Origin: an uncultured Clostridia bacterium
GTDB lineage: Bacteria > Bacillota > Clostridia > Christensenellales > UBA1242
Reading direction: 5' to 3'
Assembly (NCBI GenBank): GCA_944383375.1
Contig: CALWPG010000004.1
Location: forward strand, 42,423 to 106,422
Length of the DNA: 64,000 bases
In this document: in pieces, positions 1 to 64,000 of the stretch
How the letters are laid out: every line of letters starts with the position of its first letter
Position numbering within the stretch: the first letter of the stretch is position 1
The notes under the pieces: generated by a model
Told to the model about the DNA's origin: nothing
Seen by the model: only the letters and a program-made list of their open reading frames with translations
Databases searched by the model: none
Program-made: the position numbers and the translations under genes

Positions 1-13
1 AATTAATATTTCT

Positions 14-250
14 TCACCCATAGACTACCACACATGCCGCCTCTAATGTTCTAAGTGTTACAAGCTGGTTTGCAATTTCTATTAATAATACTCCTTTTCT
101 TAGTGACTTGTTTATTATGGTCAGTGTCTGTCCTTGAAAGAACCCAAACTCCAAAAGTCTCGTTTTTGTCTTGATGTCTATATTATGACACAAATTCAAT
201 ATGGTGTAATTTTTATTAATCGCAGCATCACATAATAAAAAATTCTTCAT
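14..250 (-). CDS. FeoA-family small protein (ferrous iron transport protein A-like)
   Basis: 78-aa ORF. The pattern RLLEFGFFQGQTLTII...LRTLEAACVVV resembles the FeoA SH3-like domain. Confidence 0.55.
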   Translation of the reverse strand: MKNFLLCDAAINKNYTILNLCHNIDIKTKTRLLEFGFFQGQTLTIINKSLRKGVLLIEIANQLVTLRTLEAACVVVYG

Positions 251-285
251 ACTAATTAGTATGAAGAATAATTTTTAAATATGTT

Positions 286-723
286 TTATTCATTTTTTAA
301 AAAGTCTATAAAATTAGTGGCATCCGTAAATTGTCTATACACAGAAGCGAATCTTACGTATGAAATTTGATCCAATGGTTTAAGCATGTCCATTACCATT
401 TCGCCAATTTTAATTGATTCAATTTCATGGGTTGATTCTTTTATCTTTTTTTCAATATCGCTTGCGATTGTTTCTATTTGTATTAAACTAACTGGCCTTT
501 TTTCACAAGCTTTCAAGATGCCATTTATTATCTTATTTTTATCAAATGGTTGAATACTACCATTTTTCTTTATTACAAGTATTGGTGTGTTTTCAACGGT
601 TTCATAGGTTGTCCATCTTTTGCCACATTTTAGACATTCTCGTCTTCTCCTTATGGAATTGTCTCCCGTCGTTCTTGAATCAATAACCTTGCTTTCTAAA
701 TGTCCACAAAATAAACACTTCAT
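286..723 (-). CDS. nrdR: Transcriptional repressor NrdR
   Basis: N-terminal zinc ribbon MKCLFCGH...CLKCGKRWTTYE followed by an ATP-cone. Length is typical at 145 aa. Confidence 0.9.
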   Translation of the reverse strand: MKCLFCGHLESKVIDSRTTGDNSIRRRRECLKCGKRWTTYETVENTPILVIKKNGSIQPFDKNKIINGILKACEKRPVSLIQIETIASDIEKKIKESTHEIESIKIGEMVMDMLKPLDQISYVRFASVYRQFTDATNFIDFLKNE

Positions 724-788
724 TTAATTCTCCTATCGTTAAGCACTTGTAGTATACACTAAAAAAAATTATTTGTCTAGACCAAAGT

Positions 789-1082
789 TCATTTTTTATC
801 TTTTGATTGACTAAAAGTAATCGTATTTGAATTTCTCGGAGCTGCTGAATATAACTCTACTAGTATTGTGTCATCGCCAATTTTACATATTTGATTGTAC
901 GGAATAAATATTTCCCCTCCTGATTTAAATACATTCCAAATATTTTTGTCACCCGGCACAACAAGGCCAGAAATTACGCCCGTGGACAATTCAAACACGA
1001 TATCGACGATGTGTCCAAGACGTTTTCCGTCAACGACATTTACAACTTCTTTGCATCTAAGCTCCAAAAATGAACTTTCCAA
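789..1082 (-). CDS. YlmC/YmxH-family PRC-barrel sporulation protein
   Basis: LRCKEVVNVVDGKRLGHIVDIVFELSTGVISGLVVPG matches the YlmC/YmxH pattern. Confidence 0.7.
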   Translation of the reverse strand: MESSFLELRCKEVVNVVDGKRLGHIVDIVFELSTGVISGLVVPGDKNIWNVFKSGGEIFIPYNQICKIGDDTILVELYSAAPRNSNTITFSQSKDKK

Positions 1083-1128
1083 ATGTCCACTCCTCTAGTT
1101 ATATATATGCAAACTATGTTACAAAAAA

Positions 1129-2547
1129 TTACTCGTGAACATTCAATGGGAGTTTACCCAAGTTTTCGCTACTTTTATTGTAGTATACGTAACATGGCTT
1201 ATCGTCTTTTTCTTGTCTATAAACTTTTTCAAAAATTTTTTTGGCCTGGAGATAGTTCCCATTTTGAAATGCTCTTACTCCATTTTCGAACTCTAAATGA
1301 TGTTTTACCAATTTTTCTCGCTTCTGTCTTTCGTAAACTTCAAGGCATTCAAAAACAGATTGTGTTATCCCCTGAGCCTCAACTTCTCCAACATATCTAT
1401 ATGATAATTTAAAAGACGTAGGCAAGAAATTTAATGTATTTTTAGTTATCAACATATTTGTTCCAAATGCTTGATTGATTTTGTCTATCTCTGCCATAAT
1501 ATTTAAAGTATTTGTAACTAGTGTTGGTACTTTTCTTTCCTCATCTCCAACCACACCAAAAATAACTTCATCTGTATGAATAATTAATCCAACATCTAAA
1601 TTTGGCATATCTTGAGTCAAATTTTTTTGTTTAATTGCGCGAGAAATATTTATAGCACAAGTAATTGCACTTTGAGGAGTTGTAAACACTGACAAAATAC
1701 CATTTTCAAGATATTTATCAACAAATCCACCAAATTTGCGAATTATTGGAGAAACCACGTTTATATAAGAATTTACACAATTAAAATTTTCTTCTAAACT
1801 TAACGTTTTTGTTATAAAAGCACTACTTTTTATGTTGCAAAATAAAACAGTAGCCGTTTTTTTAACTTGACTGCCAAGTTCCAATTCCAAAACACTTTTT
1901 TTACCAAGAAATTTTATAAGTTTTTTAGGCACAAACTTTTCATACTGAGCATTAGTTTGTTTTATTACTTCATCTTTTATTTTGTAATTATCATTTATTT
2001 TTTTGAGTGAACTTTCAATTTCTTGAAACTGTTTTGTTCCACCTATGTTAATTTTATCCTTCACTTCTCCATATGCAAGTCTTTTTGTGACGGTCTCTAT
2101 TTTTTTAACAGGCCTTGTGACAACGGCGAATGTAACTGAAATCACTATAAGATATATTATTCCAACTAATATCATCCAATAATAGTTGTTATTATTTGTA
2201 GTAGATATGTTTAGAGCAGTTCTAACTATTATTGCTGACTGGTTTGTCAAATTGTTTATACTAAATAATCCAAACATAATAGCACCAAATACCAGTGTTA
2301 TGGGAACCGTTGATAAAAAAAGTACAGTATTTAATTTTCTCGTACGAAGAAATTTAAAAAACAGTACATTGCCACTCACAATATTTATCAAATTAAATAC
2401 CAAACTAACATAGGCTAAAGTTGAAAAATTTATCGATATAGTATTTCCAATTATTACAATACTAGAAAAAAGATATCTAGAAGTTAGCATACCTGCTACC
2501 AAAGATACCAAAAAAACCACAATCCAAATTTTTGTACCAGTTTTCAT
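1129..2547 (-). CDS. Membrane-anchored class III adenylate/guanylate cyclase
   Basis: N-terminal transmembrane segments and a HAMP-like linker, then a cyclase core (ATVLFCNIKSSAF...FGGFVDKYLENGILSVF...IHTDEVIFGVVGDEER). Confidence 0.7.
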   Translation of the reverse strand: MKTGTKIWIVVFLVSLVAGMLTSRYLFSSIVIIGNTISINFSTLAYVSLVFNLINIVSGNVLFFKFLRTRKLNTVLFLSTVPITLVFGAIMFGLFSINNLTNQSAIIVRTALNISTTNNNNYYWMILVGIIYLIVISVTFAVVTRPVKKIETVTKRLAYGEVKDKINIGGTKQFQEIESSLKKINDNYKIKDEVIKQTNAQYEKFVPKKLIKFLGKKSVLELELGSQVKKTATVLFCNIKSSAFITKTLSLEENFNCVNSYINVVSPIIRKFGGFVDKYLENGILSVFTTPQSAITCAINISRAIKQKNLTQDMPNLDVGLIIHTDEVIFGVVGDEERKVPTLVTNTLNIMAEIDKINQAFGTNMLITKNTLNFLPTSFKLSYRYVGEVEAQGITQSVFECLEVYERQKREKLVKHHLEFENGVRAFQNGNYLQAKKIFEKVYRQEKDDKPCYVYYNKSSENLGKLPLNVHE

Positions 2548-2632
2548 ATAAATTGTTTTGTAAAATATTAAAAAAAATATTCAATTTAATAAATTTGTGT
2601 TTTTTTAACATACTAAAAACAGGAGAAAAAAT

Positions 2633-3061
2633 ATGAACGAAAAATTTTTAAATGAAATTTACAAAAATACAAAAATGGCAGTGCAATCAATTGAAAATAT
2701 GTATCCAAAATTTAGAAGCACAAAATTAAAGCAATTTATGAAAAAGGCTCAAGAAAAATATTTGGATTTTATGCAGCAGTGTAAAAAAATAGCAAAACAA
2801 AAAAAACTGGAACTTAAAGATGCCAGTTTCTTTTCCAAAACCATGCTTAAAATGTCAATTGGAATGTCAACACTATTTGATAAGTCAAGTGAACATATTG
2901 CAGAGCTATTTTTAATGGGTACAGTGAGAGGCACATTGAGTTTATACAAAGAAATAAAAACATACAAAGATGCTGACAAAGACATAGTTGACCTTGCAAA
3001 AGATTTGAAGACATTTGAAGAGCAGAGTTTTGAAGAAATAAAAAACTTTTTACAAGAATAA
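2633..3061 (+). CDS. Hypothetical helical protein
   Basis: 142-aa ORF with AGGAG upstream. No motif recognised. Confidence 0.4.
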   Translation: MNEKFLNEIYKNTKMAVQSIENMYPKFRSTKLKQFMKKAQEKYLDFMQQCKKIAKQKKLELKDASFFSKTMLKMSIGMSTLFDKSSEHIAELFLMGTVRGTLSLYKEIKTYKDADKDIVDLAKDLKTFEEQSFEEIKNFLQE

Positions 3062-3062
3062 A

Positions 3063-3977
3063 TTATAGTTTTGATAAATAACTTGTAATAGATGTGGAAG
3101 CTATTGCCCCATCGCTGCATGCAGTAACAATTTGCCTTAGATTTGTGTCACTGACGTCACCCCCAGCGAACACACCTTCAATATTGGTGTGTTTTTTTTC
3201 ATCAACCTCTATATATTTTGATGAGTTTAATTTCACACCATCAAAAACATCAGTATCTGGTTCTCTTCCAATTGCCACAAACAATGCATCAACTTCAATT
3301 GAAGATATTTTATTATTAAGTTTGTTTAATATATTGATTGATCTTACTTTTTCATCTCCAGAAATCGCAACAACTTGACTATTTAAAATAAGTTCAAGTT
3401 TCCCAGATTTTTCAAATTGCTTTAACCTATCCACTAAAATTTTATCACCACGAAATTCATCACGTCTGTGAATTAAATAAACTTTTTTTGCAATGTTTGC
3501 AAGATATAAGCAATCTTCCAAACTCGTATTGCCACCTCCAACAACTGCAACGACACAATCTTTATACAATGCCCCATCACAAGTAGCACAATAACTTACT
3601 CCTTTGGACGTAAACTTCTTTTCACCCTCTATACCAAGAAGTCTACTGCTTGCACCCGTTGCAATGTATACGGTTTTGCCCTGGTAGGAATTTTTATCGG
3701 TGTTGACAACCTTCACTTTTCCTGTTAGGCTGCAAGAAATAACATCTTCAAAAACAACATCTACTCCCATATTTGTTATTTGTTCAAACATTTTATTTGA
3801 CAATGTTGCACCATCAATTTGTTCAATTCCGGGATAGTTCTGAATATTGTGCGTAAGCACCATTTGCCCACCTGGCATACTACGCTCAATTATCAAAACA
3901 CTTTTGCCTGCCCTTTTCAAATATAATGCACAGGTCATTCCACTTGGACCACATCCTATAATTATACAATCGTACAT
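3063..3977 (-). CDS. trxB: Thioredoxin-disulfide reductase
   Basis: GCGPSG FAD motif and CATCDG redox centre. Start moved to MYDCIIIGCGP (ATG at 3977), because the track start adds a hydrophobic non-homologous extension. Confidence 0.9.
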   Translation of the reverse strand: MYDCIIIGCGPSGMTCALYLKRAGKSVLIIERSMPGGQMVLTHNIQNYPGIEQIDGATLSNKMFEQITNMGVDVVFEDVISCSLTGKVKVVNTDKNSYQGKTVYIATGASSRLLGIEGEKKFTSKGVSYCATCDGALYKDCVVAVVGGGNTSLEDCLYLANIAKKVYLIHRRDEFRGDKILVDRLKQFEKSGKLELILNSQVVAISGDEKVRSINILNKLNNKISSIEVDALFVAIGREPDTDVFDGVKLNSSKYIEVDEKKHTNIEGVFAGGDVSDTNLRQIVTACSDGAIASTSITSYLSKL

Positions 3978-4087
3978 AGCAACCTCACTGATATTATTAT
4001 ACACAAATATTAAACAAATGAAAACAAAAAAGAAATGCTTATGCACCAACAAAAAAAGATAGTGCAAAATTCACTATCTTTTTTAAA

Positions 4088-4516
4088 TTATCTTTTACTA
4101 AACTGTGAAGCCTTACGAGCCTTTTTGAGACCATATTTCTTTCTTTCTTTCATCCTACTATCTCGAGTGAGGAAACCACCTTTTTTGAGAATTGACTTAA
4201 GTGATTCGTCAGCAAGTACAAGGGCTCTTGAAATGCCGTGGCTGATTGCTCCAGCTTGACCAGAAAGTCCACCACCAGTGACATTAACAATAATATCATA
4301 TTTGTTTAGTGTCTCTGTTGCTTCTAATGGTTGACGGACGATTAACTTTAAAGTGTCTAAGCCAAAGTATTTGTCGATGTCTACTTTGTTGATTGTGATA
4401 GCACCAGTGCCATTTGGTAACAATCTAACTCTTGCAATAGATTTTTTCCTTCTGCCTGTGCCAAGAAATTGAACAACTTTCTTGCTTGCAGCTTTGGTTG
4501 ATTTCTTCTCTGCCAT
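4088..4516 (-). CDS. rpsI: 30S ribosomal protein S9
   Basis: [14 protein letters not shown]...[23 protein letters not shown]. Sits directly downstream of rplM. Confidence 0.95.
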
Positions 4517-4959
4517 TAGTTTCTAACTCCTTTTAGTGCAACTTGCACAGGTTTTTGTGCTTCATGAGAATGGTTTGCATCCTTGTAAACTTTGAGTCTT
4601 GTGAACATCTTTCTTCCAAGTGAATTTTTAGGAAGCATACCTTTCACAGCATGTTCAACAGCAACATTTGACTTTGTTGCCATGACAGTTTTGTAATCCA
4701 TCTCCTTAAGTCCACCAGCATATCCTGAGTGGCTTCTGAGCATTTTTTGTGTTAATTTTTTACCAGTTAGTACCACTTTGTCTGAATTTATAACTATAAC
4801 GTGGTCACCAGAATCAACATGTGGTGTGTAAGTTGGTTTGTTTTTTCCACTAAGGATATCAGCAACTTGAGTTGCAAGTCTTCCAAGTGGCATGTTAGTA
4901 GCATCTACAATATACCATTTTCTTTCCACATTTTCTGGTTTTTCCATAAATGTTTTCAT
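4516..4959 (-). CDS. rplM: 50S ribosomal protein L13
   Basis: [20 protein letters not shown]..., with GGAGGAAAA just upstream of the ATG at 4959. Confidence 0.95.
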
Positions 4960-5141
4960 TTTTCCTCCAAATTGCGCTCTTAACATTGTTTAAGACAAAC
5001 TTTTTTGAAGGGGCTAACATTACAAAAAAATATGCCTTAAATTAAGACAGCATAAGTTTATTATACACACGGCAAAATGTCAAGCATATTTTTAAAAAAA
5101 TTATATTGAATATTTATGCAATATTTTGAATATTTATACAA

Positions 5142-5876
5142 CTAATATTTCACATCGTAAAGCATAAGTCCCTTTGCACAAACAGTGCGTCCACCAAACT
5201 TTCTATCGCCGGATTCAAACATTTTGGCAATATTTTCAATTGGAATTTTATTGTCTGCGATATCCAAAATAGTTCCAACAATTATGCGAACCATATTGTA
5301 TAAAAATCCATTTCCTGTAATTTTGAATAGTATTAAATCACATTTTTTTTCCACTTCAATACTCTCGACGGTGCGAACAAAATTATTAGCTGAACTTTTG
5401 GAAGCACAAAATGCTTTGAAATTATGAGTGCCCTCAATCAATTTTTTAATCTCATTGATTTTTTTGAGGTCATAATCATGTTTTTTCTCGCAAACATAAT
5501 CATATAATAGTGGATTTGTAATTTTTGAAGTGGATACAATATATAGGTATGTTTTTGATTTGACATTTTTTCTTGCATGAAAATCTTTGTCAACTTCAGT
5601 AGCTGACATAATTCGTATATCTGGCGGCAAATAAGTATTTAAAGCAGTCACAAAATTTTGTGTTAAAATTTTAGACAATGTGTCAAAATGAGCATACTGC
5701 TTTAAAGCATGAACACCGGCATCAGTCCTGCCACTTGGATAAATATTTATCTTTTGACATGTGACTTTTTCAAGTGCATTTTCAACTTGGCTTTGTATGG
5801 TATCGTGATTGGGCTGTTTTTGCAAACCGGAGTATCTTGTGCCTTTGTAAGCAAAACATATGCATATTCTTCTCAT
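5142..5876 (-). CDS. truA: tRNA pseudouridine(38-40) synthase TruA
   Basis: GRTDAGVHA catalytic Asp motif. Conserved rplM-rpsI-truA neighbourhood. Confidence 0.9.
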   Translation of the reverse strand: MRRICICFAYKGTRYSGLQKQPNHDTIQSQVENALEKVTCQKINIYPSGRTDAGVHALKQYAHFDTLSKILTQNFVTALNTYLPPDIRIMSATEVDKDFHARKNVKSKTYLYIVSTSKITNPLLYDYVCEKKHDYDLKKINEIKKLIEGTHNFKAFCASKSSANNFVRTVESIEVEKKCDLILFKITGNGFLYNMVRIIVGTILDIADNKIPIENIAKMFESGDRKFGGRTVCAKGLMLYDVKY

Positions 5877-5984
5877 GGTTCTAGTTTAAAACAAAATGTG
5901 TATGTTTGCAAATGATTTTACACAAACAATTTTATGTGTTAAACTCAAAATGTTTAAACATAATATACCTAAGGGAGCCTAATA

Positions 5985-8900
5985 GTGAGAAAAAGTTTAA
6001 TTATGGATGGTAATACTGCATGTGCAGATATGGCATATAACTTTACCGACGTTGCCGTTATTTATCCAATCACCCCATCCTCACCCATGGCCGAACTTGT
6101 CGATAAGTGGTCAAGTGAAGGCAAAAAAAATATATTCGATCAAGAAGTCATGGTAAAGCAAATGCAATCAGAAGCAGGTGCCAGTGGTGCACTTCATGGT
6201 CTCAGCCAAACGGGATCACTTGCCACAACTTTTACTTCAAGTCAGGGTTTGCTTTTGATGATACCAAACATGTATAAACTGGCTGGACAATGCTTACCCG
6301 CCGTAATTCACGTAGCCAGCAGAGCGCTTGCCACACATGCACTTAGTATATTTGGAGATCACAGCGATGTCATGGCAACAAGAAGTACTGGTTTTTGCAT
6401 GGTGACTTCAACAAATGTACAAGAATGCTATGATATGGCTCTTTTTGCTCATGTAATGGCGCTTAAAAGTAGTTTGCCTTTTATGCATTTTTTTGATGGA
6501 TTTAGAACAAGCCATGAAATGCAAAAAGTCGCAATTTTGTCACAAGAAGAAATAAAATCCATGTTTCCTTTTGAGAGTTATCAAAACTTTAAACAAAGAG
6601 CTCTTACTCCTTCTAGCCCTATCGCTCGTGGAACAGCGCAAAATCCTGATGTGTACTTTCAAAATAGAGAAAGGAATAATCAGCTTTATGACGATATTGA
6701 AAATTTAGCCACCCAAACTTTTGAACAGATTGAAAATCTTACAGGTAGAAAATATAGTGCCTTTGAATACTATGGTGCAAGTGATGCTGAAAATGTTGTA
6801 GTTATAATGTGTAGTGGCTATGAGACTATTAAAGAGTATGTCAAATATGCAAACAGCATGGGAGAAAAACTGGGTGTTGTCAATGTACGCCTTTTTAGGC
6901 CTTTCTTTTCAAAACAATTTGTTAATGTAATGCCAAAAACCACAAAAAAGATAGCAGTACTTGACCGAACAAAAGAATATGGAAGTGTTGGCGAACCACT
7001 TTACGAAGACGTAAGTTGCGCAGTAAATGAACACAAACTAAACATAGATATTTTGTCAGGAAGATATGGACTTGGCGGTAAAGAGTTTGACATATCTTGT
7101 GCAAAAGCAATCTTTGACAACCTAAAAAATAAACAAAGCAAAAATCACTTCACCGTGGGAATTGTCGATGATTTGTCCAACACGTCGCTTAAACTTGAAA
7201 ATTTACAATTAGATGAACGATGCTATGAGATGAAATTTTATGGACTAGGAAGCGATGGAACAGTAAGTGCAAATAAAAGCAGCATTAAAATTATTGGAGA
7301 GAACACAGACAAATATGTGCAAGCATTTTTTGAGTACGATTCAAAAAAGTCTGGGAGCCTAACCACATCGCATATCAGAGTGTCAGACAAGCCTATAAAC
7401 AAACCTTACAAGCCTAAAAGTTATGACCTTATTGCCATACACAACTTCACATATGTATCAAGATATAATTTAATTGACGATTTAAAAGATAACGGAATTG
7501 TGCTTTTAAACACGCGTTTTACAGACGAAGAACTAGAAAAAGTTTTGCCTCATGAATTTTTAGAAAACTTAAATAGACATCATGCAAAGTTATATGTTAT
7601 AGATGCACAAAAAATTGCAAATGAAAATGGCCTGGGCAGAAAGGTAAACACAATAATGCAAACTGCATTTTTTAAAATAGCTGGTATTGGAAATTTTGAG
7701 AAAATACTATCCCAAATAAAAGAAAACACAAAAACGGCATATCAAAAAAAGGGTGACGATGTTGTCGCTAAAAATTTCAAGTGCATAGACCTTGCAGTGG
7801 AAAGTGTCAAAGAAATTGACTATTCTAGATTTTCATACACAAAACTAAACACCATTAAAGCCAAAACGGGAAATGAATTTTTTGATAATGTCATATCCGT
7901 GATAGAAGACCTCAGTGGCGATAGTTTGCCTGTTTCCACATTTAACAAAGATGGAAGTATTCCAACCAAAACATCAAAATATTTAAAGCGAGGAATAGCC
8001 ATTAGCCTTCCTAAATGGATAAAAGAAAACTGCATACAATGTGGCAATTGCACGCTCGCCTGCCCTCATAGTGCCCTTAGAAGTTTGCTTGTAAAAGACA
8101 AAGATGCTGATGATAGTTTTGTCAATGCATTTGGCACGAAGGATCATAAATTTAAAATTCAATTAAGTCCATTAGATTGTACAGGATGTGGTGTATGTGC
8201 AAACACTTGCCCTGCGATAAAGAAAGCTCTTGAGATGGTTGACTTTGAAAAAATAGTAGAAAAAGAGCAAAAGAATTATGAAAATTCACAAAAAATTGAT
8301 AGATATGCATCAATTTTCAAAAAAGAAAGTTCAAAGGGTCTACAATTTTTTGATCCCTATTTTGAATTCAGTTATGCATGTGCGGGATGTGGCGAAACAC
8401 CTTACATTAAAATTTTAACACAACTTTTTGGTGATAAAATGCTGGTCGCAAATGCGACTGGATGCAGTAGCATATATGGTGGTTCTTACCCAGTTTGTCC
8501 TTACGCAAAGGACAAAAATGGACATGGTGTCGCTTGGGCGAACTCTTTGTTTGAAGACAATGCAGAATTTGGCTATGGCATGGCGCTTAGTCAAAAGCAA
8601 AATCAAAAAATGCTTTTCACACTTATCACAAAAATTTTGAATAAATGTGATGAAAATATTGCCAGTTTACTAAATAAATTCATTTCTGAAAAAACATTAA
8701 GCTATGACGAACAAAAGCAAATTATTGATTTTGCAAATACAAAAAGGGATGATGTGGACTTTAAATTTTTGCTTTCTCTTTCAGACAATTTAGTAAAAAA
8801 ATCAATATGGATTATAGGTGGAGATGGTTGGGCATATGACATTGGATATGGTGGCCTTGACCATGTCCTATCAAGTGGAGAAAATGTGAATATTCTCGTC

Positions 8901-9446
8901 CTTGATAGTGAGGTTTACAGCAATACAGGTGGGCAAGCTTCAAAATCAAGTCCAAGGTCTAGTGTAGAAAAATTTAGTGCTCAGGGTAAACGCACACAGA
9001 AAAAGGACCTTGGTGCAATATTTATGGCCAACAATAATTGTTATGTAGCGAGCGTAAGTCTTGGCGCAGATTTTAATCAAACAATAAAAGCACTGGCTGA
9101 AGCTGAAGCATATGATGGTCCAAGTATAGTAATTTGCTATGCTCCATGTATAAACCATGGTTTTGATATGTCAAAATCTAATGAGCACATGAAGTTGTGC
9201 GTTGAGAGTGGCTATTGGAACTTATATCGCTATAACCCAAATAATGAAAAACCACTATCTTTGGATAGTGGCGAACCTACAAAAGAGTATATAGATTTTC
9301 TAAACACTGAAACTCGCTTTACTTCACTGAAAAAAATTGATGAAAACAAAGCTGATGAATTGTTCAAGCAAAGTGCAAACGATGCAAGACAAAGACGTCT
9401 ACATTTACTAAACATGCTAAAAATTCAAGAAGAAAAAGATGAATAA
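5985..9446 (+). CDS. nifJ: Pyruvate:ferredoxin (flavodoxin) oxidoreductase, single-chain
   Basis: 1153 aa. Two ferredoxin CxxCxxCxxxCP motifs (CIQCGNCTLACP, CTGCGVCANTCP) and a TPP motif GGDGWAYDIGYGGLDH. GTG start with AAGGGAG upstream. Confidence 0.95.
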   Translation: MRKSLIMDGNTACADMAYNFTDVAVIYPITPSSPMAELVDKWSSEGKKNIFDQEVMVKQMQSEAGASGALHGLSQTGSLATTFTSSQGLLLMIPNMYKLAGQCLPAVIHVASRALATHALSIFGDHSDVMATRSTGFCMVTSTNVQECYDMALFAHVMALKSSLPFMHFFDGFRTSHEMQKVAILSQEEIKSMFPFESYQNFKQRALTPSSPIARGTAQNPDVYFQNRERNNQLYDDIENLATQTFEQIENLTGRKYSAFEYYGASDAENVVVIMCSGYETIKEYVKYANSMGEKLGVVNVRLFRPFFSKQFVNVMPKTTKKIAVLDRTKEYGSVGEPLYEDVSCAVNEHKLNIDILSGRYGLGGKEFDISCAKAIFDNLKNKQSKNHFTVGIVDDLSNTSLKLENLQLDERCYEMKFYGLGSDGTVSANKSSIKIIGENTDKYVQAFFEYDSKKSGSLTTSHIRVSDKPINKPYKPKSYDLIAIHNFTYVSRYNLIDDLKDNGIVLLNTRFTDEELEKVLPHEFLENLNRHHAKLYVIDAQKIANENGLGRKVNTIMQTAFFKIAGIGNFEKILSQIKENTKTAYQKKGDDVVAKNFKCIDLAVESVKEIDYSRFSYTKLNTIKAKTGNEFFDNVISVIEDLSGDSLPVSTFNKDGSIPTKTSKYLKRGIAISLPKWIKENCIQCGNCTLACPHSALRSLLVKDKDADDSFVNAFGTKDHKFKIQLSPLDCTGCGVCANTCPAIKKALEMVDFEKIVEKEQKNYENSQKIDRYASIFKKESSKGLQFFDPYFEFSYACAGCGETPYIKILTQLFGDKMLVANATGCSSIYGGSYPVCPYAKDKNGHGVAWANSLFEDNAEFGYGMALSQKQNQKMLFTLITKILNKCDENIASLLNKFISEKTLSYDEQKQIIDFANTKRDDVDFKFLLSLSDNLVKKSIWIIGGDGWAYDIGYGGLDHVLSSGENVNILVLDSEVYSNTGGQASKSSPRSSVEKFSAQGKRTQKKDLGAIFMANNNCYVASVSLGADFNQTIKALAEAEAYDGPSIVICYAPCINHGFDMSKSNEHMKLCVESGYWNLYRYNPNNEKPLSLDSGEPTKEYIDFLNTETRFTSLKKIDENKADELFKQSANDARQRRLHLLNMLKIQEEKDE

Positions 9447-9505
9447 AATTTTTTATCGGTAACATAATATATACGCGAACATAAAATAATTATGTTTTCG
9501 CAAAC

Positions 9506-9534
9506 ATAGTGGCATAAACTGCCACTATTTTTTT
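9506..9534 (+). terminator. Rho-independent terminator after PFOR
   Basis: ATAGTGGCA-taaac-TGCCACTAT followed by TTTTTT. Confidence 0.75.
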
Positions 9535-11953
9535 AACCATTTTTAAATGTCAATTCATCGTTTTCACAATCTATTATCACACTTCCCGTATTTTCAATTT
9601 GACCAAGAAGTATTTTTTCAGCAATTCTATCCTCTACTTCTTGTTGAATATAACGTTTTAGTGGTCTTGCACCAAACTGCAGATTTGTGCCTCTTTTAAC
9701 TATATAGTCAAGCGCTCTGGATGTAAGTTTCAACTCAAGTCCACTCCTGGATAGTCGTTTATTGATGTTTGAAATCATAATGGTTGCAATTTTAACAAGG
9801 TCGTTTTCATTTAGTGGTTTAAACACACAAATAACATCTATTCTGTTCAAAAATTCTGGTTTGAGTTTTCGTCTTAGTGCCTGCATATAAACTTCATTCA
9901 ATTCGTCGCCATCAAGTACACCGTTTTGTGAATTAAACCCAAGTTGCCTTTCATTGGCCTCTTGTGTACCAATGTTACTTGTCATTATTATTATGGTATT
10001 TTTAAAATTAATTGTCCTGCCCTGACTATCGGTAAGTCTGCCATCATCAAGGACTTGAAGCAACGCATTGAATATATCAGGATGAGCCTTCTCTATTTCA
10101 TCAAACAATACAACACTATAAGGCCTACGTCGAACTTGTTCAGTTAGTTGTCCACCCTCGTCAAAGCCCACATATCCCGGAGGTGCACCAATGAGTTTGG
10201 ATACGCTATGTGGCTCCATATATTCGCTCATGTCAATTCTAATGATATTGTTTTCATCGTCAAACATTGCTTCTGCTATAGCTTTACATAACTCCGTTTT
10301 ACCAACACCTGTTTGACCAAGAAACAAAAATGAACCAATTGGGCGTTTGTTGTCATGAAGCCCCACTCTTGACCTTCGAATTGCCTTTGCCACTGCATTC
10401 ACAGCTTCATCTTGCCCCACAACACGCATATGCAGTATGTTCTCGAGATTTATTAACTTTTCTCTCTCTGTCTCCGTGATCTTTGTTACAGGAATTCCTG
10501 TCCATTTAGAAACGACGGCTGCAATTTCGTTGGCGCCTATTGAATTTGAATTTGTGTTACTGGTTTTGTTGAAATTTTCATTTAAAACTTTAAGTTCATT
10601 TTCAAGATTGATTATTTGTGTCTGCAATTTCGCAGCTTTTTCATAATTTCTTTGGATACTCGCTTCATCTCTGTTTGCGGAAAGCTGTTTTATCTTTTCT
10701 TCCTTTTCTCTAATGGAACTTGGTTTTAAATTAAAATTAACTTTTGCTTTACTGCTAGCCTCATCGATAAGGTCAATGGCTTTGTCAGGCAAACTCCTGT
10801 CCATGATATACCTATCTGAAAGTGTGGCTGCCGCTTCAATTGCCTCATCAGTTATGGTAACATTATGAAATGCTTCATAACTATCTTTAATACCTTTTAA
10901 TATCTCAATAGTTTGTTCCACTGTTGGTGGATTGACCATGATAGGCTGAAATCTGCGTTCAAGTGCTTTATCGCTTTCAATAAATTTTGTGTACTCATCC
11001 GTGGTTGTCGCACCTATTGTTTGAAGTTCTCCACGAGCAAGATATGGTTTTAACATATCCTTTGGACTAGTTTCACCCTTTTCACTCCCGGCCTGTGCCA
11101 GTGTGTGGATTTCATCAATGAAAACAATTATATTCTTGCTGGCTATTATGGTTTCAATAGTGTCTTTTAACTTCTCTTCCATGCTTCCACGATACTTGGT
11201 TCCAGCCATGAGTCCGCCAATTTCAAGAGAGTATATTATCTTATCTTTCAAAAGTTCCGGAACATTTCCACTTGCAATAGCCAAAGCCAAGCCTTCAACA
11301 ACTGCTGTTTTACCAACTCCCGCTTCACCAATTAAAATTGGATTATTTTTTGTCTTTCTACATAATATTTCAATTATTCTTTCAATCTCTGTCTCGCGAC
11401 CAATAATTGGATCAATTTTACCCTGTTTAGCCTTCAAGGTGATGTCATAGCCCATGTCAAGCAATTTTTCTGGCAGCGTACTTTTTTGTGCGTCTTGCGT
11501 CATCTCCGATGAAAATTCGTTGTTACCTTGAAGTAACATAACCAATTTTGATTTTATCTCAGTCAAATTTGCACGAAAATATGACGTAATCAGTCTTACT
11601 GCAAAGCAATTCGGACTGGACAAAAGTGCAAACAAGAGGTGCTCAGGACCAACAAAATTGTGTCCCAGTTGCAAGGCCACTTGTTTTGCCATACTTATTA
11701 TCTCTTTACTTCTTGGAGTTAGTTCAACATCAACACCAACAAATACACCTTGTGAATTATCGTCAAAAATCTCAAGCAATGCTTCACTTGTTATGGCATA
11801 TTCTTTTAAAATTTTTGATGCCATACAGTCTTTAACACTGCATAGTCCATACAAGATATGTTCAGTTCCCACTTGGTTGCTACCATACTTTAGTGCAACT
11901 TTGCCTGCATTTTTTATAACTTTTTCCAAACTATCCGATGCTGGATTTTGCAT
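9533..11953 (-). CDS. clpC: ATP-dependent Clp protease ATP-binding subunit ClpC
   Basis: Two Walker A motifs (GEAGVGKT, GQTGVGKT) and N-terminal Clp repeats. Lies downstream of mcsA/mcsB. Confidence 0.95.
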   Translation of the reverse strand: MQNPASDSLEKVIKNAGKVALKYGSNQVGTEHILYGLCSVKDCMASKILKEYAITSEALLEIFDDNSQGVFVGVDVELTPRSKEIISMAKQVALQLGHNFVGPEHLLFALLSSPNCFAVRLITSYFRANLTEIKSKLVMLLQGNNEFSSEMTQDAQKSTLPEKLLDMGYDITLKAKQGKIDPIIGRETEIERIIEILCRKTKNNPILIGEAGVGKTAVVEGLALAIASGNVPELLKDKIIYSLEIGGLMAGTKYRGSMEEKLKDTIETIIASKNIIVFIDEIHTLAQAGSEKGETSPKDMLKPYLARGELQTIGATTTDEYTKFIESDKALERRFQPIMVNPPTVEQTIEILKGIKDSYEAFHNVTITDEAIEAAATLSDRYIMDRSLPDKAIDLIDEASSKAKVNFNLKPSSIREKEEKIKQLSANRDEASIQRNYEKAAKLQTQIINLENELKVLNENFNKTSNTNSNSIGANEIAAVVSKWTGIPVTKITETEREKLINLENILHMRVVGQDEAVNAVAKAIRRSRVGLHDNKRPIGSFLFLGQTGVGKTELCKAIAEAMFDDENNIIRIDMSEYMEPHSVSKLIGAPPGYVGFDEGGQLTEQVRRRPYSVVLFDEIEKAHPDIFNALLQVLDDGRLTDSQGRTINFKNTIIIMTSNIGTQEANERQLGFNSQNGVLDGDELNEVYMQALRRKLKPEFLNRIDVICVFKPLNENDLVKIATIMISNINKRLSRSGLELKLTSRALDYIVKRGTNLQFGARPLKRYIQQEVEDRIAEKILLGQIENTGSVIIDCENDELTFKNG

Positions 11954-11955
11954 AA

Positions 11956-12957
11956 CTAAACTCCTTTAATCAATTTATTTTCCAAATTTTCAGATAAAAA
12001 CTTCGCCCTGAATATGTTTTGCTCCATTGGATTTAAATCTAATGAATAATAGTCCATGAGATGTGCTGGCTGAATAGTTGTGTATAGCTCATCTATTATT
12101 TTTGGATTTTTGAATTTGAAAAGACCCAAAACCACTCCAAATCTAAGCTTTGACAATTGCATTATTGCCTCCTCAAGTGGCATGATATATGAATTGGTCA
12201 ATATCCCATATGCTCTATAACACATATCCAATATGACATTTTTGTTGACTTCTTTGAGTGTATTTCTGGATGAATTCTCCATCTCTATTATTTTTGACAC
12301 ATTTTTTGTTACTAAGTCAATTATTTCTTGTTCATTAAGCCCCAAGGTATATCTATTTGAAATTTGATAAAAATAGCCATCACATGCAGAGTCCTCGCCA
12401 AACAGTCCCCTCACCACAAGCCCATTTTGAGATAGAGTTTCAATTAGTTGCTTCATCACTCCATTAAAAGACAATGCTGGCAAAAAAAGCATAACAGAAG
12501 CACGCATGCCAGTGCCCACATTTGATGGGCATGATGTCAAAAATCCTAGTTCGCTAGAATATGCCATGTCGATCTTATCCAAAATTTTTTCATCAATTAT
12601 GTTCAACTTGTCATAACATTTTTTTAGGTCAAACTCATCTAATATACATTGAAGTCTAAGATGATCCTCTTCATTGATCATTATCGTTACAAGTCCATCA
12701 GGAGATAATGCATAACCTGAAATGTCCTTGCTATCAATCAACTCCTTGCTTATGGTGTGATTTTCAAGTAGCATCAAGCAAGCATTTGAATCCATATGCT
12801 TTAATCTTCTGAATTCATAATCGTCGCCAAGTATTGCAAAAATGGCTTTTGAAACACTGGTTGCTGACTCAAAATCACTAAGTTTATTTGGAAATGGCAA
12901 GTCATGAAAATTTCTTGCCAAACGAATTCTAGAAGAAATCACAATTGGATTAATCAT
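11956..12957 (-). CDS. mcsB: Protein arginine kinase McsB
   Basis: Guanido phosphotransferase signature CPSNVGTGMRASV. Confidence 0.9.
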   Translation of the reverse strand: MINPIVISSRIRLARNFHDLPFPNKLSDFESATSVSKAIFAILGDDYEFRRLKHMDSNACLMLLENHTISKELIDSKDISGYALSPDGLVTIMINEEDHLRLQCILDEFDLKKCYDKLNIIDEKILDKIDMAYSSELGFLTSCPSNVGTGMRASVMLFLPALSFNGVMKQLIETLSQNGLVVRGLFGEDSACDGYFYQISNRYTLGLNEQEIIDLVTKNVSKIIEMENSSRNTLKEVNKNVILDMCYRAYGILTNSYIMPLEEAIMQLSKLRFGVVLGLFKFKNPKIIDELYTTIQPAHLMDYYSLDLNPMEQNIFRAKFLSENLENKLIKGV

Positions 12958-13390
12958 GCTTTTCTCCTTTTAATTGTTTGAGTTTAAACGACAACCTGTT
13001 CACCTGCATAAGATCTGAATTTTCAATTGCTTGCTCCAGTAGCTTTTCTGTGTTTTCAATTTGTTGTTTAAGTTCAAACCTGTGAGGTACTTTTCCAGTG
13101 TTTGTCATGTCTTTTTGAATTCCATGAAGTGCTTGCTTTATTATTGGATAAAATTCAATATAACAATATTCGCACCCTACATAACCCGAAGCAATGAAAT
13201 CTTTAAGTGTTGTGCCACAATTGTGGCAATATTGATTTTTTATTTCAAATCTAGGATTGACGGACAATTCATCATTTCTAACAAGCAATGACCTGCATTG
13301 TTGACACAAATATTTTTGCACCATCTTGCCATCAAGCTCGATCTGGCAAAATGATGTTGCGTTCCGCTCCTGACAATTTTCACATAACAT
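12950..13390 (-). CDS. mcsA: McsA (UvrB/UvrC-motif zinc-finger activator of McsB)
   Basis: Paired CxxC zinc-finger motifs (CENCQ, CQQC, CHNC, CEYC), a C-terminal UVR-like helix, and position upstream of mcsB. Confidence 0.8.
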   Translation of the reverse strand: MLCENCQERNATSFCQIELDGKMVQKYLCQQCRSLLVRNDELSVNPRFEIKNQYCHNCGTTLKDFIASGYVGCEYCYIEFYPIIKQALHGIQKDMTNTGKVPHRFELKQQIENTEKLLEQAIENSDLMQVNRLSFKLKQLKGEKHD

Positions 13391-13444
13391 ATTTATAATT
13401 TTAGATTATAAAACAACCTATGTCAATTATTTGCAAAAAACTTG

Positions 13445-13473
13445 TTGCAAATATTGTTGGTTTGTGATAATAT
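13445..13473 (+). promoter_or_regulatory. Putative sigma-A promoter for tRNA-Leu
   Basis: TTGCAA, 17 nt, TAATAT (GATAAT is an alternative -10). Lies about 17 nt upstream of the tRNA 5' end. Confidence 0.5.
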
Positions 13474-13489
13474 ATCAAAGTCAACACCT

Positions 13490-13575
13490 GCTGGTGTGGC
13501 GAAATGGCAGACGCACGGGACTCAAAATCCCGCGAGGGCAACTTCATGTGGGTTCGACTCCCACCACCAGCACCA
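13490..13575 (+). tRNA. tRNA-Leu(CAA), CCA encoded
   Basis: Acceptor GCTGGTG/CACCAGC, anticodon arm CGGGA-CTCAAAA-TCCCG, long variable arm, T arm GTGGG-TTCGACT-CCCAC, then A-CCA. Confidence 0.9.
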
Positions 13576-13969
13576 CAATATTTTCATTTCTTTTTTTTTG
13601 CGGGATTTTGAGTCCCTACGGGACATCAACTCCTGTCGGAGCCAGACCGCACATCGCTTACGCGAATGTGCTCCCGGCTTTGGCTAAAAACAACCACACA
13701 AGGGTTGTTTTTTTAACGCGTCGCCCCCGCGAGGGCAACTTCATGTGGGTTCGACTCCCACCACCAGCACCACAATATTTTCATTTCTTTTTTTTTGCGG
13801 GATTTTGAGTCCCTACGGGACATCAACTCCTGTCGGAGCCAGACCGCACATCGCTTACGCGAATGTGCTCCCGGCTTTGGCTAAAAACAACCACACAAGG
13901 GTTGTTTTTTTAACGCGTCGCCCCCGCGAGGGCAACTTCATGTGGGTTCGACTCCCACCACCAGCACCA
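13529..13969 (+). repeat. Tandem direct repeat: two complete 197-bp units plus a 47-nt third copy, each starting with the tRNA-Leu 3' 47 nt
   Basis: Units 13529-13725 and 13726-13922 are identical by eye. The third partial copy, 13923-13969, ends exactly at the CCA. Confidence 0.9.
13600..13714 (+). ncRNA. Candidate structured RNA inside repeat unit 1 (an identical copy lies at 13797-13911)
   Basis: GCGGGATTTTGAGTCCC is the exact reverse complement of the tRNA-Leu anticodon arm. There is a long hairpin GGAGC..GCACATCGC-ttac-GCGaATGTGCTCC. It ends in the terminator AAACAACC-acacaag-GGTTGTTT plus a T-run. Confidence 0.3.
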
Positions 13970-14072
13970 GATAAAAATAATCCGAATCTAATAGATACGG
14001 AATTCGAATCAAAATAGATTTACTTTTTTGACATGGACAAATTAAATATAGAATAGTATGACATCTCTATTT

Positions 14073-14107
14073 AAAAAAATCTAAAACGTATGCGTTTTAG
14101 ATTTTTT
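14073..14107. terminator. Bidirectional hairpin terminator (serves trpS on the minus strand)
   Basis: AAAAAA-ATCTAAAACG-tatg-CGTTTTAGAT-TTTTT. Confidence 0.75.
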
Positions 14108-14112
14108 AATTT

Positions 14113-15111
14113 TTATTCAACTTCCACAACTCCTATTGCCTTACGAACATTTTTTATTGTTTGTTTTGCTAACTCTCGTGCCTTTTGCGCCCCATTTCTT
14201 AAAATTTCATCCACTATTTCTCTATGCTGTTGAAGATAGTTATATTTTTCTCGCATTGGTGAAAGGTATGCATTCATAAGATTAAAAAGTTCAGCTTTTG
14301 CCTCACCCCAAGATATACCCTTTTGCAGTTTTTGCGCAAACGCTTTTGCTTGTTCTTCTGTTCCAAAAAGTTTATAAAGTTTATAAATTGTGTTATCTAA
14401 ACTCTTTGGCTCGTCAGGTGCAGTACTATCTGTGACTATCCTATTTACCAATTTTTTTAGCTTTGCCTCGTCAGCAAAAATTGGTATTACATTTCCATAG
14501 CTTTTACTCATTTTTCTGCCATCAAGACCTACCAAAGCACCGACATTTTCAGAAATAAGTTCTTCTGGCAAGGAAAATGTGTTGCCATATTTTCTATTAA
14601 AATATGACGCAACGTCACGTGCAATTTCTATGTGCTGTTTTTGGTCTATTCCAACTGGCACAAAATCCGCACCAAGCAAAAGTATATCTGCCGTCATAAG
14701 TATTGGATAACAATACAGCCCCATATTGATGCCATAATCCTTATCCTCGCCTGCCTCTTCGTTTGCTTCCACCTTTGCCTTGTAAGCATGCGCTCTGTTC
14801 ATAAGGCCTTTTGGAGTAAAATTTGAAAGTATTGTTGAAAGTTCAAATGTTTGTGGAACATCTGACTGTTTATACAATACAACTTTGTTTGGATCAAGTC
14901 CGCACGCAAGCCAAGTACATGCGATGTGATATGTATATTCAAACAATTCTTCCTGATTTTGCACTGTCGTTAGTGCATGATAATCTGCTATGAAATAATA
15001 ACATTCATAATCTGAATTTTTGCTTAGTTCGATGGCTGGTTTAATTGCACCAAAATAATTTCCAAGATGTGCAATGCCCGTTGGTTTTACACCTGTTAGT
15101 ATTCTCTTCAT
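14113..15111 (-). CDS. trpS: Tryptophan--tRNA ligase
   Basis: Class I HIGH-type GIAHLGNY and KMSKS motifs. 332 aa. Confidence 0.95.
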   Translation of the reverse strand: MKRILTGVKPTGIAHLGNYFGAIKPAIELSKNSDYECYYFIADYHALTTVQNQEELFEYTYHIACTWLACGLDPNKVVLYKQSDVPQTFELSTILSNFTPKGLMNRAHAYKAKVEANEEAGEDKDYGINMGLYCYPILMTADILLLGADFVPVGIDQKQHIEIARDVASYFNRKYGNTFSLPEELISENVGALVGLDGRKMSKSYGNVIPIFADEAKLKKLVNRIVTDSTAPDEPKSLDNTIYKLYKLFGTEEQAKAFAQKLQKGISWGEAKAELFNLMNAYLSPMREKYNYLQQHREIVDEILRNGAQKARELAKQTIKNVRKAIGVVEVE

Positions 15112-15157
15112 TTTATCTCCTAGAAAGTGTATACCTTCCTATTTCAAAAAAGTCAAG

Positions 15158-16927
15158 TTATTCAACGGATTTAAGAGAAGCATTCATATCTGTTTTTGTA
15201 ATTTTTCTTCGAAGAAGCAGTGTTGAAATAAATGTGAAAAATATGGTCGCGATTGGAGCCAATACATAGGACCACCACTTTACAGTGGCCAAAGCCCCAA
15301 AAGAAATGTAGTTGAATAAGAAGTATAAAAAGCCCACACCAAAAGGAATTCCCAAGATTGCAGCGATTATGCTGATTATATATATCTCTCTAAAAATATA
15401 TCCCACGACTTCACTGTTGGTGTAACCCAATACCATTAAGGTCGCTATTTCTCTTCGGCGTTCACTGATGTTTATGTTTGAGAGATTGTATATCACAAGC
15501 GCACTCAATAGTGCCGCAAATATGATTAAAAATATAGAGATGTAAATTATGGATCCAAGTTGCCCCTCCGCAATTGCACAGTCGAGTAATCCAAGCCCCG
15601 CAAAAACTAAAACCGTGGCGCCTACTATGGATATAAGTGTCATAAAAAACCTACTTCGAAACAAAAAGACATTCCTAAAACTAGATTTGTACTTGAAGCT
15701 TAGCCTGTTCCAAATAAATGGAATTTTTTCTAGAATAGTTCGTCTTCCAACTGGTGGAGACTTTGGCAGCAAAAGTGTTGCAGGTTTGTTTTTTGTTATA
15801 TTGAGTCCAGTTGCAAGAGTAACCACAAATGTTGACACAATATAAAGTACGAGTATGAGAATATATCTTATGAATGTCACTTGTTCAACACTTGGTGGCA
15901 TCACAAACTGGATGTTAAATGTTGAATACAAAATATTTGTAAGTCCAGTTCCCACACCAAAGGCTAAAAGCCCACCAATAATGTTGGCAAGTAACACAAA
16001 TAACAAATATTTACCAAGTATGCGCATACTTGAATAACCCAAAGTTTTTAAACATGCAATTTGAGAGCGCTCCTCATCAAAAAGTCTTGTCATGGTAGAA
16101 AATACGACAAGTACGGTGACAAGCATAAAGAAAATGCTAAATATTATGCCTATATTTCCAACCTTGATAGCATATTCATTTAAAGAGTATAGTCCATAAT
16201 TTTGGTACAATGTGAGAAGAGTTATGTCTTGATTTTCAAGAAGCGATGTTTGTTCATCTATATAATTTTCGTATGCTCCATCATAATGATTGAACAAATT
16301 TCTGTCATTTATGCTGATGTAAATATCTGTATTAGGAAGTGGAAACAAATTGTGCTGTGAGATGTATACCACATAACCCAGCGACCTTCCTTGAATGTTG
16401 CTCGGCTCTTCATATTTGTTTATAAGTAGAGGATTTTGAACAATTCCACACACAGTAAACGTCTGCCCCATGAGTTGAACAGTGTCATTTATGCGATAAG
16501 TTTTTAAATTCTCTTTGCCTTGCTCCACCAAAATTTCATTGGCACTTTGTGGAAAACTTCCTGAAATTAATTGCAGTTTGTTGATATTGGAATTTTCCAG
16601 GTCATACTTATATATCCTATACACATCACCATCATTTTCCATATCAAGACTAAATAATGCCATTACATTATCTTCACCAAACTGCTCTTTATATGCCGTA
16701 ACATCACTTTGAGAAAAACCAATGGCATTATGATTTTTTAATATGAAATCTGGAATATTTTGAGTTTGATAGTATTGCGTGAGTGAGTTTTGAATTTTAC
16801 TTTGGCTCTCACCTATCCCCGTCATAAAACTTATACTGATAAACAGCATCAAAACCAAAGTCAAAAACCTGGTTATTTGACTTTTAAAAAGTCTAAGTGT
16901 AGTTTTATCATATTTTTTCATCACCAC
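15158..16927 (-). CDS. ABC transporter permease, FtsX/MacB-like
   Basis: 589 aa. Two FtsX-type 4-TM bundles separated by a large extracytoplasmic domain. Overlaps the upstream ATPase gene. Confidence 0.8.
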   Translation of the reverse strand: MVMKKYDKTTLRLFKSQITRFLTLVLMLFISISFMTGIGESQSKIQNSLTQYYQTQNIPDFILKNHNAIGFSQSDVTAYKEQFGEDNVMALFSLDMENDGDVYRIYKYDLENSNINKLQLISGSFPQSANEILVEQGKENLKTYRINDTVQLMGQTFTVCGIVQNPLLINKYEEPSNIQGRSLGYVVYISQHNLFPLPNTDIYISINDRNLFNHYDGAYENYIDEQTSLLENQDITLLTLYQNYGLYSLNEYAIKVGNIGIIFSIFFMLVTVLVVFSTMTRLFDEERSQIACLKTLGYSSMRILGKYLLFVLLANIIGGLLAFGVGTGLTNILYSTFNIQFVMPPSVEQVTFIRYILILVLYIVSTFVVTLATGLNITKNKPATLLLPKSPPVGRRTILEKIPFIWNRLSFKYKSSFRNVFLFRSRFFMTLISIVGATVLVFAGLGLLDCAIAEGQLGSIIYISIFLIIFAALLSALVIYNLSNINISERRREIATLMVLGYTNSEVVGYIFREIYIISIIAAILGIPFGVGFLYFLFNYISFGALATVKWWSYVLAPIATIFFTFISTLLLRRKITKTDMNASLKSVE

Positions 16928-17622
16928 TCAATCTCCATAATTGGTTTTGGGTTTTCATTTATGACAATACTTTCAATTTTTCCATTTTTTATGCTAATTA
17001 CCTCATCTGCCATATCTTTGAGTGCCTGGTTATGTGTTACGACTATCACAAGTTTATCTTGTTTTTTAGATACTTCATATAGTAGCTTTAAAACATTTTT
17101 TCCAGTGTTATAGTCCAGCGCTCCAGTGGGTTCATCACAAAGTAAAATTTGTGCATTTTTTGCAATTGCTCTTGCAATTGATACACGTTGCTGTTCACCA
17201 CCACTAAGCTGAGCTGGAAAATATTTCAATCTTTCGCCAAGCCCAACATCATTTAGTACACTTTTGGGATCAAGTGCGTCCTTACAAATTTCAGTCGCCA
17301 GTTCAACATTTTCTAGTGCTGTAAGATTTGGCATTAGATTGTAAAATTGAAAGACGAACCCAACATCTTTACGCCTGTACTGAGTAAGTTGTTTCTTGTC
17401 ATATCGTGCGATGTCCTTATCATCCACAAAAATATCACCACTTGTGACACTGTCCATGCCGCCAAGAAGGTTAAGTAGCGTCGTTTTGCCAGCGCCACTT
17501 GGTCCCAAAATTACGACAAATTTACCTTTTTCTAGCTCAAAATTAATGTCGTCAAGTGCAGTGTATTCACCAGCCTGAGAAACATAAACTTTTTTTACAT
17601 TTTCTAATTTTAAAAAACTCAT
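16921..17622 (-). CDS. ABC transporter ATP-binding protein (MacB/LolD family)
   Basis: Walker A GPSGAGKTT, signature LSGGEQQR, Walker B LLCDEPTGALD. Start set to MSFLKLENV (ATG 17622), preceded by AAAGGAGG. Confidence 0.9.
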   Translation of the reverse strand: MSFLKLENVKKVYVSQAGEYTALDDINFELEKGKFVVILGPSGAGKTTLLNLLGGMDSVTSGDIFVDDKDIARYDKKQLTQYRRKDVGFVFQFYNLMPNLTALENVELATEICKDALDPKSVLNDVGLGERLKYFPAQLSGGEQQRVSIARAIAKNAQILLCDEPTGALDYNTGKNVLKLLYEVSKKQDKLVIVVTHNQALKDMADEVISIKNGKIESIVINENPKPIMEIEW

Positions 17623-17760
17623 ATTAACCTCCTTTAATTGCAAATTATTTTATCTTATGATATTATAATTTATCAAACATTGGTCAAATAAACAACTACA
17701 GTTTAAAACTTGAGTTGATTTTCCAACTTTTTTTGTAAATAGTTGATAAAAGGAGACGGT

Positions 17761-18285
17761 ATGCAAGATTTAAGAACAAAAAAAACACTCATGGCCTTAG
17801 AAAAAGCATTTTATGAAATCAAAAAGAATAAGCAATTGGAACAGATAAAAGTCAAAGTTCTTTGTGAAAAGGCCATGATAAACAAAACTACATTTTACAA
17901 CTACTTCACAGATATTTATGCTTTTTCGGACTATATTGAAAACAAAATTATAGAAGAAAAATTTAAAATATTGCCAAAACACAGCAATGTACTTTTTAAC
18001 ATCAAACAACTAATATACGATGTTTATAATTCTTTCAATTGTAAGGAAATTATAATTTTGTTTGGTAATAGATATGATGTGCTTATTAAAAAATGTGAGA
18101 AAAAACTTTTTGATGAATATAAAAGCACCATAAACACAACAAAAAAACAGCTATACATCTCCTTTTTTATATATGGTGCCTCCCACATTCTTTTTGATAG
18201 CAAAGGTACTGAAAGTGAGAAACTTGAAATGTTAACTGAAATTTTAGACAATGATTTTTGTAACAAGATGGGGATAAATTTTTAA
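17761..18285 (+). CDS. TetR/AcrR-family transcriptional regulator
   Basis: N-terminal HTH (IKVKVLCEKAMINKTTFYNYF). Divergent from the ABC pair. Start ATG 17761 follows AAAGGAG. Confidence 0.75.
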   Translation: MQDLRTKKTLMALEKAFYEIKKNKQLEQIKVKVLCEKAMINKTTFYNYFTDIYAFSDYIENKIIEEKFKILPKHSNVLFNIKQLIYDVYNSFNCKEIIILFGNRYDVLIKKCEKKLFDEYKSTINTTKKQLYISFFIYGASHILFDSKGTESEKLEMLTEILDNDFCNKMGINF

Positions 18286-19094
18286 TAATCTTCCAAAAAA
18301 GTGTGCATATTTTCACCTTTCTTGTACCCTATGACCGTGTCAAGACATACACTGTGCAAACTTTTGAAGATATTGTTATCGACAGCCGGTATTGAATTTT
18401 TTAATGTTTTGATCAATTGTTTTATCTCCTTGCGCTTTGAACTCATCATGCCCTCATTAACTTTTTGTACAACAGCGCAAGCACAATTTAAAAATTTTAG
18501 GTTATTGTACTTCACCCAATGGATGATATCTTCTTCCCTGACCATGTAAAGTGGGCGTATGAGTTCCATGCCTTTGTGGCTTGTACTTTTGAGTTTTGGC
18601 ATCATTGTTTTAAATTGTCCACCATAAAACATGCTAAGGAGAGTTGTATCAATGGCATCATCAAAATGATGTCCAAGCGCTATTTTATTGCAACCTAGGC
18701 TTTGAGCAAATTCATATAGATATCCCCTACGCATTCTTGCACAAAGATAACAAGGAGATTTATCAATTTCATTTACAATGCCAAAAATGGGACTGGTGAA
18801 AATTTTTAAATCTATCCCCAGTTTTTTGGCATTTTCTTCTATCAGCTTTCTATTTTTTGGCAGATATCCTGGATCCATACAAATGTATTCGACGTCAAAA
18901 TCAACATTCCAATGAATTTTTAAAACCTCCATACACTTTGCAAGCAAAAAACTATCTTTGCCGCCAGAAATGCAAACTGCAATTTTATCACCTTCTTGAA
19001 TCAATTGATATTGATCAACAGCATGAATGAATCTTTTATATATTGTTTTTTTGAACTTTTTAGTTATGCTGTGTAAAATTTCATCCACTTTCAT
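18282..19094 (-). CDS. ttcA: tRNA 2-thiocytidine biosynthesis protein TtcA-like PP-loop ATPase
   Basis: PP-loop CISGGKDS plus conserved Cys pairs (CYLCARMRR, CACAV). Confidence 0.8.
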   Translation of the reverse strand: MKVDEILHSITKKFKKTIYKRFIHAVDQYQLIQEGDKIAVCISGGKDSFLLAKCMEVLKIHWNVDFDVEYICMDPGYLPKNRKLIEENAKKLGIDLKIFTSPIFGIVNEIDKSPCYLCARMRRGYLYEFAQSLGCNKIALGHHFDDAIDTTLLSMFYGGQFKTMMPKLKSTSHKGMELIRPLYMVREEDIIHWVKYNNLKFLNCACAVVQKVNEGMMSSKRKEIKQLIKTLKNSIPAVDNNIFKSLHSVCLDTVIGYKKGENMHTFLEDY

Positions 19095-19778
19095 TTATAA
19101 CCCCATTAATTTTTTAATAACAAAATTTGCAATCATCAGTCCTGCAACAGCTGGTACAAAGATCGCACTTTGTGGTCTTTTTTCAACTATATTGGCTTTT
19201 GGTGTTTCTTTGGAATAGAGTACATCCACCTCTTTGATTCCCTCTTGTCTTAGTAGCTTTCTTATGACTTTAGCCAAAGGACAAACACTTGTTTTTTCTA
19301 TGTCCACAATCTCCAAAGCTTTTATATCAAGTTTATTTCCAGTCCCCATGCAGGAAATGATATTCGCTCCACACTCTTTGGCCTTTTTTATTATTGCAAT
19401 TTTGCTAGTTACCATGTCTATAGCATCGATAACATAGTCAAATTTTTTAAAAACAATCTTATCAATATTCTTCGCATCAATTTTTTCGTTTATAGTCGTC
19501 ACTTGGCATTTGGGATTTATTTGTAACACACGTTGTTTCATGACCATAGTTTTACTTTCACCAACAGTACTTTCAAGAGCGATAATTTGTCGGTTGATGT
19601 TTGATGGTTCAACTACATCAAAATCTACTAGAGTGATACATCCGATACCACTTCTAACTAAACCCTCAACTACATATCCACCAACTCCACCCAAGCCAAA
19701 AACTATTACATTACTGTTTTTTAATTTATTGAATTTATCTTTACCAACAAGGTTAATTAGTTTTTCAAATCTTTCCAT
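19095..19778 (-). CDS. tcdA: tRNA threonylcarbamoyladenosine dehydratase (TcdA/CsdL, ThiF family)
   Basis: GLGGVGG nucleotide-binding loop, then VDFDVVEPSNINRQ. Confidence 0.8.
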   Translation of the reverse strand: MERFEKLINLVGKDKFNKLKNSNVIVFGLGGVGGYVVEGLVRSGIGCITLVDFDVVEPSNINRQIIALESTVGESKTMVMKQRVLQINPKCQVTTINEKIDAKNIDKIVFKKFDYVIDAIDMVTSKIAIIKKAKECGANIISCMGTGNKLDIKALEIVDIEKTSVCPLAKVIRKLLRQEGIKEVDVLYSKETPKANIVEKRPQSAIFVPAVAGLMIANFVIKKLMGL

Positions 19779-19923
19779 ACGTACTCCAATAAAAATGAAT
19801 AATTATGCATTAATTTGATTTTTTATTCACCAATCTTCATGATATCCTTTGCTCCAATCTTTGACATCATCATAAAAATTATAATAAGATTGCTTAAAAG
19901 TTTTAACATTATTTTTGCTACTT

Positions 19924-21165
19924 TTAGTCTTTTTCATTTATTTTCTCCAATAATACTAAAGTTTCAATATTGTTCGTTTGTGGAAACATATCATAAGGTT
20001 TTATATACTTTATTGAATAATTATTCATAAAGATGTTTAAATCCCGAGCTAGTGTATTAGAAGCGCAAGATATGTAGATTATCTTGTTTGGGCGAAGTGC
20101 TTTTATGTTATTTGCTGCTCTGGCTTTCATACCCCCACGAGGAGGATCAATGACTACACAATCAACGTCTTTAAGTTTTGTTATTTCTTCGTCTACATCA
20201 CCCAAAATAAATTTGATATTGCGCATTTCGTTTATTTGTGCAATTTGTACTGCGTCCAGATGTGAAGATTTATCTATTTCTATACCAAACACAAATTTTG
20301 CCTTCTGGGCTAGCCTACATGACAATTCTCCACGTCCAGAGTAGCAATCAACCACAATATCATCTTTTATCAAACCCAGAACATCATCGTACAAAATTTT
20401 TGCGACATCATCATTAACTTGTAAAAAGCTCTGAGGACGTACAATACATTTTAACCCAGAATTTTCATAACTGATATTTTTAATTCCATATGCATGTTTA
20501 AGATGCTTATCCTTAGTGTTATACACGAATATTCCATAAGAGTACATATTGGAAAGATCAGAAAGCAATAAATTACTATCAAATTTTTTTGCCGACTTAG
20601 TGTAAAATGTTATGAGTATTTGCTTTTGTATTGCCTTTATGTCAACTTTGTCAAAATCCATTTGTTGATTTCGCATAAAATTATTGATGGGTTCTATACA
20701 AGAATTTATCATTTCATTCGCGATATGGCAGTATGATATATTTTCTAATTCATTACTACTTTTTTTGTGAAGGCACAATGAATTGTTTTTTACAGAAAAA
20801 GTCATATGGTTACGATAATTTAGTTGCTTAACACTTTTTTGAATATCACTATCAATCATCGTCTTAGCATACTTAGCAATATTGCCATTTACTATTTGTT
20901 CTTTTATTTTCAATTGCTCATGGTAATTTGCATGCATAAGCTGACAACCACCACAACTATTAAAGTATGGACAAATGGGCTGTACTCTTTTGTCGCTTTT
21001 ACTTAATATTTTTTTAACTTTAGCAAAATCATATCTAGATTGTTGTTTAATTATCTGTACTTCAACTCTCTCACCCACCAGAGCACCATCTACAAAAATA
21101 ACTTTGCCCTGATTTTTTGATACGCCCTCTCCAAAACTCCCATATCTTTCAATATCTATAATCAT
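19924..21165 (-). CDS. 23S rRNA (uracil-C5)-methyltransferase, RumA/RlmD family
   Basis: TRAM-like N-terminus, Fe-S Cys cluster CPYFNSCGGCQ, and a C-terminal SAM fold with DPPRGG. Confidence 0.85.
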   Translation of the reverse strand: MIIDIERYGSFGEGVSKNQGKVIFVDGALVGERVEVQIIKQQSRYDFAKVKKILSKSDKRVQPICPYFNSCGGCQLMHANYHEQLKIKEQIVNGNIAKYAKTMIDSDIQKSVKQLNYRNHMTFSVKNNSLCLHKKSSNELENISYCHIANEMINSCIEPINNFMRNQQMDFDKVDIKAIQKQILITFYTKSAKKFDSNLLLSDLSNMYSYGIFVYNTKDKHLKHAYGIKNISYENSGLKCIVRPQSFLQVNDDVAKILYDDVLGLIKDDIVVDCYSGRGELSCRLAQKAKFVFGIEIDKSSHLDAVQIAQINEMRNIKFILGDVDEEITKLKDVDCVVIDPPRGGMKARAANNIKALRPNKIIYISCASNTLARDLNIFMNNYSIKYIKPYDMFPQTNNIETLVLLEKINEKD

Positions 21166-21202
21166 AAGTTTAATATATCACAAACCAACAAGATTTCGCA
21201 AT

Positions 21203-21226
21203 AAAAAACAGGCTTTCGCCTGTTTA
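21203..21226 (-). terminator. Rho-independent terminator after secG
   Basis: Minus-strand AACAGGC-gaaa-GCCTGTT followed by TTTTTT. Confidence 0.7.
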
Positions 21227-21248
21227 AAGCTTATGCAGTGTGCATATT

Positions 21249-21566
21249 TTAGCCTTGATAAATTATTAAGCTCACAAAATATAAAATGATACAAACAGCC
21301 ATAATTGAAATCAGCGCAATTGTAGCTCGAGAAAGCTTTACGTTTCTAGATTCACCTTTATTCTGCGCATAATAACTTTCTTGTCCAACGCTGCCACTTA
21401 GAGCATTGCTTCCATCTTCATTGGTGTTTGACTGCAAAAGTGTTGTAACGATCAACATGATAGCGCACAATGTGGTTATACAAATCAGCACAATTCTTGC
21501 AATCGGGAATGAAGCAACAACCCAATCAGGGGCCAGTGAAGTTAAAATTTGTGTTAAGTGTTTCAT
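21249..21566 (-). CDS. secG: Preprotein translocase subunit SecG-like membrane protein
   Basis: Two TM helices flank LLQSNTNEDGSNALSGS, a SecG-like loop. Start set to MKHLTQIL. Confidence 0.55.
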   Translation of the reverse strand: MKHLTQILTSLAPDWVVASFPIARIVLICITTLCAIMLIVTTLLQSNTNEDGSNALSGSVGQESYYAQNKGESRNVKLSRATIALISIMAVCIILYFVSLIIYQG

Positions 21567-21576
21567 TTTGTCTCCT

Positions 21577-21807
21577 TTAAAATCCATAAATGCTAAACAG
21601 TACAATAATACCCGAAATGATTATAAAAAGCAAAACATTTACAAACTTTATTTTAGGTTTATTGCTTTTATTTGAAATTGTTTTTATAAAAGATATCAAA
21701 AGCAAGATATCCAATATCGCTAAAAGTGCAATAATGGAAATTTTCAGATAATAATTCATTTGTGCGATGCCAGTTACGATATCATTAAAAAACTTTTCCA
21801 TAATCAT
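21577..21807 (-). CDS. Small membrane protein, unknown function
   Basis: 76-aa ORF with two hydrophobic helices. Confidence 0.4.
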   Translation of the reverse strand: MIMEKFFNDIVTGIAQMNYYLKISIIALLAILDILLLISFIKTISNKSNKPKIKFVNVLLFIIISGIIVLFSIYGF

Positions 21808-21874
21808 TCTCCCTACTGCTAGGTACCTAGGTTTAGGGTATCATAAAATCATGCTTTTGTCAATGATAAAAAGA

Positions 21875-22804
21875 TCAATGGTGATGATGGGGATCCACAG
21901 TAGGTATTGTTTGAACAATATGGCAATTCTCATCTTCACAATCCAAACTTTGGAAATCTATTTGAATTGTTAAATGCACTATGTTAAATTGCCTAGAATA
22001 TTGATTGATTTCATTTTTAATTTCACAAACCTTATCTTTTGGCTCACTGTCATCTACCACTACATGTAGTGTTGCCAGTAAACTTTCACCATCAAGTGTC
22101 CAAATGTGCAAATGATGAACAGATTTAACTCCATCAATTCTTTCCAGCCCACCTTTGTAAGTATCATACTCAAACCACTTTGGGGATTTTTCCAAAACAA
22201 TTGAAATTGCGTATACAAGATTTTTAATAGCATGATAAATAACATATATTGAAACCAAAATAGATAAAATTGGATCTAAAATGTACACATCCAGCGTCCA
22301 AACAAAAATGCTTCCAATCAGCACAACTACCCAACCAAGCACGTCTTCAAGCATGTGTAAGTTTATTGATTTTTCATTTATATTTCTGCTTTTGGCCGTT
22401 TCAAATACAGCAATTCCGTTAATCAAAACACCAAAAATGGCAATTATAAACATCCACATTCCGTCAATAGGCCTTGGTTCAATTATTCTTAAAACTGATG
22501 TGTAAATAACGACGGCACCACCCACAAGAAGTATTGCACTAGTTAACATGGCAGAGATAACCGAATATCTTCTATAGCCGAATGTATAAGTTTTGTCCAC
22601 GTTTTTATTTGATTTCTTTTCAAAAAAATATGCAACAAAGATGGATATGCAATCACCAAAATCATGAATACTATCTGAAAGGATCGCCACACTTCCAGTA
22701 AATATACCACCCACAACTTCAATTATAACAAAGAAAAAGTTTAACAAAAAAGCAGTCAAAATATTACGCGACGAATTTTTCTCGTTTTTCTTAGTCATTC
22801 TCAC
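21875..22804 (-). CDS. czcD: Cation diffusion facilitator (Zn/Co/Cd efflux) CzcD-like
   Basis: Six TM helices, the HDFGD motif, and a C-terminal His tail DPHHHH. Overlaps the arsR-family gene upstream. Confidence 0.85.
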   Translation of the reverse strand: MRMTKKNEKNSSRNILTAFLLNFFFVIIEVVGGIFTGSVAILSDSIHDFGDCISIFVAYFFEKKSNKNVDKTYTFGYRRYSVISAMLTSAILLVGGAVVIYTSVLRIIEPRPIDGMWMFIIAIFGVLINGIAVFETAKSRNINEKSINLHMLEDVLGWVVVLIGSIFVWTLDVYILDPILSILVSIYVIYHAIKNLVYAISIVLEKSPKWFEYDTYKGGLERIDGVKSVHHLHIWTLDGESLLATLHVVVDDSEPKDKVCEIKNEINQYSRQFNIVHLTIQIDFQSLDCEDENCHIVQTIPTVDPHHHH

Positions 22805-23159
22805 TCTCCATAATATGTGCTAGTGCAATTTCAAAAATATTTTTGACGTGATTGTCTAAAAACAAATAAAACACTTCTTTCCCTTTTTTTTCGCTTTTAA
22901 CTAATTTCGCATCTTTAAGCACCCTGAGTTGATGCGAAACTGCACTTTTAGTCATGTTTAAAATTGATGCTAAATCACTTACGCAAATTTCATTTTGATC
23001 AAGAACGCTTAAGATGCTAACACGAGTATTATCACTTAGAATATGAAAAAAATCTGCAAGCTTTAAAAGTAACTTGTTTTGAGTGACACCCTTTTTAAAC
23101 ATCTTTACCACATCTTCATGCAAAATATTGCAGTCACATCCATGCTCTGGCTTGCCCAT
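22791..23159 (-). CDS. ArsR/SmtB-family metal-sensing repressor
   Basis: wHTH VSDLASILNMTKSAVSHQLRVLKDAKLV and an N-terminal Cys/His patch HGCDCNILH. Confidence 0.85.
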   Translation of the reverse strand: MGKPEHGCDCNILHEDVVKMFKKGVTQNKLLLKLADFFHILSDNTRVSILSVLDQNEICVSDLASILNMTKSAVSHQLRVLKDAKLVKSEKKGKEVFYLFLDNHVKNIFEIALAHIMESEND

Positions 23160-23172
23160 ATAATTCCTCCTT

Positions 23173-23192
23173 GATTGAATAAATATTCAATC
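23173..23192. promoter_or_regulatory. Putative ArsR/SmtB operator, a perfect 9-2-9 palindrome
   Basis: GATTGAATA-aa-TATTCAATC lies between the -10 box and the RBS of the arsR-czcD operon. An extra TTGAATA half-site sits at 23202-23208. Confidence 0.6.
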
Positions 23193-23194
23193 GT

Positions 23195-23224
23195 ATTATA
23201 GTTGAATACCTTTGCACATGTCAA
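23195..23224 (-). promoter_or_regulatory. Sigma-A promoter of the arsR-czcD operon
   Basis: Minus-strand TTGACA (23219-23224), 18 nt, TATAAT (23195-23200). Confidence 0.6.
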
Positions 23225-23286
23225 CAAAAATTAATATGTATATAAAATTTTTTTTGTCACAAAATATTTTTGAAAGGAGAACAAAT

Positions 23287-23505
23287 ATGATAGTAGTCAA
23301 TTATATAGCCTTTATTCTTTTGGCAATTGGTGGGCTGAACTGGGGACTTATTGGTTTGTTTAATTTCAACTTAGTAAGTGCCATTTTCGGCTCAGAAAGA
23401 AACATTGGCAGTAGTATAATATATATTCTTGTCTTCTTGTCAATGTTGTGGTTAATATTTTCTATCATCTATAATAATGGCTATATTTTGTTTAGAAATA
23501 TTTAA
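23287..23505 (+). CDS. DUF378-family small membrane protein
   Basis: IAFILLAIGGLNWGLIGLFNFNLV matches the DUF378 signature. Start ATG 23287 follows AAAGGAG. Confidence 0.7.
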   Translation: MIVVNYIAFILLAIGGLNWGLIGLFNFNLVSAIFGSERNIGSSIIYILVFLSMLWLIFSIIYNNGYILFRNI

Positions 23506-23541
23506 AAAGCACAAAAAAATAGGCATTTTTGCCTATTTTTT

Positions 23542-24450
23542 TTACATTTCAATGTGATCGGTTTTTGGTTTTTCAAATAATAACAACTTTTGTATTAAAC
23601 AATCTAATTGGACAAGTGTGGCATTGGGTTTGGCTCCAAGTTTACATTTTTCTAATTTACTTATAATCTTTTCTCTACCTTCGCTGGTTTGCAACAATTT
23701 TTTAACATGTAATATTCCAGCATCCATATCCTCATGATTGGACATCCAATTTACAGAACTCTCTCTATCATAAACCCAAAGAAAACGGTTGATTACCTCT
23801 TCAATTGTTTTGCACTTTGCATTATATGATTCGTTTCTAATTTCCTTAATCTGTTTGTCATATAAAAGTTTCAATTTTGACAAATTTGGTGCAATTCCAG
23901 GCGCCTCACCAAATGCACTAATTTCAGCTTGTCTTAAAACATTATGATCAATGGCATTATAATCAATTTCAAATCCAGCTCTGTTTGCAAGTTCTGTGAG
24001 AAATATCATTTTAACTCTGCCATTACCTTCTCTAAAAGGATGAAGCACATTAAATTCATTTGAATAATAACTGAACAATTCAACAAATTCACGTCTAGTT
24101 AAATTTTTTAAATAATTATCTTTTCTTAAATTGTTGAAAATTTCTTCCATGCCATATAAAAGAAACTCAACATTATAGAACATACTATATCCTTTTTGTA
24201 TGTTCACAGTGCGATATTCGCCCGCCCATGGATATATATCTTGAAAAAGATATTTGTGAATGTAACAAAAAGTCTTCGCATTTAGTGGCAATTTATTTAG
24301 TTTCTCGCTATCAAAAAGCTCAAAAGCACGCAATGATGATAATTTTTGCTCCATTTTGATACATTTTTGCTCGTCTACTATGCCAAGTTTATTGTCAAGA
24401 TATGGCATAGTTTTTTGTTTTTCAGGGTCGGCCCTATCATAGTCTAGCAT
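23542..24450 (-). CDS. fic: Fic-family protein (putative AMPylating toxin)
   Basis: Fic motif HPFREGNGRVKM. Start set to ATG 24450, preceded by GGGAGGA. Confidence 0.85.
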   Translation of the reverse strand: MLDYDRADPEKQKTMPYLDNKLGIVDEQKCIKMEQKLSSLRAFELFDSEKLNKLPLNAKTFCYIHKYLFQDIYPWAGEYRTVNIQKGYSMFYNVEFLLYGMEEIFNNLRKDNYLKNLTRREFVELFSYYSNEFNVLHPFREGNGRVKMIFLTELANRAGFEIDYNAIDHNVLRQAEISAFGEAPGIAPNLSKLKLLYDKQIKEIRNESYNAKCKTIEEVINRFLWVYDRESSVNWMSNHEDMDAGILHVKKLLQTSEGREKIISKLEKCKLGAKPNATLVQLDCLIQKLLLFEKPKTDHIEM

Positions 24451-24626
24451 CAATCATCCTCCCTATTTATTATTTTATTAATTTCAATATCTGCGTCTTT
24501 TGACTTGGCAATTCTCTCCATAGCTTCCTCGTCTTCTTTTGTCAATTCGTAGCCATCAATAGACCAAATATTGCGTATGTTTTCAATATATTTTTTTTGC
24601 TTTTGAGTCAATTTACAATCATCCAT
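24450..24626 (-). CDS. VbhA-like small antitoxin candidate (58 aa, not in the ORF track)
   Basis: MDDCKLTQKQKKYIENIRNIWSIDGYELTKEDEEAMERIAKSKDADIEINKIINREDD. GAGGAG RBS. Its TGA overlaps the fic ATG (TGATG). Confidence 0.6.
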   Translation of the reverse strand: MDDCKLTQKQKKYIENIRNIWSIDGYELTKEDEEAMERIAKSKDADIEINKIINREDD

Positions 24627-24730
24627 AACTCACTCCTCTTAAAATATAGCATATACCCTATTGTGCCGTCAATACTTAGCTCGCTGATAAAAAAATTATA
24701 TAAACTAATTTTTTACACAATATAAAGTAT

Positions 24731-25291
24731 ATGAAAAAGATTTTACTATTTCTTAGTGCATTTGTCCCACTCTATATCCTTGTAGTCATCAAAATTTTAA
24801 TTGATATAGTATTTTTAAACCTTTCTTTTAACTTTTTAAATACATTCTCAATAATATTATTTTCAATTTTAATTTGTTTGGGTATTTATGGCGCAAATTT
24901 AGCAATTAAACATGAAAGCACACCTATCTCAAATATAAAAATTGTAACTGCCACAAATATTACTGAAAAATATTTTTTAGGTTATTTTTCACTATTCGTC
25001 TTGTTTGCACTAAGTTATGAACTTGAAAAAGTCAGTATGTTTGTCGTATTTATATTGGTAATATTTTTTATTGGAATTGTATACGTTAAAAATGATTTAT
25101 TTTATATCAACCCCTTCCTAAATATTTTGGGATACAATTTTTATGACATCACCTTTATCAATTTAGATGAAAACAAGGGAGAACAAAAAGCCAAATTTTT
25201 TTATAAAGGTAATTTAGAACGGCATGATAAACCTTTTGTGGCCTATCTTAGCCATGAGAATTTTAGTATGCTTGATCATAAAAAAAATTAG
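24731..25291 (+). CDS. Membrane protein, unknown function
   Basis: 186-aa ORF with four or five hydrophobic helices. Confidence 0.45.
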   Translation: MKKILLFLSAFVPLYILVVIKILIDIVFLNLSFNFLNTFSIILFSILICLGIYGANLAIKHESTPISNIKIVTATNITEKYFLGYFSLFVLFALSYELEKVSMFVVFILVIFFIGIVYVKNDLFYINPFLNILGYNFYDITFINLDENKGEQKAKFFYKGNLERHDKPFVAYLSHENFSMLDHKKN

Positions 25292-25342
25292 ATATTGAAA
25301 ACAACAAAGTTATATGGTATCATAAACTTAAGGTAGGTTACC

Positions 25343-27436
25343 ATGGATGTCAAAAATAAAGTTTATGAACAATTGGTTGTTCAAAAATTGTTTGGAAAAA
25401 ATTATTTTTCGGCATTCAATAAGGTATCAAAATCTTTAAATTTAAATAGCACAGTTATCTTACAAGCTTTCAACGAACTATTAAAGGAAAAAATCATAAA
25501 GCTTAATAAAAAACACTATACAAACAACCTTCAGCCAACGCAAGGCATAATATGTGGAAAAGGCAATAATTTATATTTAGAAACTTCCAACAATATTTTA
25601 ATACCTATAACTAATAAAAATGACGCCAATATAGGCGACACTGTAAGCGCATATGCTTTAAATAACAAACAAAAACAAATCGCAATCGTAGAGAAGGTGC
25701 TAGAAAGAAAAGAGGAATTTATTTATGGTAGAGTTATAAAATTAAACTCCGGAGCAATTGTATTGGTATGCGATGACAATAAAGATAAAATACTTTTAGC
25801 ATATGACGAACATTCCATAAATAGTATTGGGAAAAAAGTTTGTGTTAAATTGGATAAAATTTCAAATAACATAACACAAATTCGCACTGGAAGTATAGTT
25901 AAAGTATTTGGTTTTGCTAATGATCCTATCGTAGAAAATGTTGTTATAGCAGCCAAGCATGGCTTTGTTAAACAATTCAATAATAAAGTAGAATCCGAAC
26001 TTGACAATATTTTGGATTATGTAACAAAAGATGAAATTGAAAATAGAATTGATTTAAGAAAATTAAAGTTTGTTACAATTGATCCCAGCACATGCAAAGA
26101 TATGGACGATGCTGTTTATGTTGAAAGAACAAAAAACGGATATAAAATTTTAACTGCTATTGCAGATGTGGGACACTATGTCGCACTAAATAGTGAAATA
26201 GATAAAGAAGCATACAAAAGAGGTACAAGTTGTTATCTTGGTGACGGAGTATATCCTATGTTGCCTGAAAAATTATCCAATGGAATTTGTTCACTAAATG
26301 AAAATGTTGATAGACTCGCAATTGTCACTGCCATTGATATTGATAAAGATGGAAATCTTATAAGATATTCAATAAAACCAGCAGTTATCAACAGCAAACA
26401 CAAACTTAGCTACGAAGTAGCCGATAAAATCCATCTTGGAGATGATAATTTAGGTCAAAAATTTTCAGACATAAAACCTCAAATTGACATGATGTTTGAA
26501 ATTTCGGATATTTTAGTGAATCAAAGACGAAATCGTGGCGCTTTATTTGTAAATTCAAATGAGGCAGATTTTAAACTAGATGAAACAAAAACAATAGTGA
26601 CAGAGATAGAAAATCACTCAAATCTTTTATCTACCAAAATTATTGAATCTTTTATGCTTTTGACAAATGAAGCCATTGGAGATTTCTTCACCAAAAATAA
26701 CCTTTATACATTATTTAGAGTTCATTTGGCTCCAAATATCGCTCAAATCGATGAATTGAATGAGATATTGCAACAGTTTAATTTGCCAAAAGTTGATTTT
26801 AGTGTAAGAAGTTATCAACGCATTTGCGATTTGGTAAAGGGTGAAAATTACGAGGAATACATAACTATTCAATTGCTAAAAAGCTTGCAAAAAGCGACTT
26901 ATTCACCATTAAATCAGGGCCATTTTGGCTTGGCATCTAAAGATTACATTCAATTTACCTCGCCTATTAGAAGATACCCCGATCTTGTTGCTCACAGAAT
27001 TTTGAGTAGTTATTTGAGCAATAAAAATTATCTTCCATCATCAGAAAGGCTGATGCTGATGGGCTTACATTTAAGCAAAAGAGAACAAGATGCAAAAGAT
27101 GCTGAACAAGAAAGCAATGCACTAATGAACACAATCTGGGCTGAACAACATATTGGCGACAAATTTGTAGCCAAAATTTATGACATCACCCACAACAAGA
27201 TCATAGCAAAATGTGGTTTGGTCAGTTTCGTTATCCCTATGCATGATATTAATAAATATGGTTATAAATTTGATGGAAAAACAAGATATCTAAAAAAATT
27301 TCCAGACAAATATTTAAGAATTGCCGACCAGCTGCCTATAGTTATTACGAAGGCTGACAGAACAAATAAAGAAATAACAGCGCATTGTGATTTTGTGCAG
27401 ACAAATCAAAATGTGATGGATGCCAAATGCTTATAA
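25343..27436 (+). CDS. rnr: Ribonuclease R / RNase II-family 3'-5' exoribonuclease
   Basis: RNB motifs DPSTCKDMDDAVYVE and FTSPIRRYPDLVAHR, plus a C-terminal S1-like region. Confidence 0.9.
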   Translation: MDVKNKVYEQLVVQKLFGKNYFSAFNKVSKSLNLNSTVILQAFNELLKEKIIKLNKKHYTNNLQPTQGIICGKGNNLYLETSNNILIPITNKNDANIGDTVSAYALNNKQKQIAIVEKVLERKEEFIYGRVIKLNSGAIVLVCDDNKDKILLAYDEHSINSIGKKVCVKLDKISNNITQIRTGSIVKVFGFANDPIVENVVIAAKHGFVKQFNNKVESELDNILDYVTKDEIENRIDLRKLKFVTIDPSTCKDMDDAVYVERTKNGYKILTAIADVGHYVALNSEIDKEAYKRGTSCYLGDGVYPMLPEKLSNGICSLNENVDRLAIVTAIDIDKDGNLIRYSIKPAVINSKHKLSYEVADKIHLGDDNLGQKFSDIKPQIDMMFEISDILVNQRRNRGALFVNSNEADFKLDETKTIVTEIENHSNLLSTKIIESFMLLTNEAIGDFFTKNNLYTLFRVHLAPNIAQIDELNEILQQFNLPKVDFSVRSYQRICDLVKGENYEEYITIQLLKSLQKATYSPLNQGHFGLASKDYIQFTSPIRRYPDLVAHRILSSYLSNKNYLPSSERLMLMGLHLSKREQDAKDAEQESNALMNTIWAEQHIGDKFVAKIYDITHNKIIAKCGLVSFVIPMHDINKYGYKFDGKTRYLKKFPDKYLRIADQLPIVITKADRTNKEITAHCDFVQTNQNVMDAKCL

Positions 27437-27505
27437 ATGTTTTGATATAAAATAATTTTGGTGTATACTTAGCATATAAAATTTTTTAAAGGAAATATTA
27501 TAAGT

Positions 27506-28711
27506 ATGTTTGATATATCACCATTAACCGTTTCTGGTAAAATTGCAACAATTTCATTGCTGTTAAAGATATTGTTACCGATATTTTTTGTTGCTCTTAG
27601 TGTAGGACTTTACTTTGCACTTTGTGCTCGTTCAGACAAAGGCAAAAAAATAACTAAAATAGTTTTGGCAAGTACAATATGCGTTTTGTATGCTTTTAGA
27701 TTTTTCTTTTGGCTTGCAAGAGCAATCGTGACAAGTGGAAGTTTTTCATTTTCATATTTTTTGTTGGCATTGGGCTTAAATGGGAATTATGCTGTAACCT
27801 CTTTGCTTATGATAATTTGTGCCGTAGCATTATTCATTAGTGCTTTTGCAAAACAAGAAAACATGACATTATCTTTTTGTAAATACACACTTTTGGGAGT
27901 AGGTTTTCCATTTGCTATAATACAGTTATTTAGAGTTGACATGATAATCAACACCATTGACAATGTTTATCATATACTCAATTTAATTTCCATGATGTTT
28001 ACCATATTGATGCTTGTAGTTCCTATTTATTTCATCAAAATTTATGAACTTAGACCAAAACTATCTAAATTTTGGTATGCAATAGCTGGCTATACATCAA
28101 TTGCTTCAATTTGCATGACTTTATCTCTGGTTACAACAAGTGGCAATATTGCAGAAATGACGTATGCGACATCACTCAGACAACTTGGAATTAGTGTCAA
28201 TTTCCCTTGGCATCTTCTCATTTCAATTCCAGCCTTTTTGATTATTTGCTTTGTTGTCTATTACCTTATTACACTTATATACAAAAAGATAACCCATGAT
28301 CCGGTAACACTTGAATACAAACATAGAAATGAATTTTTTGAATTATATTCTTTTGCAACAAAATCTCTTTGCTGTATGCAAGGATTACTGATATTGATAA
28401 TACTCGCAACAATCATTCGCAATCCTTTAGGTTCGCTGTGGGGGCTTTTCTGCTTGGTTCCACTTATAATGACAATATTTTGTGTCTACGCAGCTTTGGA
28501 AATGGAAGAACAAGCCAAAATTGACGATGAAAAAGTATTTGAAAAAGGAAATCGTGAGGCAAAAAAAATTATCACACTTTCAATAATAGGCAATGTAATT
28601 TTTGGACTTGTGATTGCAAAACAAATAAAAAATGAACGTGAGAATATAATTGATAGAAAACAACGTGAAGAAAAACGAAAAATGCGTGAAAAAACAAAGA
28701 CTTTGGATTAA
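27506..28711 (+). CDS. Polytopic membrane protein, unknown function
   Basis: 401 aa, about 10 hydrophobic helices, and a charged C-terminal tail (KQREEKRKMREK). Confidence 0.45.
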   Translation: MFDISPLTVSGKIATISLLLKILLPIFFVALSVGLYFALCARSDKGKKITKIVLASTICVLYAFRFFFWLARAIVTSGSFSFSYFLLALGLNGNYAVTSLLMIICAVALFISAFAKQENMTLSFCKYTLLGVGFPFAIIQLFRVDMIINTIDNVYHILNLISMMFTILMLVVPIYFIKIYELRPKLSKFWYAIAGYTSIASICMTLSLVTTSGNIAEMTYATSLRQLGISVNFPWHLLISIPAFLIICFVVYYLITLIYKKITHDPVTLEYKHRNEFFELYSFATKSLCCMQGLLILIILATIIRNPLGSLWGLFCLVPLIMTIFCVYAALEMEEQAKIDDEKVFEKGNREAKKIITLSIIGNVIFGLVIAKQIKNERENIIDRKQREEKRKMREKTKTLD

Positions 28712-28721
28712 ACAAAGTCTT

Positions 28722-29846
28722 TTATTTTAAAACCGGATATCCCATACCTTCAAGATTTCTATTGTGAGTTATGCCCTTTGAACATTGAAGCAAAATTTTT
28801 TTCAATTGATCTGGCCTTAGTTGTGGGTATTTTTGCAGAATTATTGCACAAATTCCTGCAATCATTGGTGCAGATACGCTGGTACCACTCAATGTCACAT
28901 AATCGATGTGCCTTCCACAAGACACTATGTCCACACTTGGTGCCACAACATCTGGCTTTATCCTAGAAAATGCGGGACCTCTTGATGAAAATGGTGCAAT
29001 TTCAAAGAAATTTTCATTGAATGTGTCACCTATTCTGTTATCATTAAAACCACCGACTGTAATTATTTTTGATGAAATACCTGGACTTTTTATAGTGTTA
29101 TAATTAGGTCCACTATTTCCAGCTGCGGCCACAACAGTAATGCCACAATTCCAAAGCTTTTCTGCACCTCGCATGATTGGATCATTATGCCCTAACGGCT
29201 CACTGCCAAAACTCATGCAAACAACTTTTATATCATATTTTTTGTAATTTTTGTATATCCATTCAACAGCATCCAAGATAGTTGTTGCAGTTGCCTCACC
29301 GTTTTTATCCAAAGCTTTTATGGAGATTATGTTTGCATCACTTGCAAAACCGCTATATTTGCCGAATGACATAAGTCCGTTTCCACACAAAACACCTGCC
29401 ACAAAAGTTCCATGCCCGTTATCATCATAAGGAAGTGACTTATCATTAACCAAATCCACGAACTTTATAATTCGATTTTTTCTTAATGTAAAATCAAGGT
29501 GTGGAGATATCCCAGTATCAATTATTGCAACACAAATACCTTTGCCATTGTAGTCAATACCATCCACACCCATTATTTTGCGTGCAACATTGCATAATGA
29601 TTGAACTTTGCTTGAGTGTGCTATATATTTGACAAACGGCATTTTAGCACAATCATACACATCATTTTTTGTTGCATCTATGCAAAAAAGATTTAAAAAT
29701 CTGTATTCTTTTAAAATTTTTATATTTCTATGATCTAAGTATTTTCTTGCTCTTTTGTAGTCAAAAACCTCTACTAAGCATACTTGTTTTGGGTTTGTTT
29801 TAGATAACATAAATACATTTTCCAAATGTGAATCTATTTTTCTCAT
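28722..29846 (-). CDS. Subtilisin-like serine peptidase (S8 family)
   Basis: Catalytic triad contexts AIIDTGI, HGTFVAG and SGTSVSAPMIAG. Confidence 0.85.
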   Translation of the reverse strand: MRKIDSHLENVFMLSKTNPKQVCLVEVFDYKRARKYLDHRNIKILKEYRFLNLFCIDATKNDVYDCAKMPFVKYIAHSSKVQSLCNVARKIMGVDGIDYNGKGICVAIIDTGISPHLDFTLRKNRIIKFVDLVNDKSLPYDDNGHGTFVAGVLCGNGLMSFGKYSGFASDANIISIKALDKNGEATATTILDAVEWIYKNYKKYDIKVVCMSFGSEPLGHNDPIMRGAEKLWNCGITVVAAAGNSGPNYNTIKSPGISSKIITVGGFNDNRIGDTFNENFFEIAPFSSRGPAFSRIKPDVVAPSVDIVSCGRHIDYVTLSGTSVSAPMIAGICAIILQKYPQLRPDQLKKILLQCSKGITHNRNLEGMGYPVLK

Positions 29847-29854
29847 ATATCATT

Positions 29855-30133
29855 TTATTTAAGTTGTTGTAAAATTGTCATTAAATATTTTTGTTGGTCA
29901 AGAGTAAGATACGGTAAAATCTGATTTATTTGTATTCTTAGTTTTTCAAAGTCGAAATTTCCGTCACTCTTTTGCTTATCTACATTTTTTAATAGTTCTT
30001 GCATTAAACTATTTTGATCCATATCTTTGTACTTCTCATAAAGATTTTTCACGTCAGTACTTTCATTTATTTTTTCTTTTTCCTGCTTTTCAGTTTGTTT
30101 TTTTCCCTTTGATTTGAATTCACTTAACTTCAT
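29855..30133 (-). CDS. Small charged hypothetical protein
   Basis: 92-aa ORF immediately upstream of the S8 peptidase on the same strand. Confidence 0.4.
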   Translation of the reverse strand: MKLSEFKSKGKKQTEKQEKEKINESTDVKNLYEKYKDMDQNSLMQELLKNVDKQKSDGNFDFEKLRIQINQILPYLTLDQQKYLMTILQQLK

Positions 30134-30184
30134 TTTTTTACACCTTTCACTAAAACATTATATGCTTGCATATAATATTTAGTG

Positions 30185-30457
30185 ATGGAAAATGAATTTA
30201 ATATATATCCAAATACAAATTTAAACAATCAAAACAATGAGCAGTCAAATTCTCCAAGCAATAGTTCCATTTTGCAAAAGATTTTGCCCATGCTTGTATC
30301 TGGCAAAACGCTGACGGATATATTACCTTCAATTACAAACTTAAATGGAATAAATCCAATGCTTGCCAGTGTTTTGAGTACCACTCCCACAAAAAAGGAT
30401 GATAAAAAAATAGAGAGTGATACGATAGACATATCACATCTCACTAAAATTGAATAG
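30185..30457 (+). CDS. Small Asn/Ser-rich hypothetical protein
   Basis: About 90-aa ORF. No clear RBS. A TATAAT box sits about 11 nt upstream of the ATG. Confidence 0.3.
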   Translation: MENEFNIYPNTNLNNQNNEQSNSPSNSSILQKILPMLVSGKTLTDILPSITNLNGINPMLASVLSTTPTKKDDKKIESDTIDISHLTKIE

Positions 30458-30485
30458 ATACATATAATGGTGTGGAGGAAAACAT

Positions 30486-30734
30486 ATGACAAGAGATTTT
30501 AGATTATACCAAGAACATCCACACTTCGATTTAAGACCAGGCTGTGGCTGCAATCCATGTGGTCCAAGTCCTTGTTTGCCTAACTTCCCTATAATGCCAG
30601 ATTTTTGCAATCGACCTTCATGTCCGCCATCTTGTCCACCAACATGTCCACCACAACTTAAAAGACGAGGTTGTAACGAAGATTTAATGTGGCTATTAGT
30701 TGGCATAGGAATAGGTCAAATATTAGATAAGTGA
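30486..30734 (+). CDS. Cys/Pro-rich small protein with a C-terminal hydrophobic segment
   Basis: GGAGGAAAACAT-ATG RBS. 82 aa with 10 Cys in CGCNPCGPSPC...SCPPSCPPTCPP. C-terminal LMWLLVGIGIGQIL. Locally GC-rich. Confidence 0.55.
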   Translation: MTRDFRLYQEHPHFDLRPGCGCNPCGPSPCLPNFPIMPDFCNRPSCPPSCPPTCPPQLKRRGCNEDLMWLLVGIGIGQILDK

Positions 30735-32498
30735 TTCATAAATTTTAAGTAAATTGCTCATTTCGGCAAATACATAGTCGAAAGTATTCTTTTGCATTAA
30801 ATCTACACCTGCAACTTTCAAAAGTGAAACAGGATCCATTGACGAGCCCAATGTCAAAAATTTGCGATATCCATTTAACACTTCTGCATCACCTTCAAAT
30901 ATCTTGTTCGCAATGTAAAATGCCGATATTAGTCCAGTTGCATACTTGTAAACATAAAATGAGGAATAAAAGTGTGGTATACGTGACCATTCATATTTGA
31001 TTTCCTCACAAAGTTCCACATTTTCACCAAAATATCTTTTATTTAGATTATAATAAAAATCGTTAAGTGCCTTGGCAGTTGTCTCTTCACCAGATTCATA
31101 AGCCCTATGAGCATACTCTTCAAACTCAGCAAACAAAGTTTGTCGGAAAATTGTGGAGTAGAACATTTTAAATAGGTAATCAAGATAGTATAACTTTTCT
31201 TCTTTGGTTTCGGACTTGCTTAAAAAGTAATTTAAAAGCAACATTTCATTAACCGTTGATGCAACTTCAGCAACAAAAATTTCATATCCGGCCTTTTGCT
31301 CAACCTGGATTTTATTTGAAAAATAGGTATGCATGCTGTGACCAAGCTCATGCGCAAGTGTAAATATATCATTTAGTGTACTCTCATAATTTAAAAGTAC
31401 AACTGGATGTTTCCCATATGCGCCCCATGAAAATGCACCAGTGTCCTTGCCGTCATTTGTAAAAACATCTATCCATCTTTCATCAACTGCACGATGCAAA
31501 ATGTCGACATAGTCATCTTTTAATACCTTTAGTGCATCAAAAACAATGTTTGTTGCTTCTTCATAGGTATAATTTTTCTCTAAACTGGAGCAAGATGGTG
31601 CTCGCATATCATAGACTGCAATCTTGTCTAATTTTAAAATACGCCTTTTCAAATCAAAGTAATCATGAAAAACCGAGAGGTTGTCATTAACGCATTTTAA
31701 AACTGTATTGTAAACCTTAATATCCACATCCTCTGAAAACATTGCCGCTTCAAGTGGCGAAGAAAAACGTCGTACATTACTGTAAAAACTATCAGCTTTT
31801 ACATTTCCAATATATATCTCTGTAATGGTTTGATTGAGTTTTCCATATGCACCATTCATGGATTTATATGAACTTTCTCTGAGTTTTCTATCTGTGGATT
31901 GGCTATACCTATTGTAGACAGAATTATTCATTTGATATTTTTTGCCGTTACTATCAACTGCATCATCGAAGGTAATTTCTGCTGTGTCAATTTTATCAAA
32001 AATTGAAGAAAATTGTCCCGAAAATAAACCCGTTTTTGCCAACAATTTTTCTTCATTTTTTGATAGCATATGTTTTTTAAATTTAATGATATCTAAAAAA
32101 TACAAATCATAATCTTTAAAATCTTCATCATTTGATAATTGTTTTAAAAATTCGTCACTTAATTGGTTTAATTCGCTGTCAATGAACGAATATGCTTCAT
32201 TAATTTCAACCGATAATTTTTCAATTTTATTTAACATATTTTGATGCACAGCATTTGTTGAATTTTCCTTTACTTTAAGGCTTGCATAAACATATAAAAG
32301 AGACATTTTTGATGAAACTTCCTGTTCATTTTTAAGACAAAGCAAAATATCTTTTTTATTATTTAATTTATTTTCAAATTCAAGGACTTTTTTATAGTTA
32401 TTTTTAACAAATAAAAAAGTATTTTCCCATTCATTTAAATCTTTAAAATATTCACTTAAATCCCACTTATATTTTTCTGCAATTTTTTCTCTTTCCAT
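30723..32498 (-). CDS. pepF: Oligoendopeptidase F (M3B)
   Basis: HELGHSMH zinc motif. 591 aa. Confidence 0.9.
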   Translation of the reverse strand: MEREKIAEKYKWDLSEYFKDLNEWENTFLFVKNNYKKVLEFENKLNNKKDILLCLKNEQEVSSKMSLLYVYASLKVKENSTNAVHQNMLNKIEKLSVEINEAYSFIDSELNQLSDEFLKQLSNDEDFKDYDLYFLDIIKFKKHMLSKNEEKLLAKTGLFSGQFSSIFDKIDTAEITFDDAVDSNGKKYQMNNSVYNRYSQSTDRKLRESSYKSMNGAYGKLNQTITEIYIGNVKADSFYSNVRRFSSPLEAAMFSEDVDIKVYNTVLKCVNDNLSVFHDYFDLKRRILKLDKIAVYDMRAPSCSSLEKNYTYEEATNIVFDALKVLKDDYVDILHRAVDERWIDVFTNDGKDTGAFSWGAYGKHPVVLLNYESTLNDIFTLAHELGHSMHTYFSNKIQVEQKAGYEIFVAEVASTVNEMLLLNYFLSKSETKEEKLYYLDYLFKMFYSTIFRQTLFAEFEEYAHRAYESGEETTAKALNDFYYNLNKRYFGENVELCEEIKYEWSRIPHFYSSFYVYKYATGLISAFYIANKIFEGDAEVLNGYRKFLTLGSSMDPVSLLKVAGVDLMQKNTFDYVFAEMSNLLKIYESLI

Positions 32499-32507
32499 AT
32501 TATACCT

Positions 32508-33188
32508 TTATTTTATATTATTAATTTCTTTATTAAAAAAATTCCAAGGATTTTCAATTGGTGGCAAAAATATATATGTTTGCTTTTCATTTTTTGTTGG
32601 ATGGTAAAAAGACAATTTGTAAGCCCAAAGTGCCAGATTTCCACTTTTGGCAAAGCCATAGCGATGATCGCCATATATTGGTGCATTGACCCCTCTTAAT
32701 TGCACTCTAATTTGATGGCTCCTTCCGGTGTGCAAATTAATTTTAAGCAAACTTAGACCGTCTTTTTCTGATATCACCTCGTAATCCAATTTCGCTTCTT
32801 TGGCAAGTGGTGTTGTTTTTGATACCAACGAAACCATATTAGTGAAATTGTCTTTTTTTAAGTAATTGACCAGTGTGCCTTTTTTCTGCTTCAAAATACC
32901 ATTTGTAACTGCTAGATATGACTTTTTAAACTCACCGGACTTTATTTGTTCGCTTAACCTTTTTGCCGCCTTTGAGGTCTTGGCAAAAACCATAAGTCCA
33001 CCAGTGACTCTATCCAGCCTATGCACTATGCCCACAAAAACATTACCTGGCTTTTGATATTTTTCTTTGAGATATTCTTTGATCTCGGTTTGCATATCCA
33101 TATCGCCACTTTCATCTTTTTGCGTGGGAATATTTTGTGGTTTAACGCAAACCAATATGTGATTATCTTCATATATTATGTTCACCAT
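32508..33188 (-). CDS. RluA-family pseudouridine synthase
   Basis: HRLDRVTGGLMVFAK catalytic motif. Start set to MVNIIYEDNHILV. Confidence 0.85.
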   Translation of the reverse strand: MVNIIYEDNHILVCVKPQNIPTQKDESGDMDMQTEIKEYLKEKYQKPGNVFVGIVHRLDRVTGGLMVFAKTSKAAKRLSEQIKSGEFKKSYLAVTNGILKQKKGTLVNYLKKDNFTNMVSLVSKTTPLAKEAKLDYEVISEKDGLSLLKINLHTGRSHQIRVQLRGVNAPIYGDHRYGFAKSGNLALWAYKLSFYHPTKNEKQTYIFLPPIENPWNFFNKEINNIK

Positions 33189-34030
33189 ATTTTCACCCCA
33201 CTTGCACCACATGGAAGTATAAGACCATCACTGCACTTTATACCCACTTCATACGACGAAATGTTTCCATCACCAAACACAATTTTTAGTATGTTATTTA
33301 ATACCAGTGGTTGAAGCCCTGTTGTATATGAATTTATTAGCACAAACAATGGATTGTCTGAGAGAACATTTCTACAAAGTTTGACAAAATCAAAAAGGTT
33401 ATCTTCAAGCTTCCACATCTCTCCACCAGGACCTCTACCATAACTTGGTGGATCCATTATTATGGCATCATATTTGTTGCCTCTTCTTATCTCACGTTCA
33501 ACAAACTTTTTGCAGTCATCCACAATATATCTTATTGGCTTGTCATTTAGTTGCGATAGTGCAATGTTTTGTTTACATCTTTCAACCATATTTTTGCTTG
33601 CATCTACATGAGTGACAACTGCACCTGCACTTGTACAAGCCACAGTTGCACCTCCAGTGTATCCAAAGAGATTTAACACTTTAATTTCTCGCTTCGCATT
33701 TTTGATAAGTGAAATCATCATGTCCCAATTTGTCGCCTGCTCTGGAAAAAGACCGGTGTGCTTAAAGCCCATCGGCTTTATCAAAAAGTTTAAATTTCTC
33801 CACGACACTATCCAGTCATCTGGTATTTTTTTTAGATACTCCCAACTTCCACCCCCAGAGCTACTTCTATGGTAATGTGCACAAAGGTTTGGTATTTTTA
33901 ATGATTTGCCAGTATCCCAAATGACTTGTGGATCTGGACGAAGTAGGTATACTTCACCCCATCGTTCCAACTTTTCGCCTTTTGAAGATGAAATAACTTC
34001 AAAATCTTTCCACTCTTCGTTATATCTCAT
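33182..34030 (-). CDS. Class I SAM-dependent methyltransferase (RlmI/COG1092-like, no PUA domain)
   Basis: NLFGYTGGATVA SAM motif I and IIMDPPSYGRG. Confidence 0.7.
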   Translation of the reverse strand: MRYNEEWKDFEVISSSKGEKLERWGEVYLLRPDPQVIWDTGKSLKIPNLCAHYHRSSSGGGSWEYLKKIPDDWIVSWRNLNFLIKPMGFKHTGLFPEQATNWDMMISLIKNAKREIKVLNLFGYTGGATVACTSAGAVVTHVDASKNMVERCKQNIALSQLNDKPIRYIVDDCKKFVEREIRRGNKYDAIIMDPPSYGRGPGGEMWKLEDNLFDFVKLCRNVLSDNPLFVLINSYTTGLQPLVLNNILKIVFGDGNISSYEVGIKCSDGLILPCGASGVKIW

Positions 34031-34032
34031 AA

Positions 34033-37000
34033 TCAGCCCTTAATTTTAATAACTACATCCTCACCACCAATATTGACAGTTTGAACAATATTGGCATCTT
34101 CAATGTCACCATATTTTGTTACTAATGCCTCTGACTTTATTTTGTCTAGATAGTTTACCACAACTTTATTGATACTTTCGTCATTTGATACTATTTCAAG
34201 TTCAATTCTTTGTTCAATCCTAAGATCACTCTCTTTACGAATAACTTGTATAGCACGAATAAGTTCACGAAGCAAACCTTCAAGCATCAAATTCTCATCA
34301 AGTGTAATGTCAAGAACGACGGTTATATTGTTTTCACTTGCTATCACATAGTCCTTCTTTGGTTTCAAACATAGTTCGAATAACTCACTTGAAAGGGTTT
34401 GTCCCAAAAGATTGATACTACCGTTTTTATACTGACTGACAAGTTCTGCCATCTTTGTATCTGAAGCATTTAATAGTTCGGTTTTTGCTTTTTGAACATC
34501 GCCTTTAAGTATCGCTCCAGCCTTCTTAAAATTGACTTGAAGATATTCGACATTAAAGTTTGTTGCATCATGTTCAAAGACAATATTTTTGATGTTTAAT
34601 TCATCTTTTATGATATTTTCATACGCAAGTATTGCACTTTTTGCCTTATTGTCACATGTGATGTACATGGTTTTTAGTGGCTGTTTGATCTTTAATTGGT
34701 TTTCATTTCTAAGTCTTTGTGCAAGGTTTATAACATTTCTTGCAATTTGAGTGTTGTACAATACATCCTCATCGTTTATATCAAAACTCACGTCAGCAAA
34801 ACCATCCATAAAAATTGAAAGTTTGGCATTATTTTCTACCGACCTTACCAAATTTTGATAGATATGTTCACACATAAATGGTATTATTGGAGCCATGACC
34901 TTGGTGATGTTTTTCAGTGCATAATAGAGTGAAGCATATGCGCAAAGCTTATCATCGCCTCCACTTTTCCAAAATCTTCTACGGCTTGTTCTGATGTACC
35001 AATTTGACACATCATCAATCAAACTTTCAAAATCTTTGATAACATTGAAGTATCTTTGATTTTCATAATTCTCTTGGCTGTCACGAATAAATTTATTTGT
35101 TGAAACTATCAGCCATTTATCTACCACATCAAATTTGTCAGGTTTGAAACTTAAAATATTTGGATTATCCAAAACATAATACGTGTTAAAGAATACATAC
35201 GCATTCCAAAGTCCCAAAATTTTTCTACGCGTTTCATCACAAATGCCAAAACCAAAACGAGTATCATTTTGCATGTTATTGGAGGCAAAGATATACCTAA
35301 GTACATCTGCACCATATTTATCTACAACTTCATCAAAACTTATGTTGTTTGGCCCTGATTTACTAAACTTCGAACCGTCTTCAGCAACAAGCATTGCAAA
35401 GCCTATAACTTTTTTGTAAGGGGCACGATGTTCAAGTGCCACGCTCATAAACAAAAGTGAATAGAACCAAAGCCTTATTTGCTCTTTCATTTCAATAACG
35501 CATTCTGCTGGAAAATCTTTTTCCCAATGCTCTCTGTTTGTAAAATACTGTTTTGTACTAAACGGTGTAATACCAGCATCTAGCCAACAGTCACCAACTT
35601 CGCTGACGCGTTTGACCTTATGGTGACATTTTGGGCAAGTTATTTCAATTTTGTCTATATAAGGCCTGTGAAGATGAGGAAGGTTTTCAACCTCTTCACT
35701 GCTCGACAATCTTTTAAGTTCGTCAAGTGAACCCACAACTGTGAGTTCTCCACAATTTTCACATCTGTAGAATGGAAGTGGTAAGCCGTAAAAGCGCTTA
35801 CGAGAAATGTTCCAATCGCCCATATTGGTGAGCCAATCAAGCATACGCTTTTTAGTAAAAGCAGGTTGCCATTCAACAGTGTCTATTGCCTTAATTAGTT
35901 CTGGACGAATTTCATCGGCACTTAAATACCATTCCTTACTTAACCTGAATATCAATGGATTTTTACATCTCCAGCATATTGGATAGCGATGCTTATGCTT
36001 ATGAGTATAATAAAGTTTATCTTGCTTTTTTAATTCATCAAAAACAAGGTCTACAACTTCTGTCGTCTTTTTCCCAGCCAAAAATCCAAAATCAGAGTAA
36101 AATACTCCATTTTCATCAACTGGACAAACTTTTTCAAGACCCAATTTTTCGCCAAGCTCAAAGTCCTCTTGCCCACATCCAGGTGCGATATGGACAGCAC
36201 CAGAACCTTCAGTTGCGTCAACCATATCCCATGCAACAATTTTGTGCACAAAATTTTGTTGCTTAAGCTCAGGGAAACACGTCTCATATTCAAGTCCGAC
36301 GAGCTCACTTCCCTTGATAGTTTTCTCAATACTCACAAGATCATCTTTTAAGCATTTTTTTGCATCGCTACATACAATGAGTTTCCTGTTTGTACTTTTT
36401 ACATTGCATACGATATAGTCAAGTTCAGGATTTACAGCAACTGCAACATTTGAAGAAAGTGTCCAAGGTGTTGTTGTCCAAACAACGATGGACATATCAC
36501 TATCTTTTATTGGCAACTTGAAAAATACTGCCAAGTGCTCCATATCTTGATAGTTATCTGCAACTTCGTGCTCGCTGAGCGAAGTACCACAGTGACTACA
36601 CCATGGCATTGGCCTGTGCTTTTCAATAAGCCAACCTTTCTCATGACATTTTTTGAGGAAATACCATATTGATGTAATGTTTTCATCGGTATTTGTAAAG
36701 TATGAATGCTCCCAATCCATCCACTGACCAAGTCGTGTTGATTGGCGTGTGATTATTGATGAATAGTGATTTACTCTTTCAATGCATTTTTCAACAAAAT
36801 TGTCCATTCCATACGACAAAATATCTCGCTTGTCCTTTAGTCCAAGCTCTTTTTCAACATTGACCTCAACCCAAAGGCCTTGAGCATCAAAACCATTTTG
36901 AAAGCAACTATCATAGCCCTGCATGCTCTTGTAACGAAGCATAATGTCCTTGAGTGCTCTATTCCAAACATGGTGAAGCTTCATTTCATTGTTTGCTGTT

Positions 37001-37143
37001 ATTGGCCCATCCAAAAATGGATACCATTTGCCTGTCTTTGAATTTTGCTCACGCATCTTTTTAAAACAGTTTTCATCTTCCCAAAATTTTAATATATCTT
37101 TTTCTAATTTAACAAAATCTGGCATACCTTGTTCTTTTTTCAT
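34033..37143 (-). CDS. ileS: Isoleucine--tRNA ligase, long type-2 form
   Basis: Class I synthetase with KFSKSG and Zn-ribbon Cys pairs. 1036 aa from ATG 37143, preceded by AAAGGA. Confidence 0.95.
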   Translation of the reverse strand: MKKEQGMPDFVKLEKDILKFWEDENCFKKMREQNSKTGKWYPFLDGPITANNEMKLHHVWNRALKDIMLRYKSMQGYDSCFQNGFDAQGLWVEVNVEKELGLKDKRDILSYGMDNFVEKCIERVNHYSSIITRQSTRLGQWMDWEHSYFTNTDENITSIWYFLKKCHEKGWLIEKHRPMPWCSHCGTSLSEHEVADNYQDMEHLAVFFKLPIKDSDMSIVVWTTTPWTLSSNVAVAVNPELDYIVCNVKSTNRKLIVCSDAKKCLKDDLVSIEKTIKGSELVGLEYETCFPELKQQNFVHKIVAWDMVDATEGSGAVHIAPGCGQEDFELGEKLGLEKVCPVDENGVFYSDFGFLAGKKTTEVVDLVFDELKKQDKLYYTHKHKHRYPICWRCKNPLIFRLSKEWYLSADEIRPELIKAIDTVEWQPAFTKKRMLDWLTNMGDWNISRKRFYGLPLPFYRCENCGELTVVGSLDELKRLSSSEEVENLPHLHRPYIDKIEITCPKCHHKVKRVSEVGDCWLDAGITPFSTKQYFTNREHWEKDFPAECVIEMKEQIRLWFYSLLFMSVALEHRAPYKKVIGFAMLVAEDGSKFSKSGPNNISFDEVVDKYGADVLRYIFASNNMQNDTRFGFGICDETRRKILGLWNAYVFFNTYYVLDNPNILSFKPDKFDVVDKWLIVSTNKFIRDSQENYENQRYFNVIKDFESLIDDVSNWYIRTSRRRFWKSGGDDKLCAYASLYYALKNITKVMAPIIPFMCEHIYQNLVRSVENNAKLSIFMDGFADVSFDINDEDVLYNTQIARNVINLAQRLRNENQLKIKQPLKTMYITCDNKAKSAILAYENIIKDELNIKNIVFEHDATNFNVEYLQVNFKKAGAILKGDVQKAKTELLNASDTKMAELVSQYKNGSINLLGQTLSSELFELCLKPKKDYVIASENNITVVLDITLDENLMLEGLLRELIRAIQVIRKESDLRIEQRIELEIVSNDESINKVVVNYLDKIKSEALVTKYGDIEDANIVQTVNIGGEDVVIKIKG

Positions 37144-37217
37144 AATCTTGTCCTTTTTAACAATAGAGTGTAACATAATCATTATAATAATGTCAAACTT
37201 ATGAAGTGTTGGAAGCG

Positions 37218-38348
37218 TTAATCTCTACTTTTTTTCTTTGGTGCCACAATAATTACAAAAAGTATGCACTCTATACCAAGCACAACATACCACCACTCAA
37301 CATAAAAGTTGAAAACCACACCTTTTATAGTTGTAATTTGGATTACACCTCTTCCCGCAGTTAAATCATCGGCATCAACACCAAAGACAATACTACCCAT
37401 TGTATCTGTACGAAATACATTTTGAGCACCAACTAAATTTTCAACACGAGCGAGCACCTCTTCATTTGGATGTTCATAACTATTGCCTTCGCCCACAGAA
37501 ATCACTGCATAATTTGGATGAGTCGCAAGTAAAAACTCTTGTGACGTGGAAGTATTGCTACCGTGATGACCAAGTTTTAATATGTCACAACTTATGTCTA
37601 TGTAATCATCAAGCACTTCTTCTTCAACTTCTATTTCAGCATCGCCAGTAAGCAGTATTTTTCTGTATTTATATTCAATCATAATCAGTGGTGAATAATT
37701 GTTGGCATCGGTGTATTTTTGTTGTGTCGGAGATAAAAATTCAACAGTATAATCACATTCAGAATCTAAAAATAGTGGGTTGTTCATGCGTTCGGTTACA
37801 AATACCATACAATCCTCTGCATCTGCTTTGTCTATCATTGCTGTGTAACACTTTGTATTACAAGTGTTTACTTGATCAGTTGACCACCCGTTCTCTTTCA
37901 TTTCTTCATCAGTGTAAACATTTGGTCTATAAAAACTACGGATATTAAAGTTATCAAATACGACATCGGCTCCACCCACATGATCTTCGTCTTGATGAGT
38001 TGCGATAAAATAATCAATATCACGATCATCTCTTGAAGAAAACACACCATTCAAATATGAAAGCAAATCATCCTCACTTGAACCTGGACCAGCATCTACA
38101 AGCATTATCTTGTCATCTGGAAGTTCAATCAATATGCTATCGCCCTGACCGACATCAATAAAATGAACTTTTAATTCACAATTTTCTACATCTTCTGTAA
38201 GTGGCGGATTGATTAGTTCATTTACCCAAACTTCTAGTTTGTCATTAAAAAAGAAAGTAGAGCAAATTATTAATGATAGCACAAAAAATATCGCTAGTCT
38301 CACTTTCATATTTCTCTTTTGATTATTTTTAGATTTTGTTTTAGCCAT
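37218..38348 (-). CDS. Membrane-anchored MBL-fold hydrolase (ComEC C-terminal-domain-like)
   Basis: HFIDVGQGDS, HQDEDHVGG and LGHHGSNTS metallo-beta-lactamase motifs, with N- and C-terminal TM helices. Confidence 0.75.
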   Translation of the reverse strand: MAKTKSKNNQKRNMKVRLAIFFVLSLIICSTFFFNDKLEVWVNELINPPLTEDVENCELKVHFIDVGQGDSILIELPDDKIMLVDAGPGSSEDDLLSYLNGVFSSRDDRDIDYFIATHQDEDHVGGADVVFDNFNIRSFYRPNVYTDEEMKENGWSTDQVNTCNTKCYTAMIDKADAEDCMVFVTERMNNPLFLDSECDYTVEFLSPTQQKYTDANNYSPLIMIEYKYRKILLTGDAEIEVEEEVLDDYIDISCDILKLGHHGSNTSTSQEFLLATHPNYAVISVGEGNSYEHPNEEVLARVENLVGAQNVFRTDTMGSIVFGVDADDLTAGRGVIQITTIKGVVFNFYVEWWYVVLGIECILFVIIVAPKKKSRD

Positions 38349-39210
38349 GTATTTGTGGTTCCTCGCGATAATAATCTTCTTTTGTCTTGTTTTTATTAGG
38401 CTTTCTGCTCAAAAGCGCTAAGATTTGTGGCATTTTGTCTATGGTTTCTTTGTATCCTTCGTCCACCATATCCATCATTCCTTCAGTTTTGGAAGCTGAA
38501 AATCTCTTTGTTTCTGGTCCAACCATCACATCAGCACTAAGATATCCACGAAGTGCAGTATTTTCCATTAAAACTCTTATGGAACACGATACAACATCCA
38601 CTAATTTCAAACTATCAGTGCCGTAAGTTCTATGCTTATTTACATCAATCCCAATCACATAGTCACAACCAAATCTTTTTGGCACACTTGTTGGAATGGT
38701 GTTTTTAAGCCCACCGTCACAAAGGTGATAATTTTCAAATACAACGGGCACAAAAACGCCAGGAACACAGCAACTTCCTGCTACAGCTTTTGCCAAATTG
38801 CCTTTACGCAAAATGATCTCTTTTGTGGTCTTTATATCACAGGCGACACAAGCAAACGGAAGTGGCAAATCTTCTATATTTATATCACCAAGTTGAGCTG
38901 ATATAAGGTCAACAATTCCATCGGTTTTTGATGGCATAAACGGAATTTTATTGGTACGGATGTCGTCTTCTTTGATGTTTTTTGCAATTTTCATCATCTG
39001 ACTGAAAGTATAGCCAGCAGCATAAAATGCACCGATTATGCTCCCTGCACTCGTACCACAAATGAAGGCAAAATCAGTTGGCTTTATACCATATTCTTCA
39101 AATGCTTTAATAACGCCAAGATGAGCAAATCCCCTTGCTCCTCCACCACCAAACGCTATTCCGATTTTGGCTTTTCTCTTGGAAAATATCTTGTTTAAAT
39201 CAAATTTCAT
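38341..39210 (-). CDS. Patatin-like phospholipase
   Basis: GGGGARG oxyanion loop, GTSAGS nucleophile elbow, and a DGG catalytic Asp. Confidence 0.85.
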   Translation of the reverse strand: MKFDLNKIFSKRKAKIGIAFGGGGARGFAHLGVIKAFEEYGIKPTDFAFICGTSAGSIIGAFYAAGYTFSQMMKIAKNIKEDDIRTNKIPFMPSKTDGIVDLISAQLGDINIEDLPLPFACVACDIKTTKEIILRKGNLAKAVAGSCCVPGVFVPVVFENYHLCDGGLKNTIPTSVPKRFGCDYVIGIDVNKHRTYGTDSLKLVDVVSCSIRVLMENTALRGYLSADVMVGPETKRFSASKTEGMMDMVDEGYKETIDKMPQILALLSRKPNKNKTKEDYYREEPQIHG

Positions 39211-39268
39211 ATTTCACTCTCTATTAGTTAATATATTAGCATAATACTTCAAAAAAACCAATATATAA

Positions 39269-39300
39269 TAAAAAAAACTCCACAAATTGTTTTGTGGAGT
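39269..39300 (-). terminator. Rho-independent terminator after alaS
   Basis: Minus-strand ACTCCACAAA-acaa-TTTGTGGAGT followed by TTTTTTTT. Confidence 0.8.
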
Positions 39301-39349
39301 AATATTGACTTGAAAATTTCCATAAATGCAAGTCTTGATTTATATATGT

Positions 39350-41134
39350 TTATTCAAGAATGGCCTTTATTCTTCTAATTCCAGCGCTACAAGATTGTTC
39401 TTTTACAATTTTAAAGTGACCAAGCTCGCCCGTGGAGTTGGCATGTGGACCTCCACAAATTTCTTTTGAAAACTCGCCAATCCTATATGTTTTTACTTTA
39501 TCACCATATTTATTTGTGAATAACCCTATAAAACCCTGATTTTTGGCTTCTTCAACTGTCATTTCCTGCATTACAACAGGAATGTTTTGCTTTATAACAT
39601 CGTTGACCATATCTTCGACTTTTTGTAGTTCCTCTTTTGTGCAAGGTCTGTCAAGATTGAAATCAAAACGAAGTCTTTCTGCTGTTATGTTGCTACCCTT
39701 TTGATTTACATCAGGTGAAATGACCTTTTTAAGAGCAGCATGCAAAAGGTGGGTTGCTGTGTGAAGATGTGTTGTTGCCTCTTGATTGTCTGCAAGCCCA
39801 CATGCAAATTTTTGCTCACTGCCTGCACGAGAGATCTCTTGATGTTTTTTGAATGCTTCTTTATAGCCGTCCACATCCACCTTAAGATTTTGTTCTTTTG
39901 CAAGTTCGACAGTCATTTCAAGTGGAAAGCCAAAGGTATCAAAAAGGTGGAATGCAGTTACACCGTCTATGGTATCACCATCGAGTTTTCTGACGGTGCG
40001 TTCAAACTCTTTTAGTCCACCCTCTAGTGTCCTCATAAATTTGTTATATTCTTTTGTTATCTCTTCATCAATTTTTGCTTTGTTTTGTTCAAGTTCGGGA
40101 TAAACATCTTTGTATTTCTCAATGTACTGCTTTGCTATTTCGTTTAGTCCACCTTCTTTAAGACCAACTGTTCGAGCATGACGAATTGCTCCACGAAGTA
40201 TCCTACGCAAAATATATCCTTGGTCAACATTGCTTGGAACAATGCCATTTTGGTCACCAAGCATAAAAACAGCAGTGCGAATATGGTCCAAGATTACACG
40301 AAATGCCTTTGTTGTCCTCTCGTCTTCACCATACTTTATGCCAGTAAGTTCCTCAAGTTTTTTTCTGGCATTTTCAAACAAATCGGTATCATAAACTGAT
40401 TGTTCGTTATTCAAAACACATAATGTCCTTTCAAGCCCCATACCAGTATCAACATTTTTTTGCTTTAGTGGTGAATAAGTGCCATCGGCATTTTTGTTAT
40501 ATGCCATAAAAACATCATTCCATATTTCCAAAAATGCGCCACATGAACATGCTGGAGAACAGTTTTCACTACATTTTTCTTTTACTTTTATGAACATTTC
40601 TGTATCAGTTCCACATGGGCCAGTGGTTCCAGCAGGTCCCCAAAAATTGTGTTCTCTTGAAAGAAAATATATATCATCTTTATTTATTCCTGCTCTTTCC
40701 CAATACATTGCACTTTCCTCATCACGAGGCATTTCTTCATCGCCAGCGAAAACTGAAACAGCAATTTTATTTTTGTCTATTCCAAGATACTCTGGACTTG
40801 TCAAAAATTCATAACTCCAAGCAATCATTTGCTCTTTAAAATAGTCGCCAAGGCTCCAGTTTCCAAGCATTTCAAAAAAAGTACAGTGAGAGGAATCACC
40901 TACTTCATCTATATCCCCTGTCCTTATGCATTTTTGATAGTCAGTTAGTCTGTTGCCCGCTGGATGTTTTTCCCCAAGAAGATATGGGACAAGTGGGTGC
41001 ATTCCCGCTGTGGTAAAAAGTACCGTTGGATCATTTTCTGGAATTACAGATGCTGATGGAATTTGTTTGTGTCCACGATCTGTAAAAAACTTAATATACA
41101 TTGTTCTTAATTGTTCACTAGTTAATTTTTTCAT
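39350..41134 (-). CDS. alaS: Alanine--tRNA ligase, short form (594 aa) lacking the C-Ala domain
   Basis: Class II catalytic core (FTTAGM, FFEMLGNWS) joined directly to editing-core motifs HTATHLLH and CGGPH. The ORF ends right after SAGIRRIKAILE. Confidence 0.85.
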   Translation of the reverse strand: MKKLTSEQLRTMYIKFFTDRGHKQIPSASVIPENDPTVLFTTAGMHPLVPYLLGEKHPAGNRLTDYQKCIRTGDIDEVGDSSHCTFFEMLGNWSLGDYFKEQMIAWSYEFLTSPEYLGIDKNKIAVSVFAGDEEMPRDEESAMYWERAGINKDDIYFLSREHNFWGPAGTTGPCGTDTEMFIKVKEKCSENCSPACSCGAFLEIWNDVFMAYNKNADGTYSPLKQKNVDTGMGLERTLCVLNNEQSVYDTDLFENARKKLEELTGIKYGEDERTTKAFRVILDHIRTAVFMLGDQNGIVPSNVDQGYILRRILRGAIRHARTVGLKEGGLNEIAKQYIEKYKDVYPELEQNKAKIDEEITKEYNKFMRTLEGGLKEFERTVRKLDGDTIDGVTAFHLFDTFGFPLEMTVELAKEQNLKVDVDGYKEAFKKHQEISRAGSEQKFACGLADNQEATTHLHTATHLLHAALKKVISPDVNQKGSNITAERLRFDFNLDRPCTKEELQKVEDMVNDVIKQNIPVVMQEMTVEEAKNQGFIGLFTNKYGDKVKTYRIGEFSKEICGGPHANSTGELGHFKIVKEQSCSAGIRRIKAILE

Positions 41135-41202
41135 AATTTTTATACTACTACACCTTAATAATTTTATCAAATATATTTAATAGTTTTTATGCTTTTGAGA
41201 TA

Positions 41203-42627
41203 TCAATACTGAATACCCCAAACCACCATATGCTTTGCCTTTTCTTTGCAAACGACACATTTGTCGCCGTCAGATACAGGTTCATCGGTGATACATCTAG
41301 ATTTTATTCCACCGATCTCTTTCATTTTAAGCTCACATTCTTGCTTGCCGCACCAATGTGAATAGATAAAGCCTGGTTTTGTTTTTATAATTTTTTCCAC
41401 CTGAGAGATATCATCAGTTCTGTACGTTAACTCATCTCTTCTTTTTAATGCTCTATCATACAAATTTTGTTGTATAGATTTCATCAAATTGAGAACTTCA
41501 TTGACTATGTCGCAGTCCACCTTTACATTCATCTTTTCTCTAGTATCACGCCTTGCAAGAGTAATTTCGCCGTTTGCAAGGTCCCTTGCGCCAATTTCAA
41601 TTCTGACAGGAATACCATTTACTTCATGTTCTGCAAATTTAAATCCCGGTGAGCGATCTGAATCATCACAGAAAACTGATATATTTGCCTCTGATAAAAT
41701 TTTCAAATATTTATCAGCAAGTGCCTTGACTTCGGCACTTTCCCCTATTGGTACAATCACCACTTGCCTTGGAGCTATGTTTGGTGGAAGTACAAGACCG
41801 TTGTCATCACTGTGAACCATAATGAGTGCACCAATCATGCGAGTTGAGCAGCCCCACGAGGTTTGGTATGCATACTGCCATTCGTTATTTTTATTTAAAA
41901 ATTTTATGTCATATGCTTTTGCAAATTTTTGCCCAAAATAATGTGAAGTTGCACTTTGCAAGCTTACACCATTGTACATAAGTGCTTCAACAGTGTATGT
42001 GTAATCAGCGCCTGCAAATTTTTCCTTTTCTGTTTTCTTGCCACAAACCGCAGGAATTGCAAGATATTTCTCGAAGAAATCTTTGTAAACGTTGAGCATT
42101 TTAAGTGTTTCTGCTTCAGCTTCCTCTTTTGTGGCATGAACTGTGTGACCCTCTTGCCACAAAAATTCACGCGTTCGAAGAAATGGTCTTGTTTCCTTTT
42201 CCCAGCGCATAACATTGCACCATTGGTTGTAGAGTTTTGGAAGATCGCGATATGACTTAACTTTCAAACTATAATAATCCGAAAAAAGTGTTTCGCTTGT
42301 TGGTCGAATGGCAAGTCTTTCATCCAAAATGTTTTGTCCTCCAACTGTAACCCAAGCGCACTCAGGTGCAAAACCTTCAACAAGTTCACTTTCTTTTTTC
42401 AAAAGATTTTCAGGAATAAGCATAGGCATAGAAACATTTTGATGACCAGTTTGTTTAAAAATTTTATCCAAAACACTTTGCATCTTTTCCCAAATAGCAT
42501 AGCCATTTGGCTCTAAAATAACACATCCCTTGGTGTTTGAATATTCAGCAAGATTTGCGCATCTGACAATATCAGTATACCACTTTGCAAAATCTTCATC
42601 ACGTGAAGTTATTGCTTTGTTTTTCAT
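41203..42627 (-). CDS. proS: Proline--tRNA ligase, archaeal/eukaryote-like type
   Basis: 474 aa. No INS editing domain. C-terminal Zn-binding tail CVVCKEKAKHMVVWGIQY. Confidence 0.9.
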   Translation of the reverse strand: MKNKAITSRDEDFAKWYTDIVRCANLAEYSNTKGCVILEPNGYAIWEKMQSVLDKIFKQTGHQNVSMPMLIPENLLKKESELVEGFAPECAWVTVGGQNILDERLAIRPTSETLFSDYYSLKVKSYRDLPKLYNQWCNVMRWEKETRPFLRTREFLWQEGHTVHATKEEAEAETLKMLNVYKDFFEKYLAIPAVCGKKTEKEKFAGADYTYTVEALMYNGVSLQSATSHYFGQKFAKAYDIKFLNKNNEWQYAYQTSWGCSTRMIGALIMVHSDDNGLVLPPNIAPRQVVIVPIGESAEVKALADKYLKILSEANISVFCDDSDRSPGFKFAEHEVNGIPVRIEIGARDLANGEITLARRDTREKMNVKVDCDIVNEVLNLMKSIQQNLYDRALKRRDELTYRTDDISQVEKIIKTKPGFIYSHWCGKQECELKMKEIGGIKSRCITDEPVSDGDKCVVCKEKAKHMVVWGIQY

Positions 42628-42698
42628 GATTTTCTCCTATTTTATATCTAGTTTTCTTTTTACTATAGCACTTTTAAAGCAATAAGTAAACATAAAAT

Positions 42699-42732
42699 AA
42701 AAAAATACTCGCATTGCTGCGAGTACTTTTTT
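42699..42732. terminator. Bidirectional hairpin terminator (ends the collagen-like gene)
   Basis: A-run, TACTCGCA-ttgc-TGCGAGTA, T-run. Confidence 0.75.
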
Positions 42733-42741
42733 GAGTTGTTG

Positions 42742-43536
42742 TTATGGTCCAGTTGGCCCTGTTGGTCCGGTTGGTCCCGTCGCACCAGTTGGTCCCGTTG
42801 GACCAGTTGCACCTGTCGCTCCTGCCGGGCCAGTTGGTCCTGTTGCGCCTGTGGCTCCTGCCGGACCGGTTGGTCCCGTTGCCCCTGCTGTGCCTGCTGC
42901 TCCAGTTGGGCCCGTAGGGCCTGTGGCTCCAGTTGTTCCTACAGTTCCTGCTGGTCCGGTAGCTCCTGTGGCACCGGTTGGACCTGTTGTGCCTTGTGGA
43001 ATGGTTAGGTTCAAGAAAAAGTTTGGCGCAGTTCCCGTTATAGTGGCTGCTGCTGTAGTTCCTGGCGCTCCCGTTGTTACGGTACCAATGGCAAATATTG
43101 GTGTAACACCAGTTGCTCCAGTAGCTCCAGTCGCACCAGTTGGACCCGTTGCACCAGTCGCTCCCGTTGGACCTGTTGGTCCCGTTGCCCCTGCTGGACC
43201 GGTAGCTCCAGTCGCACCAGTAGCGCCGGTTGGACCTGTTGCGCCTGTGGCACCAGTTGTACCTTGTGGCCCTTGTATTCCCGCAAAACCTTGAATACCT
43301 TGAATTCCTTGAGGTCCCTGAGCACCAGTTGGTCCAGTTGCTCCTGTAGGACCTGTAGCACCGGTAGGTCCGGTTGCACCTGTTGGTCCTGTCGCACCTG
43401 TGGAAGGACCAGTTGGGCCTGTTGGACCGGTTGGACCTTGTGGACCACGTTGACCAGTTCTCACCGTATTTGTTACAAAAATGCTTTCGCAACAAGGTGG
43501 TGGTGTATTATTACAATTACATGGCATCGTGTTCAT
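42742..43536 (-). CDS. Collagen-like triple-helix-repeat (GXT) protein, BclA-like
   Basis: Frame gives GPT/GAT triplets. N-terminus is [16 protein letters not shown]. The likely true start is ATG 43527 (MPCNC), 9 nt after AAGGAG. The five other long ORFs over this span are repeat shadows. Confidence 0.8.
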
Positions 43537-43619
43537 CTCCTTTTATTAGTGTATTCATTTCATTGTATGTTTGATAATTCAATATTGTTAAATTATTTGA
43601 ATTATTTAAATTTTGTGTT

Positions 43620-44120
43620 ATGATTATAAACATGAAAGTAAAAACAAAACAATGTAATAGTAAGATGTGCATAGTTTGTGGCTTGGAAAACCCAAACAGT
43701 TTAAAAGCACCTTTTTACGAAATGGAAGATGGCAGTGTGATAAGCATATTTGAATTTAAGGAAACTCATCAAAGTTACCCAGAACGCACTCATGGTGGTT
43801 TAATTACCGCGATGCTGGATGAACTTGGACTTAGGTGCATATGGCCAATTGAGAATACTTTTGGTGTGACAATGGAAATAACTACAAAATTTAGAAAACC
43901 AGTTCCTTACAACCAAAAACTCAAAGGTATTGGCAAAGTAATTTCAAACACACCAAGATTTATTCAAAGCCATGCAGAAATTCTAGATTTGCAAGATAAC
44001 ATTTTGGCAGAGGCAAATATTAAGTACTTAAAATTTCTTACAGATAAAATTGTTTTAAGTAATGTAAACGCAGAAGAACATAATATTTTTGTACCTGATG
44101 ATGTGAAAGAAATAAATTAG
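43620..44120 (+). CDS. PaaI/hotdog-fold thioesterase
   Basis: N-terminal CxxC, then HGGLITAMLDELG, typical of the PaaI family. The start is uncertain (43620 or 43632). Confidence 0.65.
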   Translation: MIINMKVKTKQCNSKMCIVCGLENPNSLKAPFYEMEDGSVISIFEFKETHQSYPERTHGGLITAMLDELGLRCIWPIENTFGVTMEITTKFRKPVPYNQKLKGIGKVISNTPRFIQSHAEILDLQDNILAEANIKYLKFLTDKIVLSNVNAEEHNIFVPDDVKEIN

Positions 44121-44162
44121 ATATTTACATTGATGAAATTTGAGTGTATAATAGGAGTACAA

Positions 44163-44609
44163 ATGAAAGTTGTAAAGTTTGTAAAAATTAATCAAGATGC
44201 AATAATACCAGATTATGCTCATGAGGGTGATGCTGGAATGGACCTGTACAGTGTCGAAGACACAGTCATTGAACCTAACACTTTAAAGAAAGTTAATACT
44301 GGGCTCGTGATTGAACTTCCTAAAAACACAGAAGCGCAAGTTAGAAGCAAGAGCGGTATTGCACTTAAAAGCCAAGTGTTCGTTCTCAACTCACCTGGCA
44401 CTATCGATGAAAATTATCGTGGTGAAATTGCTGTATTATTGTACAATTTGGGAAAACAAGCCTACGAAGTAAAGAAAGGTCAAAAAATTGCACAACTTGT
44501 AATAAATGAAATTTGCTATGTAAAAACAAAAGTTGTTGAAAATGTATCTCAAACTACACGTGGCGAAGGTGGATTTGGCTCAACGGGGTTAAAAAGGAAC
44601 AAACAATGA
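44163..44609 (+). CDS. dut: dUTP diphosphatase
   Basis: GDAGMDLY, NSPGTIDENYRGEI and RGEGGFGSTG motifs. Start set to MKVVKF. Confidence 0.9.
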   Translation: MKVVKFVKINQDAIIPDYAHEGDAGMDLYSVEDTVIEPNTLKKVNTGLVIELPKNTEAQVRSKSGIALKSQVFVLNSPGTIDENYRGEIAVLLYNLGKQAYEVKKGQKIAQLVINEICYVKTKVVENVSQTTRGEGGFGSTGLKRNKQ

Positions 44610-46369
44610 ATTTTGCAAAATTAAATGATAAATATTACGTTTTATTTTCTTTTCCATACAAAAATGAAGAAGTTTTTGTTTGCAGAGACAAAGTCAATCT
44701 TTTGTACTCTTTTTTTAAATTTGTTGACGATGACTTTATTAAAATCAAATCACCAACTCTTGACAAAATATTCAAACCGAACACAGACCCAATAGTTTAT
44801 AGCGTATCAAAATATCCGGCAAATTTTTCAAAAATTAACTTTGAACAACTCAAATCAACAGCAATTGATTTGATAAAAGATATGACCAATAATTTTTCTG
44901 CATACATACAAAATATTATAGAAAATAATTTAAAAAATGTTGTGATAAGGGTAAAAAAAATTGGAAGGACAAATGTTTCAGCTGAGTACGATGGCGAAAC
45001 GAATACTATAACCATAGATGAAATTGAAATTAACAAAATGTCAGATAAACTGTTATTGCACACTTTTTTCCATGAGATGCTTCATTGTGCATCGGCAAGT
45101 TTTTATGCTTCAAAATCTGGTTTTAGGAGTAACAACGTCATAAGCTTTAAGAGTGGAATAATTTTTAATCAATATGAAAACACATATTTTAATGAAGCTT
45201 ACACAGAACTTATGGCACATAAATACTATCCTGTTAAACCACGAAGTTATGCTCTTGTCACATCTATGCTTGACACAATTTTAAAATTTTGTGATCAGGA
45301 TAAAGTTAAAGAATACTACTTTACAAACGATAATCAAAATTTGGTTAAACATTTACAAGAGGTCTTTCATCAACCACAGAGCGAAATACGAAAGTTACTT
45401 CTTTTATTTGACGTCTGTGATGAGACTTTTAACAAAACTGTAAGAGACGAGCGCTTTAATCTACGTGAGATTATCTTATCAAGTTACTCAACACTTGTAA
45501 ACTTAGTCTCAAAAATGATCATTGACAAATACAGAGCTGAAAATAAAGATTTAAAACAATTAAATTTTTACTCAATATTTGTCAATAGATTGAACTCAGA
45601 GTTACCAAGTGATGTTAAAAATGCAGTAAATTATTGTCTCGATAAATCACAGAGATTTTTTGAATATTACTTAAACAATAACTTTGAGAACAAAACTGAC
45701 CAAATTGACTATGTGATGTTCCCTTACTATAAAAAAATTTTTATTGAAACTTTCGCTCAAGGAATTCCCCTCCCCCCTTCTTTCCCTGAAAGATACAAAT
45801 GTTTTGAAATTTATCAGCAGGTACTTTCAAATAATACAGAAATCGGAAACAAAAAGGGATGGTACACAAAAGAGTCGGTATTTAAAAATTTATTTGACGA
45901 AAGATTCAACTATTTACCAAAAGATGAAGACAGGCGCCTGCATGTCATTTACCAATATTTGACCATAATGAATGATTTTAAATTTGATATAACCAAGTAT
46001 TTAAACAAAGACCAGGTTATTGCAGTTTTAAAAAAGAGCCCAAACATTTTTAGATCCTTGTGTGCTAGTAATATTTACTATATGCTTGACATACAAAAAG
46101 ATTTACCTTCTCAAATGCAGGCGTCAGAATATTTTTATGTAGGTATTATAAAACAATTGTTAAAAGAAAAAAATCAAAATTCATTGGAAATATTATCAAA
46201 TTATTTTAATAAAATAGATGTAAAAACCCAAAATAAAATGCTATATTCAAGTAACTTTTTAGCAATACTGGAAAAAAGTAAGCTTTTAGATGGTGAAAAT
46301 TTAGAAAAATTTATATATAACGCAAAATTGACAGCTAGCCAAAACTTTACTGATGAATTCACTATATAA
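44606..46369 (+). CDS. Large hypothetical protein with an HExxH motif (putative Zn-metallopeptidase-like)
   Basis: 587 aa. FFHEMLHCA appears at about residue 155. Its start overlaps the dut stop (ATGA). Confidence 0.5.
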   Translation: MNFAKLNDKYYVLFSFPYKNEEVFVCRDKVNLLYSFFKFVDDDFIKIKSPTLDKIFKPNTDPIVYSVSKYPANFSKINFEQLKSTAIDLIKDMTNNFSAYIQNIIENNLKNVVIRVKKIGRTNVSAEYDGETNTITIDEIEINKMSDKLLLHTFFHEMLHCASASFYASKSGFRSNNVISFKSGIIFNQYENTYFNEAYTELMAHKYYPVKPRSYALVTSMLDTILKFCDQDKVKEYYFTNDNQNLVKHLQEVFHQPQSEIRKLLLLFDVCDETFNKTVRDERFNLREIILSSYSTLVNLVSKMIIDKYRAENKDLKQLNFYSIFVNRLNSELPSDVKNAVNYCLDKSQRFFEYYLNNNFENKTDQIDYVMFPYYKKIFIETFAQGIPLPPSFPERYKCFEIYQQVLSNNTEIGNKKGWYTKESVFKNLFDERFNYLPKDEDRRLHVIYQYLTIMNDFKFDITKYLNKDQVIAVLKKSPNIFRSLCASNIYYMLDIQKDLPSQMQASEYFYVGIIKQLLKEKNQNSLEILSNYFNKIDVKTQNKMLYSSNFLAILEKSKLLDGENLEKFIYNAKLTASQNFTDEFTI

Positions 46370-46433
46370 AACCCCTAATTCAACAAGTCAACTTGCAAAC
46401 AATTTTATTTTGTTTGGCTCGTTGACAAAACTT

Positions 46434-46508
46434 GCGTCCATGGTGAAATGGATATCACATAAGTCTTCGGAACTTAGATTTCGGGTTCGAGCCCTGATGG
46501 ACGCACCA
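46434..46508 (+). tRNA. tRNA-Arg(TCG), CCA encoded
   Basis: Acceptor GCGTCCA/TGGACGC, anticodon arm TAAGT-CTTCGGA-ACTTA, T arm TCGGG-TTCGAGC-CCTGA. Confidence 0.85.
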
Positions 46509-46540
46509 AAAAATTAAGCAAGTCCTATTTTGACTTGCTT
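46509..46540 (-). terminator. Terminator of the RiPP operon (hairpin shared with the tRNA-Arg 3' flank)
   Basis: Minus-strand AAGCAAGTC-aaaatag-GACTTGCTT followed by AATTTTTT. It begins 1 nt after the rSAM stop codon. Confidence 0.7.
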
Positions 46541-46541
46541 A

Positions 46542-48281
46542 TTATTTTAACAGTTTTTGAAGATATTGCTGAACTTTATCTCTTGTCAATTTATACTGGC
46601 TAGATTTTTCTGATGACGAAACGCATTCTCCTCCCAAATGCGTAAAAGTTTTTTTGCTCATTTGGTTTTGATTATTTATATTAAAATAAATCTCATTAAA
46701 TTGCTGATAAGATGGATAATAAAATATATATTTTATAATTTCCAAGATGAGTCTTGTATTTTTAACTTGTTTAGATAGTTGGACTTCATTAATAAATACC
46801 TTTTCTCCTTTTTCAATAATAACAAAGCCACAAATCTTGCCATTATTATATATTATTATAAAGTCATTGTTTTCATTTTGGGCATTTGTATATACATTAT
46901 TTTTCCAAATTTTACCATCATTTTCGGTTACATTATAACCAAGTTCGATCATATTGTCTTTTATTATCTCAAAGCACAAGTCCAATTGATATTCTGATAA
47001 AAATTTTTCATGATGAAATTTAAAGCCTTTTACAAATTTATTGTAGATTTCTACTCCCAGTTCACAATAAAAATTTGAAGGTATTTCATAAGATCCTGTT
47101 GATAAATAAAATTTTGCAGGACAATATCTGCACAGAGAGATATAGGGACAATTTCTGCATTTTGCTTTTTTAGAATACAATCTAGTTTTTATCTTTTGAA
47201 GATTGTATACGCATTCCAATAAATTTCCTTTTTTGTAAACCTGATATTCATTTTGTAGACAAACACACATACAAACATGCAAAGAAGAATCTATAAATAG
47301 TGAATCATCATTTTGTTTACACTTAAAAATGCGATCATTCTGTTTTGTCTGGCTGAAAATTTTTAAAAATTTTTTTCCAGCATTATTTTGCTTTGACAAA
47401 TAACTTATAATTTCGGGTACGGATATTTGTTGGGGATTTATTTTTTGACACTTGCCCATTTGGGGAAAAATTAAATAATCTGATCTAAAACTATTATTAA
47501 ATTTTTTAGAATATGCTTTAATTTTGTCAAAATATGACTTATTTAAATTCGAAATTATACTCTTTGTTTTAACATCAATACCTTTATTAATTAACATTTC
47601 AATATTTTTATCAACAGTACAAAACGAATTTTTTATTCCAGTAAATTCACTATAAGAGGTTTCATCATATCCGTATAATGATACTTCTATAGAATATGGT
47701 TTATATTTGCTCAAGCAATCAAGAATTTGTTTAGTTAAATTATATCCATTTGTATTTAAATTGATAACAAAGCCCTGTTTATATAAATACTTATATATTT
47801 TTATAAAATCTTTATGAATAAAAATTTCACCACCAGTCAAGGTTATAAAATTACATTTAGCTCTTTTTAATTCTTTTGCTAAACTGACTATATTTTCATA
47901 AGTTATATATTTGATTTTATTTTTATCCACATAACAATGAGAACATCTAAAATTACATACATTAATAATTTCTATCAGACAACTTTTTACATATAAAAAA
48001 GAATTTTTATAATTAATTTTTGTCTTTGACTTCACAAAGCCACCTTTAATCAATAAATACAAAACACTATTTCTGATTTTAAGACTTTCAATTTTACCAC
48101 AATGAAAGTATTCTTGTATGCATTTTATAACCTTAGTCATTGATAAACCCTGAAGAATCAAATTTGCTACAACGGCATTCTTCTCATCAAAAATTATATA
48201 ATTACCGTTACGATTATCATAAACTTCAAAACCTTTATCGTGATTTTTAATACATACATCATCGTTGATTTGATATTCCAT
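46542..48281 (-). CDS. Radical SAM/SPASM peptide maturase with an N-terminal PqqD-like RRE and a C-terminal GNAT-like domain
   Basis: CNFRCSHC (CxxxCxxC), SPASM CRNCPYISLCRYC, and an N-terminal ~90 aa wHTH-like region (NAVVANLILQGLSMTKVIKCIQEYF). Start reset to MEYQINDD (ATG 48281, AGGAG RBS). The track start overlaps the intergenic hairpin. Confidence 0.85.
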   Translation of the reverse strand: MEYQINDDVCIKNHDKGFEVYDNRNGNYIIFDEKNAVVANLILQGLSMTKVIKCIQEYFHCGKIESLKIRNSVLYLLIKGGFVKSKTKINYKNSFLYVKSCLIEIINVCNFRCSHCYVDKNKIKYITYENIVSLAKELKRAKCNFITLTGGEIFIHKDFIKIYKYLYKQGFVINLNTNGYNLTKQILDCLSKYKPYSIEVSLYGYDETSYSEFTGIKNSFCTVDKNIEMLINKGIDVKTKSIISNLNKSYFDKIKAYSKKFNNSFRSDYLIFPQMGKCQKINPQQISVPEIISYLSKQNNAGKKFLKIFSQTKQNDRIFKCKQNDDSLFIDSSLHVCMCVCLQNEYQVYKKGNLLECVYNLQKIKTRLYSKKAKCRNCPYISLCRYCPAKFYLSTGSYEIPSNFYCELGVEIYNKFVKGFKFHHEKFLSEYQLDLCFEIIKDNMIELGYNVTENDGKIWKNNVYTNAQNENNDFIIIYNNGKICGFVIIEKGEKVFINEVQLSKQVKNTRLILEIIKYIFYYPSYQQFNEIYFNINNQNQMSKKTFTHLGGECVSSSEKSSQYKLTRDKVQQYLQKLLK

Positions 48282-48295
48282 AAAAACTCCTGCAT

Positions 48296-48323
48296 AAGAA
48301 AAAGAAGTGGTATGCCCACTTCT
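48296..48323 (-). terminator. Intra-operon hairpin attenuator between precursor and maturase
   Basis: Minus-strand AGAAGTGG-gcata-CCACTTCT followed by TTTTCTT. Confidence 0.45.
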
Positions 48324-48328
48324 AAATA

Positions 48329-48406
48329 CTAACAAGCATCTTGTCCATTTGCTACTTGCCAGCAACCATCATCAAAACTTTCTGAATTGTTAATGTTAAT
48401 AACCAT
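48329..48406 (-). CDS. Candidate RiPP precursor peptide, 25 aa (not in the ORF track)
   Basis: MVININNSESFDDGCWQVANGQDAC. AAGGAGG lies 6 nt upstream. An in-frame ATG at 48412 would give 27 aa. Sits 47 nt upstream of the rSAM gene. Confidence 0.65.
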   Translation of the reverse strand: MVININNSESFDDGCWQVANGQDAC

Positions 48407-48424
48407 ATGCATCCTCCTTTTATT

Positions 48425-48453
48425 AGTATAGCAAACTTAAATAAAAATGTCAA
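48425..48453 (-). promoter_or_regulatory. Near-consensus sigma-A promoter of the RiPP operon
   Basis: Minus-strand TTGACA (48448-48453), 17 nt, TATACT (48425-48430). Confidence 0.65.
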
Positions 48454-48491
48454 CTATTATAAATAAAGGAATGAGCTAAGTCGCCAAATAC

Positions 48492-49001
48492 CTAAATAAT
48501 AAACCTATTGTTATTCAAAATTTCCATATATGATTGCTCTATAGTCAGGTGGCTCGTATCTAAAATATTATCGTCGCTAAAATTCTCATCCTTCATCTCT
48601 TGCAATAAAATTAATGACCTTTCTCCCATTTGACAATCAATTGGTCTTAATTTGTCTCTTTGAACAATAGTTGCTTCGTCGACCATCGAACAAACAAATT
48701 TAATTTCACAAAAGGGAAAATTTTGTTTTATATCTTTAATTTGTTCCTTATCTAAGACATAATTAAAGACCACATCAAAACCTTCTTTGATTGAATTTTC
48801 AATTATGCTTTTACAATTATTCCAAAACAATCTCAGATGATTGCCTTGCTTCCAGGGACTGACATAACCACCCACAACAAGGTTGTATATTTCGTCACCT
48901 TCAATCAATATACTTTTTTCTAAATTTTCTGCAATTTTTTTTGAAATTGTGCTTTTCCCAATGCCTGCAGTACCTGTTATTAAAAATAGGGATATTGCCA
49001 T
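48492..49001 (-). CDS. P-loop NTPase/kinase-like protein
   Basis: Walker A GTAGIGKST. Small kinase-size protein of 169 aa from MAISLFLITG. Confidence 0.6.
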   Translation of the reverse strand: MAISLFLITGTAGIGKSTISKKIAENLEKSILIEGDEIYNLVVGGYVSPWKQGNHLRLFWNNCKSIIENSIKEGFDVVFNYVLDKEQIKDIKQNFPFCEIKFVCSMVDEATIVQRDKLRPIDCQMGERSLILLQEMKDENFSDDNILDTSHLTIEQSYMEILNNNRFII

Positions 49002-49015
49002 CTTCAGTTGGAGCG

Positions 49016-49222
49016 CTATTTGTGACTGAAAGTTAGACAATCTATTTGGCTTTCTCCTCGTTCTATGCCTCCCCCGACCATAGATATTTCATTTTTTTTA
49101 TTATTTTTTATTAATAAAATTTTTCCATTTCTTTCACATATTCCAAAACATGTCTCTCTAAAATCGAATTTTTGGTTATCAAATTTTTCGCCTATTGTTA
49201 TTACTTCCATATATCCATCCAA
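49016..49222 (-). pseudogene. Truncated NUDIX hydrolase remnant
   Basis: The 68-aa ORF contains only the start of a Nudix box (GGGIERGES), then a stop. The REXXEE part is missing, and the remnant abuts the P-loop gene. Confidence 0.5.
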
Positions 49223-49300
49223 GTTATTTATACCACATTAAATCGCAAACAGGCAAATATGTTTTAAAAAAATCGAGCACCAGAAAGCACCCGATAATTG

Positions 49301-49918
49301 TTATTTAATTAATTCTTCATTAAATTTAATTGAGTCTTTATAAATATTTTTTTCAATTTCTTTTGCATATTTGTCTTTAAGCTTAGGTTTTGAAAGTGTT
49401 TCGTATAGTTTTTCAAGTGAATTGATAAGATCTTGAGGCACATTATCACGTTTTGTATCAATGATATATGAGCCCACTTTATTGTGATTAACATGTTGCT
49501 GACGAGGACAATAGTACTCATCCCAATAAGGATCAAAATTTTCATCATAGTACATATCAATGTAAGTGATATCACCCAAATAATCTTCAATGATTCCTGC
49601 AAAAATTTTGTTATACTTGTCTTCTTTGTTTACCTTGATAAGGCGTGCTAACAATTTTACAAGCTTTGAATATGATTCTAATCTATCTTGTTCTTTTCTA
49701 TACAATTTTTCATATTCTTTTTTTCTTTCCAAAGTATTTACTAATTGACATTTAACACCATATTCAAGTCTTTCTTTGATAACTGCTTCCTCAAATAGAT
49801 AAACCAAGTCTTCTTTTGATAAATCTTTAAATTTAACTTTGCCTGTTTCTCTTAATAAATTGTCCTCATCTTTGAACATTTTTACGTCGTATAAATATTG
49901 CTTGTTAAACTTTCTCAT
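49301..49918 (-). CDS. Hypothetical protein
   Basis: 205 aa from MRKFNKQ (AGGAG RBS). Charged and helical. No motif recognised. Confidence 0.45.
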   Translation of the reverse strand: MRKFNKQYLYDVKMFKDEDNLLRETGKVKFKDLSKEDLVYLFEEAVIKERLEYGVKCQLVNTLERKKEYEKLYRKEQDRLESYSKLVKLLARLIKVNKEDKYNKIFAGIIEDYLGDITYIDMYYDENFDPYWDEYYCPRQQHVNHNKVGSYIIDTKRDNVPQDLINSLEKLYETLSKPKLKDKYAKEIEKNIYKDSIKFNEELIK

Positions 49919-49982
49919 CAATAATCTCCTATCATTAACAATATGATTTAAATGTATCATAGTTTACACTCAAAGTCAATAC

Positions 49983-50462
49983 TCAACTGTCAATTTCATG
50001 AAAGTCATGGCTTAGCATATTCATATTATTGTCAAAAGCAACTTTCCCCACAAAGTGCTTTCCTTCAAGCGCCATAGGTAGCCACAAAAGATCATCGGCA
50101 AGCATTTTTTCATATGGTATTTTATCTATATCGTACCACCTTGGAAACATTTCCTCGGTTTCCACAATTTCACCATCAAACTTTGTACAAGTGTAGATAT
50201 GCATGTACATATTCACATGCTCACCCTTGTACCATACGTCAAAATGAATTTTGCCTATCAGGGCATAATCTACAGGAGTTGCACCAATTTCCTCTTGGCA
50301 TTCTCTTACCATTGCCTGGTCAATGGTTTCACATTCGTCCTGCTTGCCTCCTATGCCATTTAATGTGCCTTTTGCAAAACCCCTTTTCTTTTCGCCAAGT
50401 AAAATCTGATTGTCTTTAAAAAATAATGTAAGTGTTGTGTTTATTGTTCTTAATTCTTCCAT
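49983..50462 (-). CDS. NUDIX hydrolase (MutT-like)
   Basis: Complete Nudix box GIGGKQDECETIDQAMVRECQEEIG. Confidence 0.85.
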   Translation of the reverse strand: MEELRTINTTLTLFFKDNQILLGEKKRGFAKGTLNGIGGKQDECETIDQAMVRECQEEIGATPVDYALIGKIHFDVWYKGEHVNMYMHIYTCTKFDGEIVETEEMFPRWYDIDKIPYEKMLADDLLWLPMALEGKHFVGKVAFDNNMNMLSHDFHEIDS

Positions 50463-50663
50463 ATATTCCTCCTAAAAAAAATGTTTTTTGCTGTTGAATT
50501 TACCTCCTTTTTTTTCTACGACAATTTTAACAGCAAATAAATTGCGTATCAAGATTGCCATTCTTAGAATATAAATTCTCACAAAAAACGCAAATTGGAA
50601 TGGTCGAATAAAATGCATTATTATGCTATCATTTTTTGACAATTTTGTCAATAACAATAATAT

Positions 50664-50702
50664 TAAAAAAGTACTCGATAAAGTTTAACTTTTACGAGTA
50701 CT
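50664..50702 (-). terminator. Rho-independent terminator after ppdK
   Basis: Minus-strand AGTACTCG, 17-nt loop, CGAGTACT, followed by TTTTTT. Confidence 0.6.
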
Positions 50703-50722
50703 TCTGAAATCATAAAACAATA

Positions 50723-53344
50723 TTATTTGTTCCTAATTGCCGCTTGCGCTGCTGCGAGGCGTGCAATTGGCACTCTGTATGGTGAACATGAGACATAGGT
50801 TAGTCCAACTCTGTGGAAGAAATCGATTGATTGAGGATCTCCACCATGTTCGCCACAGACACCAAGTTTAATGTCAGGACGTGTGGATTTGCCAAGTTTA
50901 ACAGCCATGTCAACAAGTTTGCCAACCCCTTTTTCATCAACGTGAGCAAATGGATCGTTATCAAAAAGTTTTTTGTCATAATAAGCATCCAAGAACTTAC
51001 CAGCATCGTCACGGCTAAAGCCAAATGTCATTTGAGTTAAGTCATTTGTTCCAAATGAGAAGAACTCTGCAGTCTTGGCAATTTCGTCAGCTGTGAGTGC
51101 TGCACGAGGAATTTCAATCATGGTACCAATCTTATAGTCTAGTTTTTCACCACTAGCCTTGATTACCTCATCTGCAGTTTGTGCCACAATGTCACGAACA
51201 TAATTGAATTCTTTTGATTCACAAGTGAGTGGAATCATTATCTCTGGATGGATGTCATAACCATCTTCTCTTTTTACTGTGAGCGCTGCCTCGATCACTG
51301 CACGAGTTTGCATTCTTGCAATCTCAGGATATGTCACAGCAAGTCTAAGTCCACGATGACCCATCATTGGGTTAAATTCATGCAAACTTTCAACAGTATG
51401 TTTGAGTTTTTCAAAAGTCAAGCCCATATCCTTTGCAAGATCACGAATTTCATCATCTGTGTGAGGTAAAAACTCATGTAGAGGTGGATCCAAAAATCTT
51501 ATCGTTACTGGTTTACCTTTCATTGCTTTGTATAGACCTATGAAATCTTTTCTCTGCATAGGAAGAAGCTTACTAAGTGCCTTTTCTCTCTCTTCTACGG
51601 TGGAGGAAACAATCATCTCTCTAACTGCTGGGATACGATCTGCTTCAAAGAACATATGCTCTGTTCTGCACAGGCCTATTCCCTCTGCACCAAAGTTATA
51701 GGCTACTTCTGCATCACGAGGATTGTCTGCATTTGTGCGCACTTGTAATCTACGTGCATTATCTGCCCACTCCATGATGGTGGCAAAGTCTCCAGAAACT
51801 TCGGCTGGTTTTGTGTTTATTTTTCTGCCATAAACATTTCCTGTGGAACCATCAAAGGCAATTTCATCACCTTCGTGATATGTCTTTCCTGAAATTGTAC
51901 ATATCTTATTTTCTTCATCCACCGAAAGGCTGCCACATCCAGCAACACAAGCAGTTCCCATCCCACGAGCGACAACTGCCGCATGCGATGTCATACCGCC
52001 ACGAGCAGTCAAAACTCCTTGGCTAACTGCCATGCCCTCGATATCTTCTGGTGAAGTTTCAAGACGAACAAGAACGACTTTCTCTTTATTACTGCTGAGC
52101 TCTTTTGCCCTCTCTGCTGTGAAAACAATTTTGCCAGTTGCTGCGCCTGGTGAAGCTGGAAGGCCATGTGCGATGACTTCTGCATTTTTTAGGTCGGCTT
52201 CATCAAAAGTTGGATGAAGCAATGCATCAAGTTGTTTTGGGTCAAGCATGAGCAATGCTTGATCTTTGTTTATTCTGCCCTCATTTACAAGATCAACAGC
52301 AATTTTAAGGGCAGCTTTGGCTGTACGTTTACCATTTCTTGTTTGAAGCATATAAAGTTTACCCTTTTCAATTGTAAACTCCATATCTTGCATATCGTTG
52401 TAGTGATTTTCCAAAATTTCACAAATTTCAGTAAATTGTTTGTAAATCTCTGGATTTTGTTGCTCAAGGGTTGAGATAGGATTTGGTGTTCTTATACCAG
52501 CCACAACATCTTCACCCTGTGCATTCATAAGATATTCGCCAAACAACTTCTTTTCGCCAGTTGCAGGATTACGTGTGAACGCAACACCTGTTCCACTGGT
52601 TTCGCCCATATTTCCAAAAACCATGGTTTGAACATTTACAGCAGTACCCCAACTTGATGGGATATCATTCATACGGCGATAGACATTGGCTCTTGGATTA
52701 TCCCATGATCTAAACACGGCTTTAACAGCCTCAATAAGTTGTGTCTTTGGATCTGTAGGAAAGTCGCAATTCATTTCTTTTTTGTAAAATTCTTTAAACT
52801 TTGCAACCATTTCTTTTAGATCTTCGGCAGAAAATTCAATGTCAAGCTTGATGCCACGAGCTTCTTTCATTTCGTCAATAATTCTTTCAAATCTTGACTT
52901 GTCAAGTCCCATGACGACATCACTAAACATCTGAATAAATCTTCTGTAACTATCATAAGCAAAACGTTCATTGCCAGTAAGTTCGCTTAGTCCAACAACA
53001 ACTTCATCATTTATACCAAGATTGAGTATTGTATCCATCATGCCAGGCATGGATGCTCTTGCGCCCGAACGTACAGAAACAAGAAGTGGATTTTTTTTGT
53101 CGCCGAACTTTTTGCCGGTGATCTCTTCTAGTTTTTTAAGTCCCTCTTGAACCTGTGCAATCACTTCGTCACTCAATTTTTTGCCATCATCATAATACTT
53201 TGTGCAGGCTTCTGTCGTGACAGTGAATCCCTGTGGCACTGGAAGTCCAATATTGGTCATTTCTGCAAGGTTTGCACCTTTGCCACCAAGAAGGTTACGC
53301 ATCGATGCGTTTCCCTCACTAAAAAGATAAACGTATTTTGTCAT
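50723..53344 (-). CDS. ppdK: Pyruvate, phosphate dikinase
   Basis: Phosphohistidine motif GGMTSHAAVVARG and PEP-utilising C-terminus GVCGEHGGDP. Start set to MTKYVYLF. Confidence 0.95.
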   Translation of the reverse strand: MTKYVYLFSEGNASMRNLLGGKGANLAEMTNIGLPVPQGFTVTTEACTKYYDDGKKLSDEVIAQVQEGLKKLEEITGKKFGDKKNPLLVSVRSGARASMPGMMDTILNLGINDEVVVGLSELTGNERFAYDSYRRFIQMFSDVVMGLDKSRFERIIDEMKEARGIKLDIEFSAEDLKEMVAKFKEFYKKEMNCDFPTDPKTQLIEAVKAVFRSWDNPRANVYRRMNDIPSSWGTAVNVQTMVFGNMGETSGTGVAFTRNPATGEKKLFGEYLMNAQGEDVVAGIRTPNPISTLEQQNPEIYKQFTEICEILENHYNDMQDMEFTIEKGKLYMLQTRNGKRTAKAALKIAVDLVNEGRINKDQALLMLDPKQLDALLHPTFDEADLKNAEVIAHGLPASPGAATGKIVFTAERAKELSSNKEKVVLVRLETSPEDIEGMAVSQGVLTARGGMTSHAAVVARGMGTACVAGCGSLSVDEENKICTISGKTYHEGDEIAFDGSTGNVYGRKINTKPAEVSGDFATIMEWADNARRLQVRTNADNPRDAEVAYNFGAEGIGLCRTEHMFFEADRIPAVREMIVSSTVEEREKALSKLLPMQRKDFIGLYKAMKGKPVTIRFLDPPLHEFLPHTDDEIRDLAKDMGLTFEKLKHTVESLHEFNPMMGHRGLRLAVTYPEIARMQTRAVIEAALTVKREDGYDIHPEIMIPLTCESKEFNYVRDIVAQTADEVIKASGEKLDYKIGTMIEIPRAALTADEIAKTAEFFSFGTNDLTQMTFGFSRDDAGKFLDAYYDKKLFDNDPFAHVDEKGVGKLVDMAVKLGKSTRPDIKLGVCGEHGGDPQSIDFFHRVGLTYVSCSPYRVPIARLAAAQAAIRNK

Positions 53345-53416
53345 TTTTCCTCCATTTTTCAAACTTAGATAGTTTAAAACATTAAAAAAAAATAAGCAAA
53401 TAAATTATGCTTATTT

Positions 53417-54127
53417 TTATAGTAACTTCAATTTTTTGTTAAATCGCCTATCAAAATTGATATTTAAAATGTTCAGCACTTCATCCTCGCTGCCTTTGGC
53501 AAGTTTTAGTGTGGATAATTTTTTATAATCTGTGGTATTTAGAAGTTTAAGCGCAGTGCCTACCCTTGACGATACCTCAATGCAATTTGCCGCTTTGCAG
53601 CCCAGGCAAACAATTTCTCCAAAGTCTAGATTAAGATATCTTTTTCCAGAAAATTTTTCTCCACAGACAGAGCATGCGTCCATCGCCAAACGATACCCCA
53701 TGGCAGAAAAAATTGAAAGCAAATATTTTATCAAAACATACTTGTCGTTGACATTGCCATAGGCTATTGTTCCAAGCGCTTTTAATGTCTCTAAAAACAA
53801 GGGTGTATTCTCCACGCCTTCTCCAGCGACGGTGTTTACTACCTCCAAAATGGCACAGGCGATGTAATATTTGTCGATGTCCTGGCTGAGTTCAAAAAAA
53901 TTGTTTTGAACATCAACTCCAGTGATGACATTGGAAGGTGTTTCAATAAAAAAATCACCAAAGCAAAATAACTCTTTGGCAAATTTTAACTTGGCTTTTG
54001 GTGATTTGACTGAACGCAATACACCATAAATTTTGCCCTTTTCAAGCGAAAATAAAGTTACACGCTTGTCCTTTTCCTTATAGTCACTACTGCCAATTAC
54101 GATGGCTTTGACTTTTATACTACCCAC
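53417..54127 (-). CDS. recO: DNA repair protein RecO
   Basis: OB-fold N-terminus, Zn-finger CSVCG...CLGC, and position after era-yqzL. Confidence 0.85.
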   Translation of the reverse strand: MGSIKVKAIVIGSSDYKEKDKRVTLFSLEKGKIYGVLRSVKSPKAKLKFAKELFCFGDFFIETPSNVITGVDVQNNFFELSQDIDKYYIACAILEVVNTVAGEGVENTPLFLETLKALGTIAYGNVNDKYVLIKYLLSIFSAMGYRLAMDACSVCGEKFSGKRYLNLDFGEIVCLGCKAANCIEVSSRVGTALKLLNTTDYKKLSTLKLAKGSEDEVLNILNINFDRRFNKKLKLL

Positions 54128-54291
54128 TATAATTCCATTCCCTGATCTTGCAACTGTTCGTTTGCGTAAAAGTCCAATACCTTCTCATCACTATGTTGAA
54201 CAGCAAAATACAAAAGATATACATTCACATTTCCAGTACTTGAAAATATATCCCAAAGTTTTTTTGCATTGTCCGAAACAAATTTTTCCAT
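54127..54291 (-). CDS. YqzL-like small protein (54 aa, not in the ORF track)
   Basis: MEKFVSDNAKKLWDIFSSTGNVNVYLLYFAVQ... AAAGGTG RBS. Occupies the conserved era-yqzL-recO slot. Confidence 0.6.
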   Translation of the reverse strand: MEKFVSDNAKKLWDIFSSTGNVNVYLLYFAVQHSDEKVLDFYANEQLQDQGMEL

Positions 54292-54362
54292 AGTTCACCT
54301 TTTTGTATGTCGACTTTACATCTTCATTATACTATTACTATATGCAAAAACAAAGAAAAAAT

Positions 54363-55268
54363 TTACAAATCTTCATTTTTGTATCCAAATTCCGTCAAAA
54401 AATTTAAGTTTTCTCGCCAATCCTTCTTCACTTTTACAAAAAGTTTCAAAAGGACTTGGGTTTGAGTGATGTCCTCAATGTCTTTCCTTGCGCTCTCACC
54501 TATTTTTTTTATCATACTACCTTTTTTGCCGATAATGATGCTTTTGTGGCTGTCTCTTTCGCAAATTATGTCAGCCTCAACTACGCATAAATTTGGTTTT
54601 TGAGTGAAATTTGTGATGTTGACACTTATTCCATGAGGTATTTCATCGTTGAGATAATATAATGCCTTTTCTCTCACAATCTCGCTTATGATAAACTTAA
54701 GAGATTTGTCGGTGTAATAATCTTCGTCATAGGCAAAGTTTTTTTGTTCACTTTCTGGAAGAAAATCAAGAAGAAGGTTTAAGAGTTTTTCTGTATTCTC
54801 TCCCTGCTTGGCACTGATTGGCAAAATTTCATCCACAGAGCATGACTGTGCCAAAACTGATATCATTGGCAAAAGGTTTTCCTTTTTGAAAATGTCCACC
54901 TTATTTAAAACCACGACCACAGGCACATCAAATTTTTGTTTTAAGTTTTTTATATAGTCAATTTCCTCTTGCCCTATTTTTTTTGTCGCATCAATGACGT
55001 ATACAATAATATCTGCGCCGCTTTGAGCACTGCGAATGTTTTTGTTCATGAACTTGTCCAGTGCATTTTTAGATTTATGCACACCAGGGGTGTCAATAAA
55101 CACAAGTTGGTAAGTTTGCGTTGTCAAAATGCCAAGGATGTTATTTCTTGTGGTTTGAGCTTTTGGAGAGACAATCGCAACCTTGTTTTTGGTCAAAAAA
55201 TTGACCAACGTGCTTTTACCTGCATTTGGTTTGCCAACTACTGCAATGTACCCAAATTTATACTTCAT
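54363..55268 (-). CDS. era: GTPase Era
   Basis: G1 GKPNAGKST, G3 DTPG, G4 NKVD, and a C-terminal KH domain. Confidence 0.95.
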   Translation of the reverse strand: MKYKFGYIAVVGKPNAGKSTLVNFLTKNKVAIVSPKAQTTRNNILGILTTQTYQLVFIDTPGVHKSKNALDKFMNKNIRSAQSGADIIVYVIDATKKIGQEEIDYIKNLKQKFDVPVVVVLNKVDIFKKENLLPMISVLAQSCSVDEILPISAKQGENTEKLLNLLLDFLPESEQKNFAYDEDYYTDKSLKFIISEIVREKALYYLNDEIPHGISVNITNFTQKPNLCVVEADIICERDSHKSIIIGKKGSMIKKIGESARKDIEDITQTQVLLKLFVKVKKDWRENLNFLTEFGYKNEDL

Positions 55269-55729
55269 CTGTTGACTTTCGCCTCTTTTAAAATTTTATC
55301 TGAAAGCGTGAACATGACTTTCTCTTCTTCACTTGTCATGTGATCGTAACCTAAAAGATGCAACAAACCATGCAAACTCAAAAAGCAGATCTCGCGCAAT
55401 ATGGAATGTCCAAAATTTGTCGCCTGCTCTTTTGCACGCACTTTGCAAATAACTATGTCACCTATGTCGCTTTGCGTGCCTTCGTCCAGCATCTCGCCGA
55501 CTTTCAACTCATCACTTTCAAAAAGTGGAAAAGAAAGTACATCAGTGACCTTGTCAACACCTCTAAACTCATTGTTTAGGCGTTTTATCTCTCTTTGAGA
55601 GACAAAAGTGATGTTGACGGAGATGTTTTTCTTTGTGTGCGTCTTTTTTAATGCGATTTCAAAAATTTTTGAGATGTTTTGTGTCAACTCTTTGTCTTTT
55701 AAGCCGTTAAAGTTAATTTTCATGTTCAC
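55265..55729 (-). CDS. ybeY: rRNA maturation endoribonuclease YbeY
   Basis: HGLLHLLGYDH metal-binding motif. Confidence 0.9.
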   Translation of the reverse strand: MNMKINFNGLKDKELTQNISKIFEIALKKTHTKKNISVNITFVSQREIKRLNNEFRGVDKVTDVLSFPLFESDELKVGEMLDEGTQSDIGDIVICKVRAKEQATNFGHSILREICFLSLHGLLHLLGYDHMTSEEEKVMFTLSDKILKEAKVNR

Positions 55730-55730
55730 C

Positions 55731-56837
55731 CTATGCTATTTTTTTGCTAGCCGTGATTGTGAATTCAATGACGTGATAGCCATCAAAATCACGCACAACA
55801 TAGCTTTCATTTTTAATTATGTCATAATTTTTCACATTTAGCAAGGCAATTTCACGTGTTTGCATGGCATAGATTTGTTCATTTTCAGCAAAGTTGGTGT
55901 CAATGTAGCTTTCCGTGTACTCGTGGTATTCGTCATATTTTATTTTAATTGGAAGAAGCGTGTCAGAAATGTAGACCTCTTTACTTTCAACATCATAATG
56001 CTCATAGCTTACTTCATTTTCAACACTGTAAAGTGGCAAGCCTAAAAATGAAATTTGGTAGTTTTTGATGACGTTTCCCGTGTAGCTTTTTTCAATCCTT
56101 TGGTCGTACACCGTCAAAGAGGAAGTGATATACACATCTGCCACGACATCTGCAAGTGGCTGAACGCTTCGAGTGTCGCCATTGCTGTCGGTGGAATATG
56201 GATAGACGAGTATGTCGCCGACCTTCACAATATCCCCCACACCAACGGCCAAGGTACCTTGAATGAGCTTTATGGAAGTTATCATGCCATCGTATACGGA
56301 TACAAGTGGTGCAAAATTTCCTGAATTGACTATTTCAGAGTTGGTGAGTTGCTCCCTCACATTTATTATGAGTGCATTGCCCCGTATGACAATGCTAACG
56401 TAACTGACATAATCTATGCTTTCGATGGCGTTTTCAAGCTTTTTTATGTCCACACTGGACTTAAACATAAGGTTTTGAATATTGTTTTGCTTGAGTGTTT
56501 CATAAATCTTCTGCTCTGTGAAATCGATGTCACCCATGACTATCACATCGGTTATAAAAAAACTTGATACTATCCAAAGCACAGCACTCACCACAAGCCC
56601 AAGCACTATGCCCACACTGCAAAAGGGTTTGAAAATCCCAGTCATTTTGACCGCTTTGTATGCCGTTTTGTCGAGCCCCATGAATTTGAGAGTTTTGAGT
56701 ATGTTCTTCCTGTCCTTGTCATGACAACAAAATGTCACCTTTTCCTCTGATTTTGTGACATCAAAAATGGTATATTTAGTTGAGAGTTTACTTATGACCC
56801 TTTCAGTGTTTCTGGGAGAAATTTCAAATTTATACAT
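55731..56837 (-). CDS. yqfD: Sporulation protein YqfD
   Basis: 368 aa with a single central TM helix. Follows yqfC, as in Bacilli and Clostridia. Confidence 0.7.
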   Translation of the reverse strand: MYKFEISPRNTERVISKLSTKYTIFDVTKSEEKVTFCCHDKDRKNILKTLKFMGLDKTAYKAVKMTGIFKPFCSVGIVLGLVVSAVLWIVSSFFITDVIVMGDIDFTEQKIYETLKQNNIQNLMFKSSVDIKKLENAIESIDYVSYVSIVIRGNALIINVREQLTNSEIVNSGNFAPLVSVYDGMITSIKLIQGTLAVGVGDIVKVGDILVYPYSTDSNGDTRSVQPLADVVADVYITSSLTVYDQRIEKSYTGNVIKNYQISFLGLPLYSVENEVSYEHYDVESKEVYISDTLLPIKIKYDEYHEYTESYIDTNFAENEQIYAMQTREIALLNVKNYDIIKNESYVVRDFDGYHVIEFTITASKKIA

Positions 56838-57109
56838 TATTTACTCTCTATGCTCTCGATTTTTCCAACAATGCAAACAGTGCTTCCACTTATTTTTTTC
56901 AGCTTCAGATTTTGTCCAAGCACCTCCACTAGCCCACCCTTTATGCGAATGGACATGCTTTCACTGGATATTTTGACCACGCCTTTTTGCCCCTCGATGT
57001 AGACGAGTTTGTTGGACATATTGATGATGTTGAAACTACTCACACCATCAATTTCAAGACCATAATCTGCAATAAGTTCACTAAAAAAATTAAACACCGT
57101 TTGCCTCAA
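56837..57109 (-). CDS. yqfC: Sporulation protein YqfC
   Basis: 90 aa. YabP/YqfC-like repeat pattern (LVYIEGQKGVVKISSESMSIRIKGG). Lies upstream of yqfD. Confidence 0.65.
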   Translation of the reverse strand: MRQTVFNFFSELIADYGLEIDGVSSFNIINMSNKLVYIEGQKGVVKISSESMSIRIKGGLVEVLGQNLKLKKISGSTVCIVGKIESIESK

Positions 57110-57194
57110 AATAAGATATGTATTCCATTATGTACATATGCCAAAAAGCCTTGACAAAAAAATGCCATGATTATATCATATTGTGAGGTTAATT

Positions 57195-58670
57195 ATGGAA
57201 GTTAGAACACGTTTTGCACCAAGCCCAACGGGCTATATGCACATAGGAAATTTACGCACTGCACTGTTTGCTTATCTTTTTGCAAAGCACAACGGTGGCA
57301 AGTTTATTTTAAGAATTGAGGACACCGACCAAAAACGTTATGTTGAGGGCGCGACAAAAGTCATATATGACACACTCAAAATCGCCAACTTAAAGCACGA
57401 TGAAGGCCCTGATGTTGGTGGAGAGTATGGCCCTTATGTTCAAAGTGAAAGAAAAGAGATTTATGCTAAATACGCACATATGCTTTTGGAGAGTGGACAT
57501 GCGTACTATTGTTTTTGCGATGAAGATGAAAAGGAAGAGCAAGGCTTTGGCTACAACAGACATTGCAGGAATTTGAGTCTGGAGGAAATCCAAAAAAACC
57601 TTGACGAGAAAAAGCCATATGTCATAAGACAAAAAGTTCCACTAACAGGCACCACCACCTTCCATGACGAAGTGTATGGCACCATAACTGTGGAAAATGA
57701 CAGCCTTGATGACCAAGTGCTGCTCAAACGTGACGGTATGCCTACATACAACTTTGCAAATGTGGTGGACGATCACCTTATGAATATCACCCACGTCATC
57801 CGTGGCAAGGAATATATCTCTTCAACACCAAAATACCAACTTTTGTATGAAGCTTTTGGGTGGCAACCACCAAAGACCATTCACCTTTCCACTATCATGG
57901 GCAGAAACGAAGATGGCAGTGTCAGCAAACTCAGCAAACGTCACGGCTCTGTGAGTTTCAACAATTTGCTTGAAGAAGGCTATTTAAGCGAGGCAATCGT
58001 CAACTACATCTCACTTCTTGGCTGGAACCCAAAGAGCGAGCAAGAACTCTTCTCTCTTGACGAACTCATCCAGCATTTTGATATCGACGGCATTGTCAAA
58101 AGCGATGCAATTTTTGACTACAAAAAATTGGACTGGTTCAATGCTCAGTACATCCAAAAGTTGGACCACAAAAGCTTTGTTGAAAAAAGTTTGCCTTACA
58201 CCAAAAATTTGCCAAAATTCATACAACAAAAATGGGAGTTTGCCTCCACCTTGGCACAGTCACGTATAAACAAATTTAGTGATATTCAACCACTGTTTGA
58301 ATTTTTGGACAATTTTAAAATCGACACAAATCTTTTTGAAAATAAGAAAAATAAACTTGATAAGCAAACATCACTGGATATTTTGAAAGATATGTTCCCA
58401 CTTCTTGCCAGCGCAGATTTTGAGGTTGAAAAATTAAACCACTTGCTTGCAAAATATGCCACCGACCACGAGATGAAAATTGGCAAACTCATGTGGCCTG
58501 TCCGCATTGCAGTGACTGCAAACACGGTGACCCCAGGTGGTGCTGGTGAAATGCTGTATCTACTTGGAAAAGAAGAGTCAATTTTGCGCCTTAAAGCCAG
58601 CATACAACGTTTGACAAGATCACGACGCAAACCAAGAATAAATACTGATGAAACAAAGGCTGGCAAATAA
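57195..58670 (+). CDS. gltX: Glutamate--tRNA ligase
   Basis: HIGH-type PTGYMHIGNLRTA and KLSKR motifs. Start ATG 57195. Confidence 0.95.
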   Translation: MEVRTRFAPSPTGYMHIGNLRTALFAYLFAKHNGGKFILRIEDTDQKRYVEGATKVIYDTLKIANLKHDEGPDVGGEYGPYVQSERKEIYAKYAHMLLESGHAYYCFCDEDEKEEQGFGYNRHCRNLSLEEIQKNLDEKKPYVIRQKVPLTGTTTFHDEVYGTITVENDSLDDQVLLKRDGMPTYNFANVVDDHLMNITHVIRGKEYISSTPKYQLLYEAFGWQPPKTIHLSTIMGRNEDGSVSKLSKRHGSVSFNNLLEEGYLSEAIVNYISLLGWNPKSEQELFSLDELIQHFDIDGIVKSDAIFDYKKLDWFNAQYIQKLDHKSFVEKSLPYTKNLPKFIQQKWEFASTLAQSRINKFSDIQPLFEFLDNFKIDTNLFENKKNKLDKQTSLDILKDMFPLLASADFEVEKLNHLLAKYATDHEMKIGKLMWPVRIAVTANTVTPGGAGEMLYLLGKEESILRLKASIQRLTRSRRKPRINTDETKAGK

Positions 58671-58688
58671 GACAACACATTGTCATGT

Positions 58689-58759
58689 GTCACTCCGAGC
58701 CTTGCTTACAGAGACGGACAAGCGAGGAGTCCCTGAGATTTCTCAGTGCGAGGAATCTC
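58689..58759 (+). repeat. Hairpin-repeat family: one full copy plus fragments upstream of the RT
   Basis: GTC-ACTCC-GA-G...C-GA-GGAGT, then fragments GAGATTTCTC and CGAGGAATCTC. Same family as the 60208-60575 field. Confidence 0.7.
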
Positions 58760-58806
58760 AATCTGACAAAAAGTGAAATTTTTCAACATTTTTTGCAAAT
58801 AGTTTG

Positions 58807-58833
58807 TTGAAACCTGCTTTAGTATGTTAAAAT
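58807..58833 (+). promoter_or_regulatory. Putative extended -10 promoter of the RT gene
   Basis: TTGAAA, 15 nt, TGtTAAAAT. Leaves a ~20-nt leader with an AGGAG RBS. Confidence 0.35.
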
Positions 58834-58859
58834 TTAATATACTACAACAGGAGAAAATT

Positions 58860-60071
58860 ATGAATTTGGATTTTATTGGTCAAGTTGCTTTTTTCAAGAA
58901 AAAAACTGGCAACGATGTACGCAAACTTTGCAAATTTAAAAACAAATCAAGTATTGAATACAATGCATCTCTGAGCATAAAACAGATTTTAGAGCCACTT
59001 GTTGAAAAGGAAATGAGAGACATCAATGGCATGACAGAAAAATTTATGCGAAGATTAATGGCGAACAGAATGGGGCTTTTCACAATTGTCAAGTTTGATT
59101 TTAAGGACTTTTTCCCTTCCATTTCACTTCGCTATGCCTATGAATTTTTTATTAAAGACAAGATTAATGAAAAATACCACCCACTGTTTGAAAACTATGT
59201 GGAGAGTGTGAAATACAATCTTCAAGGTTTGCCGCCAAGCAGTAACTTTGCTGCAGTTATGGCAAAAGCCATGAAAGAGGGGATTTTTGCTTTCTTTAAA
59301 ATTGACGGACTTACAGATTGTTTTTATTATGATGATACTTTTGTCATGTTATTTAAAAAGCGCGTCAATCATATCTATATAAAATTTGGCATTGAAGAGT
59401 GTGTAAAAAATGTGTTTAACAAGAAAAATAGCTTTAAATACCAAAACAAAGTAAAAGTGAATAACGACAACGAAAAATATGTATATTTGAATGATGAAAA
59501 ACTTCCCTGCTCATTCAGCTGGCTTGGATATAAATTTGGAATAACCTATGGTTGGCAAGGCATTGGTATGACAATTGACATCGCAGATGAGATGATAGAA
59601 CATCTTCGCCAAAAGATTTTTGAAGCAGTAAGGTTAAACTATCCTGACACAGAAAAATTGCGACTAATGCTGTACTCCAGCACAAGAAACGTCGTCACAA
59701 AGATTGAAAAGCAAGGTCAGGACAACAGAAATGTCAGCATAACGCCATTCAAGTTCTATAAAAACTTGGTCAAATATAAAGAACTCATTGGAGAAAATAC
59801 AGTTCGCTTTTTGCAAGGTGTTGTAATTGATGCGTTCAGACAACAGACAATCGCGCTGCCATATTATCTATACGACCAAAAAATTGAAAGTGGCTACAAC
59901 ATTTGGCACAATCTTTTCTCACATAGAGCGATTGTTCTCAACAAAAAATTTGGATGGTCGTATCCAAAACTTTACAATATCCTAAAGAAACATACAAATT
60001 TGGACTTACATAACAAGCCATACAGTGAACTCGCAAAAATTTATATAGATAATTTTGTAATAAAATACTAA
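58860..60071 (+). CDS. Stand-alone reverse transcriptase (403 aa), unclassified Abi/UG-like
   Basis: RT motifs VKFDFKDFFPSI (motif 2), LQGLPPSSNFAAV (motif 3), CFYYDDTFVML (YxDD, motif 5) and SWLGYKF (motif 7). Start ATG 58860 follows AGGAG. Confidence 0.8.
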   Translation: MNLDFIGQVAFFKKKTGNDVRKLCKFKNKSSIEYNASLSIKQILEPLVEKEMRDINGMTEKFMRRLMANRMGLFTIVKFDFKDFFPSISLRYAYEFFIKDKINEKYHPLFENYVESVKYNLQGLPPSSNFAAVMAKAMKEGIFAFFKIDGLTDCFYYDDTFVMLFKKRVNHIYIKFGIEECVKNVFNKKNSFKYQNKVKVNNDNEKYVYLNDEKLPCSFSWLGYKFGITYGWQGIGMTIDIADEMIEHLRQKIFEAVRLNYPDTEKLRLMLYSSTRNVVTKIEKQGQDNRNVSITPFKFYKNLVKYKELIGENTVRFLQGVVIDAFRQQTIALPYYLYDQKIESGYNIWHNLFSHRAIVLNKKFGWSYPKLYNILKKHTNLDLHNKPYSELAKIYIDNFVIKY

Positions 60072-60078
60072 AATCGTT

Positions 60079-60106
60079 TTGAAATAGTTAAAAACTGTGA
60101 TATCAT
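60079..60106 (+). promoter_or_regulatory. Putative extended -10 promoter just after the RT stop
   Basis: TTGAAA (60079-60084), 16 nt, TGaTATCAT (-10 at 60101-60106). Confidence 0.4.
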
Positions 60107-60112
60107 GTTGTC

Positions 60113-60200
60113 AAGGCTGCGAGAGCGGCTGAATTAAGAATTCGAAACAAAGTCACTGACGTTGTTTCATTCAGATGTTGCTTCGGCGACATCTTTTTTT
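60113..60200 (+). ncRNA. Candidate ~90-nt structured small RNA adjacent to the RT
   Basis: Hairpin 1 is GGCTGC-GAGA-GCGGCT (GNRA loop). Hairpin 2 is TGAAT..GAAACAA-11 nt-TTGTTTC-ATTCA. Hairpin 3 is GATGTTGC-TTCG-GCGACATC (UUCG loop) plus T7. Confidence 0.45.
60174..60200 (+). terminator. Rho-independent terminator (RT / small RNA unit)
   Basis: GATGTTGC-ttcg-GCGACATC followed by TTTTTTT. Confidence 0.8.
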
Positions 60201-60207
60201 ATGTAAT

Positions 60208-60575
60208 GAGATTCCTCGTCGTAAACTCCTCGGAATGACAGGAGTAGTGTCATGTCGAATTCCATTTTGTCATCCCGAATGTAGTGAGAGATCACAACCT
60301 TTTGTCATTTCGAGCGAAGCGAGAAATCTCAGCCTCATGTCATCCTGAGGAGCGACAGCGACGTGAGGATCTCGTGTACGCGCCCTGTGGGCGAGACTCC
60401 TCGCTTTTGGCTCGGAGTGACACGCTACTTCGCTTTTGTCATTTCGAAGTGCGTAGCACTGAGAAATCTCAGAGATTCCTCGTGGCAGAGCCACTCGGAA
60501 TGGCAATAGGTTGTACTGCCTCGGAACGACAGGATGAGTGCACTTTCAGAATGACTGTGGTGCCTAGAATGACAA
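60208..60575. repeat. Field of at least 7 hairpin repeats in both orientations (consensus GTC-AYYYC-GA-[variable stem-loop]-GA-GRRRT-CTC)
   Basis: Copies at 60208-60240 (rev), 60269-60293 (degenerate), 60304-60330, 60339-60373, 60393-60421 (rev), 60438-60470 and 60472-60504 (rev), with fragments to about 60575. Visibly GC-richer than the flanks. Confidence 0.8.
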
Positions 60576-60582
60576 TTGCAAG

Positions 60583-60613
60583 AAAAAATGTGGAATAAAT
60601 TCCACATTTTTTT
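60583..60613. terminator. Bidirectional terminator (ends the giant minus-strand gene)
   Basis: AAAAA-ATGTGGA-ataaat-TCCACAT-TTTTTT. Confidence 0.75.
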
Positions 60614-60626
60614 ACTTTAAATATTA

Positions 60627-63600
60627 TCAAATCCATCTTAAGGCACTCGTTGTGGCGTCTCCACGTACAAAACTCAAGCTACCGGTTGAGACTCTAAAGT
60701 AAGAAGAATAACTAGTTTGCATTGATGTTGGTATCATTGCTATCCAACCACGAGTAGATGCTCCAGTTAATGTTAAGGTCACTGATTTAGTATAACTAAT
60801 AATATTTAATCCATAATTTTGAACCATTTCTGGAGTAGACGATGATGAGGTATAAACATACAACGTACCAGTTATTGTTGGAAGACCATCTATGGTAATT
60901 TTCCCTTGATATGGAGAATTAATACTATATTGAGAACCTGTAATGTATGGAGAACCTTCAATATCCAAAGTTGTATTTGCTGACTTATTAATCGCTATAT
61001 TCGTATAATCTTCACCAACATTAGCACTACCAGATACGCTGATTGCAATACCTTTTGTTGAAGTGTTTGTAGAAGCAAAAATTGCTGTTGCTCCACCAAT
61101 AGTTCCACCACTAACATTTAAAGTCCCACCTATAGTATAAATACCATAAGTACTTCCCTTTGAGCCTATAATTGTAGGAACTGACGCACTTGATTGACTT
61201 ATTGTAATGGTTCCCACATTTGACGTGGAATTTCCATTATGTATAGCATAAGGACCATCAATGTACCCACCTTGAATAACTATAGTGCCATCACCATAGT
61301 TGAATATACCTTTCATTCTTGTTGGCATGGAGTATCCACATTGTATTGTACCACCAGTGATCATTACTGTGCCGTTGCTAGCATTGTACAATCCATATGC
61401 AGTGTTTGAATTTCCAATTGTACCACCATTAATAGTCACAGCATGAGCACCATTAGCTCCATTATAAACTCCAGTACCTGCCAAAATCACAGTTGGTGTT
61501 TGGTCTGAAGTTTGGTCTATGGTAATAGTACCAGAACTAGTTGATCCATGGCCATTTCGAATTCCAGTAGATGATGCATTAATAGTACCACCATTAAAGT
61601 TCACGGAGCCGTTGCCATAATTGTATATACCATTTCCTGAGGAGCCGGCTGTCAATGTTCCACCATTTACAGTGATATTTCCGGTTGAATTGTTGTAAAT
61701 AGCATTTCCACAAGCAGAACCACCAATGTCACCATCTGTTACTGTGACTTTACCAGTGGAGTTATTAAATACTCCATAAGATGCTGTTCCATTTCCGATT
61801 GTTCCACCCGAAATTGTGACAGCATTTGTTCTTGTGGAATTGTTATAAATTGCACTCTCAACCCCGTCAATATTCGCAGAATCAGAAACTGTAAGCATGC
61901 TATTGCTATTATTTAAAACAACGCCTCTGTAGCCATCTATGTGCCCTCCTGATATTGTAATACCACCAGGAGCATCACTATATACTCCAGCAAAACCATC
62001 AGTTTCAGCACCCGTAACTTGGCCTCCACTCACTACCACAGCTCCCACAAGTGTTGAGTAGTTATAAATTCCATAATTACCACTAATTGAGGCTGTACTA
62101 GAAACAGTGATTACACCATCAGCATTTAGAATTCCATAGTAACCATTAGCCTCACCTGCTGAGATAGTTACATTTCCCGATACGTTGTATATTGCACTAC
62201 AATCTGCTGAAGTAGAACTTTGTATTAATCCACCTAAAATTAAAATTTCTCCAGTTGAATCATTATAAACACCATAAGTGCTTGACGTGGAACCGATTGT
62301 TCCGCCTGAGATTGTGACTGCATATTGACTACCTGTTGGTGATGAGTAATTTTCTATTGCATTGTCAACAGCATTAATAACAGTTGGATAGGTACTACTT
62401 GCTTGGCTAATCGTTACTGTGCCAGTAGTTGTTGAAGCAGTACTACCATTCACAATGGCTCGTGAACCAGTAATTGTCCCTCCAGTTATTTCAACTGAAC
62501 CATTTCCATAGTTCACCACAGCAATACCTTTAACATCACCAGTCGGATCATTTGCAGCTGTTATCGTTGATGAGCCTGAAATAGTTACAGTTCCACTCTC
62601 ATTTTGAATTGTCTCCATAGGAGCACTTACTTGCGAATTATTAATTTTTAAAATTCCGTTGTTTGTATTTGTAATCGCACTAGTAAGACAAATTATAGTA
62701 TTGTTATCAATGAAATTCAATTCTCCATTATCGTTCGTTATAGGCAGCATTGATGTTATTTCTGAGTCAGCAAATTCCATGTATCCACTATTATTAACAA
62801 AAGCAGGACCTAGAGGTGATTCTAAAGTAGAGCCAGAAACTGTAACGGTCCCTTGATTGTTAGTAATAGCACCTAACCTTACACTTGTAGTAGGTACATC
62901 TATGTAACAATTAATAACATTCAGAGTGCTGCTAGTGACAGTAATGGCACCATCAATACTTAACTGAGCACTTCCGCCACCCAAGGTGAGGGTGCTTGCT
63001 GTTTGAGTTATGTTTCCTGTCACGGTGACTGCTGAATTACTTATTATTGTAAGAGGTATGCCGACAAGAGCAGTGTCAGTTGTGTGATTACGTTGAACAA
63101 TTAAAATATCGTTATTTTCAGCAAACTTTGTTGCATCGGCTAATTGTGCGTATGAAATAGATCTTGTTTGGTTGCGCACATTTGCAACTCCAAGGCAAAG
63201 GTCACTTGTGCCATTTAGGTACAATGACTCAGAAACTATTCCCAGTCTGAAATGATAGCCCCAATCTAGTGCTGTGTCGGTATTTTCATAATATGCAAGA
63301 TATGTTCCATCTGTTTGAGCGCTTTCAGTAATTTCAATATCTCTCGTAGTAAAAGTTCCTTCAATAACCACACCAAAATTGTTGCTTGTTGTGTTTGAAA
63401 ATGAAGTTGTACTTGACCTTGCTCTGATGCTTGAAATTGTAGGTGAACCTGTAAGTCTCAACCAACCACCATCATTCATGTCTATGCTATAGTAACCGCT
63501 AATTGATCCACCACTAACAGTTACTGTTCCGTTTGAACTATCAATACCAGAATAACTGGATGAAGAACTACCTGTAATTGTTCCGCCCTGTACATCTATT

Positions 63601-64000
63601 GCATTTTCACTAGTGCCTTGATTAATAATTCCGTATCTTGTTCCTGTGATTTGTGTTGATGTTCCACTTATAGTTACAGTGGCATTACTTCCCTGATTAA
63701 ATATACCCGAATTTCCACTAATGGTTCCACCAGTGATTGTTAAATCACCAGAATTATTAATTGCATAAGCGCCATAAGCTGTTCCACTTTGAATTGTACC
63801 ATTTTGAATTTGGACTACTGCTGATGATGAAACATTCCATATTCCTATATTGGTTCCAGTAATTGATGTATTTGCACCTGAAATCATAACTTCAGCAGTT
63901 GAAGTATCAGAACCATCTCCATTTTGGATTCCTCGATAACCTGTCAATGTACCACCAGTTATGGATACTGCTCCATCAAAATTAACCAAAGCAGTAAACG
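60627..64000 (-). CDS. Very large secreted/surface protein with beta-helix-type Gly/Thr/Ser/Asn repeats (C-terminal part; N-terminus lies beyond the window)
   Basis: The frame stays open to the window edge. Dozens of ~30-aa repeats of the form (V/I)T(I/V)SGGTIxGxxxGIxNxxxGxV. Confidence 0.8.
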   Translation of the reverse strand, partial: FTALVNFDGAVSITGGTLTGYRGIQNGDGSDTSTAEVMISGANTSITGTNIGIWNVSSSAVVQIQNGTIQSGTAYGAYAINNSGDLTITGGTISGNSGIFNQGSNATVTISGTSTQITGTRYGIINQGTSENAIDVQGGTITGSSSSSYSGIDSSNGTVTVSGGSISGYYSIDMNDGGWLRLTGSPTISSIRARSSTTSFSNTTSNNFGVVIEGTFTTRDIEITESAQTDGTYLAYYENTDTALDWGYHFRLGIVSESLYLNGTSDLCLGVANVRNQTRSISYAQLADATKFAENNDILIVQRNHTTDTALVGIPLTIISNSAVTVTGNITQTASTLTLGGGSAQLSIDGAITVTSSTLNVINCYIDVPTTSVRLGAITNNQGTVTVSGSTLESPLGPAFVNNSGYMEFADSEITSMLPITNDNGELNFIDNNTIICLTSAITNTNNGILKINNSQVSAPMETIQNESGTVTISGSSTITAANDPTGDVKGIAVVNYGNGSVEITGGTITGSRAIVNGSTASTTTGTVTISQASSTYPTVINAVDNAIENYSSPTGSQYAVTISGGTIGSTSSTYGVYNDSTGEILILGGLIQSSTSADCSAIYNVSGNVTISAGEANGYYGILNADGVITVSSTASISGNYGIYNYSTLVGAVVVSGGQVTGAETDGFAGVYSDAPGGITISGGHIDGYRGVVLNNSNSMLTVSDSANIDGVESAIYNNSTRTNAVTISGGTIGNGTASYGVFNNSTGKVTVTDGDIGGSACGNAIYNNSTGNITVNGGTLTAGSSGNGIYNYGNGSVNFNGGTINASSTGIRNGHGSTSSGTITIDQTSDQTPTVILAGTGVYNGANGAHAVTINGGTIGNSNTAYGLYNASNGTVMITGGTIQCGYSMPTRMKGIFNYGDGTIVIQGGYIDGPYAIHNGNSTSNVGTITISQSSASVPTIIGSKGSTYGIYTIGGTLNVSGGTIGGATAIFASTNTSTKGIAISVSGSANVGEDYTNIAINKSANTTLDIEGSPYITGSQYSINSPYQGKITIDGLPTITGTLYVYTSSSSTPEMVQNYGLNIISYTKSVTLTLTGASTRGWIAMIPTSMQTSYSSYFRVSTGSLSFVRGDATTSALRWI

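Follow-up and report, generated by a model that had tools for sequence, protein, structure and literature searches.

A diverged Drt3a-type reverse transcriptase without Drt3b is accompanied by a conserved 88-nt structured RNA in uncultured Clostridia

Introduction

DRT3 combines the reverse transcriptase (RT) Drt3a (UG3), a second polymerase, Drt3b (UG8), and an ncRNA in cis whose ACACAC template is conserved and exposed; the system has been characterised (PMC13174585) and classified (PMC9226505). Its two polymerases are both required and jointly make complementary strands. Drt3a copies a very short stretch of RNA into tandem repeats, and defence depends on an intact YVDD active site in this protein (PMC13174585). 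Repeat addition by DRT10 is reported to rely on two "inflexible" requirements, an A-B-A' arrangement of the template and an adjacent 5' stem-loop, and telomerase likewise uses a short template made of alignment and templating segments, with a helix bounding its 5' end (PMC12632851).

We analyzed a stretch of 64,000 nucleotides from an uncultured Clostridia bacterium, hereafter the window, whose first letter is position 1. The initial annotation of this DNA had pointed to a 403-aa RT that it could not assign to any known class.

Results

The RT gene and its product

Two features define the gene.

58804 to 58859, plus strand: promoter-like region and ribosome-binding site of the RT gene (tentatively read by eye; conserved in locus L001)
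58860 to 60071, plus strand: RT gene, 403 aa (ORF and translation, family alignment, hhalign, AF2 model, dN/dS)

The ORF starts at an ATG preceded by GGAG (58850-58853), and its translation confirms the palm motifs in the order first described, namely FDFKDFFPSI, QGLPPSSNFAAV, YYDD and WLGYKF. The gene had been credited with its own promoter and terminator. Promoter-like boxes can indeed be read by eye (TTGAAA at 58807-58812 and TGnTAAAAT at 58825-58833, with a 15-nt spacer), although the consensus promoter scan reported nothing at 58804-58859; the terminator has to be withdrawn, as the sole one that follows the ORF, at 60173-60200, is that of a small RNA with a promoter of its own.

Pfam found no RVT_1 match in the window protein and only a weak RVT_1 signal in its relatives, and no additional known domain is present in the 403 residues, in agreement with the earlier statement that none is fused. 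Retron and Cas RT models match weakly (E about 1e-5), and a PDB sequence profile search returned no matches. Structure prediction, which the initial annotation had suggested, gave a confident AF2 model (pLDDT 85) with an RT fold. This model resembles DRT9, retron RTs and G2L4 (TM about 0.5), the closest solved folds being those of DRT9, 9vma and 9nlv (TM about 0.5, E about 1e-7).

Classification as a Drt3a relative without Drt3b

The view that this RT lies outside the known classes did not survive profile comparison. When the profile of its clade was aligned by hhalign with the Drt3b-linked Drt3a subgroup, the two matched over their full length (389 columns, probability 100%, E 9e-53). The clade profile matches 185 representatives along their full length, and the PADLOC Drt3a models recognize 89 of 100 wider-family members. 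These models do not reach the window protein itself at E 1e-3; they do match the nearest orphan outgroup, P0011 (4e-10). In an NJ tree, the orphans form a single cluster inside the wider Drt3a family. Judged from these comparisons, the window RT is highly diverged and falls, among the Class 2 UG/Abi RTs, into the Drt3a/UG3 lineage, where it belongs to a small subclade of orphans.

We then looked at Drt3b. In wider-family loci, gathered with an alignment of 14 subgroup sequences, the ORF downstream of the RT is Drt3b in ten cases out of ten (E 1e-93 to 1e-124). Drt3b is absent from the large ORFs of the window and from the orphan loci L001-L024 and L107; for the outgroups P0012 and P0014, the view is restricted to contigs shorter than 2 kb. 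The initial annotation had itself named a counter-argument to its reading, that phylogeny might place the RT in a known class with partner elements close by. Since the RT is classifiable as Drt3a/UG3, this counter-argument holds for the class; it does not for the partners, as Drt3b and the ACACAC ncRNA are truly absent. Neither cas genes nor other RT genes occur within the 64-kb window, so that the descriptions of a compact single-gene RT lacking a protein partner and of a locus lacking a cas neighbour were correct.

The clade comes from uncultured gut and rumen Clostridia. Its RT persists across species at identities down to 24-32%, the ORF is full-length in all 11 clusters, and dN/dS values of 0.06-0.2 indicate purifying selection. 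In the family alignment, many residues of the C-terminal half are invariant without any relation to catalysis.

An unusual active site

The motif A aspartate is D80 (59097-59099). Motif C consists of Y157-D158-D159-T160 (59328-59339) and is one residue off register with respect to the family Y-V-D-D: about 97 members follow the pattern x-Y-[V/I/G]-D-D, while the window protein has an Asp at the x position and a Thr in place of the second catalytic Asp. The YYDD first taken for an in-register YxDD box is thus not one, the family alignment setting Y-D-D-T opposite Y-V-D-D; that the box might miss the catalytic motif had been foreseen, and it does so by one residue. The shift is not a sequencing error, since YYDDA stands at this place in an independent sequence with 99% identity. 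Three acidic residues, D80, D158 and D159, are nevertheless retained in place.

Two other members, P0004 (HLNE) and P0005 (motif A Asp replaced by Ser; IND), are devoid of the canonical catalytic Asp residues but keep the ncRNA described below and remain under purifying selection, with a dN/dS of 0.063 between L005 and L007, the pair without catalytic Asp. Both have gained a Glu two residues past the motif A position (FDIEN in P0004, FSLEN in P0005). In most clade members (P0002, P0003, P0006-P0008 and P0010-P0012), YVDD is perfect and motif A still has its Asp. The catalytic center has changed three times independently in a clade of about 9 sequences, against almost no change in about 90 members of the wider family. 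Altered motif C and loss of Asp under purifying selection imply that the polymerase activity of the clade RTs may be reduced, remodelled or dispensable.

A conserved 88-nt RNA next to the RT gene

The region directly downstream of the RT gene contains the following elements.

60079 to 60106, plus strand: ncRNA promoter (promoter scan; upstream sequences of all loci)
60113 to 60200, plus strand: AT-rich ncRNA of 88 nt (conservation, covariation, fold, promoter and terminator)
60115 to 60130, plus strand: SL1 of the ncRNA, with a GAGA loop
60131 to 60143, plus strand: single-stranded linker of the ncRNA
60131 to 60142, plus strand: putative template A-B-A' (repeat statistics and A/A' covariation)
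60144 to 60168, plus strand: SL2 of the ncRNA
60173 to 60194, plus strand: terminator hairpin of the ncRNA, followed by a U-run, the terminator extending to 60200

The promoter combines TTGAAA and TATCAT, separated by a 16-nt spacer, with an extended -10 TG (10 of 12 matches in the scan), and the pattern TTG...TGnTA is kept upstream of the ncRNA at every locus of the clade. The ncRNA is single-copy within the window. The survey of homologue neighbourhoods proposed at the outset proved rewarding: the ncRNA lies directly downstream of the RT in the window and accompanies it in all loci of the window clade, in two different contexts (gltX/giant gene and SpoU). The RNA has three helices, and compensatory changes were found by RNAalifold in 13 of its 25 pairs. 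In the alignment, 97.3% of the cells are paired, compared with 86% in shuffled alignments (0 of 500 reached the observed value) and 36-56% in slid controls, and the fold of the window ncRNA has a z of -4.2. Rfam contains no match to it; over the whole window tRNAs alone reach the gathering score, with sub-threshold noise around the RT.

Outside the clade, the ncRNA model finds two matches beside deep outgroup RTs, a significant one at L106 (E 2.4e-5; RT P0014, 28% identity) and a weaker, partial one at L107 (E 0.0085; RT P0016, 24%). Strand and position of the outgroup matches vary, always at less than 500 nt from the RT. No significant match was obtained in the orphan clade of P0010 and P0011. 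Weak matches in that clade (E 0.06-0.6) fall at a consistent site upstream of the RT and were not counted as evidence.

As read from this conservation and linkage, the 88-nt ncRNA is the cognate RNA of the RT and appears to be previously undescribed. It would be transcribed as a discrete species and would be bound by the RT. The prediction of a cognate RNA downstream of the RT is thereby upheld as to its place; its identification with GC-rich repeats is not, the RNA at 60113-60200 being AT-rich.

A putative A-B-A' template

Directly 3' of SL1, the linker reads GAAUU (A, 60131-60135), AA (B, 60136-60137) and GAAUU again (A', 60138-60142). An A-B-A' arrangement is present in all nine linkers, with units of 7-10 nt. 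The summed repeat length is 34, compared with 20.8 +/- 2.3 in shuffles (0 of 5000), a comparison in which shared ancestry is uncorrected. A and A' change in concert between lineages (AAUU/AAUU, AAUC/AAUC and, in the L005 lineage, AUUU/AUUU); they sit in partly conserved AU-rich columns, and the clear concordant changes amount to two only. Both features that DRT10 requires for repeat addition, A-B-A' and a stem-loop immediately 5' of it, are found in nine linkers out of nine. This layout is suggestive of a signature of repeat addition of the DRT10 or telomerase kind, and points to an RNA that templates short tandem DNA repeats. If the linker acts as a template, the predicted cDNA repeat would be (TTAATTC)n. 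No genomic (GAATTAA)n copies of this repeat occur within the window.

Flanking repeats and exchange of the RT-ncRNA module

Three further features surround or include the RT gene; none is assigned to a strand.

58680 to 58771: GC-rich REP-like units on the gltX side (GTCAYYYYGAR...GAGRAATCTC; inverted repeats with the far-side units)
60201 to 60560: about 10 GC-rich REP-like units, in both orientations, clustered towards the giant gene
58749 to 60240: exchange/inversion module of 1.49 kb comprising the RT promoter, the RT and the ncRNA (comparison of L001-L003 with the window by blastn; dS; gene orders)

As described earlier, the RT gene is preceded by gltX and faces a convergent giant surface-protein ORF downstream, for which Pfam found no match. 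The neighbouring genes are housekeeping genes, with no effector and no defence-island context. The GC-rich repeats reported on both flanks of the RT are also real and, within the 64 kb, confined to these flanks: eight half-sites were counted, all at less than 900 nt from the RT, for 0.64 expected. Their inverted-repeat arms pair 58723-58771 with 60434-60482 (49 nt, 80%) and 58687-58701 with 60409-60423 (15/15). Such repeats stand beside the RT only in its closest relatives (at least 72% identity); they are absent beside the RT in L005, L009, L010, L012, L014, L017 and L107. From this distribution, they are lineage-restricted REP-like units outside the conserved RT-ncRNA system.

The module itself is 87% identical (13% divergent) and inverted in L001-L003, between flanks that are 98.4-98.8% identical and collinear by blastn. 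In keeping with this, dS is 0.70 for the RT and 0.05 for gltX. A swap and inversion of the module between near-identical flanks agrees with what diversifying turnover at a defence-type locus would produce. Inverted repeats do not flank the RT in L004, L009, L010, L012, L005, L007 and L014, and because of these seven loci a conserved invertible element was rejected as a general feature.

Discussion

On balance, we consider it somewhat more likely than not that this locus is a two-component module of RT and ncRNA which derives from DRT3 and templates tandem-repeat single-stranded DNA for anti-phage defence. The RT would be a fast-evolving Drt3a homologue whose lineage dropped both the second polymerase, Drt3b, and the RNA with the ACACAC template. 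It would have been re-paired with a different RNA of 88 nt, which is encoded next to the 3' end of the RT gene and would be produced both from its own promoter and by read-through from the RT. The RT would bind this RNA, with SL1 as the 5' boundary of the template, and reverse-transcribe A and B of the linker, which read GAAUUAA in the window; the new DNA end would then pair with the downstream A' (GAAUU), ready for another round of copying. The predicted product would be a tandem-repeat single-stranded DNA, (TTAATTC)n, as formed by DRT10 and telomerase. An anti-phage role of this product is proposed by analogy with DRT2, DRT3, DRT9 and DRT10.

A more far-reaching proposition, about which we have more doubt than confidence, is that the Drt3a-derived RT is a self-sufficient, minimal telomerase-like writer (403 aa and 88 nt). 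It would produce lineage-specific heteropolymeric repeats of 7-10 nt, here (TTAATTC)n, and would need no protein partner for this, be it Drt3b, SLATT or another. In some lineages its active site would be non-canonical or remodelled (Y-D-D-T; D/E/N-E combinations), and uncultured Clostridia of gut and rumen would maintain it as a set of recombining chromosomal alleles.

The active site invites another explanation, which we regard as unlikely but worth serious thought. The protein could be an exapted, catalytically weakened RT relative that forms a ribonucleoprotein with the 88-nt RNA and fulfills a role independent of DNA synthesis, such as RNA binding, sensing or regulation, A-B-A' being then a relic or a protein-binding motif. 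The three independent changes of the catalytic center (YDD[T/A] in the window protein and P0001, HLNE in P0004, FS and IND in P0005), almost without counterpart in the wider family, would fit this idea, as would the purifying selection that persists between L005 and L007, the largely vertical inheritance seen in several species, with the gene at a housekeeping site of the chromosome, and the invariant C-terminal residues unrelated to catalysis. Yet most clade members have a perfect YVDD and motif A Asp, and the window RT still has its three acidic residues in place. The concerted AUUU/AUUU change in the L005 lineage is moreover hard to explain without templated re-annealing, and the Glu gained by P0004 and P0005 may indicate a site that was remodelled rather than lost. 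To see in the locus a decaying, functionless DRT3 remnant is hardly credible. The missing Drt3b, the missing ACACAC RNA and the altered catalytic motifs could suggest it; this reading is already contradicted by selection on full-length ORFs in every cluster and by a covarying ncRNA with its promoter and terminator, maintained across species as distant as 24-32% identity.

Other explanations start from the surroundings of the gene. That the RT and the inverted GC-rich repeats form a mobile or invertible cassette, either retroelement-like or an invertase-independent switch of giant-gene expression (phase variation), seems improbable to us. Near-identical strains carry the 1.49-kb module in opposite orientations, its ends fall within inverted repeat units, both orientations are found across species, and large surface-protein genes lie beside or a few kb from the RT in four genomic contexts. 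However, the sequences of the two orientations are 13% apart (dS 0.70), which marks them as long-separated alleles that recombination has exchanged rather than as a switching population, and more distant species show either orientation without flanking inverted repeats. The site between gltX and the giant gene is also fixed across deep divergence, without target-site duplications or a nearby recombinase, and the RT and ncRNA promoters are intact in both orientations. We find it very improbable that the RT is unclassifiable and uses the GC-rich array as its cognate RNA, as first suggested. The repeats can form hairpins and, in the window, L001, L004 and L018, they cluster strongly around the RT. 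In L005, L009, L010, L012, L014, L017 and L107, however, the RT is retained without them, and all of these loci but L014 and L017, which carry P0010/P0011, also have the ncRNA match, in L107 a weaker and partial one. The units moreover vary in number, occur in both orientations and are found either beyond the exchanged module or at its margin; the GC-rich repeats were thus rejected as cognate RNA, and the RT belongs to the Drt3a family. Finally, we give scarcely any credence to a DGR, retron or group II intron RT with overlooked partner elements. Weak matches to retron RT models (E about 1e-5) could be put forward, as could the adjoining large surface-protein genes, since DGRs typically target genes of this kind. 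Against this, the NCBIfam model retron_St85_RT scores 22 bits for a cut-off of 235, no retron or intron RNA is matched in Rfam, the ncRNA consists of three simple hairpins without the a1/a2 pairing of a retron msr/msd, and Pfam detects no maturase domain, all in accordance with the absence of retron and group II hallmarks noted initially. The absence of a TR/VR pair was likewise confirmed by repeat search, short-word blastn and an adenine-mismatch-tolerant scan comparing the RT flanks with the giant gene and the rest of the window, three methods on which a DGR was rejected. Drt3a is the best family in profile comparison.

The locus shows that the RNA-templated half of DRT3 can survive by itself with another RNA, and one may ask by what route single-strand repeat DNA, or else the ribonucleoprotein, would exert an effect. 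Annotation of the PADLOC and Pfam type overlooks this clade entirely. Should the A-B-A' reading prove true, the clade would constitute a natural series of very small RT-RNA pairs with differing programmed repeat units, useful for studying the evolution of repeat addition among Drt3a, DRT10 and telomerase and as a source of compact DNA-writing tools. The repeated changes of catalytic Asp residues under purifying selection also offer a test case for the exaptation of RTs to non-polymerase roles or for remodelled active sites.

Comparison with known systems

As in DRT3, the window RT is a full-length Drt3a homologue without extra domain and has a small structured RNA in cis. It differs from DRT3 in that the adjacent Drt3b/UG8 (Class 1, alpha-Rep) is missing from the window and from the orphan loci examined, and without a second strand-maker the double-stranded DNA mechanism of DRT3 cannot apply here. 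In addition, ACACAC is absent from the window ncRNA, the predicted template is a heteropolymer of 7-10 nt that varies by lineage, motif C is altered and the context is that of chromosomal housekeeping genes. Model R2, derived from the ACACAC-type ncRNAs of Drt3a-Drt3b loci, gave no match to the window clade. The two ncRNAs have a similar 3' layout, with an 11-nt-loop hairpin, a short linker and a terminator. Homology between them is not claimed, as neither covariance model finds the other class.

The initial annotation had compared the locus with RT-ncRNA systems of the DRT2 and DRT9 type, and a single RT with a structured cis ncRNA and no protein partner is what we found. DRT9, composed of a UG28 RT and an ncRNA located upstream of the RT, also lacks a protein effector. 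It uses a poly-U template for the synthesis of poly-dA, whereas the internal single-stranded region of the window ncRNA is not a U-tract, and sequence identity between the two RTs is only 14%. DRT10 comprises a UG17 RT, an ncRNA and SLATT; its RT is a Class 2 UG RT described as phylogenetically related to Drt3a. Unlike DRT10, the window locus shows no SLATT or other effector, judging from its neighbours gltX and the giant ORF without Pfam match. The PADLOC model RT_UG17 does not match the window protein and is outscored by Drt3a in relatives, and the RNA has 88 nt instead of 137 nt.

A last parallel can be drawn with telomerase (TERT and TR). The RT is here a bacterial protein of 403 aa without TEN or TRBD domains, and the likeness would be one of mechanism only: a short, helix-bounded putative template in which alignment and templating segments can be distinguished.

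The reverse transcriptase and its family

The reverse transcriptase (RT) gene is confirmed as a 403-aa ORF with an ATG at 58860 after GGAG and a stop at 60071, and all the motifs listed in the initial annotation are found in it: FDFKDFFPSI, QGLPPSSNFAAV, YYDD and WLGYKF. Pfam RVT_1 does not match the window RT; in PADLOC, NCBIfam and PHROGs, its residues 70-205 resemble models of the retron, Cas-associated and "polymerase" kinds only weakly (E ~1e-5). AlphaFold2, run on the family alignment, gives a confident model (pLDDT 85, pTM 0.78); in a fold search with it DRT9 ranks first, followed by retron RTs and G2L4, at TM ~0.5 and 12-15% identity. Given the lack of an RVT_1 match, the weak model matches and this RT-like model, the window protein is, as modelled, an RT-fold protein overlooked by standard annotation.

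The protein had been thought unclassifiable, a view that profile comparison and the Drt3b linkage of its family overturn in favour of a divergent Drt3a homologue. A word-indexed search retrieved homologues in 11 clusters only, every one of them from gut and rumen MAGs of uncultured Clostridia, and an exhaustive profile search gave 185 representatives matching the RT profile over its full length. Among 100 aligned members of this wider family, PADLOC Drt3a matches 89 (best 1e-46) and RVT_1 66. The Drt3a signal weakens toward the window clade, the closest relatives sharing the ncRNA described below: the score is 4e-10 for protein cluster P0011 and below threshold for the window protein. Profile-profile comparison matches the window-clade profile to a subgroup of wider-family relatives with a probability of 100% (E 9e-53, 389 columns). 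In metagenome loci this subgroup carries a ~670-aa ORF 150-190 bp downstream of the RT; ten of these ORFs were tested, and each proved to be Drt3b (E 1e-93 to 1e-124). Because of this profile match and of Drt3b in 10/10 loci, the wider family is, judging by sequence comparison, genuine DRT3 and the window protein a divergent Drt3a homologue.

The orphans, Drt3a-like RTs for which no Drt3b was found (window clade, P0010-P0012, P0014-P0017, P0019, P0022 and P0023), form a single cluster in a neighbour-joining tree, unrooted and built without reference UG groups, and are marked by a distinctive motif C context, [H/S/Y]-Y-x-D-D-F. P0009 (483 aa) matches only the C-terminal 63% of the query, at 54% identity; its different and longer N-terminus could reflect a fusion, a mis-assembly or a domain swap.

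A conserved ncRNA, probable partner of the RT

The suggestion that an RNA lies downstream of the RT proved correct: directly 3' of the stop codon, a conserved element is shared by all window-clade loci, whether they lie at gltX or at SpoU.

Elements of the ncRNA (window positions; promoter, block, hairpin and terminator recur in all window-clade loci)
60079-60106, +, promoter-like TTGnnn-16/17-TGnTAnnnT, in the window 10/12 matches with an extended -10 TG
60113-60200, +, predicted transcript, 88 nt
after the promoter, +, conserved block AAGGYUGCGAGAGCGRCUGAAU
after the block, +, long hairpin GAAACAA...UUGUUUC
60173-60200, +, GC-rich terminator with U-run

RNAalifold predicts three stem-loops, with two-sided compensatory changes in 13 of 25 pairs. 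Under this structure 97.3% of cells are paired; column shuffles give 86% (0/500), and slid partners 36-56%. The window ncRNA folds with z = -4.2. G-U pairs, promoter and U-run place the ncRNA on the RT strand. Rfam has no match to it.

A covariance model, R1, whose E-values are rough owing to shortened calibration, has a single match in the window and a single one in each clade locus, and none in Drt3b-containing loci. A same-strand match (E 2.4e-5) also lies upstream of the deep outgroup RT P0014, and a weaker one ~500 nt downstream of another, P0016, on the opposite strand (E 0.0085; beginning AAGGUCUUAGAACUGAAUU), where a TTGACT-16-TATAAT promoter was read by eye just upstream. Clade-wide presence and these outgroup matches thus indicate that the ncRNA is tied to the RT across contexts, in varying position and orientation. 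In the P0010/P0011 orphan clade, weak matches (E 0.06-0.6) occur at the same spot upstream of the RT in 3/3 loci (L017:1721-1820, L023:36-139, L016:2884-2950), with a GAUAUAA...UUAUAUC hairpin and a terminator; they may be a degenerate relative. The L017 match begins at most ~15 nt from the called end of the giant gene, a very large surface-protein ORF.

Putative template and mechanism

The sole conserved single-stranded stretch of the ncRNA lies directly 3' of the first stem-loop (SL1) and has a repeat-bounded A-B-A' arrangement in 9/9 distinct sequences, with repeat units of 7-10 nt.

A-B-A' arrangements
Window: GAAUU-AA-GAAUU
L018: GAAUU-ACCC-GAAUU
L001: AAUC-UCAA-AAUC
L005: AUUU-AACC-AUUU
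L009: AAUU-ACCGUC-AAUU

In L001 and L005, A and A' have altered in concert. The repeats have a summed length of 34 versus 20.8 +/- 2.3 in shuffles (0/5000), which ignore shared ancestry, so we treat the pattern as suggestive. We propose that SL1 would form the template boundary, that the RT would copy A-B and that the 3' end of the cDNA would re-anneal to A', repeated cycles yielding (TTAATTC)n in the window genome. No copy of this repeat occurs in the 64-kb window, which fits a non-integrating product. Our confidence is high in the anatomy of the RT and ncRNA locus, and moderate in this repeat-addition mechanism.

An unusual active site

The YYDD proposed as catalytic box is out of register by one residue, as alignment to ~97 relatives reveals: against their x-Y-[V/I/G]-D-D, the window reads Y157-D158-D159-T160 (59328-59339), with Thr at the second catalytic position. 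P0001, 99% identical to the window RT, reads YYDDA, so the window reading is not an error. Within the window clade, motif C is YHLNEF in P0004 (L005:6001-7212) and YYINDF in P0005 (L007:6037-7248), where the motif A Asp is also replaced by Ser. Motif A reads FDIEN and FSLEN, respectively, versus FDFKD/FDMKN, and both proteins are without the canonical catalytic Asp residues. In each, Glu replaces Lys two residues past the motif A Asp position, and this Glu could be a compensating acidic residue. Their loci retain the ncRNA, and dN/dS is 0.06-0.2 in all pairs compared (0.063 for L005 vs L007). Catalysis would be either remodelled or dispensable in some members.

Neighbourhoods and exchange of the module

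The RT lies in a region of housekeeping genes (PFOR, clpC, ileS, proS, ppdK, recO, era, ybeY, yqfD, gltX), and no second RT was found in the window. Drt3b is absent from all orphan loci examined, in the four contexts below, the view being limited by short contigs for two outgroups.

Gene order around orphan RTs
gltX, RT, giant surface protein
SpoU methylase, RT
giant LRR_5/Flg_new protein, RT, typA (P0010/P0011)
rpoB/C, RT, Flg_new protein (P0016)

Genes for very large surface proteins accompany orphan RTs in all four contexts (window 60627-63989 (-); L014:1-7784; L107:7150-10413; L007:9128-10954; L005:1-3390). In three unrelated neighbourhoods, gltX, typA and rpoB, they directly adjoin the RT (beta-helix-like repeats, LRR_5, Flg_new), and around SpoU they are 2-3 kb away (LRR_5, Bact_surface_Ig-like). 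No TR/VR link was found, and the proximity may reflect no more than common variable hotspots.

Four window ORFs (23542-24453, 37218-38348, 46542-48365 and 1129-2547, all (-)) match PADLOC models (PDC-S04, 1.6e-55; LmuA/MBL-fold, 1e-26; pVip-like radical SAM, 3e-15; PycC-like cyclase, 9e-10), probably through generic domain likeness in housekeeping genes rather than as defence systems. GC content rises locally to 0.43 at 42001-44000 against a background of ~0.33, and the ORF at 42674-43495 (-), beside proS, has a low-complexity, repetitive N-terminus.

The GC-rich repeats do flank the RT as initially described, in ~35-nt units GTCAYYYYGAR...GAGRAATCTC of both orientations found nowhere else in the window. 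Near the RT they are limited to the window genome and relatives with RT identity of at least 72% (window 58680-58771 and 60201-60560; L001:5340-5915 and 7340-7540; L018:8220-8470). Each unit, GTCATTCCGAG-N12-GAGGAATCTC, is a small hairpin, some in tandem at 35-nt spacing; the rest of the window is AT-rich. A role as cognate RNA was rejected, the units being missing beside the more distant RTs of L005, L009, L010, L012, L014, L017 and L107, and we regard them as REP-like dispersed repeats.

They mark the edges of a recombination module. Comparison of the window with L001-L003 gives 98.8% identity across 5.6 kb on the gltX side and 98.4% on the giant-gene side, whereas the module (58749-60240; RT promoter, RT and ncRNA) is inverted and 87% identical; dS is 0.05 for gltX and 0.70 for the RT. 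An inversion switch is judged unlikely from this 87% against 98% and from the occurrence of both orientations among more distant species without flanking inverted repeats. We read the whole module as exchanged as alleles at a variable site. Hypervariability extends to the giant gene, as near-identical strains show (window 60627-64000 against L001:1-5288 and L003:1-377): no more than 272 nt are shared with L001, at 72% identity, whereas the L003 3' end is 98% identical to the window. L003 pairs this window-type end with an L001-type RT module, so the two are exchanged independently. From the family and the strain-level turnover we infer a role in defence; the RT locus has no defence-island context.

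Comparison with known systems

DRT3 has three required parts, the polymerases Drt3a and Drt3b and a cis-encoded ncRNA carrying an ACACAC loop. With the RNA as template Drt3a synthesises poly(dTdG), poly(dCdA) comes untemplated from Drt3b, and defence is driven by the resulting dsDNA (PMC13174585). In the gut-type DRT3 loci (L025-L064), the ACACAC ncRNA occupies the 150-190-bp drt3a-drt3b gap on the strand opposite to both genes (for example L033:7404-7509, L035:6691-6797 and L026:2580-2709, minus relative to drt3a), its GNRA-capped terminator abutting the drt3a stop codon. This strand is favoured by alifold (-34.5 vs -14.2 kcal/mol) and by 41 G-U vs 3 C-A pairs, and 15 of 30 pairs covary. In E. 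coli DRT3, unlike this, the RNA follows drt3b on its downstream side. UG3 appears in Mestre et al. solely in company with UG8; one variant described there places the ncRNA upstream of UG8, but its two genes are often on opposite strands.

Drt3a is the closest family of the window RT, which qualifies as a Drt3a homologue, but of the features that define DRT3 two that were tested, Drt3b and the ACACAC RNA, are missing. A solo Drt3a is mentioned neither by Mestre et al. nor in the other literature searched. The window RT is not UG17 and has no SLATT gene beside it, unlike DRT10, nor is it UG28 as in DRT9. It is nevertheless these two systems that the locus would most resemble in its working, as an RT with a cis ncRNA bearing a predicted repeat-bounded template.

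What the first reader, a model, noticed from the sequence alone, without database searches (positions are those of the whole stretch)
60079..60200. Promoter- and terminator-bounded ~90-nt three-hairpin RNA immediately downstream of the RT
Eight nt after the RT stop codon there is a TTGAAA-16-TGaTATCAT extended -10 promoter. About 90 nt later comes a strong terminator. The interval folds by eye into three hairpins. The first is GGCTGC-GAGA-GCGGCT, with a GNRA tetraloop. The second is a long interrupted stem, TGAAT/ATTCA plus GAAACAA/TTGTTTC, with an 11-nt loop AGTCACTGACG. The third is the terminator stem capped by a UUCG tetraloop. Two thermostable tetraloops within 90 nt of an AT-rich genome argue for a selected RNA structure. 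It would be made both from its own promoter and by read-through from the RT mRNA. It is a candidate template, primer or scaffold RNA for the RT.
Basis: partly seen in the sequence, partly recalled or inferred. Interest (0 to 1): 0.65.

Follow-up and report, generated by a model that had tools for sequence, protein, structure and literature searches.

The report
Partner RNA of a solo Drt3a-like RT
The ~88-nt three-hairpin RNA just downstream of the reverse transcriptase gene is real and conserved, has its own promoter, is inherited with the gene, and is most likely the enzyme's scaffold-and-template RNA in a previously undescribed single-enzyme relative of the DRT3 anti-phage system.

Summary
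A TTGAAA-16-TGaTATCAT promoter (60079-60106), an ~88-nt RNA (60113-60200) and an intrinsic terminator lie right after the RT gene (58860-60071).

The same RNA follows every close RT homologue found: 8 distinct sequences, RT identity 57-89%. Three helices are kept: SL1 with a GNRA loop, SL2 with a triloop, and the terminator. 97.6% of cells are paired and 12 pairs carry compensatory changes.

The RT is a full-length but distant homologue of Drt3a (UG3, class 2 UG RT; hhalign 99.9%, 27% identity). It has no Drt3b partner, and the RNA has no ACACAC template.

The 13-16-nt linker between SL1 and SL2 varies strongly between near-identical RNAs. Yet it always starts and ends with the same 3-5 nt (window GAAUU-AA-GAAUU). 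This is the A-B-A' pattern that sets tandem-repeat cDNA synthesis in DRT10.

Best reading: a two-part RT-ncRNA system making short tandem-repeat DNA (predicted unit TTAATTC), probably for defence. Templating is inferred, not shown.

Two lineages lack catalytic aspartates but stay under strong purifying selection. This is a new variant of a known kind; interest is moderate to high.

The parts
58807..58833 (+). Promoter-like site for the RT gene (TTGAAA, 15-nt spacer, TGtTAAAAT) inside the cassette. Low confidence.
   Evidence: Read from the sequence. The same bases are present upstream of the RT in L006. The spacer is 15 nt, so the consensus scan did not list it. This is inference.
58860..60071 (+). 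RT gene, 403 aa from MNLDF. The mechanical ORF starts at 58824, but homologues and the AGGAG ribosome-binding site point to 58860. Motif A is KFDFKDFF and motif C is FYYDDT.
   Evidence: ORF list and translation. Family alignment. hhalign to Firmicute Drt3a gives 99.9%, E 5.7e-35, over 375 columns. The AF2 model has pLDDT 90, and the best full-length structural matches are DRT9 RTs at TM 0.52-0.54. dN/dS is 0.04-0.11.
60079..60106 (+). Promoter of the ncRNA: TTGAAA, 16 nt, TG-a-TATCAT (extended -10).
   Evidence: Consensus scan. TTGnnn at 16-17 nt followed by TRTGnTAnnnT is present in all 7 distinct homologous flanks.
60113..60200 (+). The ncRNA, about 88 nt, from the conserved 5' AAGG to the U-tract.
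   Evidence: The covariance model R1 matches 60113-60201 at 103.9 bits. It matches the same position after the RT in all homologues at 93-105 bits. There is no Rfam match.
60115..60130 (+). SL1: a 6-bp stem with a GAGA (GNRA) loop. Proposed 5' template boundary.
   Evidence: 100% of cells are paired and 2 pairs have compensatory change (C-G to U-A; G-C to A-U).
60131..60143 (+). Unpaired hypervariable linker, the candidate template. A = GAAUU (60131-60135), B = AA (60136-60137), A' = GAAUU (60138-60142).
   Evidence: RNAalifold leaves it unpaired. An anchored direct repeat of 3-5 nt is present in all 8 sequences: summed length 31 against 10.2 +/- 2.6 in shuffles, 0 of 20000. The linker changes at 4/14 and 4/16 positions in two close pairs, whereas the rest of the RNA changes at 1/75 and 0/77. 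The A-B-A' rule comes from PMC12632851.
60144..60168 (+). SL2: GAAACAA / UUGUUUC, a 1x1 internal loop, GUC/GAC, and an ACU triloop.
   Evidence: 98.6% of cells are paired and 4 of 10 pairs have compensatory change.
60173..60200 (+). Intrinsic terminator: a 9-bp stem, UUCG loop and U7.
   Evidence: Terminator scan. 6 of 8 counted pairs have compensatory change.
58680..58770 (.). Left flank of the cassette: GC-rich hairpin repeats. This is context, not shown to be part of the system.
   Evidence: Inverted matches to 60409-60482. The core motif occurs only around the cassette in the 64 kb.
60205..60560 (.). Right flank of the cassette: an array of about 8 GC-rich hairpin repeats of the TGTCATTYCGA...GAGRAATCTC type. 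This is context.
   Evidence: The same arrays lie on both sides of the inverted cassette in L006.

Best explanation
The segment 58860-60200 is a self-contained two-part module. It comprises a reverse transcriptase that is a distant, Drt3b-less relative of Drt3a (UG3, class 2 UG/DRT RTs), and an ~88-nt non-coding RNA. The RNA is transcribed from its own extended -10 promoter and ended by an intrinsic terminator.

SL1, SL2 and the conserved unpaired bases (5' AAGG, CUGA) are proposed to be the protein-binding scaffold.

The 13-nt unpaired linker between SL1 and SL2 is proposed to be the template. It has the A-B-A' form (GAAUU-AA-GAAUU) and lies directly 3' of a stable stem, SL1, that would stop the enzyme. 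After copying A-B, the nascent DNA would re-anneal on A' and be extended again. This would give tandem repeats of a 7-nt unit (predicted 5'-TTAATTC-3'), as in DRT10 and, with a dinucleotide unit, Drt3a.

By analogy with every characterised class 2 UG system, the product would act in anti-phage defence.

Shown here: the RNA, its structure, its promoter and terminator, its linkage to the RT, the RT's homology, and the repeat pattern and hypervariability of the linker.

Inferred: RNA-protein binding, templating, the product and the biological role.
For: **RNA structure**
- The RNA is conserved after the RT in 8 distinct sequences.
- Three helices are 97.6% paired, with 12 compensatory pairs; 0 of 500 shuffles reach this, and slid controls reach at most 59%.
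- RNAalifold gives the same structure independently.

**Promoter**
- The promoter is conserved, and conservation starts at the predicted +1.

**Linkage to the RT**
- The RT and RNA keep the same order and strand in gltX/giant-protein loci of both orientations, and also in SpoU-methylase loci.
- Window and L006 have flanks 98.8% identical, but the cassette is inverted as a unit.

**RT homology**
- The distant homologues are Drt3a proteins with Drt3b next to them.
- hhalign of the family against Firmicute Drt3a gives 99.9% over 375 columns.
- The intermediate solo RTs P0057 and P0058 hit the PADLOC Drt3a model best, at E 4e-11.
- The best full-length structural matches are DRT9 RT-ncRNA complexes, TM 0.52-0.54.
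- In the six Firmicute DRT3 loci fetched, a structured conserved RNA-like segment also lies directly downstream of Drt3a.

**Linker as template**
- It is unpaired in the consensus.
- It is hypervariable in two independent close pairs, p = 0.002 and p = 0.0006.
- An anchored direct repeat of 3-5 nt is present in 8 of 8 sequences, 0 of 20000 shuffles.
- In L006 both copies changed together (AAUU to AAUC). In L002 both read AUUU. These changes break the alternative hairpin but keep the repeat.
[quoted passage not shown] Trinucleotide repeats at the template ends are described as general for class 2 UG RTs.

**Selection on the protein**
- The RT is under purifying selection, dN/dS 0.04-0.11.
Against: - There are no expression, binding or cDNA data.
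- Only 8 related sequences are available. The shuffle tests ignore shared ancestry, and the A-B-A' test was defined after seeing the data.
- AAUU is self-complementary. A small GAAUU/AAUUC hairpin therefore fits the window, L001 and L004 as well, and fits L024, L003 and L005 slightly better than the repeat does (4 bp against 3 nt).
- Motif C is shifted in the window lineage (FYYDDT or FYYDDA instead of FYYVDD).
- Two lineages lack catalytic aspartates: L002 has YHLNE; L003 has YYIND plus a motif A D-to-S change. Both still keep the RNA and a dN/dS of 0.06. Polymerisation therefore cannot be the function everywhere.
- PADLOC's Drt3a, Drt9 and UG17 models do not reach E 0.01 on the window RT.
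- No effector gene was found.
- The neighbours are housekeeping genes, not a recognisable defence island.
- More distant solo relatives (L019-L023, L026) show no clear copy of this RNA.
Confidence: 0.55

Rival explanations
1. The RNA is a structural or regulatory partner of the RT-like protein but is not copied. The ribonucleoprotein would work without DNA synthesis, for example as a sensor, decoy or RNA-binding switch. The linker would be a protein-contact or small-hairpin region.
For: - L002 (P0004, YHLNE) and L003 (P0005, YYIND with motif A D-to-S) lack the catalytic carboxylates. Their proteins are still under strong purifying selection, dN/dS 0.06.
- Their RNAs keep all three helices, and L003 has lineage-specific compensatory pairs.
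- The window's own motif C is atypical, YYDDT.
- A GAAUU/AAUUC hairpin is possible in most members, 83% of cells paired.
Against: - Five of 8 close family members and all intermediates keep a canonical YVDD or YxDD.
- The window keeps Y-x-D-D as YYDD.
- Every characterised class 2 UG RT uses its ncRNA as template.
- Near-neutral divergence of the linker, with only its two ends kept alike, is not what a protein-contact surface predicts.
- The hairpin shows no compensatory change, and L006 and L002 break it.
Confidence: 0.2
2. The region is only the 3' UTR and terminator of the RT mRNA, or an unrelated small RNA that happens to sit there. The hairpins would have no relation to the RT.
For: - There is no terminator between the RT stop and the RNA, so read-through is expected.
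- One of the three helices is simply the terminator.
Against: - A conserved promoter of its own lies between the stop codon and the RNA in all homologues.
- SL1 and SL2 carry 6 compensatory pairs and are more conserved than the coding sequence: 1/75 changes where the RT gene is 87% identical with dS 0.70.
- The RNA follows the RT, not its neighbours, through inversion and relocation.
- Downstream genes differ or are convergent, so it is not a leader for them.
Confidence: 0.05
3. It is a retron: the RNA is an msr-msd that is reverse transcribed into branched msDNA.
For: - The only curated-model hits of the window RT are weak matches of the RT core to retron RT models, E about 1e-5.
- The profile search of solved structures finds Ec86 RT at E 6e-4.
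- Retron RTs are among the top Foldseek hits by E-value.
Against: - These matches cover only the polymerase core (residues about 85-215) and score 22 bits against a 235-bit cut-off.
- The full-length homologues are Drt3a, E 5.7e-35.
- TM-scores are higher for DRT9 (0.52-0.54) than for retrons (0.38-0.47).
- The RNA is downstream of the RT with its own promoter.
- It has no a1/a2 inverted repeats at its ends.
- No effector gene accompanies it.
Confidence: 0.03
4. It is the template repeat of a diversity-generating retroelement that targets the neighbouring giant surface protein.
For: Giant surface-protein genes lie next to the RT in the window, L001, L004-L006, L009, L024, and in the distant P0058 loci.
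Against: - There is no second copy (variable repeat) of the RNA sequence in the window or loci. R1 finds only the RT-adjacent copy, and the linker occurs once.
- The RNA is highly structured and conserved between species, unlike a TR.
- The RT groups with Drt3a, not with DGR RTs.
- No Avd-like gene was seen.
- L002, L003 and L019 lack the giant neighbour.
Confidence: 0.01

Closest known systems
DRT3 (Drt3a/UG3 + Drt3b/UG8 + ncRNA; Gao 2020; Mestre 2022, PMC9226505; Wang et al. 2026, PMC13174585)
   Same: - The RT is homologous to Drt3a over its whole length: 27% identity, hhalign 99.9%.
- A structured ncRNA is encoded in cis.
- In the six Firmicute DRT3 loci fetched here, the conserved structured segment also lies directly after Drt3a and begins with a tetraloop-capped hairpin (GUAA in L012, UUGC in L014 and L016).
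- Drt3a copies a short repetitive template in an unpaired stretch next to a stem.
   Different: - There is no Drt3b anywhere in the 64-kb window or in 11 related loci.
- The RNA has no ACACAC or GUGUGU motif.
- The RNA is about half the size and has its own promoter.
- The candidate template is a 7-10-nt species-specific unit rather than a conserved dinucleotide repeat.
- The RT lacks the roughly 45-aa N-terminal extension and two insertions of Drt3a.
- The RT is not detected by PADLOC Drt3a models.
- The context is chromosomal housekeeping genes rather than ICE- or plasmid-like DNA.
DRT10 (UG17 RT + SLATT + ncRNA; Tang et al. 2025, PMC12632851; bioRxiv 10.64898/2026.04.29.721553)
   Same: - The linker shows the A-B-A' pattern: A and A' are 3-5 nt and B is 2-7 nt.
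- The pattern lies immediately 3' of a stable stem-loop.
- The template region is poorly conserved inside a conserved scaffold.
- The predicted repeat units are 7-10 nt.
   Different: - The RT is not UG17; no PADLOC RT_UG17 hit was found.
- There is no SLATT gene.
- The RNA is downstream of the RT, whereas in DRT10 it lies upstream of the SLATT gene.
- The RNA is 88 nt with 2 scaffold hairpins, against 137 nt with a central stem and four stem-loops.
DRT9 (UG28 RT + ncRNA, poly-dA synthesis; PDB 9nlv, 9vma, 9vku)
   Same: - Both are two-component systems (RT + ncRNA) with no effector gene.
- DRT9 gives the best full-length structural match of the predicted RT, TM 0.52-0.54.
   Different: - Sequence identity is about 15% and the PADLOC Drt9 model gives no hit.
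- There is no poly-U template other than the terminator tail.
- The DRT9 ncRNA is upstream of the RT and larger.
Telomerase (TERT + TER)
   Same: The proposed logic is the same: a short template whose ends repeat, bounded 5' by a stem that acts as template boundary element, with iterative realignment. TERT appears among the structural matches, TM 0.43.
   Different: There is no TEN/TRBD domain architecture. The organism is a bacterium with no evidence of linear replicons. The relation is one of mechanism only, and it is inferred.
Retrons
   Same: Both have a small RT with a cis-encoded structured ncRNA. Weak core similarity exists.
   Different: - The RNA position and promoter differ.
- There are no a1/a2 repeats.
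- There is no effector.
- The RT's C-terminal 170 aa are of Drt3a type.

Membership tests
DRT3 (UG3 + UG8 + ncRNA) | A Drt3a (UG3) reverse transcriptase | tested here: inconclusive
   The RT is homologous over its full length to Firmicute Drt3a (hhalign 99.9%, E 5.7e-35, 27% identity). The curated PADLOC Drt3a models give no hit at E <= 0.01 on the window RT, nor at E <= 0.1 on P0003, P0006 and P0007. Only the intermediates P0057 and P0058 reach them, at E 4e-11. It is a sister or derived branch, not a recognised member.
DRT3 (UG3 + UG8 + ncRNA) | An adjacent Drt3b (UG8) reverse transcriptase | tested here: not met
   tblastn with a Drt3b sequence (L012) finds nothing at E <= 0.01 in the whole window or in L001-L006, L009, L019, L021, L024 and L026. 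The neighbours are gltX, a giant surface protein and a SpoU methylase.
DRT3 (UG3 + UG8 + ncRNA) | An ncRNA with a conserved exposed ACACAC/CACACA template motif | tested here: not met
   There is no ACACAC or GTGTGT in 60113-60200. R1 does not match the DRT3 intergenic RNAs in L012-L017.
DRT10 (UG17 + SLATT + ncRNA) | A UG17 RT and an adjacent SLATT protein | tested here: not met
   No RT_UG17 hit appears in PADLOC. No SLATT domain is found in the neighbouring ORFs.
DRT10 (UG17 + SLATT + ncRNA) | [quoted passage not shown] | tested here: met
   All 8 of 8 linkers have an anchored 3-5-nt direct repeat directly 3' of SL1. The sample is small and the hairpin alternative is not excluded. This supports 'works like DRT10', not membership.
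DRT9 (UG28 + ncRNA) | A UG28 RT and a poly-U template loop | tested here: not met
   DRT9 is the best structural match (TM 0.52-0.54), but the PADLOC Drt9 model gives no hit. The only U-run is the terminator tail.
Class 2 UG/Abi RT-ncRNA systems (Mestre 2022) | An RT of the class 2 clade with no extra known domain | tested here: met
   The nearest relatives are UG3. No Pfam domain beyond the RT is found. No tree with all UG groups was built.
Class 2 UG/Abi RT-ncRNA systems (Mestre 2022) | A cis-encoded structured ncRNA next to the RT | tested here: met
   The ncRNA is present after the RT, with covariation.
Class 2 UG/Abi RT-ncRNA systems (Mestre 2022) | ncRNA-templated cDNA synthesis by the RT | not testable with these tools
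   This needs cDIP-seq or miniprep-seq, or an in vitro assay.
Retron | A retron-clade RT | tested here: not met
   Only core hits are found: 22 bits against a 235-bit cut-off and E about 1e-5.
Retron | An msr-msd with flanking a1/a2 inverted repeats, usually upstream of the RT | tested here: not met
   There are no terminal inverted repeats around the RNA, and the RNA is downstream of the RT.
Retron | An associated effector gene | tested here: not met
   No conserved accessory gene was found.
DGR | A TR/VR repeat pair with a target gene | tested here: not met
   No second copy of the RNA exists in the window or loci.
Any Rfam family | A match to a curated covariance model | tested here: not met
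   cmscan of 56000-64000 at E <= 1 returns only two unrelated sub-threshold hits elsewhere.

The most novel reading that the evidence does not exclude
A previously unrecognised minimal 'solo Drt3a' system in uncultured gut Clostridia. It would consist of one RT plus an 88-nt RNA that acts like a miniature telomerase RNA (stem boundary, then an A-B-A' template) and writes species-specific 7-10-nt tandem-repeat DNA. The template evolves almost freely. At least two natural lineages have lost the catalytic aspartates yet retain both protein and RNA under selection. This implies a second, polymerase-independent activity of the ribonucleoprotein, or a non-defence housekeeping role at a fixed chromosomal site.
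Probability: 0.35. Interest if true: 0.75.

Novelty: new variant of a known kind. Interest (0 to 1): 0.6.

Why it matters
**Smallest system of its kind.** Class 2 UG reverse transcriptases (DRT2, DRT3a, DRT9, DRT10) have recently been shown to write repetitive DNA from short templates in dedicated ncRNAs. DRT10 has also been linked to the origin of telomerase. This locus would add the smallest such system so far: one 403-aa RT and one 88-nt RNA with two scaffold hairpins. It comes from Clostridia that have not been cultured.

**What Drt3a does alone.** It is related to Drt3a but lacks the second polymerase that DRT3 needs to make double-stranded product. It therefore bears directly on what a Drt3a-type enzyme does on its own.

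**Cheap, decisive tests.** The predicted templates differ between near-identical strains, which gives ready-made, falsifiable predictions of the product sequence. The compact RNA would make the template-boundary and realignment rules easy to test and to re-programme.

**Natural catalytic-site variants.** Lineages without the catalytic aspartates, still under purifying selection, offer a rare natural experiment on non-catalytic roles of RT-ncRNA particles.

Tried and rejected
1. **Rfam.** Rfam search of the region found nothing relevant.

2. **Outer stem.** It is 74% paired with no compensatory change, so it is rejected as a conserved feature.

3. **Mid hairpin.** A small GAAUU/AAUUC hairpin in the linker is 83% paired with no compensatory change, and L006 and L002 break it. 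It is not supported but not excluded. Part was mis-specified: the second helix was placed at the wrong columns. It was redone.

4. **More sequences.** The metagenome-contig scan returned only the window's own sequence. The genome scan gave 5 loci. The sample stays at 8 distinct RNAs.

5. **The RNA in more distant solo RT loci.**
   - L019 gave a 32-bit hit on the opposite strand right after the RT, but without a proper SL1.
   - L020 and L021 gave E 0.08-0.6 for an element upstream of the RT.
   - L026 gave nothing.
   - L027, a DRT3 locus, gave a 25-bit hit after Drt3b that looks like a terminator plus chance.
   - None of these was used as evidence.

6. **Retron and DGR.** Both readings were rejected on RT homology, RNA position and the lack of a1/a2 or a VR.

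7. **Genomic copies of the predicted product.** None was found.

8. **Giant neighbouring protein as partner.** The association is recurrent but not universal, since L002, L003 and L019 lack it. It is left as a passing note.

9. **Library-wide search.** The profile search found 153 representatives at E <= 1e-3, with this close family represented by one or two. Proteins returned only by that search (for example P0133, P0134) could not be looked up for genomic context.
Full report
**1. What is in the sequence**

The RT-like ORF runs from 58824 to 60071 on the + strand. Homologues and a ribosome-binding site place the real start at 58860, MNLDF, giving 403 aa.

The stop codon ends at 60071, and these features follow it:
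- Seven bases later comes TTGAAA (60079-60084).
- After a 16-nt spacer come TG (60098-60099) and TATCAT (60101-60106). The consensus scan reports this as a 10-of-12 promoter with an extended -10.
- A terminator-like hairpin occupies 60173-60194: 9 pairs, UUCG loop, followed by seven T.

The interval folds at -31.6 kcal/mol, against -22.4 +/- 3.3 for shuffles (z = -2.8).

**2. It is conserved with the RT**

A protein search found a small family. Eight clusters share 57-99% identity with the window RT, followed by a gap down to about 26%.

Loci for the close family came from a genome scan and from contig look-ups. In every one, the RT stop is followed by the same arrangement: a TTGnnn-16/17-TRTGnTAnnnT promoter, then an RNA beginning AAGG, then a terminator. 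There are eight distinct RNA sequences: window, L006, L001, L024, L004, L002, L003 and L005.

On a 7-sequence alignment I tested the three helices SL1, SL2 and the terminator:
- 97.6% of cells are canonical pairs.
- 12 of 24 pairs carry changes on both sides.
- 0 of 500 column shuffles reach the observed values.
- Sliding the partners by 1-3 columns drops pairing to 33-59%.

RNAalifold, given the alignment alone, returns the same three helices and leaves the stretch between SL1 and SL2 unpaired.

- The '11-nt loop' of hairpin 2 is really a 1x1 internal loop, a 3-bp helix (GUC/GAC, which covaries to AUC/GAU and AUU/AAU) and a triloop.
- The outer TGAAT/ATTCA extension is not conserved. It is 74% paired with no compensatory change.

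No Rfam family matches. A covariance model, R1, finds the RNA only after these RTs, at 93-105 bits.

**3. The RNA travels with the RT, not with its neighbours**

The cassette occurs in three arrangements:

| Loci | Arrangement |
|---|---|
| window, L005, L009 | gltX > RT > RNA < giant surface protein |
| L001, L004, L006, L024 | giant protein > RT > RNA < gltX |
| L002, L003 | RT after a SpoU-type methyltransferase gene |

The window and L006 are the most telling pair. The 5.6 kb from recO to gltX are 98.8% identical. The cassette (58749-60240) is only 87% identical (dS 0.70) and is inverted as a unit. So the RT, its RNA and their two promoters behave as one exchangeable module.

In the window and L006 the module is bracketed on both sides by arrays of GC-rich hairpin repeats in inverted orientation. 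Recombination between these arrays is a plausible route for the inversion, but this is inference.

**4. What the RT is**

Curated models do not place it:
- Pfam gives nothing.
- PADLOC and NCBIfam give only weak hits of the polymerase core to retron RTs: E about 1e-5, and 22 bits against a 235-bit cut-off.

The distant homologues of about 460 aa are Drt3a (UG3). PADLOC scores them as Drt3a at E 1e-33 to 1e-35. Each is followed by a 673-675-aa Drt3b (E 1e-119 to 1e-122), in ICE- or plasmid-like surroundings.

Further evidence for the link to Drt3a:
- A profile-profile comparison of the window's family with 13 such Drt3a proteins gives 99.9% probability, E 5.7e-35. It spans 375 aligned columns from near the N-terminus to the C-terminus, at 27% identity.
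- Intermediate solo RTs (P0057, P0058) hit the Drt3a models directly, at E 4e-11.
- An AlphaFold model (pLDDT 90) matches RT folds. The highest full-length TM-scores are for DRT9 RT-ncRNA complexes at 0.52-0.54, compared with retrons at 0.38-0.47.

No Drt3b is present in the window or in any solo locus.

The family is rare. A profile search of 1.84 billion representative proteins returns 153 hits, of which one or two represent this close family.

Motif C varies across the family:
- It is YVDD in most members.
- It is YYDD(T/A) in the window lineage. This is still a Y-x-D-D, shifted by one residue.
- It is degenerate in two lineages. P0004 (L002) has YHLNE. P0005 (L003) has YYIND, and its motif A aspartate is replaced by serine.

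All pairs, including L002 against L003, show dN/dS of 0.04-0.11.

**5. How it most likely works**

Published work on the relatives:
- Drt3a copies a short repetitive template (ACACAC) in an exposed part of a cis-encoded ncRNA into poly(dTdG) (PMC13174585).
- DRT10 copies a template of the form A-B-A'. A and A' are 2-4 identical bases. B is free. [quoted passage not shown]
- A further preprint states that repeats at the template ends are general for class 2 UG RTs.

The window RNA has the corresponding anatomy. SL1, a 6-bp GNRA-capped stem, is followed at once by an unpaired 13-nt linker, GAAUU-AA-GAAUU-C, and then SL2. Across the eight sequences the linker is 13-16 nt and differs in sequence.

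In every case the linker begins and ends with the same 3-5 bases:

| Sequence | Repeat at the two ends |
|---|---|
| window | GAAUU..GAAUU |
| L006 | AAUC..AAUC |
| L001 | GAAUU..GAAUU |
| L024 | AAU..AAU |
| L004 | AAUU..AAUU |
| L002 | AUUU..AUUU |
| L003 | AUU..AUU |
| L005 | AAU..AAU |

The summed length of these anchored repeats is 31, against 10.2 +/- 2.6 in shuffled linkers (0 of 20000). The unanchored test gives 28 against 18.1.

Two independent close pairs show that the linker is the only fast-changing part of the RNA:
- Window against L006: 4/14 changes in the linker and 1/75 elsewhere (p = 0.002).
- L001 against L024: 4/16 changes in the linker and 0/77 elsewhere (p = 0.0006).

In L006 both repeat copies changed from AAUU to AAUC. 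This destroys two pairs of the alternative GAAUU/AAUUC hairpin but keeps the repeat.

I therefore propose a telomerase- or DRT10-like cycle. The RT, bound to SL1 and SL2, copies A-B up to the SL1 boundary. The product then realigns on A' and is extended again. The predicted repeat for the window is 5'-TTAATTC-3'.

The cautions are real:
- There are only eight related sequences.
- The test was framed after seeing the pattern.
- AAUU is self-complementary.
- Three members (L024, L003, L005) fit a 4-bp hairpin slightly better than a 3-nt repeat.
- Nothing about binding, priming or product was measured.

**6. Biological role**

By analogy with all characterised class 2 UG systems, the role would be anti-phage defence.

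In favour:
- The cassette is a divergent, exchangeable allele in an otherwise near-identical chromosome. It sits next to hypervariable surface-protein genes.

Against:
- There is no effector and no recognisable defence neighbours.
- The chromosomal position is stable across species.
- Two lineages have lost the catalytic aspartates yet keep the protein and the RNA under selection.

The last point keeps a non-polymerase function of the ribonucleoprotein alive as the main rival, at about 0.2.

**7. Comparison and novelty**

The locus works most like DRT10 in template logic. It is most closely related to DRT3a by descent, and its component count resembles DRT9 or DRT2.

It is not a member of DRT3, because it has no Drt3b and no ACACAC. 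It is not a member of DRT10, because it has no UG17 RT and no SLATT. It is not a DRT9, a retron or a DGR either.

The full-text searches for DRT3, UG3 and Drt3a papers found no description of a Drt3b-less Drt3a-like clade or of this RNA. Mestre et al. describe only UG3+UG8 architectures.

I classify it as a new variant of a known kind.

**8. Verdict**

- The mechanism is inferred with moderate confidence. I put 'the RNA is the RT's dedicated partner' at about 0.8. I put the full statement, including A-B-A' templating, at about 0.55.
- Interest is 0.6.

Noticed in passing
window 58680-58770 and 60205-60560; L006 5300-5900 and 7349-7501; L019 4780-4830: Arrays of ~35-45-nt GC-rich hairpin repeats (TGTCATTCCGAG..loop..CGAGGAATCTC type) bracket the RT-ncRNA cassette on both sides in inverted orientation. 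Within the 64-kb window, all exact matches to the core GTCATTYCGA and 7 of the 10 one-mismatch matches lie in these flanks. One copy also sits next to a distant solo RT. They may mediate the cassette inversion. Any functional link to the RT is unknown.
   Followed up: partly
window 53020-60240 versus L006: The RT-ncRNA cassette is inverted and only 87% identical (dS 0.70) between two genomes whose adjacent recO-gltX region is 98.8% identical. The orientation also differs among more distant species.
   Followed up: partly
L002 (P0004) and L003 (P0005) RT genes: Two lineages have lost catalytic aspartates: YHLNE in one, and YYIND plus a motif A D-to-S change in the other. They remain intact with dN/dS 0.06 and keep a structurally compensated ncRNA.
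   Followed up: partly
window 60627-63989 (-); L001 537-5852; L005 6971-12163; L006 1-5288; L021 1-4784: Giant surface proteins of 1100 to over 4900 aa lie next to the RT, both in the close family and in the distant P0058 solo clade. The window copy has no Pfam hit. The others carry Flg_new (Listeria-Bacteroides) repeats or LRR_5. They diverge strongly between strains.
   Followed up: partly
window 13490-13969: tRNA-Leu(CAA) is followed by 2.2 perfect 197-nt tandem copies. Each begins with the 3' half of the tRNA. This could be an att-site-like duplication or an assembly artefact.
   Followed up: no
window 42745-43452: A long run of 9-nt-periodic repeats, collagen-like Gly-X-Y coding if read on the minus strand.
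   Followed up: no
L012 6384-6560, L014 6387-6565, L016 6393-6571, L027 2354-2530: In Firmicute DRT3 loci, the conserved structured intergenic segment lies between Drt3a and Drt3b. It starts with a long hairpin capped by a tetraloop (GUAA in L012, UUGC in L014 and L016). In L012, L014 and L016 it holds AAACACAAUG and GAUGUGUGUGCA; L027 holds only a GUGUG-type stretch. In the E. coli system the RNA lies downstream of Drt3b.
   Followed up: partly
L020 1721-1822; L021 4837-4903: The solo RTs P0057 and P0058 have only 30 nt before a convergent bipA. A conserved hairpin-plus-terminator element lies upstream of the RT instead. It resembles SL2 plus the terminator of the window RNA only weakly, R1 E 0.08-0.6.
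   Followed up: partly
protein P0129 (483 aa, from the representative library): A phage-fibre-like N-terminal 218 aa is joined to the C-terminal 265 aa of this RT family, starting at the YVDD motif. It is either a chimera or a misassembly.
   Followed up: no
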